Assembly (NCBI GenBank): GCA_964589975.1
Contig: CAZPVH010000006.1
Location: 1 to 34,712, forward strand
Source of the DNA: an uncultured Candidatus Saccharibacteria bacterium
Lineage (GTDB): Bacteria > Patescibacteriota > Minisyncoccia > Phycocordibacterales > CSBR16-119
Reading direction: 5' to 3'
Length of the DNA stretch: 34,712 bases
The notes under the pieces are model-generated. The model made no database searches. It was not told the origin of the DNA and saw only the letters and a list, made by a program, of their open reading frames with translations. Within the stretch, counting starts at the first letter, position 1, and each line of letters starts with the position of its first letter. Below are positions 1 through 34,712 of the stretch, piece by piece. Position numbers and translations under genes: made by a program.

Positions 1-32
1 ATGGTATTGGGGTTCGAGTCCCTGACCGGCAG
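1..32 (+). tRNA. 3' fragment of a tRNA gene (T-arm plus acceptor 3' strand); anticodon lies outside the window. The implied U1:A72 pair and G73 would fit Gln or Asn
   Basis: TGGGG-TTCGAGT-CCCTG T-arm at 8-24 (two G-U pairs), then ACCGGCA-G. A bidirectional terminator follows at 130-157. Confidence 0.7.
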
Positions 33-49
33 CAAACTTGAGCTAGCAC
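25..49. repeat. attL of the integrated element (B arm ACCGG, CA crossover 30-31, P' arm GCAAA-CTTGAGCTAG)
   Basis: CAGCAAA at 30-36 recurs at 12878-12884. CTTGAGCTAG at 37-46 is the exact reverse complement of CTAGCTCAAG at 12863-12872. Confidence 0.75.
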
Positions 50-129
50 GAGATGCTTACAAAATAAGCTCTCCAACTAGCCGAGATCTATACTGTAATT
101 GCATACCTGCTGAGAGCAGTATCCAGAAC

Positions 130-157
130 AAAAAAGCACCCAGTCGGGTGCTTTTTT
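130..157. terminator. Bidirectional intrinsic terminator downstream of the tRNA
   Basis: AAAAAAGCACCC-AGTC-GGGTGCTTTTTT perfect hairpin with A and T tracts. Confidence 0.85.
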
Positions 158-166
158 GTATTTGAC

Positions 167-196
167 TTGCCATATACCCCCTAGGGGGTATATAAT
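167..196 (+). promoter_or_regulatory. Copper operon promoter with CsoR-type operator
   Basis: TTGCCA (167-172), 18 bp, TATAAT (191-196). Perfect 22-bp palindrome ATATACCCCCTAGGGGGTATAT at 172-193 with the C/G tracts typical of CsoR operators. Confidence 0.85.
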
Positions 197-202
197 ATGT
201 TC

Positions 203-478
203 ATGAAATATATGGAAGATAAGAGTAAGGGGAAAATTATTCGTCGCCTCAAACTTATTGAGGGTCAGATTAGAGGTCTGCAAAAAATGGTTGAAGGTGA
301 CACATATTGCATTGACGTGATCACCCAAACTTCTGCGGTCAAACAAGGACTTTCCAATATTGAGGATTTGTTGCTCGAAAATCATCTTGGTGGATGCATT
401 CTGAATCAGGTAAAAGCTGGGCAGACTGAAAAGGCAAAGCAAGAGATTTTAAAAGTTTATAAGCTAAAGAGAAAATAA
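203..478 (+). CDS. csoR: Copper-sensing transcriptional repressor, CsoR/RcnR family
   Basis: RLKLIEGQIRGLQKMV...YCIDVITQ...ENHLGGC with the Cys/His/Cys ligands. Start placed at ATG 203 because ATG 197 abuts the -10 box. Confidence 0.92.
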   Translation: MKYMEDKSKGKIIRRLKLIEGQIRGLQKMVEGDTYCIDVITQTSAVKQGLSNIEDLLLENHLGGCILNQVKAGQTEKAKQEILKVYKLKRK

Positions 479-481
479 TTT

Positions 482-2776
482 ATGCATACACAAACATACA
501 ACGTAAAAGGAATGCATTGTGCCTCATGCTCATCTGTTATTGAAAAAACATTCAAGAAAGTCGAAGGTGTGCATTCTGCAGAAGTGAACTATGGTACAGA
601 AAAAGCGAAAGTTTCTTTTGATCCTTCCAAAACAAGTCCTCATGATCTCTCTAAGCACATCGAACCCCTTGGATATTCGCTTGAAGTACCTGAAACAGCG
701 ATGGAAATGGGTATGTCCGAAAGTGAACATGCAGCCCATCTTGGACTTAATCAGTCAAAAAAGGAAAAGCTTGCCGAAGTTGCGGACATGCGAACAAAGG
801 TGCTCTCTGCAATTCCTTTGGCAATCTTTGCAGCTCTCATTATGGGCTGGGACATTCTCGCTGAGTACAGCATTGTCCCTGCGATGAGTTATACACTCAA
901 GGAATTTTTTCACCATCTCCTTCCAATATTTGCCACCTACATTCTTTTTGTAGTAGGTAAGCCATACCTTCTTGGTTTTTATAGATTTCTCCGATACGGC
1001 AAAGCGAATATGGATACGCTTATCGGTATTGGTACGGTAGCCGCTTTTTTATACAGTTTCGCCGTCAGTGCTTTTGAGGATGTTCTTAAGCCATTTATTA
1101 ACGTCGAATATCAATACTACGATGTAACGATTGTAGTCATTACCTTTATTGCGCTTGGTAAATACCTTGAGGCAAGGTCTAAAATTAAAACGGGAGATGC
1201 CATCGAAAAGCTTCTCAATCTTCAAGCGAAAACAGCATTGGTTGTTCTTGATGGAAAGGAAATCGAGATTTCAGTAAACGATGTAAAGCACGGAGATTTG
1301 ATTATCGTAAAGCCAGGAGCAAAAATTCCTGTTGATGGTGTGATCATTGAAGGCTCATCTTTTATTGATGAATCGATGGTTACAGGAGAGCCAATGCCTG
1401 CTCAGAAAAAGATCGGTGACAATGTAGTATCTGGCACAATAAATACAAGCGGATCATTTACCTTTAAAGCCACTAAGGTTGGTTCAGAGACATTGCTCGC
1501 ACAGATTATAAAGATGGTTGAAGATGCTCAAGGAAGCAAAGCACCAATACAGGCACTGGCAGACAAGATATCAGCAATCTTTGTACCTATAGTTCTAATA
1601 ATCGCTTTTCTTTCCCTTGGTGCGTGGCTTATTATTGGGTCGCAATATTTGGGCTTTTCCCAAGCACTTTCATTCGGTCTTGTATCCTTTGTTGGACTCC
1701 TGGTAATAGCCTGTCCGTGCGCGCTTGGTCTCGCTACTCCAACCGCAATAATCGTCGGAGTTGGCAAAGGTGCTAAGGAAGGAATTCTTATCAAAGATGC
1801 GGCTACTCTTGAAAAACTCCACAAGGTAAACACAGTTGTGGTCGACAAGACAGGAACAGTAACCAAGGGAAAGCCGACGCTTATCGATATACAAAACTTC
1901 TCAAACTTGAAAGATGATGAACTTGTTTCAATCCTCGCTTCGCTTGAGAAAAAATCAGAGCATCCGATCGCACACGCAATCGTAAGCTACGCACAAGAGA
2001 AAAATATCTCAATATCTGATGTTTCAAACTTTGAAGGAATACAAGGAAAGGGTCTTAAGGGAAAGATAAAAGACACTGAATATTTTGTAGGCAATGCAAA
2101 ACTTGTGAGTGATCTCAAGATTTTATTTGACGCTAATAAGTTAGACGAGTTTACTTCACAAGGAAAAACACCAGTCATTCTTGCCACCAATGAAAAAGTT
2201 CTTGGTTTCGTGATGGTGGCAGATGAAATCAAGACCGAGTCAGTAGAGGCTATTAAAAATCTTCACGCTCTCGGCATAAAGGTAGTTATGCTTACAGGAG
2301 ATGATGAAAAGGCTGCAAAGTATATAGGGTCACTCGTCGGTATCGATGATGTTGTAGCTCATGTGTTACCGCAGGATAAGCTTGAAAAAATAAAAGAGCT
2401 TCAATCGCAAGGTCGTATTGTTGCTATGGCTGGCGATGGAGTGAACGATGCGCCCGCGCTTGCTCAGGCTGATGTAGGGATTGCTATGGGTACGGGTACG
2501 GATGTTGCGATCGAGTCTGCAGGCATCACACTTCTTGGCGGTGATATTTCAAAGCTTGTAAAAGCTATCAAGCTTTCCAAGATCACTATGCGAGGAATCA
2601 AGCAAAATCTTTTCTGGGCATTCGTCTACAACATTGTCGGTATACCACTCGCCGCAGGTGTTTTCTATCCAATCTTCGGTTGGCTTTTGAATCCTATCTT
2701 TGCTGGATTAGCTATGGCGATGTCGTCAGTCTCCGTAGTGTCGAATTCACTTCGCATTAAAGCTAAGAAATTATAA
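482..2776 (+). CDS. copA: Cu(I)-translocating P1B-type ATPase
   Basis: N-terminal GMHCASC, CPC (IACPCALGLATP), DKTGT, SEHP, GDGVNDAP, YN and MAMSS transmembrane ligands. Confidence 0.96.
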   Translation: MHTQTYNVKGMHCASCSSVIEKTFKKVEGVHSAEVNYGTEKAKVSFDPSKTSPHDLSKHIEPLGYSLEVPETAMEMGMSESEHAAHLGLNQSKKEKLAEVADMRTKVLSAIPLAIFAALIMGWDILAEYSIVPAMSYTLKEFFHHLLPIFATYILFVVGKPYLLGFYRFLRYGKANMDTLIGIGTVAAFLYSFAVSAFEDVLKPFINVEYQYYDVTIVVITFIALGKYLEARSKIKTGDAIEKLLNLQAKTALVVLDGKEIEISVNDVKHGDLIIVKPGAKIPVDGVIIEGSSFIDESMVTGEPMPAQKKIGDNVVSGTINTSGSFTFKATKVGSETLLAQIIKMVEDAQGSKAPIQALADKISAIFVPIVLIIAFLSLGAWLIIGSQYLGFSQALSFGLVSFVGLLVIACPCALGLATPTAIIVGVGKGAKEGILIKDAATLEKLHKVNTVVVDKTGTVTKGKPTLIDIQNFSNLKDDELVSILASLEKKSEHPIAHAIVSYAQEKNISISDVSNFEGIQGKGLKGKIKDTEYFVGNAKLVSDLKILFDANKLDEFTSQGKTPVILATNEKVLGFVMVADEIKTESVEAIKNLHALGIKVVMLTGDDEKAAKYIGSLVGIDDVVAHVLPQDKLEKIKELQSQGRIVAMAGDGVNDAPALAQADVGIAMGTGTDVAIESAGITLLGGDISKLVKAIKLSKITMRGIKQNLFWAFVYNIVGIPLAAGVFYPIFGWLLNPIFAGLAMAMSSVSVVSNSLRIKAKKL

Positions 2777-2778
2777 TT

Positions 2779-3786
2779 ATGAAAGCATACACATTACACG
2801 TATCGGGTACCCATTGTGCATCATGCAAAATCTTAATCGAAGATGTTTTAAATGATCAAGATTATATTAGTAGCGCACAAGTAGATTTAAAAAATCAAAC
2901 CTTACGAATAGAAACTGTGAGTGAGAAATCTCCAGAAGAATTGGCAGATTTACTTACTGAGAAGGTAAAACCAAACGGCTATACGGTATCAGTAGAAAGG
3001 GTTTTAATAGAAAAACAAAAAGATGATGTTATCTGGAAGGCACTGCCTATAGGGTTAGTATTCCTAATACTTTTCTTTGTATTACAAAAATCAGGGCTAT
3101 TAAATCTTGGTATCGGTGGCACAACCACCCCTGCCACGAGTTTTATTATTGGGCTTATTGCATCAGTATCAAGCTGTCTTGCTGTGGTTGGCGGACTTGT
3201 TCTGTCACTTTCAGCAAAAATTTCTCAAGACAACGTAAGTGATACAAAGACTTTCATGCTTTTCCATATCGGAAGACTCGTTAGTTTTGCGCTCCTTGGC
3301 GGAGTGCTTGGCTTAGTTGGGAGTGCTATAGGAATCAGTTTTACTTTTACTGCAATCCTAGGAATTATTGCGTCAATAGTAATGCTTCTATTGGGACTCA
3401 ATCTGATTGGAGTGTTCAAAAAGAATAAAGTGGCATTACCTTCAGGAATTTTTAACTTCTTCCGCAAAATAGAACACAAGACTCTAACTCCTTTAATAGT
3501 TGGATTTGCCACATTCTTCCTGCCTTGTGGTTTTACTCAATCGATGCAAGTAGTAGCACTATCTAGCGGTTCATTTATTTCAGGATTACTTATTATGCTT
3601 GCATTTGCTCTCGGTACGCTCCCAATGCTTTTACTCTTGTCGTTTGGAGGAGCATCGCTTGCTCATGGAAAACATGCACCCTTGTTCTTCAAATCTGCTG
3701 GAGTGGTAGTGATAGGTCTTGGAATATTTGCACTACTTGCAGGTCTGGCAGGGCTTGGAATTATTAATCCTTTATTTAATATATAA
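2779..3786 (+). CDS. HMA domain plus DsbD_2 / sulfite-exporter TauE/SafE-like membrane protein
   Basis: N-terminal GTHCASC, multiple hydrophobic helices, SSCLAVVGG and FLPCGF motifs; directly follows copA. Confidence 0.85.
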   Translation: MKAYTLHVSGTHCASCKILIEDVLNDQDYISSAQVDLKNQTLRIETVSEKSPEELADLLTEKVKPNGYTVSVERVLIEKQKDDVIWKALPIGLVFLILFFVLQKSGLLNLGIGGTTTPATSFIIGLIASVSSCLAVVGGLVLSLSAKISQDNVSDTKTFMLFHIGRLVSFALLGGVLGLVGSAIGISFTFTAILGIIASIVMLLLGLNLIGVFKKNKVALPSGIFNFFRKIEHKTLTPLIVGFATFFLPCGFTQSMQVVALSSGSFISGLLIMLAFALGTLPMLLLLSFGGASLAHGKHAPLFFKSAGVVVIGLGIFALLAGLAGLGIINPLFNI

Positions 3787-3793
3787 TTATTTT

Positions 3794-4195
3794 ATGAACA
3801 AAACCGCTTCAATCATTATTACTTTAGCCCTTGTGGTAGGTCTCGGCATTATATTTGTCGGTGGATCAAAGTCGGGAAACTCTAATACTGATTCAATACA
3901 GCAAGCCCAAAACGTAGAGATACGAGATGGCGTTCAATATATAACGATTGATGCTAAAGGCGGATATTCTCCAAAAATATCTTCTGCCAAAGCAGATATC
4001 CCTACTAAACTAGTTGTCAAAACAAACGGCACATATGATTGCTCATCGTCCCTGGTGATTAAATCTATTGGATATCAAAAAATCCTAGCTCAAACTGGAG
4101 AGGAAATTATTGATATCGGTACACCGAAAGCTGGTGTACCACTGCAAGGAGTTTGTGGTATGGGAATGTATAATTTCTCGATCAGTTTTACTTAA
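3794..4195 (+). CDS. Cupredoxin-like exported or membrane-anchored protein
   Basis: N-terminal signal or TM helix, GGYSP...DCSSSLVI...CGMGMY. Start placed at MNKT (3794), just after the upstream stop. Confidence 0.75.
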   Translation: MNKTASIIITLALVVGLGIIFVGGSKSGNSNTDSIQQAQNVEIRDGVQYITIDAKGGYSPKISSAKADIPTKLVVKTNGTYDCSSSLVIKSIGYQKILAQTGEEIIDIGTPKAGVPLQGVCGMGMYNFSISFT

Positions 4196-5511
4196 GGTAA
4201 ATAGATTTGTTTTTCTTTGAGTAAAATTTTACTCTTGAAACAAGTAAGCAGTTCTCGTTTTTCTTCGATAGATCCATCTTTCAAAATAAACTTTGCGTAG
4301 TCTCGTATGTCTACATCTTTTATTTGTATTTGTTGTTTGATATTCAGAACCGATTGATTGAATCTTTTGATTCGCTCAACTTCAGTTTTGATTTTCTCTT
4401 TCATTCCGATCTCATTGATATTAATGTGATCAAGTAGCTTCTCAAATTGTTCAATAAGCTCGACTTCGTTAATGTAGCCACATTTGCAGTACTTATCTTT
4501 TGATTTCGTACAACTGTAGTAAACATGTCTGTTCACTGATCCGTCTTTAAGTTTCTTAAACTTTTCATCTGCACAGATACCAGATTCGCACAGACCACAC
4601 GACATCATTTTTGTGAAAGCGAACTCCTTCGGCTCTTGTACTCGTAATACTTGGCTTTTTACTTGCCCTTGAACCTGATCATAAAGTTCCTTAGATATAA
4701 TCGGTTCATGTTTTCCTGTATAGAAATTGCCACTCTTCTTAGGGTATTCAAAAACCCCATAGTAGATGGGGTTCTGCAGTATAAGATATATGTTACTGAG
4801 AGTGAGTCCTTTGTTGCCGTTTCTTGTCTTAAAGTTTAGCTCAAACTTGAGCCAATGGAAAAGCTTTCTGCCTGACCATTTTTCATACGCTACTTTTTCA
4901 AACATTTGCTTTACTATCGGTGCTCGTTCGGTATCTATAACAACTTCACACTTTTTATCCATTCGTTTTTCGTTGAGATATCCAACAACAGCAGGACCAG
5001 GGCGAAGCCCCATCTCACATCTTGTTCGTAAACCTCGTTTTACATTGATACTTTTATTATCGTTCTCGAGTTTTGCTTGGGAACATAGAATCATTAAAAG
5101 AAACTTCTCATTTGGAGAATTTTTGAAGTGTTGTCCATATGTTCTGATTTCAAGAAGTTTTGTCTCGTCCATAAGGTCAACTACTGATCCTAGATCTCCT
5201 GCATTTCTTGATAGACGATCAGGTGCCCAGGTGAGTATTCCGTTATACCTACCACGCCTTATATCCTCTAATACCTCTCTAAACACTGGTCGTTGCCCAG
5301 ATTCTTTAGCTGAGTGAGATTCACGTCTAATATCAACAACTGTTAAGCCATCACGGTCGGCTATAGCAAGCATTTCCTTAACCTGTGATTCGATAGACAG
5401 GGCTTGTTTTTCGTCTGATTCGGTTGATTTTCGAGCGTACAGGACATACCGAATCTTGGTTTTGGGTACCTCTGTCCTTACTCCTAAATTGCTTATATAT
5501 TGCGTCTCCAT
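4192..5511 (-). CDS. Large serine recombinase (resolvase, recombinase and Zn-ribbon domains)
   Basis: YARKSTE catalytic motif, ESHSAK, DRLSR, and C-terminal CGLC...YYSC...CKC. Start placed at METQ (5511); the ORF is open from 5529. Confidence 0.93.
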   Translation of the reverse strand: METQYISNLGVRTEVPKTKIRYVLYARKSTESDEKQALSIESQVKEMLAIADRDGLTVVDIRRESHSAKESGQRPVFREVLEDIRRGRYNGILTWAPDRLSRNAGDLGSVVDLMDETKLLEIRTYGQHFKNSPNEKFLLMILCSQAKLENDNKSINVKRGLRTRCEMGLRPGPAVVGYLNEKRMDKKCEVVIDTERAPIVKQMFEKVAYEKWSGRKLFHWLKFELNFKTRNGNKGLTLSNIYLILQNPIYYGVFEYPKKSGNFYTGKHEPIISKELYDQVQGQVKSQVLRVQEPKEFAFTKMMSCGLCESGICADEKFKKLKDGSVNRHVYYSCTKSKDKYCKCGYINEVELIEQFEKLLDHININEIGMKEKIKTEVERIKRFNQSVLNIKQQIQIKDVDIRDYAKFILKDGSIEEKRELLTCFKSKILLKEKQIYLP

Positions 5512-5583
5512 ATTATATTGATGACGCAATTTGAGCGTTTTGCTAAGTCTATGCAGAACTAGCGAAATATTGCATACTCGCGA

Positions 5584-7080
5584 CTACTTTTTTTGATCCA
5601 TATCTACATAATCCCTAAAGTACAAAGGTTCATCATCTCCCATCCAGTACATAAGCCAAGTAGATTCTCCTGAATGCTTGTCCATGGTTGAGTTGATCAA
5701 TAGAGAAAACGCATCTGCTAAGTCGTCATGTTTTTCAACCCCAAATCCAACAAGTTGCTCAATTAACTGCTCACATCCTTGTCTTGGGAATTTAATCTTT
5801 CCTGACTTAATAGCTGTTGAGGTGAGAGCAAGTCGTGTTCTTTTGTCTCCCTTTGGTTTAATCGCCGTTGCTTTAACTCCTTGATGTTCAAGCATTTGAG
5901 GTAATGCTTCTTGATATGCAACACTTTCGACAAAAAGCTCATCGGAATGTTTTTTAAGTATAGTGTTACGAACATCTTTCATGAGATCAACCTGTGCAGG
6001 GAAATTAAGTTTTTTTGCAATAGGATTTGGAAGTATGTATATACACATTTTTTCTCGACGAGAATATATGTGAGCAAATACGACAGCTGTATCATCAGCA
6101 ACTTCTGATCCTGAAATCGCAAGATCTACTCCTGCGTAGGTACCACGATAACCACGATGTTTTTCTCCTGGCAGTTCATCATAGAATTGAATCCATTCTG
6201 GATAAATAACTTGATCATCGCTTGGAATAATACGGAGCAAGTATTCTCGTTGCCAAGATATTTCACTGGCAACTTTTAATTTCTCTTCTTCCAGGTCTTT
6301 TTCGGTTGCATATTTTCCAGACCACAAACACACCCCGTTTTTATCAATCAACGGATACTCTTTAAATATTCCTTTTGCTTTACCTTTAGAGATTTCGTCT
6401 TTGATACGCATTAACAACGAATCTTCGTGGAGTAAGTTACCAACAATAATGAGTCGAGTATTTCTGTCACCAGCAGGGATCACTTCACCTCGGAGCCAGT
6501 TATAGGTCTTTTCTCGACCCTCACGAGTTTTTGTAGATTGAACATCTTCAACGTCATCGCAGATGATGAGATCAGGACGGTGTTCATTGTGGCGAATTCC
6601 ACGGATACTCTGTTCGGCAGAAGCCACAGTGATTCTTGCCCCGTGTTTCTTGAACACGAGAGAGAATGAACCCCATTCGTCACTTTCTTCTTGAAAAGGT
6701 CCAAGGTCTTTTTTAAGAACGTCATTGCCCTCAAGTTCAGTACGGATATTCATCATGTGTTGTTTTGCCTGTGCTCGTGTTTGGCAGAATATAATACAAA
6801 ACTTCTTTTGTTGTTTTCCGAGGATTGCCCAGATTGGGTATGCTGTTGTGACCATGGTCGATTTTCCTGATCCACGAAATGCAACCACATATAAGTTTTC
6901 AGTAGTACTTTTTTCGAGATTATGAATAATCTCTTTTTGAAAATCTGCTGTTTCGTATTTCACATAGTGTGCATAGTAGAAATGGAAAAAATACAAGAAA
7001 CTATCTTTAGTAATTGATGTTCGCACTGATCTATCTTTAATCATAGTATTCACCAGTGCTTTTGGAATTATTTTAGTCAT
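5584..7080 (-). CDS. Phage terminase large subunit-like ATPase/nuclease
   Basis: Walker A AFRGSGKST, Walker B LIICDDVED, coupling motif IIVGN, RNase H-like nuclease motifs GVDLA, VESVAYQ and HDDLADA. Confidence 0.88.
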   Translation of the reverse strand: MTKIIPKALVNTMIKDRSVRTSITKDSFLYFFHFYYAHYVKYETADFQKEIIHNLEKSTTENLYVVAFRGSGKSTMVTTAYPIWAILGKQQKKFCIIFCQTRAQAKQHMMNIRTELEGNDVLKKDLGPFQEESDEWGSFSLVFKKHGARITVASAEQSIRGIRHNEHRPDLIICDDVEDVQSTKTREGREKTYNWLRGEVIPAGDRNTRLIIVGNLLHEDSLLMRIKDEISKGKAKGIFKEYPLIDKNGVCLWSGKYATEKDLEEEKLKVASEISWQREYLLRIIPSDDQVIYPEWIQFYDELPGEKHRGYRGTYAGVDLAISGSEVADDTAVVFAHIYSRREKMCIYILPNPIAKKLNFPAQVDLMKDVRNTILKKHSDELFVESVAYQEALPQMLEHQGVKATAIKPKGDKRTRLALTSTAIKSGKIKFPRQGCEQLIEQLVGFGVEKHDDLADAFSLLINSTMDKHSGESTWLMYWMGDDEPLYFRDYVDMDQKK

Positions 7081-7082
7081 AA

Positions 7083-7490
7083 TTATTTTTTACGATTAAT
7101 ATTTTTAATAGATTTCGACTTGGTAATTTTTGCGAGTTTGAGTGCCTGCTTTACAATTTTCGCTTGTGACGGTGTTAGTTCCTCGTTGTCATCTTTAGTA
7201 GTAATCTCAAGTTTGTTCTTGTAATTATCATTTCGGTGACGAAGCCAAAAACTAATCGCAGGATAGTTTTTCTCCTTGATAAGAGTTAGTAGTTGGCTTT
7301 CACTCATGTCATTTACCAAGGCGACACCTTCAGAAAGTGCATTGTCCATTTTCTTGAGAAATTCTTTATCATCTTTTCGCCAACGATAGACACTATTACG
7401 AGATAATCCTGTTTTCTCACATGCCACCTGAACGATTGGCACTTTTCGCAGTTCATCAAGGAACTGGTCTTGAAATTTATTCTTTTTCAT
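7083..7490 (-). CDS. HTH protein, terminase small subunit-like (phBC6A51-type HTH)
   Basis: IVQVACEKTGLSRNSVYRWRKDDKEF HTH; lies immediately upstream of terL with a 2-nt gap. Confidence 0.65.
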   Translation of the reverse strand: MKKNKFQDQFLDELRKVPIVQVACEKTGLSRNSVYRWRKDDKEFLKKMDNALSEGVALVNDMSESQLLTLIKEKNYPAISFWLRHRNDNYKNKLEITTKDDNEELTPSQAKIVKQALKLAKITKSKSIKNINRKK

Positions 7491-8754
7491 AGAAGTTCTT
7501 GATTACTTGTGCTTTACGACCAGTAAGTTTTTCGTACCGACGAATCGCTAAATCACAAAACACAGGTTCTATCTCTAGGGAATAGACCTTCCGACCTAAT
7601 TGCTCCGCACAGATCATAGTGCTAGCAGATCCAGAGAAGGCATCAAAAATGATGTCTCCTGGTTTAGTGCAACGCATTATAAACTTGTGATGAAGTTCAG
7701 GATTTTTACTCGTTGCGTGTTCCATTTGATTTGAAGGTAGTCGTTTTGTCGCCCAAATGTTTGAAACATCTTCTAGAAGTTGATTACCAGTTCCGTAATC
7801 TTTGTTTTGAACTTCATTTAGATTTCTTACGAGATCTGAAATATATGGAGATCCTTTCGTGCCATACACGCAATACTCAAGGCACTTATTGAACGCAACA
7901 GTTGGTGTCGGTGATGAATTGTTTTTAACCCAGACATTAAGTCTTCGGTTCTTAACTCCATTTTCCATATAGAGCGTTTGAAAAACCCACACCCAGGCTT
8001 CATCACACCAGAAAGCGACGTGTACATCTTTGGTAGATACGGTTAGTGAAGATTTTAGAACCTTGCGAATAAATTCTTTATATTCTTCAGGTGATTGGTT
8101 ATCGTCAAAAGTTCCTCCGTAGTTGGATTTATTACCAACACCTTTGTCGTATGAAAGCCCGATATTAAAAGGTGGATCATTATAGATAGCCGTGGCTTTA
8201 TCATTTCCGAATAGCTTGGTGACAGCATTCATATCGGTAGAACTGGCACATAGCAACTTATGACCACCCATGATGATAAGATTACCCGGCTTTGTTTGTG
8301 GTGTTTTTATTTTCTTTAACTCTTTATCGACATCGAATTTGTCGTCTTTTGTATCTTTTTCCTCGTCCCAGAACTTAACCAGTTCTTTTTCGTTGAATCC
8401 AGCAAACTGCAAAAGCTCTAGGTCAAAAGATTTAAGCTTTTTAAAATCCCATTCACCATCATTAATATTGCTTTCAATTGCAATCTTGCGACGCTCGTCG
8501 TCTGATAGTTTACGATCAGGGATTAATACATTTACTTGTTTGATACCAAGCTGTATCAAAGCAGTTTTTCTTTGGTTGCCTGAGATAATGGTGTTATCCG
8601 TATCAATGACAATTACACTATGAAAACCATTTTGAATGATTTTCTCTTTTAATTTTTCCATAGCGATCTTTGAGATTTTTCTTGGATTTTCTTTCCAAGG
8701 GAGTAGGTCTTTGACCTCTCGAACTCCTGTTTTCCATGAAGGTTTTTTATTCAT
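7477..8754 (-). CDS. ParB/Srx N-terminal domain fused to an N6A/N4C DNA methyltransferase (beta order)
   Basis: PWKENPR...IISGNQR ParB-like N-terminus; motif IV DPPF precedes motif I FDAFSGSAST. Confidence 0.88.
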   Translation of the reverse strand: MNKKPSWKTGVREVKDLLPWKENPRKISKIAMEKLKEKIIQNGFHSVIVIDTDNTIISGNQRKTALIQLGIKQVNVLIPDRKLSDDERRKIAIESNINDGEWDFKKLKSFDLELLQFAGFNEKELVKFWDEEKDTKDDKFDVDKELKKIKTPQTKPGNLIIMGGHKLLCASSTDMNAVTKLFGNDKATAIYNDPPFNIGLSYDKGVGNKSNYGGTFDDNQSPEEYKEFIRKVLKSSLTVSTKDVHVAFWCDEAWVWVFQTLYMENGVKNRRLNVWVKNNSSPTPTVAFNKCLEYCVYGTKGSPYISDLVRNLNEVQNKDYGTGNQLLEDVSNIWATKRLPSNQMEHATSKNPELHHKFIMRCTKPGDIIFDAFSGSASTMICAEQLGRKVYSLEIEPVFCDLAIRRYEKLTGRKAQVIKNFYEKE

Positions 8755-8863
8755 AGAGTTGTTATTTGATTACTTATAAATTTGTAGATGACTAATCTAC
8801 TAACTCTATGAAATCAAAAAGGTACATAGGCATGTAATTGGCATAAAATTGAGTAGCATAAAG

Positions 8864-8885
8864 AAAAAACGCCTATTTAAAGGCG
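8864..8885 (-). terminator. Intrinsic terminator downstream of the 8929-9552 gene
   Basis: Minus strand CGCCT-TTAAAT-AGGCG-TTTTTT; short stem. Confidence 0.55.
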
Positions 8886-8928
8886 ATTTTTCAAAGTTAT
8901 CCACTCAACTTGGTGTCAACTTAGGAAT

Positions 8929-9552
8929 TTATTCTTTCTCTATGTGTATTTTGGGATTGATACGATACCCAGATCCTTTCTTTCCTTGAATGAGTTTTGT
9001 TTTCTTTGGAAGTCTTAGGGTGTTGATCGCATAGTCATTAAAAGTTTGAACAATTTTTGCTACAGCTGATGATGAAAGCATTACCTCAAGTTCTTTTGTC
9101 TTTACATATGTACCACGGTCAAGAAGTATTTCAAGCAACTGCTTTCTTTTACCGTTTTCAGTGAGATCGTATGAAAAAAGTTTGCCACCTAGGTGTCTAT
9201 CGAGTGATCCGTTTCTTGTATCATAAATAATTACATTGCTGTCTTGGCTTGAAGATAAAAGTCGCTTGTGGTTTTTGTTTAGTTCTTGAAGTTCTTCCAA
9301 GATGTCATATTCAACAGGACGACGGTATACGATTTCAGGATATTCTACTGGTTCAAAAAGTTTTACTTGTTCTCGAACACGATTCATTTGTTCAATGATA
9401 GGCTGGGCAATTTTTCTCACATTTTCAATCATTTCGGCATGTTTTCTTCCAATTTCTTGGAATTGAGAAATCTGCCCCTCACTCAAAGCAGGGGGATGTA
9501 TTTTTACCACCAGTTCACCGACAGTCATTGGTTTTTTCTGGTCATTTTCCAT
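8929..9552 (-). CDS. Hypothetical protein with a probable C-terminal winged-helix DNA-binding domain
   Basis: 207-aa ORF with a leaderless TGcTATGAT promoter 6 nt upstream; C-terminal LLEILL...AVAKIV...GKKGSGYRIN resembles a wHTH wing. Confidence 0.6.
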   Translation of the reverse strand: MENDQKKPMTVGELVVKIHPPALSEGQISQFQEIGRKHAEMIENVRKIAQPIIEQMNRVREQVKLFEPVEYPEIVYRRPVEYDILEELQELNKNHKRLLSSSQDSNVIIYDTRNGSLDRHLGGKLFSYDLTENGKRKQLLEILLDRGTYVKTKELEVMLSSSAVAKIVQTFNDYAINTLRLPKKTKLIQGKKGSGYRINPKIHIEKE

Positions 9553-9610
9553 AAAGACATCATAGCAAATACTTGCTTTTTTGTATAGAGTAATTTATAC
9601 TATTTATACC
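9553..9610. promoter_or_regulatory. Divergent promoter region of the wHTH gene and the LexA-like gene
   Basis: Plus strand TTGCTT (9573-9578), 17 bp, TATACT (9596-9601); minus strand TG-C-TATGAT (9567-9559). Inverted repeats AGCAA-N4-TTGCT and GTATA-N8-TATAC. Confidence 0.55.
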
Positions 9611-10228
9611 ATGACAAATAACCTTAGTGATAAAGATAAAAAAGCATTTGCCCTTATCCGTAATAAGATTGTTCACTATGGCAAAAGCCCTACGCTTAGC
9701 GAGATTAATGAGGTTACAGGTGGAGCTTCTCCACGATCTGCAAGCCTTGTAATTAATCGACTAATCGATGCAGGACTTATAAAGAAAATCGGTCGACAGC
9801 TTATCCTTACCGGATCACAAACAACAGCTTCAATAAGCACTGTTGATGTTCCCTTGGTAGGTGCTGTGACATGTGGTACCCCTGTTCTTGCTGAAGAAAA
9901 TATTCAAGCTTTGATTCCTGTATCAACAGGTCTAGCTAAAAAGGGTTCGAAATATTTTCTTTTGCGTGCAATTGGAGACTCTATGAATCTTGCAGGAATT
10001 AATAGCGGTGATCTGCTTTTGATTCGACAGCAAGACACAGCAGAAGATAATGATAAAGTTGTTGCTCTTATAAATGACGAAGCAACCGTCAAAGTGTTCA
10101 AGAAAGCGAATGGTGCTGTTGTACTTCAACCGAAGTCAACGAATAAAAACCACAAGCCGATTATATTAACAGATAATTGTATCATCCAAGGGGTAGTCGT
10201 TGCTGTGCTTCCTGGTGATTTATATTAA
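9611..10228 (+). CDS. lexA: LexA-family autocleaving repressor (wHTH plus peptidase S24)
   Basis: SPTLSEI...SPRSASLVINRL wHTH, predicted cleavage site VTC/GTP, catalytic GDSM Ser and ATVK Lys. Element-borne, so not necessarily the host SOS repressor. Confidence 0.88.
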   Translation: MTNNLSDKDKKAFALIRNKIVHYGKSPTLSEINEVTGGASPRSASLVINRLIDAGLIKKIGRQLILTGSQTTASISTVDVPLVGAVTCGTPVLAEENIQALIPVSTGLAKKGSKYFLLRAIGDSMNLAGINSGDLLLIRQQDTAEDNDKVVALINDEATVKVFKKANGAVVLQPKSTNKNHKPIILTDNCIIQGVVVAVLPGDLY

Positions 10229-10232
10229 ATTT

Positions 10233-10472
10233 ATGGCAAAGAAGAATATACATACCGTATTTAACAAAGAAAGAAAAATGTGGGAGACAAAAAAAGAGGG
10301 ACAAGAAAAACCTTTAGTCTCTTCTCATACTAAAGAAAAAGCATTAGAAAAATCTATAATCGAGGCAAAGAAGAATAAGGTTGAGCACGTTATTCATAAC
10401 AAGGATGGGAAAATATCAGATAAGGATAGTTATGGAAAAGATCCTAATCCTCCTAAAGATAAAAAGAACTAA
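10233..10472 (+). CDS. DUF2188 family small protein
   Basis: HTV...WETKKEG...TKEKA...VIHNKDGKI..KDSYGKDPNPPKD pattern. Confidence 0.8.
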   Translation: MAKKNIHTVFNKERKMWETKKEGQEKPLVSSHTKEKALEKSIIEAKKNKVEHVIHNKDGKISDKDSYGKDPNPPKDKKN

Positions 10473-10475
10473 TTT

Positions 10476-11276
10476 ATGAAAAAGACTCAACAGCCCATAA
10501 AAAGACCCGCAAACCTATCTTATGATGAGATGAAAATTGCTATTCCAAAAATTGAAAGAAGGATTCAAGATCTAAAAAATTTTGATATCAATTCTGTTTC
10601 AAAGCAATTTAGTCCTGAAGTTAAAGCGCTAGAAACTAAGCTTGAGCAATTTCTTTCAGATTTATATTCTCCTGATACGGTTGAACACGATAAATACAAT
10701 TGGAGTCTGACAAATATTGATTGTCAGACAATGAATATGATGTACGAAACTCCTCTGCACGAGGTCCGGCATGCAATAACAGAAAATATAGCTAGAGCGA
10801 TCTCTGTACTAGAGGCAATCAAGGGTCATTTTTCTGAAACACTTGAAGATGCTGGTGTGTTGGGATCTGTAAAGCCAATTAAGGCATATGAGGGACTTGA
10901 ATTACATCCTGCTATAGCTAAAGCTTCTAGTAATTTATATAAAGATGGTCACTATGCCAATGCTGTTGAAGATGCTGTAAAAGCATTAAATGCGTTAGTT
11001 AGATTAAATAGTGGTGTGGATGATAAAGATGGAACACAGTTAATGGAATCAGTTTTTAGCCCTAAAAACCCGATTCTTAAAATTAATAATCTTATCGATC
11101 AATCTGATATTGATGAGCAAAAAGGTTTTATGAATCTTTTTTCTGGAGCTGTTTCTGGCTTAAGAAACCCAAGAGCCCACAAAATAATTAAAGATGATGC
11201 TGAAATGGCACTTGAATTCATAGCTTTTATTAGTCTTTTGGCAAAATTTGTAGATAGATCTGTAAAAGTAAATTAA
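10476..11276 (+). CDS. TIGR02391 / Ymh-domain protein (HEPN-like, RxxxxH)
   Basis: C-terminal LHPAI...GHYANAVEDA...DGTQLMESVF...EQKGFMNLFSGAVSGLRNPRAH. Confidence 0.82.
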   Translation: MKKTQQPIKRPANLSYDEMKIAIPKIERRIQDLKNFDINSVSKQFSPEVKALETKLEQFLSDLYSPDTVEHDKYNWSLTNIDCQTMNMMYETPLHEVRHAITENIARAISVLEAIKGHFSETLEDAGVLGSVKPIKAYEGLELHPAIAKASSNLYKDGHYANAVEDAVKALNALVRLNSGVDDKDGTQLMESVFSPKNPILKINNLIDQSDIDEQKGFMNLFSGAVSGLRNPRAHKIIKDDAEMALEFIAFISLLAKFVDRSVKVN

Positions 11277-11283
11277 TTTAACT

Positions 11284-12579
11284 ATGGATGAAAAGAAGAA
11301 TTATTTCATTAAGTTTTTAACTCGATATCCTGAGCTTTTAAAAAAGGCGACTGGTTTAGATAATGAATCATTTTCAAAACTAGAATCTAGCTATCTGTCA
11401 AAAGTAAAATCAAAGGAAAGATATATATACGATGCATGTTTAAGACTTCAACAAGTTGGCTTTTTCTATATAAGAGCTGATGACCTAATTAACTCTTCAA
11501 AAAAGGATGATTTTACTACTGATACTGGAATTAATCTTGCCTTATCTCTAGAAAAGGAGCTGATGCTCTGGTTGCGTTCGTTGCACGAATTATTTGTATA
11601 TAGTTTCCTTTTTAGATCCACAAATTCAGATAAGTATTTCAGATATTATTTTCTATCTAGGGCACTTGAAGCTTTTGCTAAACGAGCAAAAAACAAAAAA
11701 GAGTTTTTTGGAATGGATAATTTAAATGAGAATGAGCAACCAATAAACAAAATATTAAATGAAATAAATTTATTAGAGTCTGGTGGTGGTATTAAAAATG
11801 CTAAGATATGGTTTGTAAAAGAATCAAAACTCAAAAGTCGGTTTATCAGTACTTTTAAAAGAAGAGAATTTAGTGATATTGGGGATTCTTACAGATCTTT
11901 ATTTAAAAAGGTGTTACCTAAACTGGCTCCTTCTCAGCGTATAGCACTTGGTCTTGATTATGGATACTACAGTGAACTTAGTGAGGCAATCCACAATAAT
12001 ATAGGAGGACCTAAAAAGTCCGTTGTTTACAGTAAAGATTATTTTGATGCATACCTACAAATATTACCTCTTGTCGCAGGTCATATAATTTTAAATCTTA
12101 GTAAAATACTAAAGAAAAAAACACCTGACCAGTTAAAAGATCTTGAGAAGATTTTAATAAAAGGTTTTGATAATTCTATCTATAAACTAAACAAGAAAAA
12201 ATTATCTAAATCTGATTACGTATTAGTAAATGGAATCACACTCGGACGTGTATTAAAAGTTATTAATACAAAATATGGTTATCAGTCTGTTTTAGTCGAA
12301 CATATTGATTCTAGTGGATGGAAGCCAGGCGAAGAAGTCTTTTCTTCGGATAAGATAATATGGTTATTTGATCAAAGCAAAATAGAAAAGGATTTCAGGA
12401 AAATTTTAAATGAACATGGGACTAAAGTGAGAATTTCAAAAGATAAATTAAATAAATTACTAGATGAAAGTGTGAATAATCTTTGGCATAATATGGGTGC
12501 AAAAGAACATTTTTTCGGAGACAAGGAGGGTGCATTAAGGAAGATAAATGAAAGTATGAAAAGTAACACGGTGGTGTAA
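11284..12579 (+). CDS. Hypothetical protein, very AT-rich; weak DUF5677/HEPN-like YxxLSxxxH motif
   Basis: 431-aa ORF, operonic with the Ymh gene (7-nt gap); contains YYSELSEAIH. Confidence 0.6.
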   Translation: MDEKKNYFIKFLTRYPELLKKATGLDNESFSKLESSYLSKVKSKERYIYDACLRLQQVGFFYIRADDLINSSKKDDFTTDTGINLALSLEKELMLWLRSLHELFVYSFLFRSTNSDKYFRYYFLSRALEAFAKRAKNKKEFFGMDNLNENEQPINKILNEINLLESGGGIKNAKIWFVKESKLKSRFISTFKRREFSDIGDSYRSLFKKVLPKLAPSQRIALGLDYGYYSELSEAIHNNIGGPKKSVVYSKDYFDAYLQILPLVAGHIILNLSKILKKKTPDQLKDLEKILIKGFDNSIYKLNKKKLSKSDYVLVNGITLGRVLKVINTKYGYQSVLVEHIDSSGWKPGEEVFSSDKIIWLFDQSKIEKDFRKILNEHGTKVRISKDKLNKLLDESVNNLWHNMGAKEHFFGDKEGALRKINESMKSNTVV

Positions 12580-12618
12580 CTTTTTATACTCAAACCTGTG
12601 TCACTTTTGTCACTTTTT

Positions 12619-12789
12619 ATGAAGCAAGAATATAAAAGAAATCCCAAAAATTGGACTAAGGAAGAAACCGATAGAGTGGTGGCAGTTTTTCAGTGGCTAT
12701 TAGAACAAGATAAAAAACAGAATCCAGATAGATATAAACTGCCGAAAGGAGTTGTATTGGATAAAGACGGAAATCAAGTAATTTTATAG
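12619..12789 (+). CDS. Small hypothetical protein (56 aa) next to attR
   Basis: ATG at 12619 after a T-rich leader; MKQEYKRNPKNWT...FQWLLEQDKKQNPDRY. Confidence 0.55.
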   Translation: MKQEYKRNPKNWTKEETDRVVAVFQWLLEQDKKQNPDRYKLPKGVVLDKDGNQVIL

Positions 12790-12859
12790 GTGCTCAAAGA
12801 CCATCGAAATGATAAGATAGGAGTATTAAAAATGTCCTTACAGGGCTTGACCGACCACG

Positions 12860-12884
12860 GTTCTAGCTCAAGACGGCCAGCAAA
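12860..12884. repeat. attR of the integrated element (P arm CTAGCTCAAG-ACGGC, CA crossover 12878-12879, B' arm GCAAA)
   Basis: Inverted counterpart of 37-49 (12 of 13 positions) plus the 7-bp direct repeat CAGCAAA. Confidence 0.75.
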
Positions 12885-12902
12885 AGATTATTCTTTTTGA
12901 AA

Positions 12903-13670
12903 ATGAAAGATATTTTATTCATGTGGCAAGATTTAATCGGAGCAATTATAGGAGCTTCTGCACCCTTTATTTTATGGTGGTTTGCAGGAAAATATAGCCG
13001 CTATAATAGACGCAAAGAAGATTTATACTATCTCCATAGAACTATTGCAGATCAAATAAATACGCTTCTTGATACTAGAGATACTATTACAAAATTTATT
13101 AACGAAAAACTAACCCAGCTTATCGATAAACCTCGACCAGAGAATGACACTCAATATTCTGTTGACTTAGCATTCTTCCCTCTATTCTCTTCTCATCCTC
13201 TTGGAGATGACGTACATGTAAAGAGTACTGGCAGTGGATATGTAGATAATAAAATTGCTAGGGCTTATAAACTGTCAAAAGATCTACCCTACATAATTGA
13301 CGATTTAAGGCGACAATTTAAAGAGACTCTGGACTTTAATAGAGAAATTTCTTTCAATAAACTTAATCCTCCGCCATTCCAGAGAGCCAGCTATCTTAAA
13401 GATGTTAGTGAATACAGAAAGGTTCTTATAACAGAAATGTTGCAACAGAATATACCGATTTCGCTAAAAATTCTAAGTGAAGCCCTGGTCTCAATTGTCG
13501 AACTCCGAGAAATTGGACTAACTCGCTGGAAACTAAAATTCGATACTAGATATAGGTTTTATCTAACAAAGTCTAAGCAACGAACAGCCGCAGAAAAAAC
13601 TTATGAAAATATTGATTCGTACCTAAAACCTAAAGTAACCAAGCAGCTAGAAGCTTTTAGTAGTTCTTAG
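12903..13670 (+). CDS. Hypothetical protein with an N-terminal membrane anchor
   Basis: AT-rich ORF of about 255 aa with hydrophobic LIGAIIGASAPFILWWF. Confidence 0.6.
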   Translation: MKDILFMWQDLIGAIIGASAPFILWWFAGKYSRYNRRKEDLYYLHRTIADQINTLLDTRDTITKFINEKLTQLIDKPRPENDTQYSVDLAFFPLFSSHPLGDDVHVKSTGSGYVDNKIARAYKLSKDLPYIIDDLRRQFKETLDFNREISFNKLNPPPFQRASYLKDVSEYRKVLITEMLQQNIPISLKILSEALVSIVELREIGLTRWKLKFDTRYRFYLTKSKQRTAAEKTYENIDSYLKPKVTKQLEAFSSS

Positions 13671-13852
13671 AACCCTTTCCAGTTCACATCTTACCCTCCG
13701 ACTTCAAAAAAGCGATCAATATCGAGAAGAAAGCGGCGGGTAAAAGGTCAGGTACCTTTTATTTATATTATGTTGCTAAAAATATCTTTAAATGGTATCC
13801 ATATCTCGGTACTAGTCCTTTGATTTAAACCTAACCCTCTAACCAAACAGAC

Positions 13853-14683
13853 ATGTTTGTTCGTGTAGCGAAAAACGCATTTGCCCACCTTCTTTGGAGA
13901 TGGATTCTCCGGAAGAATGGCCAGTTTATTGCCTGGCTTGATCTATTCTACTTGGGACCAACTCGTGGAATGAATGACTATGATGACCTTGCCTCAAACT
14001 ACAAGGGATCAAACGTCAAACCCGACAAGATGTACTCGATCCTTCCGACTGTCCTCCAAATGGTCGGAGACTGCCGAGGAAAAACCGTCATTGATCTGGG
14101 ATGCGGTACAGGATTTTTCACACTTCCTCTGGCGGAAGCTGGGGCGTCTGTCGTCTGTGGTGTCGACAATTCTCTTTCGCAAATCAATCTAGCGAAAGCG
14201 ACATCTCCTCACCCGAAAATCAGCTACTCTGTCGGCGACATATTCGAGCAGCATTGTGGTCCCGCTGACATCATCAATGCTCCGTTCGTTGCAAACTATG
14301 CGCGGACAATCCCGGTGCTCAAACATTTCCTCGGACTTGTCTTCAACTCACTCAGAGAAGGAGGCAAAGCCGTGTTTGTCATCGATCTGCCAAACGGAAA
14401 GAGCCTGAAGAGATTTGGTGCCACAAAGACCTTTTTGGGACCGAGGGCTGATGAGACGAATATCCGGATAGATCTCTTCAACGAAGAGAAGAAGATCTGC
14501 TCCCTTATCGGTGTGTATTACCATCCCGAGACGATGGAATCTCTACTACTTGAGGTGGGCTTCCGGACGGTTTGCTGGCACAAGCCAATCGTTTCCAATG
14601 AGGGAATCCAATTGCTCGGCAATGATTTCTGGAAAGGATACACGGATGATCCTGAGCTCGGCTATCTGACTGCCCTGAAGTGA
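13853..14683 (+). CDS. Class I SAM-dependent methyltransferase (start may be ATG 13970)
   Basis: VIDLGCGTGFFT motif I, VCGVDNS, GDI; followed by a terminator. Confidence 0.88.
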   Translation: MFVRVAKNAFAHLLWRWILRKNGQFIAWLDLFYLGPTRGMNDYDDLASNYKGSNVKPDKMYSILPTVLQMVGDCRGKTVIDLGCGTGFFTLPLAEAGASVVCGVDNSLSQINLAKATSPHPKISYSVGDIFEQHCGPADIINAPFVANYARTIPVLKHFLGLVFNSLREGGKAVFVIDLPNGKSLKRFGATKTFLGPRADETNIRIDLFNEEKKICSLIGVYYHPETMESLLLEVGFRTVCWHKPIVSNEGIQLLGNDFWKGYTDDPELGYLTALK

Positions 14684-14716
14684 AGACCGCACCTATCGAA
14701 TGGTGCGGTCTTTTTT
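14683..14716 (+). terminator. Intrinsic terminator
   Basis: AAGACCGCACC-N8-GGTGCGGTCTT followed by TTTT. Confidence 0.85.
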
Positions 14717-14757
14717 ATTTCCTATATTCCAACACATCCCCTGGCTGGCGGTCGAGC

Positions 14758-14785
14758 AAAAAGAAAGCCCCATTTATGGGGCTTT
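14758..14785 (-). terminator. Intrinsic terminator for the minus-strand pspC-like operon
   Basis: AAAGCCCCAT-TT-ATGGGGCTTT with an A tract on the left. Confidence 0.7.
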
Positions 14786-14799
14786 GGCGTTGTTCTGTG

Positions 14800-15078
14800 C
14801 TAGAGAACAACCGCCACAGGATCTTTCCTTTCTTTCTCATATTGGTAGTACTCCGCTCCTTCAGCTGACACCATGATCCACGCGACCCACTTGTCGTAGG
14901 ACGGCTTATCAGGCCAAACCGTCACGCTGATGAAGTCGCCGTTTTCCATCTGAAACAAAGTCGCCACATTCTGGCCAAGTCCCTTGGCAACGTCTCTGGT
15001 TATCCGCTCCCAGTCCATCTTGAACTTGATGTGCTTCTCCTCAGGGATTGCCCATCTATAGATCCTTACGATGCTCAT
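14800..15078 (-). CDS. Small protein, possibly dimeric alpha+beta barrel (ABM-like)
   Basis: Start placed at MSIVRIYRW, 23 nt after the pspC stop; beta-alpha-beta pattern with F.SVTVWP.K.SY..W. Confidence 0.5.
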   Translation of the reverse strand: MSIVRIYRWAIPEEKHIKFKMDWERITRDVAKGLGQNVATLFQMENGDFISVTVWPDKPSYDKWVAWIMVSAEGAEYYQYEKERKDPVAVVL

Positions 15079-15101
15079 GTGGATGATTTTTCTCTTGTCA
15101 G

Positions 15102-15353
15102 TTACGCGGTCCTGCTGTTGTAGTCTTTTGGATCCTTGGCCCATTCTGGCCCGAAAGCCCAAAATAGGATATAGAACCAAAACAACACCTGCCCGATATA
15201 GGCGGTCCAGTCGTTCGTCAGGACGAGAACAAACAAAACGAAGAATATCCGAACAAGTGTGACCGGCAGACCGTAGGCGTAGGCTATACCTCCGCAAACA
15301 CCACCAATCAATCCTTCTCGGTTAACCGCTTTCAAGGGCTTCCGTTGTTTCAT
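15102..15353 (-). CDS. pspC: PspC-domain membrane protein
   Basis: LIGGVCGGIAYAYGLPVTLVRIFFV...YILFWAFGP PspC signature; start placed at MKQRK. Confidence 0.85.
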   Translation of the reverse strand: MKQRKPLKAVNREGLIGGVCGGIAYAYGLPVTLVRIFFVLFVLVLTNDWTAYIGQVLFWFYILFWAFGPEWAKDPKDYNSRTA

Positions 15354-15602
15354 TATAGAGTGCTGTTTTTGGTTTTGGCTCGTGTTTTCTCTAAATGCAG
15401 AATCGAGCTTTGTGTCCACATTTAGAGATACTGTACAGAAGTAATGAGTTTTGTCAATATACACCTATATTTATCTACTAAATTCAATTGACTTTCCACC
15501 GCTCAATAAACTAAGATAGTTATCCGTCTAATTCAATTTAGACGTTTAGTTCTTTTAAAGAGCAAAAGCTCTGGAACTCACCAAACCATTAACCAAAAAA
15601 AT

Positions 15603-17021
15603 ATGAAAAAGTACGTCACACAGTACCCTAAGGTCACGCAGTACGTTGGAATCCTCGCTCTCTTTGCCGGGGCGGCAGTGCTTAATGCGCTGAGTCCATT
15701 CATACTGGGGCACATGCCAATAGAAACGAAAGCGCTTCTGGAGACATTTTGGATACTTTCGCTCGTGCTTGGTTTCGGTTGGATCTGTTCTGAGCTTTCA
15801 AAAGGCACGATCTTCCCGCCTTTCACCCTACAGCTGGCAGTGAGCATCGTTTTGCATGACGCTTTTAGTCCGCTGACACCGCAGACAATGGTCATCGTGA
15901 CGATCTGCTCCGTACTGGCTGCGATCATCCTGAAATCCGGAGGTGACGAAGTGGAGCGGAGACATTTTGCAAAAATAGCCGGACCGACAGTAGCACTGGC
16001 GACCGTCGGCTATTTTGTGAGTTTCTTCGTCACACTGGTTCTTTTGCTCGCGATAGGCATTGACGGCAAAACCGCGGCGCTACTTGCTGCGATCATCGGC
16101 TCGACTGACCCAGCCGCGCTCATACCGACGCTGAAAGGCGTTGCGTTCAGGTCGCAGTACAAGAATCTGGTAGACATCAGCATAGCCGAATCTGCCATCA
16201 ATGACGCCGTGGGTGCCATCTTTACCGGCGCAGTGATCATCATGGTCGCAAGCGGAGTCGACGTCGCCTCTATCGGAAGCGTCTTCTCAGGCGTCTTTGA
16301 GCCTCACAATATGGCGCACCTCGGCAGAGAGCTCGCGGTTGGAGCAATCGTCGGAGTCATCGGCTGGCGCATGATGCGCCAATACGAGAAGTTCAAGAGC
16401 GACAGAAACGAAACGAGTTACGACTTTTCAGCCGTGCTTGTTGTTCCAATCGTCGTGTTCGCGGTCGCCGTATTCTTTCATGGAAACGGCTTCCTGGCTG
16501 CGTTCATCACTGGACTCCTTGCCAACTACAACCACAGCAGTCCGCGTTTCGCAAAGACCCTAGGGATCATGGAAGCCAAGATTGACTCACTAGCCAAGCC
16601 CGCCATCTTCATGATGGCCGGACCGCTTGTCAGTATAGGAGACCTTTGGCAGAACGCGGGCATGGGACTCATCATTTCCCTCTTGTTCATCTTCGCGGTC
16701 CGACCGATTTCGGTCTTTGCGTCTATGTTGTTCATCCGGATAGTATCGTTCGGACGAATCAAGATGACCATAAAGGAACAATTGTTCCTCTGCAGCGTCA
16801 GAGAAACAGGCGTACTTCCGATCGTCCTGGCTGTGACTGCGGTTGCCGCATTCTCCGACCTCACGACCCTCATGCCGCTAGTCGCATGGGTGGTAATCTG
16901 GACATTGGTTATCCCGCCTGCGCTAACGCCATGGTGGGCGAAAAAACTCGGCCTAACCGAAGAACCTAAAAAGGAGAACCATGAAGAACCTGCTCTTTCG
17001 GGTGCTGCAGTGCTTGGATAA
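15603..17021 (+). CDS. Cation:proton antiporter, CPA1/NhaP type
   Basis: About 12 hydrophobic segments; STDPAA and ESAINDAVG motifs. Confidence 0.9.
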   Translation: MKKYVTQYPKVTQYVGILALFAGAAVLNALSPFILGHMPIETKALLETFWILSLVLGFGWICSELSKGTIFPPFTLQLAVSIVLHDAFSPLTPQTMVIVTICSVLAAIILKSGGDEVERRHFAKIAGPTVALATVGYFVSFFVTLVLLLAIGIDGKTAALLAAIIGSTDPAALIPTLKGVAFRSQYKNLVDISIAESAINDAVGAIFTGAVIIMVASGVDVASIGSVFSGVFEPHNMAHLGRELAVGAIVGVIGWRMMRQYEKFKSDRNETSYDFSAVLVVPIVVFAVAVFFHGNGFLAAFITGLLANYNHSSPRFAKTLGIMEAKIDSLAKPAIFMMAGPLVSIGDLWQNAGMGLIISLLFIFAVRPISVFASMLFIRIVSFGRIKMTIKEQLFLCSVRETGVLPIVLAVTAVAAFSDLTTLMPLVAWVVIWTLVIPPALTPWWAKKLGLTEEPKKENHEEPALSGAAVLG

Positions 17022-17107
17022 GTACGTCAACGAACCCAGAAATTTCCAGTACAAGTTCGGCTTCCATCTCCGGAAGAACTTGTTCTGAGAAAAACAACTC
17101 AGAAGAG

Positions 17108-17140
17108 AGACCCCCGCCATCCGTGGGGGTCTTTTTACTT
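17108..17140. terminator. Intrinsic terminator between the convergent antiporter and HTH genes
   Basis: AGACCCCC-N9-GGGGGTCT followed by TTTTACTTTT. Confidence 0.8.
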
Positions 17141-17338
17141 TTTATACTCGAGGATTTCGCCAGGCTGACAGTCAAGGGCTTTGCAGATGGCGGAGAGGGT
17201 TTCTAGGCGAACGGCTTTGGCTTTACCGTTTTTGAGGATAGAAATATTTGCCATCGTGATACCGACTTTTTCTGATAACTCCGTGACGCTCATCTTCCGC
17301 TTCGCGAGCATGACATCGATGTTAATGATTATGGACAT
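17135..17338 (-). CDS. Cro/C1-type HTH regulator (YozG-like)
   Basis: LAKRKMSVTELSEKVGITMANISILKNGKAKAVRLETL...LDCQPGEIL. Confidence 0.92.
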   Translation of the reverse strand: MSIIINIDVMLAKRKMSVTELSEKVGITMANISILKNGKAKAVRLETLSAICKALDCQPGEILEYKK

Positions 17339-17342
17339 ACAA

Positions 17343-17840
17343 TTAGACAGTTAGTTCGTTTTCCCTCTTCATATCAATAGCATTGCGGAGAAGCTTCTGG
17401 AGGAGCGCCGCGAAGACTGCGACCACAAGCGCCGCGCCGACGAATCCCATGCTGATGACCACCACTCCCGGCGCGTCATCAAGCTGCGCGAACATATAAA
17501 AGAACGGCGAAGCGGCGGCCATGAAAACGCTGATGGCGATAGCGCAGTATTTAATATTTCCGAGAGCCTTTGTCGACAGCTCTGAGAACGCAATATTTTT
17601 ATCAATGAAGCCAAGTAGTTTCCAAGACTGCCAAAGAGCAATTAGAAACGGTAGCGCCGATGCATACATGCCGATTATGATTGCGCGGCCCGGCTTCATG
17701 AACATCTGATCCTCAAACGTGAAGCTTCGCCACATCTCGGGAAAAGCAAGTATGCAAAGCGCAAGCGCAGCGAGCGCGATAAGTATTAATGCGAGTCGGA
17801 GAAATAGTGTAGACCCCTTTTTCTTTAAAATGTTTTCCAT
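17343..17840 (-). CDS. DUF2975 membrane protein
   Basis: Four TM segments, IDKNIAFSELS, C-terminal AIDMKRENELTV; canonical pairing with a YozG-like HTH gene. Confidence 0.9.
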   Translation of the reverse strand: MENILKKKGSTLFLRLALILIALAALALCILAFPEMWRSFTFEDQMFMKPGRAIIIGMYASALPFLIALWQSWKLLGFIDKNIAFSELSTKALGNIKYCAIAISVFMAAASPFFYMFAQLDDAPGVVVISMGFVGAALVVAVFAALLQKLLRNAIDMKRENELTV

Positions 17841-18049
17841 ATTTCCTAATGAGGAGCATCGGCGAGCTTGCTCGCATGATCTCCGAGTGACGGAAATATA
17901 CGAGACGAGCGCAGCGAGGGCTCTTATATTTTTTAACTTATTTTTAACAAATATATCCTAGCATAGGCCTTATCGTAAATCAATATATATTTATTGTTAA
18001 TAATTCAGCAATCCATCACCCATTTAACCAAAGATGATAAGATATAAGC

Positions 18050-18454
18050 ATGCAAGCATATAACTGGTACAGCACACTCCTGAAACCCTCTTGGGCTCCC
18101 CCGTCATGGCTATTCGGTCCGGTATGGACGATTCTATATGCCATCATCGCCGCCTCTTTCGGCACAGTCTTTTATAGGGCGTTCACGGGAAAAATTTCTT
18201 GGATTGTCGCTCTACCCTTTGCCCTAAATCTGTTGTTTAATTTTCTGTTTACGCCGCTCCAATTCGGACTCAAGAACAATCTCCTTGCCGCAATCGACAT
18301 CTTGCTCGTGCTCGGCACACTCATCTGGGCGCTTGCCGCCCTTTGGCAAGCGCACTCCGAACTTCGCTGGATAGTCTATGCAAATATCCCATATCTGCTT
18401 TGGGTGAGTTTCGCAACAATCCTACAAATCACAATCACATATTTGAACAGGTAA
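18050..18454 (+). CDS. tspO: TspO/MBR tryptophan-rich sensory protein
   Basis: WYSTLLKPSWAPPSWLFGPVWTILY...PYLLWVSFATIL. Confidence 0.95.
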   Translation: MQAYNWYSTLLKPSWAPPSWLFGPVWTILYAIIAASFGTVFYRAFTGKISWIVALPFALNLLFNFLFTPLQFGLKNNLLAAIDILLVLGTLIWALAALWQAHSELRWIVYANIPYLLWVSFATILQITITYLNR

Positions 18455-18471
18455 ATAAATAAACGGTTCCT

Positions 18472-18506
18472 AAAAACAAAAGCTCCCCGCCGGATTGGCG
18501 GGGAGC
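18472..18506. terminator. Terminator between the convergent tspO and yjjX-like genes
   Basis: GCTCCCCGCC-GGATT-GGCGGGGAGC with an A-rich left flank. Confidence 0.8.
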
Positions 18507-18513
18507 AATATGG

Positions 18514-19035
18514 TTAAAGCTGCAGTAGGGCTGTCTTCAAGGCGTTCACGAGCGTCATGGCCCGAGTCACGCGCCCATTTGTCAGAGTCGCATGAGGGTC
18601 GGTCGGATCACCACCAATACTCTCTGCGACAATAGATCCGACCGTGGTCGACAGAAAACCGCAATCTTCTGCAACCTTTACGCAATGCTCAGGGAACTGT
18701 ACCCCTTCGGACGTGGTAAGGACTTCCCTGCCGTCCGGAGTAAGCAGAACAATAGCGGCAATGTCGAGTGTGGTTGGGGCCTCCGGCAGAAAACGAAATA
18801 TGCCGCTTTCAATACCAATCGCGATACTCCGAGGAAAGCGGATCTTGATCGATGTTGCTCGGTTAATAGCACCCCTGAACGTCTCATCAAAACCGACGGG
18901 TTGCTCGCTTTGTCCGGAGAGGGTCTTCGCTCCATCAACTGTGGCACTGAGCCCAAGAATGCGGCAAGCCTCGCGGACTGCCTCGAGTTTATGGGGGCTC
19001 GTCGAGCCGACCATGATGCTTATGGGTTTCTCCAT
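18514..19035 (-). CDS. yjjX: Non-canonical purine NTP phosphatase (ITPase/XTPase, YjjX family)
   Basis: VGSTSPHK, SGQSEQPVGFDETFRGAINRA, IGIESGI, LTNGRVTR. The start at 19035 fits a TTGACA-17-TAGTGT promoter at 19086-19058. Confidence 0.85.
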   Translation of the reverse strand: MEKPISIMVGSTSPHKLEAVREACRILGLSATVDGAKTLSGQSEQPVGFDETFRGAINRATSIKIRFPRSIAIGIESGIFRFLPEAPTTLDIAAIVLLTPDGREVLTTSEGVQFPEHCVKVAEDCGFLSTTVGSIVAESIGGDPTDPHATLTNGRVTRAMTLVNALKTALLQL

Positions 19036-19057
19036 GTGGAAAGATTTTTCTGACAAT

Positions 19058-19125
19058 ACACTACAATATTTTATATAAAATGTCAATTTCTTCCCTTTTA
19101 TTCTATTCTTTAAATATGATAGAAT
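19058..19125. promoter_or_regulatory. Back-to-back promoters of yjjX and the dioxygenase/GT operon
   Basis: Minus strand TTGACA (19086-19081), 17 bp, TAGTGT (19063-19058). Plus strand TGaTAGAAT (19117-19125). Palindrome ATTTTATATAAAAT (19068-19081) between them. Confidence 0.6.
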
Positions 19126-19134
19126 ACGGGCCTG

Positions 19135-20271
19135 ATGCTGCTGGATGATCACATCAAAGATCTGGTAAAGAAAATCGAGCTTTCTGACACCAAAGATTCA
19201 GCTTCTCTAAACTCAAATCTCCGCGAACTCATACACAGTCTTCGCACGAGCCTGAAGCGTCCCGAAGTACAGGAGAGATATAATTCATACAAAAACGATC
19301 ATGGAATGATCGGGAAATATCCGATTGATGCTGATGGTTTTGCTTTAGCGTTTGATCCCCTCGAAGATGAAGCCGGCTTTTGGAACACATGGTTAACGTA
19401 CGGAATGGTTGTCGGTAAGAATGTTGTCTCAAAAGAAATCTGCGAGCAAGCGATCAAGAGAATGCACGAAATAGTTCGGGAAATAAGCGACGGCAGGTGC
19501 GAACTTGATAAGCCGGAGATATGGAAAGACGCGCCGACGGACTCTGAAGGAATCTCTTTCATCTCCCGGGGCTTCTTTGAGGTGTATCACGACAAAGCGC
19601 TCTCGGATATCCGTCAGTCGATCAGACTCTATATTCACCACGTTATGATTTGGGGCCGGGTAGATCTATGGACCAGCTTTGACCGTTTGGGTGTGAAGCT
19701 CCCGGGACATTCGGAATCCTATGCCCTGCCCCTTCGTGTAGACCAGAACCCCCTGATCCATCCAAACTTTAAAACCATCCAAGGAGTCTTGGCTCTTTCT
19801 GACTGCCCAAAAGAGCGCGGAACATTCGTCGGAGTGCCTGGGTCGCGCTCGGTATTCGGCGAATATGCGCGCTTCGCGCCAGATCATGGAGAATTCGTCG
19901 AGCTCGCGTCAACAGATCCGATTGCCGAAACTCTAAAAAAGAGCGCGCAGACAATTCCCCTTCGTGCTGGAGACATCGTGACATGGGACAGCCGAACAAC
20001 GCACGCAAATTCCGAGAACATTTCATCTGAGACTCGCTATGTGGCCTACGTCGCCGCTGGTCCCGCCCGAGAAGATAGTCCTGAACTAGCGCGCGTTCGC
20101 ATGGAAGCGTTTGAGACGGGAGTCGGCAGCAACGTGCGCGAGGCCCTAATGCACGCAAGCAAGAAAGCCCGCTATTCAGATCATGAAAAACTACGACGTG
20201 CTAGAAGTCCCGAAGAACTAACGCTCCTCGGTCAACTTCTCTATGGCAAAGAAAAATATGAAAAAATCTAA
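19135..20271 (+). CDS. PhyH-like Fe(II)/2-oxoglutarate dioxygenase fold protein (first metal ligand reads Arg, not His)
   Basis: WTSFDR...LPLRVDQNP...IQGVLALSD...GTFVGVPGS...AGDIVTWDSRTTHAN...RYVAYV. Confidence 0.8.
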   Translation: MLLDDHIKDLVKKIELSDTKDSASLNSNLRELIHSLRTSLKRPEVQERYNSYKNDHGMIGKYPIDADGFALAFDPLEDEAGFWNTWLTYGMVVGKNVVSKEICEQAIKRMHEIVREISDGRCELDKPEIWKDAPTDSEGISFISRGFFEVYHDKALSDIRQSIRLYIHHVMIWGRVDLWTSFDRLGVKLPGHSESYALPLRVDQNPLIHPNFKTIQGVLALSDCPKERGTFVGVPGSRSVFGEYARFAPDHGEFVELASTDPIAETLKKSAQTIPLRAGDIVTWDSRTTHANSENISSETRYVAYVAAGPAREDSPELARVRMEAFETGVGSNVREALMHASKKARYSDHEKLRRARSPEELTLLGQLLYGKEKYEKI

Positions 20272-21346
20272 ACTAAAAATCATATTGAATGCTGAGCCTT
20301 TCGGCTTCGGTCCGACCGCGGCTATCGCGACATTCTTTCCTTTCATCCGCGAAAAATTCGAATATGTCGGATACCTCGGCAAACGCCACACGCTAGATCT
20401 GCAAAAGGATCTTTCCTACGACGCTATTCACGACGCTTCCGATTTATCCGACGAAGAAATAAAGAACGTCCTAAGCACCTATGATATCTTCGTGACCGCT
20501 CTCGATTTCGAGACTGCTGCTTTGGCTAAATCCGCCGGATTGAAAGTGATAATTTACGATCCGCTTACTTGGTATTGGAAAATTATTCCGCCGATAGTTA
20601 GCGCGAGCGATATGTATCTCGCGCAGGATTTCTTCGGTGTCAAAGAAAGATTAACGAAGGAGCCCGACCTGTTTCCAGAGAATATCAAAATCATCCCACC
20701 GATCGTGTCTCAGAGGCGGCAAAGGAATTCAAAGAAATATGTTCTCATAAATCTTGGTGGCCTACAGAACCCACTCTGGTCAGTTGATGACGTTTTCGAA
20801 TACGCAAAAACATTTATCGGGGCCATCAAGGCATGCCTGGCGCCAGACGAAGAATTGGTCGTGGCTACCAGCAATGCCGTGGCCATGAAGATGAACGATG
20901 AAAAGGTTCGTAATTACAGTCGGAGCGAGATGTTTGAAATCCTAGAAAATACTAAATACGCTTTCATGACGGCGGGACTCGGAAATATATATGACGCAGC
21001 AAAGTTTGATATACCGACAATTTGGTTGCCTCCGGCAAATGACAGCCAGGGACAGCAGCTAGAAATCTTGAAACGGCAAAACCTAACTGACGGCCAGATA
21101 GATTGGTCTCTTTTGGGAAAGCCGATAGACTACTTTGACAAACAGACAGCGGTCCTCAAAAATATTAAGGAAGCAATATATTCTGCGCCTGGCAGTTCTA
21201 CGCTTGAGAGCGTGGTGTCCGCGGCATGTGAGAAAATTAATGACAAAGGAAGTAGCATAACCTCTGCCCTATTGGATAAGTTCGGCACCGGCGGCGCGGA
21301 AAAGGTAGCCGATTTAATATTTGAATTTAGCGATTCAATCGAATAA
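20258..21346 (+). CDS. GT-B glycosyltransferase resembling cytosylglucuronate (CGA) synthases MilC/BlsD
   Basis: AEPFGFGP, ALDF, YDPLTWYW, INLGGLQNP, TAGLGNIYDA and IPTIWLPPANDSQ match my recollection of CGA-synthase-family motifs; not database-verified. Confidence 0.6.
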   Translation: MKKSKLKIILNAEPFGFGPTAAIATFFPFIREKFEYVGYLGKRHTLDLQKDLSYDAIHDASDLSDEEIKNVLSTYDIFVTALDFETAALAKSAGLKVIIYDPLTWYWKIIPPIVSASDMYLAQDFFGVKERLTKEPDLFPENIKIIPPIVSQRRQRNSKKYVLINLGGLQNPLWSVDDVFEYAKTFIGAIKACLAPDEELVVATSNAVAMKMNDEKVRNYSRSEMFEILENTKYAFMTAGLGNIYDAAKFDIPTIWLPPANDSQGQQLEILKRQNLTDGQIDWSLLGKPIDYFDKQTAVLKNIKEAIYSAPGSSTLESVVSAACEKINDKGSSITSALLDKFGTGGAEKVADLIFEFSDSIE

Positions 21347-21348
21347 CT

Positions 21349-22236
21349 ATGTCATTATTTTTCTCAATTCCAGGTAACCTGACGATGAAAGTGACGAGTG
21401 ATAACAATCTTTCTTTTGGCGACTCTGAATATCTCTTACTTAAGGCTTACGTTCCGGGAATTACTTTGCTCAACTTAGAACCAGATCATATTGATTTAAC
21501 CGTTGAGCACATTGAATCCGAGGAGAAGAGACTCGTCCGCGAAGAGAGTCGAATACATATTTTTGACACTTGGAACGGAATGTTCCCCGATGATCTCTAT
21601 CATTTGATCTATGGAATCGTGAGGGTTGAATTTTTGAAAAGAAGTCTTTTCCCTGTCCACGGAGCATGCGTCGACATACATGGACAGATACTAATCATCG
21701 GTCACTCTGGCTCAGGCAAAACGTCTGTAGTCTTAAAGCTTGTCGAAAGCGGGAAGGCAAAGATTTTCTCGGGAAATAAAACAGTAGTAAAATTTGACCA
21801 AGCGCAGGAACTCATATCTGTTGCCGGAACAGAAACGATCACTATAAAGAATAGCGAAAAGGGGAAATTTACCCATTTGGAAATTAGAAATCCTGTCGAG
21901 CTCTGGAATCGCCTAGCGTTTACCCTTGATCGGGACAGTTATTCGGCGGAAACAAAGCCTGTTCGAGCCATCGTACTTGTTCGACTTAATGACGCTGTGG
22001 AGGAAAATAAAAAGTTAAGTGAATTGAGTGCCCTGCATAGCTTGTATCCATATTTCCTAGATGTCGTAAATGCAGACATCGTGATGGGCGGCACAGAAGA
22101 CGTTTTTGTCGGAACTCCGCCGAAAGGTGTAGAAAAATATCTTGTATCTCATTTAAAAAATGTTTTAAATAATCTCCCAGTTCATTCTATGGCCGGCTCT
22201 GCATCTTTTATATCTAGTGAGATATTAAAACTATGA
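21349..22236 (+). CDS. HprK-related P-loop kinase
   Basis: VHGACV...ILIIGHSGSGKTS. Confidence 0.7.
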   Translation: MSLFFSIPGNLTMKVTSDNNLSFGDSEYLLLKAYVPGITLLNLEPDHIDLTVEHIESEEKRLVREESRIHIFDTWNGMFPDDLYHLIYGIVRVEFLKRSLFPVHGACVDIHGQILIIGHSGSGKTSVVLKLVESGKAKIFSGNKTVVKFDQAQELISVAGTETITIKNSEKGKFTHLEIRNPVELWNRLAFTLDRDSYSAETKPVRAIVLVRLNDAVEENKKLSELSALHSLYPYFLDVVNADIVMGGTEDVFVGTPPKGVEKYLVSHLKNVLNNLPVHSMAGSASFISSEILKL

Positions 22237-23336
22237 AGAAATACAAGATACTTTATGGAGTATGCGGCATCGGGAATGGCCACGCCCAGCGCCAACTGCC
22301 TCTTATAAAATACTTTTCGGAGAATTCTATTATCGTAATCTTTTCCTATGGCAGCAGTTTTGACTTCTATGCGGAGCATTTTAAAGGACACACGAATATT
22401 ACTGTCGTTCCAGTAGCGGTGCCATTCTATATGGGAACAAAAGAAGGCATCGATCTTGAAGCCACTAAACAACTAGAAGCAAATAAAAAAGATTATTCCG
22501 GAATAAACGGATCGGCCATGTCTACTGCCGAAGAGATAATAGGAACTCCCGATATAGTCATTAGCGACTACGAGCCAGTCAGCGCGGAATATGCCTATAA
22601 GCGCGGGAGCCCCCTAGTAACAATAGACCAGCAAAGCAAATATCTTTTCGGAAAATTCCCTGACGAACTCAATAGTGAAACATATGCTGCCGAGGTGGCG
22701 CGTCTCAAAATGTTTTTCCCGACGGCCGCCGCACGGATTGCGTGCTCGTTTTTTAACGTAACCAAAAAAGAAGGGGGCGAAGAAGTCCGCATACTTCCGC
22801 CGATACTAAAAGACGAGATTTTAGAAATAAAAAATGTTCCAGCAAATCCCCCCTCTGTCCTAATATACCTCTCGTCTCAAAAGGAATTCCCCCAACAACT
22901 TGAAGAAATTATTCGTATTTGTCTGAATAGACCCGAAATTAAATTCAACATTTTTGCGCACCATCAAGACAAGCATGCGGTATCTGGAAATGTAAATTTA
23001 TATAAGCACGGCGACGAGAGATTCTATGGAATCCTCGAGAAATGCTCCGGGATCATTTCCACCGCCGGACACACGCTGCTTTCGGAAGCCATGCATCTAG
23101 GTATTCCGGTATACGCGGTTCCGATAGCGACTTACGAACAAGAGATGAACGCCGAGACGATTGAGTTAAATGGTTTTGGTATTATGGCTCCCAGAATAGA
23201 TGAGGAAAGACTTGACTATTTTATGTCTAATTTAAATAGATTTCGAGAAGCCATACGATCGAACAGAAATGTCTTACTTAAAGGAAATGGAAAAGAAGAA
23301 ATTATTCAGTTCATTGAATCAGAGTATTTGTCTTAA
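22233..23336 (+). CDS. Glycosyltransferase, MJ1255/VC2487-like (GT-B)
   Basis: KILYGVCGIGNGHAQR, PDIVISDYEP, ISTAGHTLLSEA...EQEMNA; ATGA overlap with the upstream gene. Confidence 0.85.
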   Translation: MKKYKILYGVCGIGNGHAQRQLPLIKYFSENSIIVIFSYGSSFDFYAEHFKGHTNITVVPVAVPFYMGTKEGIDLEATKQLEANKKDYSGINGSAMSTAEEIIGTPDIVISDYEPVSAEYAYKRGSPLVTIDQQSKYLFGKFPDELNSETYAAEVARLKMFFPTAAARIACSFFNVTKKEGGEEVRILPPILKDEILEIKNVPANPPSVLIYLSSQKEFPQQLEEIIRICLNRPEIKFNIFAHHQDKHAVSGNVNLYKHGDERFYGILEKCSGIISTAGHTLLSEAMHLGIPVYAVPIATYEQEMNAETIELNGFGIMAPRIDEERLDYFMSNLNRFREAIRSNRNVLLKGNGKEEIIQFIESEYLS

Positions 23337-23378
23337 ATATTCCGCATTTTCTTAAGGTCGTGCTAAAATATCTCTCAT

Positions 23379-24107
23379 ATGCAAACAAACGAGGTTAAGA
23401 AATCCTTCCGACCAAAAAAACTCTCTATTGAAGAGATAAAGAACGGATGTATCTACGTCTACGGCGAGGACCACACCGAAAGCCAGATCTGCGTCATGAA
23501 CGAAGAGTTTCGGCAGGGATTCGAGATCGTAAAACGTAACAAAGACGGTAATAAATCAGTTACCTTTTGGGGATCTGCCAGACTTCCTATCGACAATGAG
23601 TACTACCAAAAAGCCTTGCGTTTGGGACGAAGGCTCGCTGGAGAACTAAACTGCATGATCGTGACAGGAGGTGGCCCAGGAATCATGGAAGCCGGCAATC
23701 GCGGTGCCTACGAAATGGGAAAACCGTCTCTCGGGCTCACTATTAACCTCCCTACTGAACAATTCACAAACCAATACGTGACCGAAGAAATCCCCTTTTA
23801 CTTCTTTTTTACCCGAAAAACCCTGATGGCATATTCTGCCGAAGCGTACCTTTACTTCCCCGGCGGCTTTGGAACGCTCGATGAGCTTTTCGAGATCCTG
23901 ACTTTGGTTCAAACGGGCAAAATTTCCCGTCTCCCAATAGTCTTGGTCGGAAAGAAGTTCTGGGAGCCCCTGGATCAATTCATCAAACAGACACTGCTTG
24001 TGGAGAATAAAACTATTTCCGAAGGGGATTTGGAGCTGTACAAGATACTTGATGACGAGGATGAGATAGTAAAGATTGTGAACAATGCGCCGATGCGCAA
24101 CGACTAG
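23379..24107 (+). CDS. LOG-family nucleotide monophosphate nucleosidase (TIGR00730-like)
   Basis: GGGPGIMEA and PGGFGTLDELFE; own TGcTAAAAT promoter at 23361-23369. Confidence 0.92.
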   Translation: MQTNEVKKSFRPKKLSIEEIKNGCIYVYGEDHTESQICVMNEEFRQGFEIVKRNKDGNKSVTFWGSARLPIDNEYYQKALRLGRRLAGELNCMIVTGGGPGIMEAGNRGAYEMGKPSLGLTINLPTEQFTNQYVTEEIPFYFFFTRKTLMAYSAEAYLYFPGGFGTLDELFEILTLVQTGKISRLPIVLVGKKFWEPLDQFIKQTLLVENKTISEGDLELYKILDDEDEIVKIVNNAPMRND

Positions 24108-24119
24108 CGGAAGGCTCCG

Positions 24120-24215
24120 CAAAACATAGTTTTTCTCTTCCTGCGAGACGCAAGCGCCCTCACACTCCTAGGTGTCGCTCCGGGTTGGTTCTCGGAAAAG
24201 AAAAACTATGTTTTG
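24120..24215. repeat. Long inverted-repeat element 1
   Basis: CAAAACATAGTTTTTCTCTTCC (24120-24141) against GGAAAAGAAAAACTATGTTTTG (24194-24215), 21 of 22 complementary. Confidence 0.85.
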
Positions 24216-24246
24216 ACTCCGCTGAAAGATGGACGGGGTGGCCATT

Positions 24247-24371
24247 GGAAAAATCCGCACGACGCCATGTCTAATTTCGCCTTAAAAGTCCGTACTGTCT
24301 GAGGAAAGCCAAAGCTTTCCGAGTTTACGGATCTTTTTGGCTGAAATTGACATGGCGTCGGCTATTTTTCC
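24247..24371. repeat. Long inverted-repeat element 2
   Basis: Nested arms GGAAAAAT/ATTTTTCC, CGACGCCATGTC/GACATGGCGTCG, AATTTC/GAAATT, TCCGTA/TACGGA, GGAAAGC/GCTTTCC. Confidence 0.85.
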
Positions 24372-24389
24372 TCAGGCCTTGATTTTTTG

Positions 24390-24417
24390 GTTACTTTTTT
24401 ATCAAGAAAAAAGTAAC
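24390..24417. repeat. Perfect 11-bp inverted repeat
   Basis: GTTACTTTTTT-ATCAAG-AAAAAAGTAAC. Confidence 0.75.
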
Positions 24418-24424
24418 GGAGAAA

Positions 24425-25171
24425 TTACCTAATTAAATTCCAAACCAGATCAAACATGGACTTACGACTCTTTACAAAGGAGTCGTTTTCTGTGACAAAG
24501 AGAAAGTTATCCCAGCGCGGCGATATGAACGCGGCAAAGTCATCCGTGATGATTTCCGTAAATGGAATCTTTGTTTCGGAAGGTAAAAGCTTAGAAACGC
24601 GATTCTGAACCGAATCATTTTTTATGAGTTTCCTGGCGTAGGGAGAGTCAACAATAAGCTGTCGGCTTTTGACTCCCAAGGCTTTCTTATTCTTTATGAT
24701 TTCATCCAGAATATATTTCTCTCGAACGAAGTCCAGAAAGTTTGAACCCTCGGTAATGATTCTAAATTCTTTACACTTGGAATCAAAGATCATTTGCCAA
24801 ATATGCTTGAATCCCGGCGCACCATAGAGAAAGTACACTCGTGGCTTATGCTGAACAGCCCGCTTCTTCTCCTCTATCTCATCAATGATGTCCTCGAATT
24901 CGGCTAAGCGATCACGCGTTCGACGCATAAGTTCCTTTGGAGCCGAAGCGACATAGAGAGTTTTTTTATTCCTTTTCGTCGTGACAACTACAGAGTCTTT
25001 TTGGAGTTTTTCTAAAATGTAGTAGAGACTTGTGCGCTTTATCTTCGACTGCTTCGCAATGTCTTGGATGGTTGCCTCACCAAGCTCAAGTACGGACAGA
25101 TATGCCCGAGCTTCTGTCTCAGAGAAGCCGAGGTTTGAGATAGTTTTGACGATTTTCTCATCTTCCTTCAT
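24425..25171 (-). CDS. TrmB-family transcriptional regulator
   Basis: LGFSETEARAYLSVLELGEATIQDIAKQSKIKRTSLYYILEKL N-terminal wHTH plus a PLD-like C-terminal domain. Confidence 0.9.
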   Translation of the reverse strand: MKEDEKIVKTISNLGFSETEARAYLSVLELGEATIQDIAKQSKIKRTSLYYILEKLQKDSVVVTTKRNKKTLYVASAPKELMRRTRDRLAEFEDIIDEIEEKKRAVQHKPRVYFLYGAPGFKHIWQMIFDSKCKEFRIITEGSNFLDFVREKYILDEIIKNKKALGVKSRQLIVDSPYARKLIKNDSVQNRVSKLLPSETKIPFTEIITDDFAAFISPRWDNFLFVTENDSFVKSRKSMFDLVWNLIR

Positions 25172-25290
25172 AAACCGAGTATATCACAACCTAAAATTTT
25201 TGTCGAATCTTTCGACAAAATCTATTGTGCCCGGATCAAAAAAAGCAGATGATTAGTACGAAAGGAAGAACCTTTAAAACCAGAAAAGCC

Positions 25291-25968
25291 ATGAAAGCCC
25301 TAGAGCATAGTCCCATTGAGATCGTGATGAACGTCGAGGGCCTGTACGAGGGCAATCTCATCCCCTACTACCAGGCGCTCCTCGTCGATTCAACCGGTCG
25401 GTCGAACCCTTACCACAACGCGCGGCATGGCCTCCATGTCATGTGTGCGGCTCACGCCGGCGCAAAATTCCACGGTCTTTCTCCCCGCGAAGTGCGGAAT
25501 CTCGGCATTGCCGCCCCTTTCCACGACATCAACCACTCTGGTAAAAGTCGCGGCAAGGATTCACAAGAGATCGAGGTGGCGCTCATGACCCTGCGGCAAT
25601 ACATCCAGCCGGAAGACGAGGGCGAGCTCAAGAACATCTCGGACATCATCCGGGCGACCCAGTATCCGTATGTGCTGCCAAAAGAGACCCTCAACGTCTC
25701 GCAACAGATCATCCGTGATGCCGATATGAGCCAGAACTTCTCCGATGTCTGGATCCAGCAGTGCTGGTTCGGACTGGCTGAAGAACTTGGCTACGACCCG
25801 ATCGCGTTCCTCGGGACCCGTCCGGCGTTCCTACGGGCCGTCGAATTCCACTCTGAGTGGGGCCGCTCTGTCCTTGAGCCCGAGCGTTTGCCGAAGATTC
25901 TGGAAGCCGAGGAATACATCCGTGCCCTTGGCACCAAGATGCCCCCGGAGTATCGTCTGGCTGCTTGA
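25291..25968 (+). CDS. HD-superfamily phosphohydrolase with class I cyclic-nucleotide PDE-like motifs
   Basis: NPYHNARH, FHDINHSG, IIRDAD. Start uncertain (25252 or 25291). Confidence 0.75.
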   Translation: MKALEHSPIEIVMNVEGLYEGNLIPYYQALLVDSTGRSNPYHNARHGLHVMCAAHAGAKFHGLSPREVRNLGIAAPFHDINHSGKSRGKDSQEIEVALMTLRQYIQPEDEGELKNISDIIRATQYPYVLPKETLNVSQQIIRDADMSQNFSDVWIQQCWFGLAEELGYDPIAFLGTRPAFLRAVEFHSEWGRSVLEPERLPKILEAEEYIRALGTKMPPEYRLAA

Positions 25969-25974
25969 ACCACT

Positions 25975-26001
25975 GTCCCCGCGCGTAGCGCGGGGACTTT
26001 T
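25975..26001. terminator. Intrinsic terminator between convergent genes
   Basis: GTCCCCGCGC-GTA-GCGCGGGGAC followed by TTTT. Confidence 0.85.
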
Positions 26002-26005
26002 GCAC

Positions 26006-26476
26006 CTATTTCCTTAAGAATTCAAGGTCTATGAGATCAACCTCTCGGCCAAGCGCCTCTTTCTGAGCAATGAGCTTGTCTTTCGGAATCAGCTGAACTT
26101 TTTCTCCGAACACCTCTCCCGTTCCGTAATCAGAAAAATCTGTTTTCATTTGTTTCCACTCATGATGTTCATGATCAAAAAATTTCTGATCCTCGGCACC
26201 AACCAGGTCTACCACCTGTCCATGATGATCAAGCGTCATCATAAATACGTCCCATTTATCATCAATAAAATGTGATGGGCCGTAAATAATGAAAGGTTCT
26301 ACTTCGGAAATAATCTCGTTAAAACGATTTTCAGGAATCACCAGATCAATATCAACCAACTCCCTATCGGCACCATACGCCCGCGCCGCCAAACCGCCAT
26401 CCACTTGAAACGGGATGTTGTGATTATTTAGAATACCAATTATCCACCTGAAAGATTTCTCTGGATCTTTTTCCAT
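26006..26476 (-). CDS. Minimal Pol-beta-superfamily nucleotidyltransferase
   Basis: DGGLAARAYG..RELVDIDLVI and a later VDL. Confidence 0.78.
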   Translation of the reverse strand: MEKDPEKSFRWIIGILNNHNIPFQVDGGLAARAYGADRELVDIDLVIPENRFNEIISEVEPFIIYGPSHFIDDKWDVFMMTLDHHGQVVDLVGAEDQKFFDHEHHEWKQMKTDFSDYGTGEVFGEKVQLIPKDKLIAQKEALGREVDLIDLEFLRK

Positions 26477-26477
26477 A

Positions 26478-26915
26478 TTAATTAAGTTGTGCCTTGTCGA
26501 CTCTTAAAATTATCTGATTGAATTGCTCTTGAATATCCTTCCATTGATCGTTTATGAAATCAAGATGTATATTATCTAGTGTCATTTTATCGATTTGCGC
26601 ATTAAGCTTTTTGATTGCAGCTTTTAATATCTCTACTTTTTGTTTTGATGCATCAATTTCTTCGCTAGAATATACGGGTGGTCTGATTTCACCCGTAATA
26701 TCTTTTTCGAGCTCTATATATTCCTTATCGCCCTCCATATGTTCAAGATACATCGTTTCAGCATCGAGAAGCTCCACCCCATCTTTTATTAGCTCGAAAC
26801 CCTTCTTAATAAGATCCTTTGTTTCTTGTATTATCTGCTCATTGGTTCTTATTGTTGCCTGGATTTCAGGATCAAAGATTTTTGGTTTTTTGTATTTCCC
26901 TTCTGGGTTTTCCAT
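26478..26915 (-). CDS. Hypothetical coiled-coil protein
   Basis: 145-aa ORF with 1-2 nt junctions to both neighbours. Confidence 0.7.
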   Translation of the reverse strand: MENPEGKYKKPKIFDPEIQATIRTNEQIIQETKDLIKKGFELIKDGVELLDAETMYLEHMEGDKEYIELEKDITGEIRPPVYSSEEIDASKQKVEILKAAIKKLNAQIDKMTLDNIHLDFINDQWKDIQEQFNQIILRVDKAQLN

Positions 26916-26917
26916 AT

Positions 26918-27853
26918 TTATATATTTTCTAAACGCGCTTTAACTTCAGCAATTGCGGGTCGAACATTCGCGACATAGGCCTTCATATTATCGTCCAATG
27001 CATAATTCTCTAGTTTAGGGTCGTGCTCTGCAAAAGCGATTGACTCCTTGGCATGTTTAATCATTTTTTCTTCTAGTTCCTTAGCGTTCGGATTTTTTCT
27101 AACCTCATGAAGTACGTCGAAAAATTTTCTATCCCAATAATTTATATAATAATCATATCCGGCATCTCTTTGGAACGTACTTAGATTAAAACCCGTACCG
27201 ATTTCACCAAAGACATTATTATTTTTTACCAAAATATATTCTTTCAAATAGCCGCTATTCATGTAGTCCAGATAGTCCTTGAACAATTCCACCTCCTTAA
27301 CAAGTCCGAGCCTCTCGTATTCAGATACTATTTCTCTGAGTCCAGAAAATATTTCCATTAGACGCTCATCCCCTTGTTCGTTTTCCAATTCGTAAACATG
27401 ACTAATTTGTCCACTAATCTTTGAAGTTATCATACCGAGAAGCTTCTTGTGAGCATCAGATAAACTCTCTGGCGCGAGACTCTTCAAAAAATCCACATAT
27501 TGGTCTTTGTCTAACAAATTTACTCGGATTTCTCCGCTCACTAGTTGTTCATTTAGATCTATGTCTCCCTTTGTATTGGGTGACTCCAGATCGAGACCTA
27601 TTTTCTGGAGTGTGTCTATGTTCCTTTCAAAAATCTCCTGAGCGGTAACGCTATTCGTTATCTCTTTGGCAATATCTTTTGCGCCCTCACCATTATCCAT
27701 ATGGCCCATCATCATCGCCGCCAAAAATCCACCCATCTTTCGTGAGGAGCTATGCTCATAGTCATACTGTTCTAGGTCTTGAATAAAAGACTGAATAGCC
27801 TGACCACTTACAATTTCTTTCTTTGGTTTGTTTAATTCAAAATGTTGCTCCAT
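26918..27853 (-). CDS. Hypothetical protein
   Basis: 311-aa ORF starting 1 nt after the pyrG stop. Confidence 0.75.
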   Translation of the reverse strand: MEQHFELNKPKKEIVSGQAIQSFIQDLEQYDYEHSSSRKMGGFLAAMMMGHMDNGEGAKDIAKEITNSVTAQEIFERNIDTLQKIGLDLESPNTKGDIDLNEQLVSGEIRVNLLDKDQYVDFLKSLAPESLSDAHKKLLGMITSKISGQISHVYELENEQGDERLMEIFSGLREIVSEYERLGLVKEVELFKDYLDYMNSGYLKEYILVKNNNVFGEIGTGFNLSTFQRDAGYDYYINYWDRKFFDVLHEVRKNPNAKELEEKMIKHAKESIAFAEHDPKLENYALDDNMKAYVANVRPAIAEVKARLENI

Positions 27854-27854
27854 A

Positions 27855-29507
27855 TTATTTCTTCTTCAAACAAGCTTTTATGAATTCAGTAAAAAGTGGG
27901 TGCGGAGAAAGTGGGCGTGCGAGAAATTCTGGGTGAAATTGAACACCGAGCATAAACGGATGCACTGTACGTGGAAATTCGGCGATCTCCATCAGGACGC
28001 CATTCGGTGATTTGCCGGAGAAGACAATACCCCCTTCTTCGAGACGCTCTACATATTCTGGATTAACCTCATAGCGGTGTCGGTGGCGCTCACTAATCTT
28101 CGTCGCTTTGTATGCGTCATACGCAATGGTTTTCTTAGAAACGACGCACGGATACGTTCCAAGGCGCATTGAGCCGCCAAAATCGCGGATTTCTAATTTC
28201 TTCTTTTGGTCCGGCATGATGTCAATTATCGGGTACGGTGTTTTTGTGTCTATTTCTACCGTATTTGCATTCTCCATCCCCAGGACGTTCCGGGCATATT
28301 CAACGACCATTAGCTGCATACCGTAGCAGAGGCCGAAATACGGAATCTTATTTAATCGAGCATATTCGATTACTTTTATCTTACCTTCGATCCCGGTCTC
28401 GCCGAAGCCGCCAGGCACGAGGATGCCATCATATTTGTCTAGCTTTCCAAGCTCGCGTTTCCCGCCCTTTTCAAAATCTTTGGCGGAGAGCCAATCAAGT
28501 TCTGCATGAACGCCCGCATACGCTGCAGAAATCTTCAAGGCCTCGATTACAGAGATATACGCATCCGAGAGAACAAAATCTCCTGTGTCAAAATACTTGC
28601 CGACCACGGCAATCCTTACTTTCCCTTTCGGATTATTCATCTTCGAGACAAATCCACGCCATTCTTTCAAATCCTTTTGCCGGGGCTTAAGACCGAAGTA
28701 TGAAAGAATACGAGTCGAGAGACCGTCTTTTTCAAAGTTTATCGGCACATCGTAAATGTTACTAACGTTAGGCGCAGAGATTACATCTTCCGCCGAAGCA
28801 AGACCCGACATGTTGGCGATCTTTTCTTTGCGTTTCTTATCCACCGGACCATCGGCCCGCGCGACAATGATATTCGGATGAACGCCGTAGCTATTCATCT
28901 GAGAAACGGCATTCTGCGTTGGCTTGGTCTTCATCTCGCCAATAGACTTTGGCGTGGGGAGATATGAGACCATGACAAACATGACATTACCGGGATTTCT
29001 AAGCTTTAATTGACGCGCGGCCTCGAGAAAAATAGCGTTCTGATACTCGCCGATCGTGCCACCGATCTCGACGATAATAAATTCTGCTTTGCTGACCTCT
29101 CCGGCTTCTTCAATACGTCGCAAAATCTCTTCGGTAATATGATACGTCGGCTCAACACACTTCCCTTTGTAGCCCAGGGCGCGTTCTTTGTCGATAACGT
29201 ATTTGAAAACCATGCCGTTTGTCATGTAGTTTACTCGCGGCATGGACTTGTTCAAGAACCTTTCGTAGTTACCCATATCTTGATCGGTCTCCAGCCCTGA
29301 GTCGAGGACAAATACCTCGCCATGCTCGGTCGGATTCATCGTCCCCGCATCTACATTCAAATAAGGGTCAGCTTTTATCAAGCTGACCCGAAAGCCCTTT
29401 GACTGGATGATGGTGCCGATGGAGGAAGTAGTGACACCCTTCCCTACGCCAGACATTACTCCGCCTACCACAAAGATGTATTTGATGTCGCGTTTCTTCT
29501 TTAGCAT
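27855..29507 (-). CDS. pyrG: CTP synthase
   Basis: GGVMSGVGKG, DPYLNVDAGTMNPTEHGEVFV, KTKPTQ, GLCYGMQ, ERHRHRYEVN, QFHPEF. Confidence 0.98.
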   Translation of the reverse strand: MLKKKRDIKYIFVVGGVMSGVGKGVTTSSIGTIIQSKGFRVSLIKADPYLNVDAGTMNPTEHGEVFVLDSGLETDQDMGNYERFLNKSMPRVNYMTNGMVFKYVIDKERALGYKGKCVEPTYHITEEILRRIEEAGEVSKAEFIIVEIGGTIGEYQNAIFLEAARQLKLRNPGNVMFVMVSYLPTPKSIGEMKTKPTQNAVSQMNSYGVHPNIIVARADGPVDKKRKEKIANMSGLASAEDVISAPNVSNIYDVPINFEKDGLSTRILSYFGLKPRQKDLKEWRGFVSKMNNPKGKVRIAVVGKYFDTGDFVLSDAYISVIEALKISAAYAGVHAELDWLSAKDFEKGGKRELGKLDKYDGILVPGGFGETGIEGKIKVIEYARLNKIPYFGLCYGMQLMVVEYARNVLGMENANTVEIDTKTPYPIIDIMPDQKKKLEIRDFGGSMRLGTYPCVVSKKTIAYDAYKATKISERHRHRYEVNPEYVERLEEGGIVFSGKSPNGVLMEIAEFPRTVHPFMLGVQFHPEFLARPLSPHPLFTEFIKACLKKK

Positions 29508-29508
29508 T

Positions 29509-30432
29509 TTATTTCTTCAAATAAGTCCTAACCGCCCAATAACTTGAGATAACACCGAGGAACATCCCAAAAACCCCTGTCACGACAAGGAGCTGGAAGA
29601 AATTTGCAATGTAGTATGTATGAAGGTTAATCCCCAGGAATCCAGTCATATTTGCGCCCACCCAAAGCGTCATAGGGTAAAAAATAATCATTGTAATGAT
29701 AGCCGAGATAATACCGTATAGCATTCCCTCTACCAGAAACGGGCCACGGATATAATGATTCTCTGCGCCAACGAGCCTCATTACGGAGATTTCTTCTCGG
29801 GCGATATAGATGACCAAGCGAATGGTATTGAACGTGATGATGAGAGAAATGGCCATGAGGACAATTGTAAGAGCAATCCCTAGCTTCTTTGCGCCCTCGG
29901 TTATGGAAATAAGTCGATCAATGACGAGCTTGTTCTGCGAGTAGTTAACTTTGTCGATAATAACGGACTGACCTGAGCCAAGAGCATTGTCTCCCTCGAG
30001 GAACGCGGCAATGGACTCATACTGTGAAGTCTGAGTGGCTTTGATATTTAGAGTCGCGCCGAGCGGATTTTCATCAAGCTCTTCAAGCGCCTGGAGCGTT
30101 AAGTAGTCGTTCGCGTGGCGCTCTTTGAAATTTGCCAGAGCCTGATCAGCCGAAACATATTCGACATTTGCAACCTCTGGGAGCTCTTCGATCGAGGACC
30201 TAAGAGACAAAATCTCTGATTCTTCGGCATCAAGCGTAAAGAAGACAGTGACATCAACCTTATCCTCCAGTGAAGCCAAAGAAAAGTTCAGAATGGCCTG
30301 GGAGAAAATAAGCATTGTTATAACAGAAAGAGTGATCGTCATAACCAGGACGGATGAGAGTGAAACAAAAGTACTTCGTTTAAAGTTTACGAATCCCGAT
30401 TTTATTATTCGTCGAAGGTCTAATATTTTCAT
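29509..30432 (-). CDS. ftsX: Cell division ABC permease FtsX
   Basis: TM1 plus extracytoplasmic domain, NTIRLVIYIAREEISVMRLVGA...IRGPFLVEG. Confidence 0.93.
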   Translation of the reverse strand: MKILDLRRIIKSGFVNFKRSTFVSLSSVLVMTITLSVITMLIFSQAILNFSLASLEDKVDVTVFFTLDAEESEILSLRSSIEELPEVANVEYVSADQALANFKERHANDYLTLQALEELDENPLGATLNIKATQTSQYESIAAFLEGDNALGSGQSVIIDKVNYSQNKLVIDRLISITEGAKKLGIALTIVLMAISLIITFNTIRLVIYIAREEISVMRLVGAENHYIRGPFLVEGMLYGIISAIITMIIFYPMTLWVGANMTGFLGINLHTYYIANFFQLLVVTGVFGMFLGVISSYWAVRTYLKK

Positions 30433-30548
30433 CCCGTTAGAAGCAGGTCGCGGTCGTTCCGCAACCTACTCGGTTAATACTTATTAATTTTGTTTCTGAT
30501 ATTATCATATTTTATATTTTTACTTGCGGCCGCGGCTTCTAACGGGAT
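30431..30548. repeat. Inverted-repeat (MITE-like) element between ftsE and ftsX, overlapping the ftsX ATG
   Basis: Perfect 14-bp arms ATCCCGTTAGAAGC (30431-30444) and GCTTCTAACGGGAT (30535-30548), further CGCGG and TTGCGG pairings, AT-rich loop. Confidence 0.8.
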
Positions 30549-30560
30549 TCGTATACCAAT

Positions 30561-31244
30561 TTATACTACGTATTTTCCATGGGCTTCATCTCGAACCATC
30601 TTGCCATCCTCCAGGGTCACCACTCTCTTCTTTATACTGTCGATGACGCCTTTGTTGTGAGTTGTAAGGATTACAGTCGTACCGAGGTCGTTTATCTTTT
30701 TCAAAATCTGAACGATCTCAAAAGTGTTAACTGGATCGAGATTTCCTGTTGGTTCGTCAGCGATGACGATAGCTGGATTGTTGATGATAGCGCGAGCGAT
30801 GGAAAGTCGCTGCTTCTCGCCTCCGGAGAGCTGACGTGGGAAATGATGAGCCTGATCGGTAAGGTCTACCAGATCCAAGACATGCGGAACATCTTCTGCG
30901 ATTTCTTCGTCTGTCTTGCCTGCTGTTTCCATTGCAAAGGCTATATTTTCATAAGCCGTTTTATTTGGCAGAAGTCGAAAATCTTGAAAGACCGTGCCGA
31001 TACCTCGTCGATACTTCGTCAACTTGCGCCCGCGCAATTTGTGTATGTCAGTATCGTGAAAGAAAACTTTTCCCTCTGTCGGTTCTTCTTCACATAATAG
31101 AAGTCTGGTAAACGTCGTCTTCCCAGCACCAGAATGTCCAACAATAGAGATAAATTCTCCTTCTTTAATCTGAAGATCCATCTCAATAATGGATGGATTC
31201 TTGGCACCTTTGTAGATTTTTGTAACTCCTTCGAATCGGATCAT
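30561..31244 (-). CDS. ftsE: Cell division ATP-binding protein FtsE
   Basis: GHSGAGKT, VFQDFRLL, LSGGEKQR, ADEPTGNLD; upstream of ftsX. Confidence 0.95.
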   Translation of the reverse strand: MIRFEGVTKIYKGAKNPSIIEMDLQIKEGEFISIVGHSGAGKTTFTRLLLCEEEPTEGKVFFHDTDIHKLRGRKLTKYRRGIGTVFQDFRLLPNKTAYENIAFAMETAGKTDEEIAEDVPHVLDLVDLTDQAHHFPRQLSGGEKQRLSIARAIINNPAIVIADEPTGNLDPVNTFEIVQILKKINDLGTTVILTTHNKGVIDSIKKRVVTLEDGKMVRDEAHGKYVV

Positions 31245-31295
31245 AGTACAAGGATTATTGTAGCAGAGTTTTTAAGATTTTTCCCAAAATCCCAC

Positions 31296-32177
31296 CTATA
31301 ATTCACGTTCAGCTTGAAGAAATTCTTCAATTTCCCCATTTTTTAAAACCTTGTCAACATCGCGCACCTCAACATCAGTACGATGATCTTTCACCATTTG
31401 ATACGGATGTAGGACATACGAACGAATCTGACTGCCCCATTCATTTTCTGTAGTCTTTGAGACAGATAACTCATCAACCTTGTCCTTATGCTCTGCTTCA
31501 AGCTTTCTTATTAATTTACCGAGAATTACTTCAAACGCTTTCTCCCTGTTAGCCTCCTGGCTGCGCTCACTTGTGGCGTGTGCGGTGATGCCGGTCGGGA
31601 CATGCGTCATTCTAACTGCAGTGTCACGCTTATTCACATTCTGTCCTCCAGCTCCGCCAGAGCGCGCGAATTGAACCTCTATGTCTTCTGGTCGTATTTC
31701 AACTGCGTCAGACTTGTCGAGTACCGGAATAACTTCCACCATAGAAAAAGACGTCTGCCTTTTACCATTCGCGTTAAATGGCGAAATGCGAACTAGCCTG
31801 TGAACACCTGACTCGTTCCGGAGTTTTCCGTACGCTCCCTTGCCCACAAGTTCGAAACTGATCGAGCGATACCCACCGGACGAAGCCGGCGTCTCGTCGA
31901 TCATCCGAAGCTCGAATCCGGCGTTCCCGGCGTATTTCATGTACATCTCGAACAGCATTCGAGTGAAATCTTCAGCATCATCGCCGCCAGCTCCAGAAAA
32001 TATCGTAAAAAGCGCAGAACGTTTATCATATTTCGAACCGCCCTCTAGAGTTGCTTTCAAATCCTGAAGCTCTTTTATCATCGCCTGGGCTTTATTTTTG
32101 TCATTCCAAAAATCCCCCGACGCCATAGCGGTTTCAATCTCAGCAACACGCTTTTCTATTTGTGATTTATCTTGCAT
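31296..32177 (-). CDS. prfB: Peptide chain release factor 2, with a shortened N-terminal domain
   Basis: SPF anticodon-mimic tripeptide (RISPFN), [20 protein letters not shown]. Confidence 0.92.
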
Positions 32178-32777
32178 TTAATCCTTTACTGAATTTAATA
32201 TTTCTTCATAAAGCTTTGGAGAAAGTTCTTGTGTTTTTTTCGCGATAGCTTGTATGATTCCTTTTTCTTGCTCAAATTTTTCTCTTGAAAGACCGAAAAA
32301 TTTAAAAGCTCTTTCCTCCCTAGTAAGAAATTTTTTCTGCTCTTCTAGAGACAGATTATCATTTCTAGAATAAGCTTCTACAGCTGATTCAGGCATACCG
32401 AGACTCTTGCCAAGCATCTCATGATAGTCATGGGTATTTAGCCCTTGCTTAAATGCTTCGTTTACTCGCTGGAGCGCCTCAACATCCCGGGCAATCCTAT
32501 AGTGATAAGAAACAATCCCTATGATTTCCGGATCATGTTCCCAACCTTCAGAAAAAACAAGACCAAAATTTTCACACATTGACTTAATCTTTGTTCTCAG
32601 TGAGAGAGATTCAGCCTCATCCACAAAATCCGTCTGAAATAGAGTGGCTGGCTTTACACCCGAGGCTACGGCAATAATATTAGCTTTATCGCGACTATTG
32701 ATTTCTTTTAAGCTTTCGAGGAAATGTATTGCTTCTAAACCGACTGTCGATTCTTGATTTTTTCTAAAAGTTTCCAT
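32178..32777 (-). CDS. Hypothetical protein, first gene of the prfB transcript
   Basis: 199-aa ORF; TGGTATAAT 7 nt upstream; stop directly abuts the prfB ATG. Confidence 0.75.
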   Translation of the reverse strand: METFRKNQESTVGLEAIHFLESLKEINSRDKANIIAVASGVKPATLFQTDFVDEAESLSLRTKIKSMCENFGLVFSEGWEHDPEIIGIVSYHYRIARDVEALQRVNEAFKQGLNTHDYHEMLGKSLGMPESAVEAYSRNDNLSLEEQKKFLTREERAFKFFGLSREKFEQEKGIIQAIAKKTQELSPKLYEEILNSVKD

Positions 32778-32813
32778 AACCCGAATTATACCATTTTGGT
32801 CAAGGGCTTGATT

Positions 32814-33506
32814 TCAACCCTTTTTCTGCAAATACACATTCCAATAATTTCTCTTGTATGACTGATTGCCAAATCTTTGGTATCCAGTTTTACGTTCCAT
32901 ATAGAGTATCTCAAAAAATTGAGAGTATTGCTCGCGAATACCTGCCTCAGAAAAAACTCGTTCGGTCGACCCAAGAGTTGGATGAATATATGTATCGGAT
33001 TCCAAACCCGGACTATTTTTTATTAGATACGCCGCATTCTTGTCGCCTTCTTTAGCAAGGGTTCGCAGATACAAAATTCCTCCGGGGCGCATGACGCGAT
33101 TTATTTCTGATAAAAAAAACTTTCTCTCAACTTCTGAAAGCGAGAACGAGGCCATGATATCTAGGACCAAATCAACTGAATTATTTTTCTCAGGAAATTT
33201 TTCATCCATGCCCCTCACGGTGAAGTGGATATTTGGATCAGAAAAATCTTTCTTAGCGAGTGCGATAGCTTCCCGACTGAAATCGAAAGCCGAAACTTGC
33301 GCGCCGTATTTCTTTGTTACATACGCAGAATTCCTGCCGATTCCACAACCTGCATCAACGACGCTCATGCCGGTGAGGGGAAATTTCGACTTCTTGGCCC
33401 ACTTTAGGAATTTCAAAAAATCAGCTTGGGGCTTCTCACCAAGGGTTATGAAATCCGGTCGGCCATATTCCCTGTCCCATGCTTTTTTAGAATCAGTAGT
33501 TTTCAT
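32814..33506 (-). CDS. Class I SAM-dependent methyltransferase
   Basis: VVDAGCGIGRNS, AFDFS. Start corrected to MKTT (33506) because the longer ORF runs into a tRNA. Confidence 0.88.
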   Translation of the reverse strand: MKTTDSKKAWDREYGRPDFITLGEKPQADFLKFLKWAKKSKFPLTGMSVVDAGCGIGRNSAYVTKKYGAQVSAFDFSREAIALAKKDFSDPNIHFTVRGMDEKFPEKNNSVDLVLDIMASFSLSEVERKFFLSEINRVMRPGGILYLRTLAKEGDKNAAYLIKNSPGLESDTYIHPTLGSTERVFSEAGIREQYSQFFEILYMERKTGYQRFGNQSYKRNYWNVYLQKKG

Positions 33507-33508
33507 TG

Positions 33509-33581
33509 AGCCGAAGACCGGGATTGAACCGGTGGCCTCATCTTTACGAAAGATGTGCTCTACCAACTGAGCTACTTCGGC
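33509..33581 (-). tRNA. tRNA-Thr(CGT), no encoded CCA
   Basis: GCCGAAGTAGCTCAGTTGGTAGAGCA-CATCT-TTCGTAA-AGATG-...GGTTCAATCCCGGTCTTCGGCT. Confidence 0.95.
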
Positions 33582-33585
33582 GACA

Positions 33586-33661
33586 TGGAGCCGTTGGCCG
33601 GGATTGAACCGGCGACCTCGCCCTTACCATGGGCGTGCTCTACCAACTGAGCTACAACGGC
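33586..33661 (-). tRNA. tRNA-Thr(GGT)
   Basis: GCCGTTGTAGCTCAG...CGCCC-ATGGTAA-GGGCG...GGTTCAATCCCGGCCAACGGCTCCA. Confidence 0.96.
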
Positions 33662-33664
33662 AAA

Positions 33665-33731
33665 TTATCGGAGGGTGGGCCTTAGCCCATTTAGGATGGC
33701 TGCGTCCAAGCCAAACCTACCCCTCCGACAA
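33665..33731 (-). other. Three-way-junction structured element in the leader of the tRNA-Thr pair
   Basis: Minus strand TTGTCGGAGGG/CCCTCCGATAA closing stem with two internal hairpins. Confidence 0.55.
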
Positions 33732-33774
33732 AGAGATATTAAACTATAAGACGTTTTTTTGAAAGTTTCTTTTG

Positions 33775-33802
33775 TTGACAAAAGTTGTATTTTCAGTAGT
33801 AT
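33775..33802 (+). promoter_or_regulatory. Sigma70-type promoter for the 33821 gene
   Basis: TTGACA, 16 bp, TAGTAT. Confidence 0.5.
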
Positions 33803-33820
33803 TCGGAAAAACTAGAGAAC

Positions 33821-34465
33821 ATGGCCGAATCACCTTTCGACATAAAGAAGTTCGCCGAAGCACACCGTATACCGGTATCAGAAGCTGAAAGAGCTTTGGG
33901 GGTCGCTTATCGCTCAGATGAACTGAAGAAAGCGTATCAGCAGTACGAACTTTCAAATGGCTTGAGTGATCATGGAGAGCGAGCCGAAGAGCTTCGACGC
34001 TGGATCAAGATAGAGCTCAAGAAGGCGAAGAAGCCCGAAGACTACCGTCTCATCCACAGTATGACACCAAGCACTTTCCCCGAGATCGTACACATAAACT
34101 CGGTATGGGACCAAGTGTCACGTCGAGAGCTCCGGAAAAATCGCGACAACCGCTTATCGGCAAAAGAGGCAAAGAGTCTCCGAGATGCAACCAGACCAGA
34201 AAGTCCCGAGTACTTCGAGGCGGATACAGCTTTCTTGAACGCATTTGCTGAAGACATGAAGGTCTGCCAGCTAAAGCCGGATATTGGTCTCGTCTTGTCA
34301 CTCATAGAAGTTGATCCGACAGGAGCATTCCGAAATGCCCTAGAGGAAATACTCCTTAGGAGTTACGGTGGGAACGAAGAGATGCAGAGGGTGCTGCCGT
34401 TCATACGGAACACTGAATGGAGGGCCGAGATAATCCGTCGACTCTCCAAGATCCCGATGAAATAA
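33821..34465 (+). CDS. Hypothetical protein
   Basis: 214-aa ORF with its own promoter and terminator. Confidence 0.75.
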   Translation: MAESPFDIKKFAEAHRIPVSEAERALGVAYRSDELKKAYQQYELSNGLSDHGERAEELRRWIKIELKKAKKPEDYRLIHSMTPSTFPEIVHINSVWDQVSRRELRKNRDNRLSAKEAKSLRDATRPESPEYFEADTAFLNAFAEDMKVCQLKPDIGLVLSLIEVDPTGAFRNALEEILLRSYGGNEEMQRVLPFIRNTEWRAEIIRRLSKIPMK

Positions 34466-34469
34466 AGAG

Positions 34470-34502
34470 AAGGCCCCGGCAATGCTGGGGTCTTTCTTCT
34501 TA
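34470..34502 (+). terminator. Intrinsic terminator
   Basis: AAGGCCCCGGC-AAT-GCTGGGGTCTT followed by TCTTCTT. Confidence 0.75.
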
Positions 34503-34505
34503 AGA

Positions 34506-34534
34506 TTGAAAAAATAAGCCTTTTATGCTAATTT
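34506..34534 (+). promoter_or_regulatory. tRNA operon promoter
   Basis: TTGAAA, 17 bp, TAATTT with an extended TG, ending 9 nt before the tRNA. Confidence 0.55.
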
Positions 34535-34543
34535 TGTCTCATT

Positions 34544-34620
34544 GTCGGGGTAGCTCAGACGGTTAGAGCGCAGCACTCATAACGCTGAGGTCGAGAGTTC
34601 GATTCTCTCCCCCGACACCA
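34544..34620 (+). tRNA. tRNA with CAT anticodon (elongator Met more likely than Ile2; not initiator)
   Basis: GTCGGGG/CCCCGAC-A-CCA acceptor, loop CTCATAA. G1:C72 pairs and there is no GGG/CCC anticodon stem, so it is not fMet. Confidence 0.93.
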
Positions 34621-34661
34621 TTGGCGGACCTAGCATTTTATGTTAGACTTTCGCCATTGTT

Positions 34662-34712
34662 GCGGGCGTAGCTCAACTGGTTAGAGCACTCCCCTGTCAC
34701 GGGAGAGGTTAC
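34662..34712 (+). tRNA. tRNA-Asp(GTC), truncated by the window end
   Basis: GCGGGCGTAGCTCAACTGGTTAGAGCA-CTCCC-CTGTCAC-GGGAG-AGGTTAC. Confidence 0.92.

Follow-up and report, generated by a model that had tools for sequence, protein, structure and literature searches.

A copper-resistance island in the 3' end of a Patescibacteria tRNA-Gln gene, probably inserted by its own large serine recombinase

Genes and features of the island

The window, i.e., the whole stretch of 34,712 nucleotides that was analysed, begins within a tRNA-Gln gene whose 3' end is occupied by an island of 12,848 bp (~12.85 kb; window 32-12879). The host of this copper-resistance island is an ultra-small bacterium (Patescibacteria). 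From left to right, the island is laid out as a cargo slot, the integrase gene, genes for a large and a small terminase subunit, a ParB-methyltransferase gene, a LexA-type repressor gene and accessory genes. The individual features are:

1..32, + strand: 3' part of tRNA-Gln (variable loop, T arm, acceptor 3' strand at 25-31, discriminator G at 32), by identity to loci L028/L046
30..31, no strand: proposed crossover dinucleotide CA in attL (tRNA nucleotides 71-72); host-specific sequence stops here; dyad centre of the arms
32..56, + strand: P' half-site of the element, GCAAA + CTTGAGCTAG + CACGAGATGC; matrix score 36.2; supplies G73
197..478, + strand: CsoR-type copper-sensing repressor (cargo); PF02583, 4.9e-23
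482..2776, + strand: CopA-type heavy-metal P-type ATPase (cargo); PF00122, PF00702, PF00403
2779..3786, + strand: HMA and DsbD_2 membrane protein (cargo); PF13386 (1.3e-32), PF00403
3794..4195, + strand: cupredoxin-like protein; PF13473 weak (2e-5); gene calls in L006/L011
4192..5529, - strand: large serine recombinase; 445 aa if begun at TTG, 439 aa with the start at 5511 that is used in gene calls of relatives
5584..7080, - strand: terminase large subunit; phrog_38, 6e-80
7083..7490, - strand: terminase small subunit-like helix-turn-helix protein; phrog_4044, 8.5e-10
7477..8754, - strand: ParB-N and N6/N4 DNA methyltransferase; PF01555 (3.6e-28), phrog_498 (1e-71)
8929..9552, - strand: 207-aa protein; no Pfam or PHROG match; kept in L006, L007 and L011
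9581..10228, + strand: LexA/CI-type S24 self-cleaving repressor; PF00717 (1.2e-26), phrog_4
10200..12579, + strand: three accessory genes (DUF2188, Hypoth_Ymh, DUF5677-like 431-aa protein)
12598..12789, + strand: small ORF, 56-63 aa; gene calls in L006, L007, L015 and L019; no family match
12836..12849, + strand: conserved block CCTTACAGGGCTTG, 29-41 bp from the crossover; common to Gln- and Ser-type right arms
12853..12877, + strand: P half-site of the element, GACCACGGTT + CTAGCTCAAG + ACGGC; matrix score 38.6
12878..12879, no strand: proposed crossover dinucleotide CA in attR; contigs of relatives diverge from the window at 12878-12883
12880..12905, + strand: B' side of the original target, GCAAAAGATTATTC...; old tRNA discriminator and trailer

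The cupredoxin-like protein has 133 aa as called in relatives, its longest ORF beginning at 3719. The large terminase subunit is at most 28% identical to the terminases of Mannheimia phage vB_MhM_3927AP2 and Haemophilus phage SuMu, and Pfam and PHROG profile matches revealed no capsid, portal or tail genes on the island. The small ORF adjoins the right arm in several of the variants checked (L006/L011, L007, L014 and the short L015/L019 form) and might, as a candidate, encode an excision factor. Control of the island by DNA damage would be exerted via the LexA-type repressor, and the island may pass from cell to cell as a phage-related or satellite-like element.

The island encodes a single recombinase, which is, as originally predicted, of the large serine type; none of the ORFs scanned between 197 and 12789 exhibits a tyrosine-recombinase or transposase domain. 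The protein matches the integrase family phrog_95 (1e-58) and carries an N-terminal resolvase-type catalytic domain (PF00239, E 2e-20, residues 29-174), followed by PF07508 (E 1.7e-15, residues 201-291); a putative zinc ribbon (PF13408) scores 22.2 bits, below the Pfam cut-off of 25.3, with the Cys pairs visible in the alignment. The catalytic-type motif YARKS aligns with YLRRS of SPbeta SprA, which is also the best solved relative (9dxh, E 2.6e-12), and no integrase in 50,697 deposited phage records is more than 28% identical. Relatives confirmed in species-representative genomes number 149; the hosts of the 80 listed are nearly all Patescibacteria genomes, and most full-length relatives comprise 439-449 aa. 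The position of the window's gene, ending 4 kb from attL, had seemed unusual. This distance is real but no anomaly, as it represents the regular cargo slot of the family, occupied here by the copper operon.

Island ends and junctions at the tRNA

Both ends read, base for base, as previously described: window 25-46 is ACCGG-CA-GCAAA-CTTGAGCTAG and window 12863-12884 is CTAGCTCAAG-ACGGC-CA-GCAAA. The predicted symmetry around CA is likewise present, CTTGAGCTAG and CTAGCTCAAG forming 10-bp arms that are perfect inverted repeats (12 of 13 bases when the arms are extended). Because each arm lies 5 bp away from a CA, the rejoined attP has a 10+5+2+5+10 arrangement with CA at the dyad. Eleven of 13 bases are common to both island ends (GACCGGCAGCAAA / GACGGCCAGCAAA). 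With up to two mismatches allowed, the 22-base right-end pattern CTAGCTCAAGNNNNNCAGCAAA is found at a single place in the window, and 100 dinucleotide-preserving shuffles contain no instance of it; the end pattern is not due to chance. A position-weight scan of window 1-15000 identified no att-like sites besides the two terminal ones. Relatives of the Gln, Ser and Trp types conserve the outer motif TAGCACGAGAT of the P' half-site. The right (P) arm is similar, in register, to the T arm and acceptor of the tRNA, agreeing with them at 12 of 19 bases as counted by eye.

Window 1..32 matches, without a single difference, the 3' part of the tRNA-Gln(CUG) genes that ARAGORN called in L028 and L046, with the host-side (B) half of attL extending to position 29. 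As the window starts within its tRNA, ARAGORN made no call for it; the upstream tRNA-Gln parts are present as loose contig ends. In the numbering of the L028/L046 tRNA-Gln, CA occupies positions 71-72 and the following G is discriminator G73. The element does rebuild the discriminator, as had been claimed: G73 is supplied by the island and so, in many relatives, is CCA. Uninterrupted tRNA-Gln genes of the same sample read ...CAGCAAA-AATAC... The exact direct repeat at the island ends is CAGCAAA (7 bp); other hosts share CA or CAGC only, the right junctions of L034 and of a contig from run X6 having just CA in common. The window's junctions lack a direct repeat of at least 15 bp derived from the tRNA 3' end.

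Elsewhere, the island was found to be 95-100% identical (95.8-99.9% in contigs from other samples) with unrelated flanks, and a second host in the same sample also carries it. Its junctions involve at least 30 different tRNA-Gln alleles, always at tRNA 71-72 with GC(A/C)AA-CTTGAGCTAG next; the differing acceptor strands ACCGG, GTCCCG, GTCCGG and GTCAGG are each joined through CA to GCAAACTTGAGCTAG. Across all loci, 43 distinct left junctions were classed as tRNA, ~38 after removal of a few misclassified right arms. These represent 35-40 distinct alleles, mostly of tRNA-Gln, and insertion is confined to positions 71-72, which across the left junctions read CA in 37 cases, TA in 2, GA in 2 (tRNA-Asn) and CC in 2 (tRNA-Ser). 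Approximately 25 independent right ends, assessed by eye, read ...GGTTCT[A/G]GCTCAAG-(G)ACG(G)C-CA- before an unrelated flank or another P' arm, and an automated count yielded CA-GC in 22 of 33 pattern hits; the right half of attB is nearly unconserved among right junctions. Where islands stand in tandem (L007, L026 and L128), right arm-CA-left arm junctions are found.

One strain was seen with and without the island, its flanks being 100% identical. The empty site, L104, reads tRNA...GTCCAAGTCCCG-CA-GCCAAGTTGTGC and shows 100% identity across 1803 nt with the right flank of L011/L101, which are occupied. L110 comes from the same sample as L104; it matches the left flank at 100% identity across 2089 nt and terminates in ...CCCGCAG, its end overlapping the start of L104 by ~30 nt (by reading of the alignment). 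The form predicted for attB thus exists in one other strain, as tRNA...CCCG-CA-GCCAAG. In sum, the earlier placement of the ends agrees with ~38 left junctions, ~25 right junctions and one empty site, and no empty site with its junction elsewhere, e.g., near 13.8 kb, was found.

Clades of the integrase match the tRNA used (Gln, Ser, Trp or Asn), with the same site geometry, a match that lends indirect support to catalysis of attP x attB recombination by the protein itself. Among rows with a known tRNA, those in a clade of 31 (support 99) all use tRNA-Gln, and those in a clade of 42 rows (support 89, below the star threshold) use mostly tRNA-Ser and in some cases Trp; this clustering on the integrase tree was reached by none of 500 shuffles. 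In the Ser-type island L056, attL reads ...CGCCT-CC-GCAGA-GTCGTGTTAG and attR, 18.4 kb apart from it, reads CTAACACGAG-TGTCC-CC-GCAAATC; Ser-type islands share the geometry of Gln-type islands. The new integrase/att pair postulated in the original prediction belongs with many others to a large clade in Patescibacteria and is not a one-off.

Crossover dinucleotide and alternative explanations

Window 32-12879 is very probably an integrative island set in the tRNA-Gln 3' end by its own large serine recombinase. In this model, the protein encoded at 4192..5529 would recombine the quasi-palindromic attP, ...GGTTCTAGCTCAAG-ACGGC-[CA]-GCAAA-CTTGAGCTAG-CACGAGATGC..., with an attB whose left half would be the tRNA-Gln T arm and acceptor strand and whose right half would comprise little beyond G-C plus an A-rich trailer. 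As the cut most likely falls on CA (tRNA 71-72), host tRNA sequence through A72 would remain at the left junction, and the island would provide what follows.

The comparative data confine the exchange to CAG(C), the identity block over attB, attP, attL and attR being CAGC, and the symmetry of the arms favours the proposed CA. A staggered 2-bp cut on CA at tRNA positions 71-72 is most likely; a staggered cut on AG (tRNA 72-73, the last acceptor base and the discriminator) by the same enzyme on the same island also fits and is considered unlikely, though worth weighing. The same-strain comparison of empty and occupied sites narrows the exchange to CAGC only, which leaves room for AG. The host tRNA-Gln of L037, where both ends are seen, has a compensated, native A2:U71 pair. 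The junctions of this locus are ..GGT-AG-CAAAC on the left and ..CGCC-AG-CAAAT on the right, with T and C, respectively, at 71, and position 71 therefore goes with the left-hand partner at both junctions. In a second U71 host with the island (L114/L125), the left junction again keeps T at 71. The arms, however, lie 5 bp on each side from CA in Gln-type and from CC in Ser-type islands, which form the dyad centres, so that AG is off-centre by one base. Moreover, the right junctions of L034 and the X6 contig read CA-AC.. despite a G at 73 in their own P' arm, and a whole sub-family exhibits CA-ACCAA; under an AG cut, all of these cases would require a mismatch. The U71 junctions of L037 and L114/L125 fit an AG cut, a tolerated T:G mismatch or a change after integration.

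The island had also been described as intact and excisable. All of its genes are full length compared with relatives, and the methyltransferase gene, split in L006, is intact here; this copy may be excisable. Neither an empty attB nor a circular attP of the window's own host was found in the assembled contigs of its own sample. This result would agree with a copy that arrived by serine-integrase recombination and is now a fixed remnant, immobile for want of a directionality factor or helper, as would the absence of structural phage genes and the lack of any match to attP or to either arm in IMG/VR viral contigs. Such a fate is rather improbable given the full-length genes, the near-identical copies in several hosts and samples, the polymorphic strain and the second host in the same sample. 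An island extending to ~13.8 kb, or one inserted by a tyrosine integrase or transposase with the 10-bp repeats as transposon ends and a 2-bp target duplication, is hardly credible and already contradicted by the data. GC content stays at 0.32-0.37 up to ~13.7 kb and rises at ~13.8 kb, and the ends do resemble terminal inverted repeats flanked by a short direct repeat. Nevertheless, the contigs of all relatives diverge at 12878-12883 and not at 13.8 kb, the empty site joins the tRNA straight to the sequence right of CA, and no comparison places the low-GC stretch 12885-13700 within the island. The scanned ORFs lack the respective domains, and insertion is specific to one tRNA position (~38 junctions). 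A DDE transposon was rejected on similar grounds: there is no transposase domain, and insertion is limited to tRNA 71-72 instead of many targets.

A further observation runs against insertion by the island's own serine recombinase: for tandem arrays to form, recombination must involve a left junction that is already in place. Canonical serine integrases (phiC31, Bxb1, LI) are not known to carry out such a reaction without a directionality factor.

Wider significance and comparison with known systems

Targeting of tRNA genes is usually regarded as a property of tyrosine integrases, and a 2014 database paper describes large serine integrases as not known to target tRNA genes. Here, natural presence/absence data fix attP, attB, attL and attR of a serine integrase to within four bases, and the integrase's clade has at least 149 relatives in species-representative genomes. 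The system illustrates how an enzyme with a two-base crossover uses an essential gene without breaking it. The joint reading that we tentatively put forward, with more doubt than confidence, is that of large serine recombinases which form one clade throughout the Patescibacteria and have specialised in tRNA 3' ends with one geometry, in which the cut would fall at 71-72 and the left arm would rebuild the discriminator and CCA. A changed central dinucleotide and changed inner arms would retarget the system among tRNA-Gln, Ser, Trp and Asn. Recognition would rest almost wholly on the tRNA-side half-site, and resident left junctions would consequently be reusable, leading to tandem pile-up; whole islands and single-gene, integrase-less cassettes would accrete on an integron-like platform, and hosts may lock the island via a compensated 2:71 tRNA change. 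The data show that a copper-resistance operon has recently spread among different Patescibacteria in wastewater and sludge. At ~440 aa the integrases are compact, and their target is highly conserved; they are candidates for integration tools in Patescibacteria, for which few genetic tools exist, and for new orthogonal integrase/att pairs in general.

The phage and prophage serine integrases (A118/LI, SPbeta SprA, TP901-1, phiC31 and Bxb1) exhibit the same order of resolvase, recombinase and (here putative) zinc-ribbon domains, a short quasi-palindromic attP whose identity with attB is limited to a few dyad bases, and hybrid attL and attR sites without a long direct repeat. They target protein-coding or intergenic sites, whereas the target here is a tRNA 3' end that is repaired by the element. 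Further differences are the almost unconserved right half of attB, the cargo slot between attP and the integrase gene, the common tandem accretion and the Patescibacteria hosts. The tyrosine-integrase tRNA islands (P4-like, Islander-type and many integrative conjugative elements) share the tRNA 3'-end target, a tRNA-end look-alike that restores a working gene, tandem pile-up at one tRNA and metal-resistance cargo. In contrast, the present island has no tyrosine integrase, and its direct repeat amounts to 2-7 bp instead of 15-50 bp.

In SCCmec cassettes, Ccr serine recombinases insert cargo at the 3' end of rlmH, the gene being preserved, and tandem or composite arrays arise. Both systems thus combine a large serine recombinase with cargo at the undamaged 3' end of a conserved, translation-related housekeeping gene and with tandem arrays. 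The island differs in its single recombinase gene instead of a ccrAB pair, its tRNA instead of protein gene target, its phage-type terminase genes and its host phylum. Phage-inducible chromosomal islands and satellites resemble it in size (~13 kb), in accessory cargo and in carrying integrase, repressor and terminase subunit genes without capsid or tail genes; unlike these satellites, the island also encodes the large terminase subunit, and its integrase is of the serine type.

Ends of the island in a tRNA-Gln gene

The left end of the island (attL, window positions 25-46) reads ACCGG-CA-GCAAA-CTTGAGCTAG and the right end (attR, 12863-12884) reads CTAGCTCAAG-ACGGC-CA-GCAAA. The 10-bp arms of both ends are perfect inverted repeats, each located 5 bp away from CA, just as the original prediction had described them, and a 22-base pattern of the right end, with up to two mismatches allowed, has a single match in the window and appears in none of 100 shuffled sequences. 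Because the window starts within a tRNA, ARAGORN calls none there. The first 32 bases of the window exactly match the 3' portion of the tRNA-Gln(CUG) genes called in two comparison loci (L028 and L046; L-numbers denote genome or metagenome loci), by whose numbering CA corresponds to tRNA positions 71-72 and the next G to the discriminator. What precedes the window was deduced from relatives and loose contig ends. The predicted junctions are CTCAAGACGGCCAGCAAACTTGAG for attP and CCCTGACCGGCAGCAAAAGATT for attB.

Contigs of other metagenomes match the window perfectly until 12879-12883 and then continue into unrelated sequence. Exact-protein look-ups recovered the same island (95.8-99.9% identity) in other contexts; the look-up with CopA gave no match. 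At the left end, four different tRNA-Gln acceptor strands (ACCGG, GTCCCG, GTCCGG, and GTCAGG) all run through CA into GCAAACTTGAGCTAGCACGAG. On the right, ...CTAGCTCAAGACGGC-CA continues into GCAAAAGATT in the window and into GCCAAGTTGTGC in L006, L008, L011, and L014. The junction count was widened by 80 genome loci and 30 metagenome loci and comprised 43 left junctions of the tRNA class (approximately 38 after removal of a few misclassified right arms), which carry CA (37), TA (2), GA (2), or CC (2) at positions 71-72. About 25 right ends were read by eye as -CA-G-, and in an automated count 22 of 33 pattern matches had CA-GC. In IMG/VR viral contigs, neither attP nor either of the two arms, each scanned for separately, had a match.

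An empty site was found in relatives. The contig L104 reads GTATCTTGGTTCGAGTCCAAGTCCCG-CA-GCCAAGTTGTGC... and shows 100% identity over 1803 nt with the right flank of the occupied loci L011/L101. A second contig from the same sample, L110, is 100% identical over 2089 nt to their left flank and terminates at ...CCCGCAG; by our own reading of the comparison, its end shares about 30 nt with the beginning of L104. Consequently, a single strain exists in an occupied and an empty form, which differ within limits set by CAGC. A comparison of this kind had been proposed with the original prediction, and its outcome favors the original placement of the junctions. Among the assembled contigs of the window's own sample (wastewater; Logan records SRR16481186 and SRR16481187), no attB or attP joint was found for this host. 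The right half of the empty attB (L104:27-70) reads GCCAA-GTTGTGCAAG-GTTATCCCGCACGAGACGCG and is similar to GGTTATCCCGCACGAGA(C/T)GCG, a left arm from a different island family, located at the right end of L022. The island at the L011/L104 site probably entered beside an older resident or remnant, and this similarity suggests that newly arriving islands target the left junction of an element already in place.

GC content is 0.30-0.42 until approximately 13.7 kb and about 0.50 thereafter. A boundary near 13.8 kb, suggested by this shift and named in the original prediction as the competing location, is contradicted by every junction. The low-GC stretch (0.32-0.37) at 12885-13830, which separates the right junction from the first host gene of high GC, falls outside the island in every comparison and may be a remnant of a previous occupant of this tRNA site. 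It contains one listed feature:

12897-13670: orphan ORF, 257 aa, without Pfam or PHROG match

A candidate decayed tRNA fragment at 13794-13835 was rejected, as its likeness past ATGGTAT is weak.

Crossover dinucleotide and site design

In Ser- and Trp-type islands, named after the tRNA used, G-CCA-(A)-10-nt arm-CACGAGAT comes after the tRNA. Both ends of the Ser-type locus L056, ..CGCCT-CC-GCAGA-GTCGTGTTAG and CTAACACGAG-TGTCC-CC-GCAAATC, situated 18.4 kb apart, have the same layout, so that the shared design is arm, 5 bp, dinucleotide at 71-72, 5 bp, and arm. The dinucleotide is CC instead of CA in the Ser and Trp types and GA in the Asn type (L139, L048). Many left arms read G-CCA-A, thereby restoring discriminator and CCA; the left arm of the window, G-CAAA, restores the discriminator only. 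In the right half of attB, conservation is limited to GC and A-rich sequence.

The central dinucleotides of recombining sites must match, as established for phiC31 and Bxb1. The proposed crossover on CA agrees with the arm dyad, which lies on 71-72 in Gln and Ser types. However, in two separate backgrounds (L037, tRNA at 5177-5248, and L114/L125) the tRNA-Gln carries a compensated A2:U71 pair in place of G2:C71, and the left junctions retain T at position 71, whereas the right junction of L037 has C there. Under the matching rule, this discrepancy calls for a cut on AG (72-73), a tolerated T:G mismatch, or a change after integration. A cut on AG would accommodate these junctions, but the right junction of L034 and a contig from sequencing run X6 read CA-AC, though the left arm of the island has G at 73, and one sub-family reads CA-ACCAA. 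We regard AG as rather unlikely. A72 is the sole base common to every site. Position 71 thus argues in part against the original assignment, and CA is still the probable crossover dinucleotide. If the cut falls on CA, the A2:U71 change would stop excision and the island would be locked in.

Several further motifs were observed in the arms. The block CCTTACAGGGCTTG (window 12836-12849), located 29-41 bp from the crossover and past the usual 25-bp half-site, is kept in the right arms of Gln-type and Ser-type islands (also L056, L059, L079, and other loci) and may be an accessory binding site. A small ORF across attR/attP (MSLQGLTDHGSSSRRPA...) was discarded: its ATG is present in Gln-type islands only, Ser-type islands having ATA, so that the conserved block is considered a DNA or RNA motif and not a conserved peptide. 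The left arm (window 37-52; L050, L040, L092) is a near-palindrome centered on CTAG, CTTGAG-CTAG-CACGAG, which is perfect as CTCGTGCTAGCACGAG in some relatives. It adjoins the tRNA directly and could, besides being a protein site, fold into a hairpin that acts in tRNA 3' processing or in termination.

Integrase, relatives and cargo

The genes of the island are arranged as follows:

197-4195: CsoR, CopA-type ATPase, HMA-DsbD_2 protein, cupredoxin
4192-5529, minus strand: large serine recombinase
right of the recombinase, in order: terminase large and small subunits, ParB-N6/N4 methyltransferase, unknown 207-aa protein
next rightwards: LexA-type S24 repressor, DUF2188, Hypoth_Ymh, DUF5677-like protein, small ORF

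No tyrosine recombinase, transposase, capsid, or tail genes were found among them. The 445-aa recombinase has resolvase and recombinase domains, a zinc ribbon scoring below the cut-off, and a match to a PHROG integrase family (1e-58); in an alignment with SPbeta SprA, its YARKS stands opposite YLRRS. Integrases in deposited phage records share at most 28% identity with it. Its catalytic role, its directionality, induction, and transfer between cells are inferred. Candidate directionality factors are the 56-aa ORF at 12619-12789, the 207-aa ORF at 8929-9552, and DUF2188. A position-weight scan detected no internal att-like site in the island, and CTAGCTCAA (position 4085, close to where the integrase gene has its 3' end) falls below the threshold of that scan, lies inside the cupredoxin ORF, and was treated as a chance match. 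The element has neither a spare inverted attP nor a split integrase tail.

A genome scan yielded 149 confirmed relatives, and the 80 listed are 67-94% identical and come nearly all from Patescibacteria genomes. After all loci had been turned to the orientation of the window, close relatives were located to the right of a plus-strand tRNA-Gln and more distant ones to the right of tRNA-Ser, tRNA-Trp, or tRNA-Asn. In a quick maximum-likelihood tree, whose deep branches are provisional, all members with a known tRNA in a clade of 31 (support 99) use tRNA-Gln, and a 42-row clade uses mostly Ser and some Trp (support 89, below the star threshold). This clustering was reached by none of 500 shuffles. 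According to PMC4383910 (2014), tRNA genes are known targets of tyrosine-family integrases only; reviews locate serine-integrase targets inside genes, and a 2026 survey reported RNA genes as preferred by tyrosine integrases. Full-text searches of the literature brought up no account of a serine integrase acting at tRNA ends or occurring in Patescibacteria, and large island databases may hold uncommented cases.

The distance from attL to the integrase 3' end is always 2.3-6.7 kb in the Gln clade and 0.2-1.8 kb in the Ser clade, with constant integrase length. Relatives that share the copper operon vary beyond the integrase, as seen from attL: in L012 and L020 an SNase and other genes replace the terminase, L015 and L019 being short forms. 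The 4-kb gap between attL and integrase is a cargo slot. In L005, the copper operon (96% identical from window position 82 on) is preceded by other sequence: positions 1-510 there are GC-rich, unrelated, and devoid of the left arm. Judged from these sequences, the copper cassette would move independently of the island, too.

Tandem arrays

Junctions of right arm, CA, and left arm exist in L007, L026, and L128; variants of them occur in L004, L015, L016, L022, L033, L040, and L042. They show the predicted attP sequence in nature. In every checkable case, different elements lie side by side, and the junctions are read as probable tandem arrays, not circles. Two related integrase genes are located 12.7 kb apart on one contig (L035 and L039, JAQTUL010000010.1); the intervening junction reads GACGC-GA-GCTAA-CTAGAGCTAG, with G at position 71.

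The locus L141 (Ga0075111_1000115) contains, at 780-3600, single-gene units of 0.7-1.0 kb arranged in tandem, and no integrase was found within this region. Units start with CA-GCCA(A/C)-CTTGAGCTAGC and end with ...CCTTACAGAG(C/T)TTGA...GGTTCTAGCTCGAGATCGC-CA. Each contains one ORF (182, 278, and 191 aa), the products being predicted by eye as secreted or membrane-anchored, and additional units of about 80 bp contain a tRNA 3' fragment only. The layout is similar to that of an integron cassette array, here on serine-integrase sites.

Follow-up and report, generated by a model that had tools for sequence, protein, structure and literature searches.

A probable phage satellite of Patescibacteria with its own complete terminase and no capsid genes

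The 34.7-kb window, by which we mean the whole stretch of DNA analysed here, belongs to an ultra-small bacterium of the CPR/Patescibacteria. It carries an intact integrative island of about 12.85-12.9 kb (positions ~30-12884) from a Patescibacteria-wide family, and on balance we think it probable that the island behaves like a phage satellite with a complete terminase of its own. A sequence-only reading had flagged positions 4192-8754 as a capsid-less element. The block of genes at those positions is real, but it is only the packaging and integrase part of an element that extends to both att sites. The suggestion that it represents an undescribed integrative or satellite class gained support from synteny across 87 related loci, in which no head gene was found. 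Of the three outcomes that the earlier reading had named as refuting it (head genes in homologous elements, relaxed selection on terL, a hidden capsid or portal), none was obtained. We could not find a description of this large family in the literature searched, nor a described precedent there for a satellite with TerL but no capsid gene.

The conserved core of the family consists of an S24 repressor, a divergent small DNA-binding regulator, and then an operon encoding a ParB-methyltransferase, TerS, TerL and a large serine recombinase. Methyltransferase, TerS and TerL were each present in 78-84 of the 87 loci (TerL in 84, methyltransferase in 81, TerS in 78), the integrase in 68 and the S24 repressor in 51. 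Besides these and the genes of the regulator slot, no gene recurred in more than 14 of the 87 loci. A search of approximately 185,000 species genomes matched at least 207 island loci, an undercount because the search was pattern-limited. Islands are also borne by two complete genomes, CP011215.1 and CP175956.1.

Limits, cargo and regulators of the island

The island lies at a tRNA gene's extreme 3' end, with the attL site of a serine integrase on one side and its attR site on the other. The window opens with the 3' half of this gene on the plus strand (1-33), probably a tRNA-Gln, which is truncated by the contig start and forms the left arm of attB; its T-arm GGTTCGAGTCC and acceptor end are visible. 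At attL (29-58), the P' arm CTTGAGCTAGCACGAG comes after the crossover region CAGCAAA; at attR (12850-12884), the P arm GGTTCTAGCTCAAGACGGCCAG precedes the crossover CAAA. The P' arm (37-46) and P arm (12863-12872) form a perfect 10-bp inverted repeat flanking the common CAGCAAA. Related loci share these ends. On the repressor side, 27 of them terminate in the same P arm, with unrelated flanks beyond it, and the junction tRNA-Gln | AACTTGAGCTAGC is common to six loci with differing outer flanks. In assembled contigs of other samples, the sequence from position 30 on is attached to various tRNA 3' ends, the junction at positions 30-36 varies from sample to sample, and further contigs run from the same tRNA end into unrelated sequence. 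The two att sites had been read as intact, which the inverted-repeat arms, the shared crossover and the common ends of related loci bear out. Junctions of attP type at several loci (L011, L012, L061 and L185/L186) are best explained by islands in tandem. Viral contigs scanned for the attP junction did not contain it, and the island core was found in no virome-labelled run.

A conserved terminal segment on the plus strand (12582-12792), which shares 71%-89% nucleotide identity with other islands, contains a 39-nt motif with the direct repeat TGTCACTTTT and an ORF of 57 aa (12619-12792). The motif occurs at high depth in contigs from other samples, and the ORF is kept at 55%-93% identity in at least 10 independent loci. 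We consider the ORF a candidate recombination directionality factor or regulator.

Between the att sites of the ~12.85-kb element lie 14 ORFs, each accounted for: four copper genes, the four genes of the packaging operon, the winged-helix regulator, the S24 repressor, three genes of a defence operon and the 57-aa ORF. Islands of the family have three slots for exchangeable cargo, located after the repressor, between TerL and the integrase, and after the integrase, and the modules swapped among them include CBASS, Thoeris, restriction-modification, diversity-generating (DGR) and copper genes. The integrase-side slot of the window (197-4195, plus strand) is filled by a copper-efflux operon of csoR (197-478; PF02583, 4.9e-23), copA (482-2776; PF00122, 3e-58), an HMA-DsbD_2 gene (2779-3786; PF13386, 1.3e-32) and a cupredoxin-like gene (3794-4195; PF13473, 1.2e-5), all on the plus strand. 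In other islands, this slot contains copper operons or type IIG restriction-modification genes with an SNF2 helicase. The gap between TerL and the integrase, if filled, holds a DGR, type III or MmeI restriction-modification genes, or nucleases. The repressor-side slot (10233-12579, plus strand) holds a defence operon of DUF2188/PDC-S16, Ymh/HEPN (PD-Lambda-3_B-like) and DUF5677 genes (Pfam, PADLOC); elsewhere it holds CBASS, Thoeris or a caspase-like gene. This operon is unique to the window, and both of its flanks are 75%-91% identical to other islands, giving sharp cargo boundaries. In PADLOC-DB 2.0, these cargo genes matched PDC-S16 and PD-Lambda-3_B/HEPN, and the methyltransferase matched generic type II methyltransferase models. 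Neither terminase subunit fits a described anti-phage defence system in that database: TerS had no match, and the only one for TerL, to Nhi, was at chance level (E 0.003, 14 bits).

The regulator slot (8929-9552, minus strand) encodes a protein of 207 aa, hyp207, with an N-terminal coiled coil and a C-terminal winged helix of OmpR/PhoB type. The top Foldseek matches of its AlphaFold2 model (pLDDT 79) were the DNA-binding domains of CovR, ArlR, PhoP and ToxR (probability 0.97-1.0). We found 76 homologues of this protein, and an unrelated protein of 138 aa fills the slot in 36 other loci. Divergent from the regulator gene is a LexA/CI-type S24 autopeptidase repressor (9581-10228, plus strand; PF00717, 1.2e-26; LexA_DNA_bind, 2.8e-4; phrog_4, 7e-21), in which the GDSM and Lys motifs and a Cys-Gly cleavage site can be read directly. 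Six of the 87 loci carry an ImmA/IrrE M78 protease module in place of the S24 repressor.

The packaging operon and the missing head genes

Four minus-strand ORFs (7477-8754, 7083-7490, 5584-7080 and 4192-5529) make up the packaging and integrase operon. The first encodes a fusion of ParB-N and an N6_N4 DNA methyltransferase (425 aa; PF01555, 3.6e-28; ParB_N, 4e-3; phrog_498, 1e-71; phrog_620, 1e-21), the second an HTH protein identified as TerS (135 aa; phrog_4044, 8.5e-10, and three further TerS PHROGs), and the third TerL (498 aa; phrog_38, 6e-80). The fourth encodes the large serine recombinase that serves as integrase (PF00239, PF07508 and PF13408; phrog_95, 1e-58); an ATG at position 5511 gives a protein of 439 aa (4192-5511), the same as in relatives. 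Coordinates and profiles thus confirm the gene order of the sequence-only reading, along with its junctions: a 14-nt overlap (7477-7490), a 2-nt gap (7081-7082) and a 72-nt gap (5512-5583). The control region upstream (8755-8928, minus strand) has a terminator-like hairpin (8870-8885) 3' of the regulator gene and then a leader of ~115 nt with hairpins, as found by a terminator scan. The spacer between regulator and methyltransferase is similar in length (~90-175 nt) in most related loci and only moderately conserved in sequence. Contigs with the core operon were present in four wastewater metatranscriptomes, a weak sign of transcription, as they may derive from carried-over DNA and stem from a mixture of related islands.

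All four genes of the operon are under strong purifying selection, with dN/dS of 0.037 (median) for terL, 0.041 for terS, 0.033 for the methyltransferase and 0.031 for int. There was no sign of relaxation on terL; between the loci L011 and L063, for example, the TerL proteins are 99.4% identical at a dS of 0.41. TerL is intact in 80 of 85 loci, split in three and cut by contig ends in two. Walker A (G70-S-G-K-S-T75), Walker B (D170..D175-D176-E178), G214-N-L and the acidic nuclease residues (D319, E385 and D452/D453/D456) are all present, and these motifs are at least 97% invariant across 81 homologues, in agreement with the earlier statement that the Walker, coupling and nuclease motifs are kept.

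More than 3,400 TerL homologues were found, and island TerLs form a single clade apart from the portal-linked TerLs of phages. In a tree with 67 phage TerLs, all 49 sampled island TerLs fell on one side of a branch with SH-aLRT support of 100, which points to an old capsid-less lineage and argues against prophage decay. Genomic context follows the same division. TerLs at least 41% identical to that of the window always occur in a methyltransferase-TerS-TerL(-integrase) context, whereas TerLs with up to ~34% identity are, on most complete contigs, directly followed by a large ORF in the same direction; on phage contigs, this ORF encoded a portal or prohead protease in seven of eight cases tested. 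The nearest phage TerLs found in INPHARED and IMG/VR are only ~25%-35% identical. Those searches identified no helper phage, and no real phage had a close match to the island TerS or methyltransferase.

Searches for head genes were negative throughout the family. Between the att sites of the window, Pfam and PHROG profiles detected no portal, capsid, tail, primase, helicase or Rep gene, and every ORF is accounted for; the sequence-only reading had likewise noted no unexplained space for such a gene. The island likewise has no lysis genes, and primase, helicase and Rep were absent from the recurrent gene clusters of the 87 loci. Searching the island loci with 342 head-module proteins of the nearest phages gave no phmmer match among 2,581 ORFs; TerL, as a control, gave 6,770 matches. 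The 34.7-kb window itself had one negligible match to a head-module protein, outside the island, and no head gene was found within 10 kb on either side in ~95 related loci. We considered two proteins as hidden capsid or portal candidates. The structure model of hyp207 shows a coiled coil with a winged helix. That of the DUF5677 protein is helical, includes a small beta-barrel and matched no capsid or portal. By these models, neither protein is a capsid or portal.

Several known kinds of element do not fit these data. None of the 14 ORFs is structural or lytic, as would be found in a functional temperate tailed prophage. A gene transfer agent, by definition a host-fixed, immobile head-tail cluster that packages random host DNA, is not supported because the locus has no head-tail cluster and the element itself is mobile (att sites, variable insertion sites). 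Finally, an ICE or IME is not supported because domain searches of the element and the recurrent clusters revealed no relaxase, oriT, coupling protein or type IV secretion domain.

Comparison with described satellites and phages

The island resembles PICIs and SaPIs in its size of ~10-15 kb, site-specific integration and repressor-controlled switch, in having its own TerS to redirect packaging (a role predicted for the island from its genes) and no tail or lysis genes, and in the fixed places given to its accessory and defence genes (de Sousa et al. 2023, PMC10085698). PICIs are recognized by an integrase at one end, a primase-replicase with an origin, their own terS without another packaging or structural gene, and a helper phage that induces them and supplies the capsids (PMC10085698). 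The island instead has an internal gene for a large serine recombinase, where PICIs usually have a tyrosine integrase at the element end, and it lacks a primase-replicase module, an origin and a gene for capsid-size redirection. It also encodes a full-length, conserved TerL, absent from PICIs, in an operon headed by a ParB-methyltransferase, and its host phylum is Patescibacteria. Of four satellite families compared, cf-PICIs are the only one with terL named as a core component, beside terS (PMC10085698). They share both terminase genes with the island and, as is predicted for the island, need a helper for part of the virion only. However, cf-PICIs have further genes for the major capsid protein, portal, protease, and head-tail adaptors and connectors (PMC10085698), and these genes are absent from the window and were not detected in relatives.

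Other satellites share the mode of integration or the minimal gene content. The PLEs of Vibrio cholerae, which are known from a single species with a single helper (ICP1), encode a replication initiator of their own, are not known to carry TerL and manipulate the packaging machinery of the helper. As proposed for the island, PLEs are satellites and act as anti-phage islands, and like it they are integrated by a large serine recombinase (PMC6002521, PMC9638900). Unlike PLEs, the island combines this recombinase with no replication gene. Some PICMIs have no replication module. Together with the marine VEIMEs, PICMIs resemble the island as minimal integrative elements without structural genes, some of them with only TerS (Eppley et al. 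2022, PMC9618062). The terminase genes reported for VEIMEs are confined to small subunits and "motor-like ATPases," with the large subunit presumed to come from the helper (PMC9618062). Nearly all VEIMEs have tyrosine integrases, and they have been found inside virions, whereas the island is known here from assembled sequence.

Among cultured phages, the closest TerLs are those of Mu-like phages (such as Haemophilus phage SuMu and Mannheimia phage 3927AP2), with 27%-28% identity over more than 80% of the protein. TerL of the Mu type packages by headful from integrated copies. Mu-like phages are complete, and their TerL gene is followed directly by portal, MuF, protease and major head genes; in the island, the serine recombinase occupies this position.

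Possible roles of the terminase

The gene content of the island is most likely explained by a helper-dependent satellite that brings its own terminase and would travel in the capsids of another phage. The sequence-only reading had put forward a helper's procapsids, or some other translocation route, as possibilities, with the methylase protecting the DNA. DNA damage or a helper-phage signal would inactivate the repressor, a step that we propose because the autocleavage motifs of the S24 protein are kept. The winged-helix regulator would then switch on the packaging operon, and the integrase, with a directionality factor for which the 57-aa ORF is a candidate, would excise the island. TerS would recognize a site on the island DNA, and TerL would dock on the portal of procapsids from a co-infecting or co-resident helper, cut the DNA and pump it in. 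The methyltransferase may mark this DNA against restriction in the next host, where the integrase would insert it at a tRNA 3' end. By consuming helper procapsids and carrying defence cargo, the island could protect the host population. The lack of a replication module counts against the satellite reading, since the source of concatemers for a headful-type terminase is not evident.

We see a smaller but real chance that the use of the terminase, to the cell or to the island, involves no transfer of the island in capsids. TerS and TerL could act in defence, intercepting the procapsids of an invader or cutting its unmethylated DNA, with the ParB-methyltransferase shielding self DNA in the manner of restriction-modification. 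Alternatively, they could process DNA for another means of transfer, for example one in which lysis releases the DNA and naturally competent cells take it up. Consistent with this, defence genes abound in the cargo of the islands (CBASS, Thoeris, restriction-modification, HEPN), the TerS-TerL operon always opens with the methyltransferase, and searches of phages, viral contigs and virome runs found neither a helper nor a packaged form. Mobilization of satellites by natural competence has also been reported for Streptococcus thermophilus (PMC13376191). Yet the terminase subunits fit no PADLOC model, and the module is nearly always tied to an integrase and att sites and moves between genomes, so a transfer function fits better than a fixed defence gene. 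Moreover, TerL motors of tailed phages are only weakly active without a portal, and the invariant ATPase, coupling and nuclease motifs indicate that a complete packaging cycle is maintained.

It is doubtful, in our view, that the island departs from the classical satellite use of a helper's capsids, and two variants of such a departure can be distinguished. In the first, a Mu-type terminase may act on integrated or tandem islands in the chromosome and fill borrowed heads by headful, such that the packaged DNA may include the island and adjacent host DNA. In the second, the terminase may cut and translocate DNA without capsids, either for export to neighbours or for release and uptake, for which the competence and pilus machinery typical of CPR bacteria is a proposed route.

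We judge similarly improbable a split system, resembling a gene transfer agent or "headless prophage," in which head and tail genes reside at another site of the genome that bears the island, either in a domesticated cluster or in a constantly resident prophage. The island would then be part of a distributed gene-transfer system rather than parasitic on an independent phage. That TerL is strongly conserved across hosts would fit a conserved partner in trans, but the patchy distribution of the islands (the at least 207 loci noted above), their location at different tRNA genes and their presence in single to several copies or in tandems within one genome are the behaviour of a mobile element, and the flanks of the ~95 loci and the window are free of head genes. 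Least probable by far is a decaying prophage that retained its terminase by chance: the genes are of phage origin and TerL is split in 3 of 83 evaluable copies, but independent decay would scatter among phage TerL lineages and relax selection, which the single deep clade (down to ~41% identity) and the dN/dS of ~0.03-0.04 on all four genes contradict, the same capsid-less architecture recurs in ~95 loci, the att sites are intact and the TerL motifs are invariant. The sequence-only reading, too, had found that the element does not look like a decayed prophage.

These readings differ in their meaning for CPR bacteria. If chromosome packaging were true, the islands would be the main engine of lateral transduction in this group. 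Neither for this nor for a capsid-independent terminase has a mobile element been described that puts a viral packaging motor to such use. If the helper-dependent satellite, our best explanation, is true, the family would be the first phage-satellite class of CPR bacteria, with a complete terminase and without capsid genes.

Limits and gene content of the island

The integrative element at the start of the window appears, from its sequence, to be a satellite-like island whose terminase is complete and which lacks capsid genes. The window begins within the 3' half of a tRNA gene, with attL at positions 29–58 (CAGCAAA-CTTGAGCTAGCACGAG) and attR at 12850–12884 (GGTTCTAGCTCAAGACGGCCAGCAAA). A perfect 10-bp inverted repeat (CTAGCTCAAG / CTTGAGCTAG) lies across the two att arms and flanks the common CAGCAAA, and arms of this kind fit the expected attP of a serine integrase divided into attR and attL. 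The P-arm motif, found at attR, ends the repressor side of 27 related loci in the expected orientation. In six loci the integrase-side junction consisted of tRNA-Gln…GCAGC joined to (C/A)AACTTGAGCTAGC, exactly in five and with two arm changes in the sixth (L021); beyond the P arm, the other-side flanks of these six tRNA-Gln loci were mutually unrelated. Contigs of other samples joined position 30 onward to differing tRNA 3' ends, or ran from the same tRNA end into unrelated DNA. This att-site evidence therefore places the element at about 30–12884 (12.85 kb). Its G+C is below that of the chromosome on its right, and tRNAs were the only RNA families matched in an Rfam scan of the window. The predicted attP of the excised island joins …GGCCAGCA to AACTTGAGCTAGC…, and the predicted attB of the vacated site joins tRNA …CCGGCAGCA to AAAGATTATTC…. 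Counted by eye, the attP P arm (12856–12881) resembles the target tRNA 3' end (11–36) at 19 of 26 positions (GGTTCTAGCTCAAGACGGCCAGCAAA versus GGTTCGAGTCCCTGACCGGCAGCAAA).

Gene order in the island begins with csoR, copA, HMA-DsbD_2, a cupredoxin-like gene, int, terL, terS, and the methyltransferase gene, and continues with a 207-aa protein, an S24 repressor of the LexA/CI type, DUF2188, Ymh/HEPN, DUF5677, and a 57-aa ORF adjoining attR. The sequence-only reading had proposed a co-directional minus-strand block of four genes at 4192–8754, and ORF calls and domain matches agree on it. On that strand lie a 425-aa fusion of ParB-N and N6_N4 methyltransferase (7477–8754; PF01555, 3.6e-28; phrog_498, 1e-71), a 135-aa small terminase subunit, TerS (7083–7490; phrog_4044, 8.5e-10), a 498-aa large subunit, TerL (5584–7080; phrog_38, 6e-80, with weak matches only to Pfam terminase models), and a large serine recombinase, Int (4192–5529; PF00239, PF07508, and PF13408; phrog_95, 1e-58). 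The junctions were the same as first described, namely a 14-nt overlap, a 2-nt gap, and a 72-nt gap. If it starts at the ATG at 5511, Int has 439 aa, which matches its relatives in length. Also as first described, the TerL motifs are intact: Walker A, Walker B with the catalytic Glu, the G-N-L coupling motif, and the nuclease acidic residues (at least 97% invariant in an alignment of 81 TerLs). A terminator scan placed a terminator-like hairpin (8870–8885) between the regulator gene and this operon. Across 73 loci, conservation 5' of the methyltransferase was moderate only, and no universal DNA site was found there as a candidate pac site or promoter.

Regulation of the island probably involves two divergent genes. 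In the S24 protein, Pfam and sequence reading reveal a DNA-binding domain of the LexA type, the catalytic motifs GDSM and Lys, and a Cys-Gly site for cleavage; less than 60 bp separates its gene from that of a winged-helix regulator, the 207-aa protein. The latter was modeled (41 sequences, pLDDT 79) as a long coiled coil leading into a winged helix of the OmpR/PhoB type, and its best PDB matches were the DNA-binding domains of CovR, ArlR, PhoP, and ToxR. The DUF5677 protein (431 aa, pLDDT 66) was modeled as helical with a small beta-barrel; its only matches in a viral structure library were to 55–90-residue domains of uncharacterised proteins, with none to a capsid or portal. Judging by these models, the hypothetical genes appear to conceal no capsid or portal, in line with the initial description of the element as capsid-less. 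No replication module was found in the island.

One ORF lies on each side of attR. The 57-aa ORF (12619–12792), just inside attR, carries the motif KRNPxNWTKEExDRVVxVFxWLL and is 55–93% identical in at least 10 loci. Ahead of it, in the segment 12582–12792, lies a 39-nt motif that contains the direct repeat TGTCACTTTT and occurs at high depth among contigs of other samples, both DNA and RNA. We consider this ORF a candidate directionality factor or regulator, and its segment possibly has an outward-facing promoter. Directly outside attR, a 257-aa ORF (12897–13670) is low in G+C and had no match in Pfam, PHROG, or PADLOC; it could be what is left of another element, or else a host gene that evolves quickly.

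A family with a shared core and exchangeable cargo

TerL had more than 3,400 homologues or clusters in public protein data. The best 120 of these were 77–89% identical and about 500 aa each, came from MAGs of Paceibacterota, Moraniibacteriota, Colwellbacteria, and other Patescibacteria, and in many cases lay on chromosomal contigs of 100–560 kb. We clustered the ORFs of 87 non-redundant loci, taking up to 10 kb per side. TerL was present in 84 of the 87, the methyltransferase in 81, TerS in 78, the serine recombinase in 68, and the S24 repressor in 51. The small gene directly upstream of the methyltransferase belonged to a 138-aa family in 36 loci, to the 207-aa family of the window in 14, and to a third family in five. 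Apart from this core, no gene recurred in more than 14 of the 87 loci, and the remainder is cargo.

The repressor position was occupied in six other loci (L019, L026, L052, L066, L078, and L084) by an M78 metalloprotease of the ImmA/IrrE type (PF06114, 1.8e-15; e.g., L084:6277–6777), which suggests an alternative switch of the ImmR/ImmA type where the S24 repressor is absent.

Cargo occupied three slots, 3' of the repressor, in the TerL-Int gap, and 3' of Int; the TerL-Int slot is empty in the window island and holds up to 8 kb in others. It included CBASS (CD-NTase and Cap15), Thoeris (ThsA macro domain and ThsB TIR domain), a caspase-like protease, HEPN/Ymh, nucleases, copper operons, type III and MmeI restriction-modification, and diversity-generating retroelements (DGRs; reverse transcriptase and bAvd). 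Nucleotide comparison gave sharp mosaic boundaries: the core (4191–10243) was 87–91% identical to six other islands and the terminal stretch (12575–12884) 75–89% identical to other islands, but the cargo stretches (10244–12574 and 1–4190) differed from them.

Several further arrangements were observed among related loci. DGRs between TerL and Int (L008:6569–9482; also L009, L019, L026, L034, L042, L088, and L089) comprised a reverse transcriptase (phrog_1423, E about 1e-110), a bAvd-like gene, and a 311–317-aa protein that is probably the target protein, and often adjoined a type III restriction-modification pair. The commonest non-core gene was a 218-aa family without database match, located just inside the repressor-side end of 14 islands (L021:4541–5245 and 13 others). 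A 7.9-kb IMG/VR contig (L179:3942–7326) carried the methyltransferase (29% identity), a 224-aa TerS (41%), and directly after it a serine recombinase (62%), without TerL, and is a TerS-only, PICI-like variant of the island backbone. Two distant islands (L101:3035–6318 and L103:3668–6812; TerL 48% identical) contained two successive TerL-like ORFs of about 560 and 525 aa, no TerS match, and the ParB-MTase and MTase as separate genes.

Head genes, selection, and the origin of TerL

Homologous elements were free of recognizable head genes; their presence would have refuted the sequence-only reading. From 67 related phage contigs we took the 342 proteins whose genes lie no more than 10 kb downstream of TerL, 300 of them with a match in another of these contigs, and compared them with the island loci, translated in six frames to give 2,581 ORFs of 80 aa or longer. 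Seven of eight sampled phage proteins were portals or prohead proteases by PHROG, and the eighth had no match. None of the 342 matched an island-locus ORF at E ≤ 1e-3, against 6,770 matches when the TerLs of these phages served as a control. The rest of the 34.7-kb window produced one negligible match, and the proteins in TerL-Int gaps were DGR, restriction-modification, and nuclease proteins.

Median pairwise dN/dS (NG86) was 0.037 for TerL, 0.033 for the methyltransferase, 0.041 for TerS, 0.031 for Int, and 0.062 for the S24 repressor, and some pairs retained 99.4% protein identity at a dS of 0.41. The TerL value speaks against relaxed selection on terL, which the sequence-only reading had named as a result that would refute it. 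TerL was one full-length ORF in 80 of 85 loci, with three split and two ended by contig edges.

In an IMG/VR profile search, contigs with TerLs 41–59% identical to that of the window kept the (ParB/)MTase-TerS-TerL-Int order, whereas those at about 34% or less mostly had a large co-directional ORF directly downstream, a portal in all six tested. A maximum-likelihood tree of 117 TerLs separated 49 island from 67 phage sequences by one branch (SH-aLRT 100, length 0.73). Because of this split in context and the one-sided placement of island TerLs, the capsid-less state appears to be old and monophyletic rather than a set of independent decays. Among cultured phages, the closest TerLs (27–28% identity) belong to the Mu-like SuMu and Mannheimia phage 3927AP2, which differ from the islands in that portal, MuF, and head genes follow TerL. 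Searches of IMG/VR and INPHARED with TerL, TerS, and the methyltransferase yielded no helper: all TerLs of at least 41% identity were from islands, and the true phages found had TerLs of about 34% identity or less, with TerS and the methyltransferase not closely shared.

Mobility, mechanism, and significance

Signs of excision and packaging were sought in public data. Neither an attP nor an attB joint for this strain occurred in Logan contigs of the runs that contain the island, in which assembly drops rare forms; wastewater and activated-sludge samples (runs X1 and X2) are among those with this island. A scan of viral contigs for the attP junction gave zero matches, no virome-labelled runs were listed with the core operon, and encapsidated island DNA was not found. 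Core-operon contigs were present in four wastewater metatranscriptomes, where they represent mixed related islands and may be carried-over DNA. In one metatranscriptome run (X28), a contig joined the tRNA end (to position 36) to 12788 with the letters between missing; this joint matches neither predicted attB nor predicted attP and probably derives from a related island.

P and P' arms abutted directly, as in an intact attP, in four chromosomal contigs (L011:4148–4230, L012:4635–4685, L061:4021–4071, and L185:109–145), and these junctions are best read as a tandem of two different islands sharing a single tRNA (tRNA-E1-attP-E2). One metagenome match to the attP junction (L185/L186) was considered as a circle and rejected; it is a tandem island pair in which one side carries restriction-modification cargo and the other a copper-type end.

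We lean slightly toward a satellite that uses its own terminase and a helper's procapsids. Once the SOS response or a signal from a helper had removed the repressor, the winged-helix regulator could be expressed and would switch on the MTase-TerS-TerL-Int operon. The island would then excise, requiring a directionality factor for which the 57-aa ORF is a candidate; its methylated DNA would be packaged by TerS and TerL into helper-phage procapsids; and in the next cell Int would insert it at a tRNA 3' end. Our preference is only slight because no helper, circle, or encapsidated DNA was found and the island has no replication module. That the terminase works independently of capsids or in defence is unlikely, and a split GTA-like system seems quite improbable. 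That the island is a decayed prophage is hardly credible, as the capsid-less TerLs form one old clade.

CPR bacteria, whose genomes are tiny and of which hardly any have been cultured, account for a large part of bacterial diversity. To our knowledge, their gene exchange and phage resistance are largely undescribed. Satellites of other bacteria differ from these islands in gene content. PICIs encode terS without terL, plus a primase-replicase module, and cf-PICIs encode terL with capsid, portal, protease, and connector genes (PMC10085698). The island family differs from PICIs in having TerL and no primase-replicase module, and from cf-PICIs in having none of those four kinds of genes beside TerL. 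With TerL present and head genes absent, it misses a defining feature of each. VEIMEs have TerS at most, in contrast to the TerS and TerL of the islands. In the literature searched (full text, with subscription journals thinly covered), we found no description of a capsid-less island with a complete terminase.

A capsid-less element whose terminase is both complete and highly constrained would be a new satellite architecture. The interest of the family lies in its breadth, its carriage of defence genes in CPR bacteria, and its own packaging motor. A terminase without a capsid implies a conserved helper portal, which would offer a handle for finding CPR phages. The serine integrases, with tRNA att sites defined to the base pair, and the compact TerS/TerL pair are potential tools for organisms without genetics. 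Given more than 3,400 TerL clusters and cargo modules swapped in fixed slots, the family is a candidate for the main vehicle of defence and resistance genes in the phylum, moving CBASS, Thoeris, restriction-modification, DGR, and copper resistance modules.
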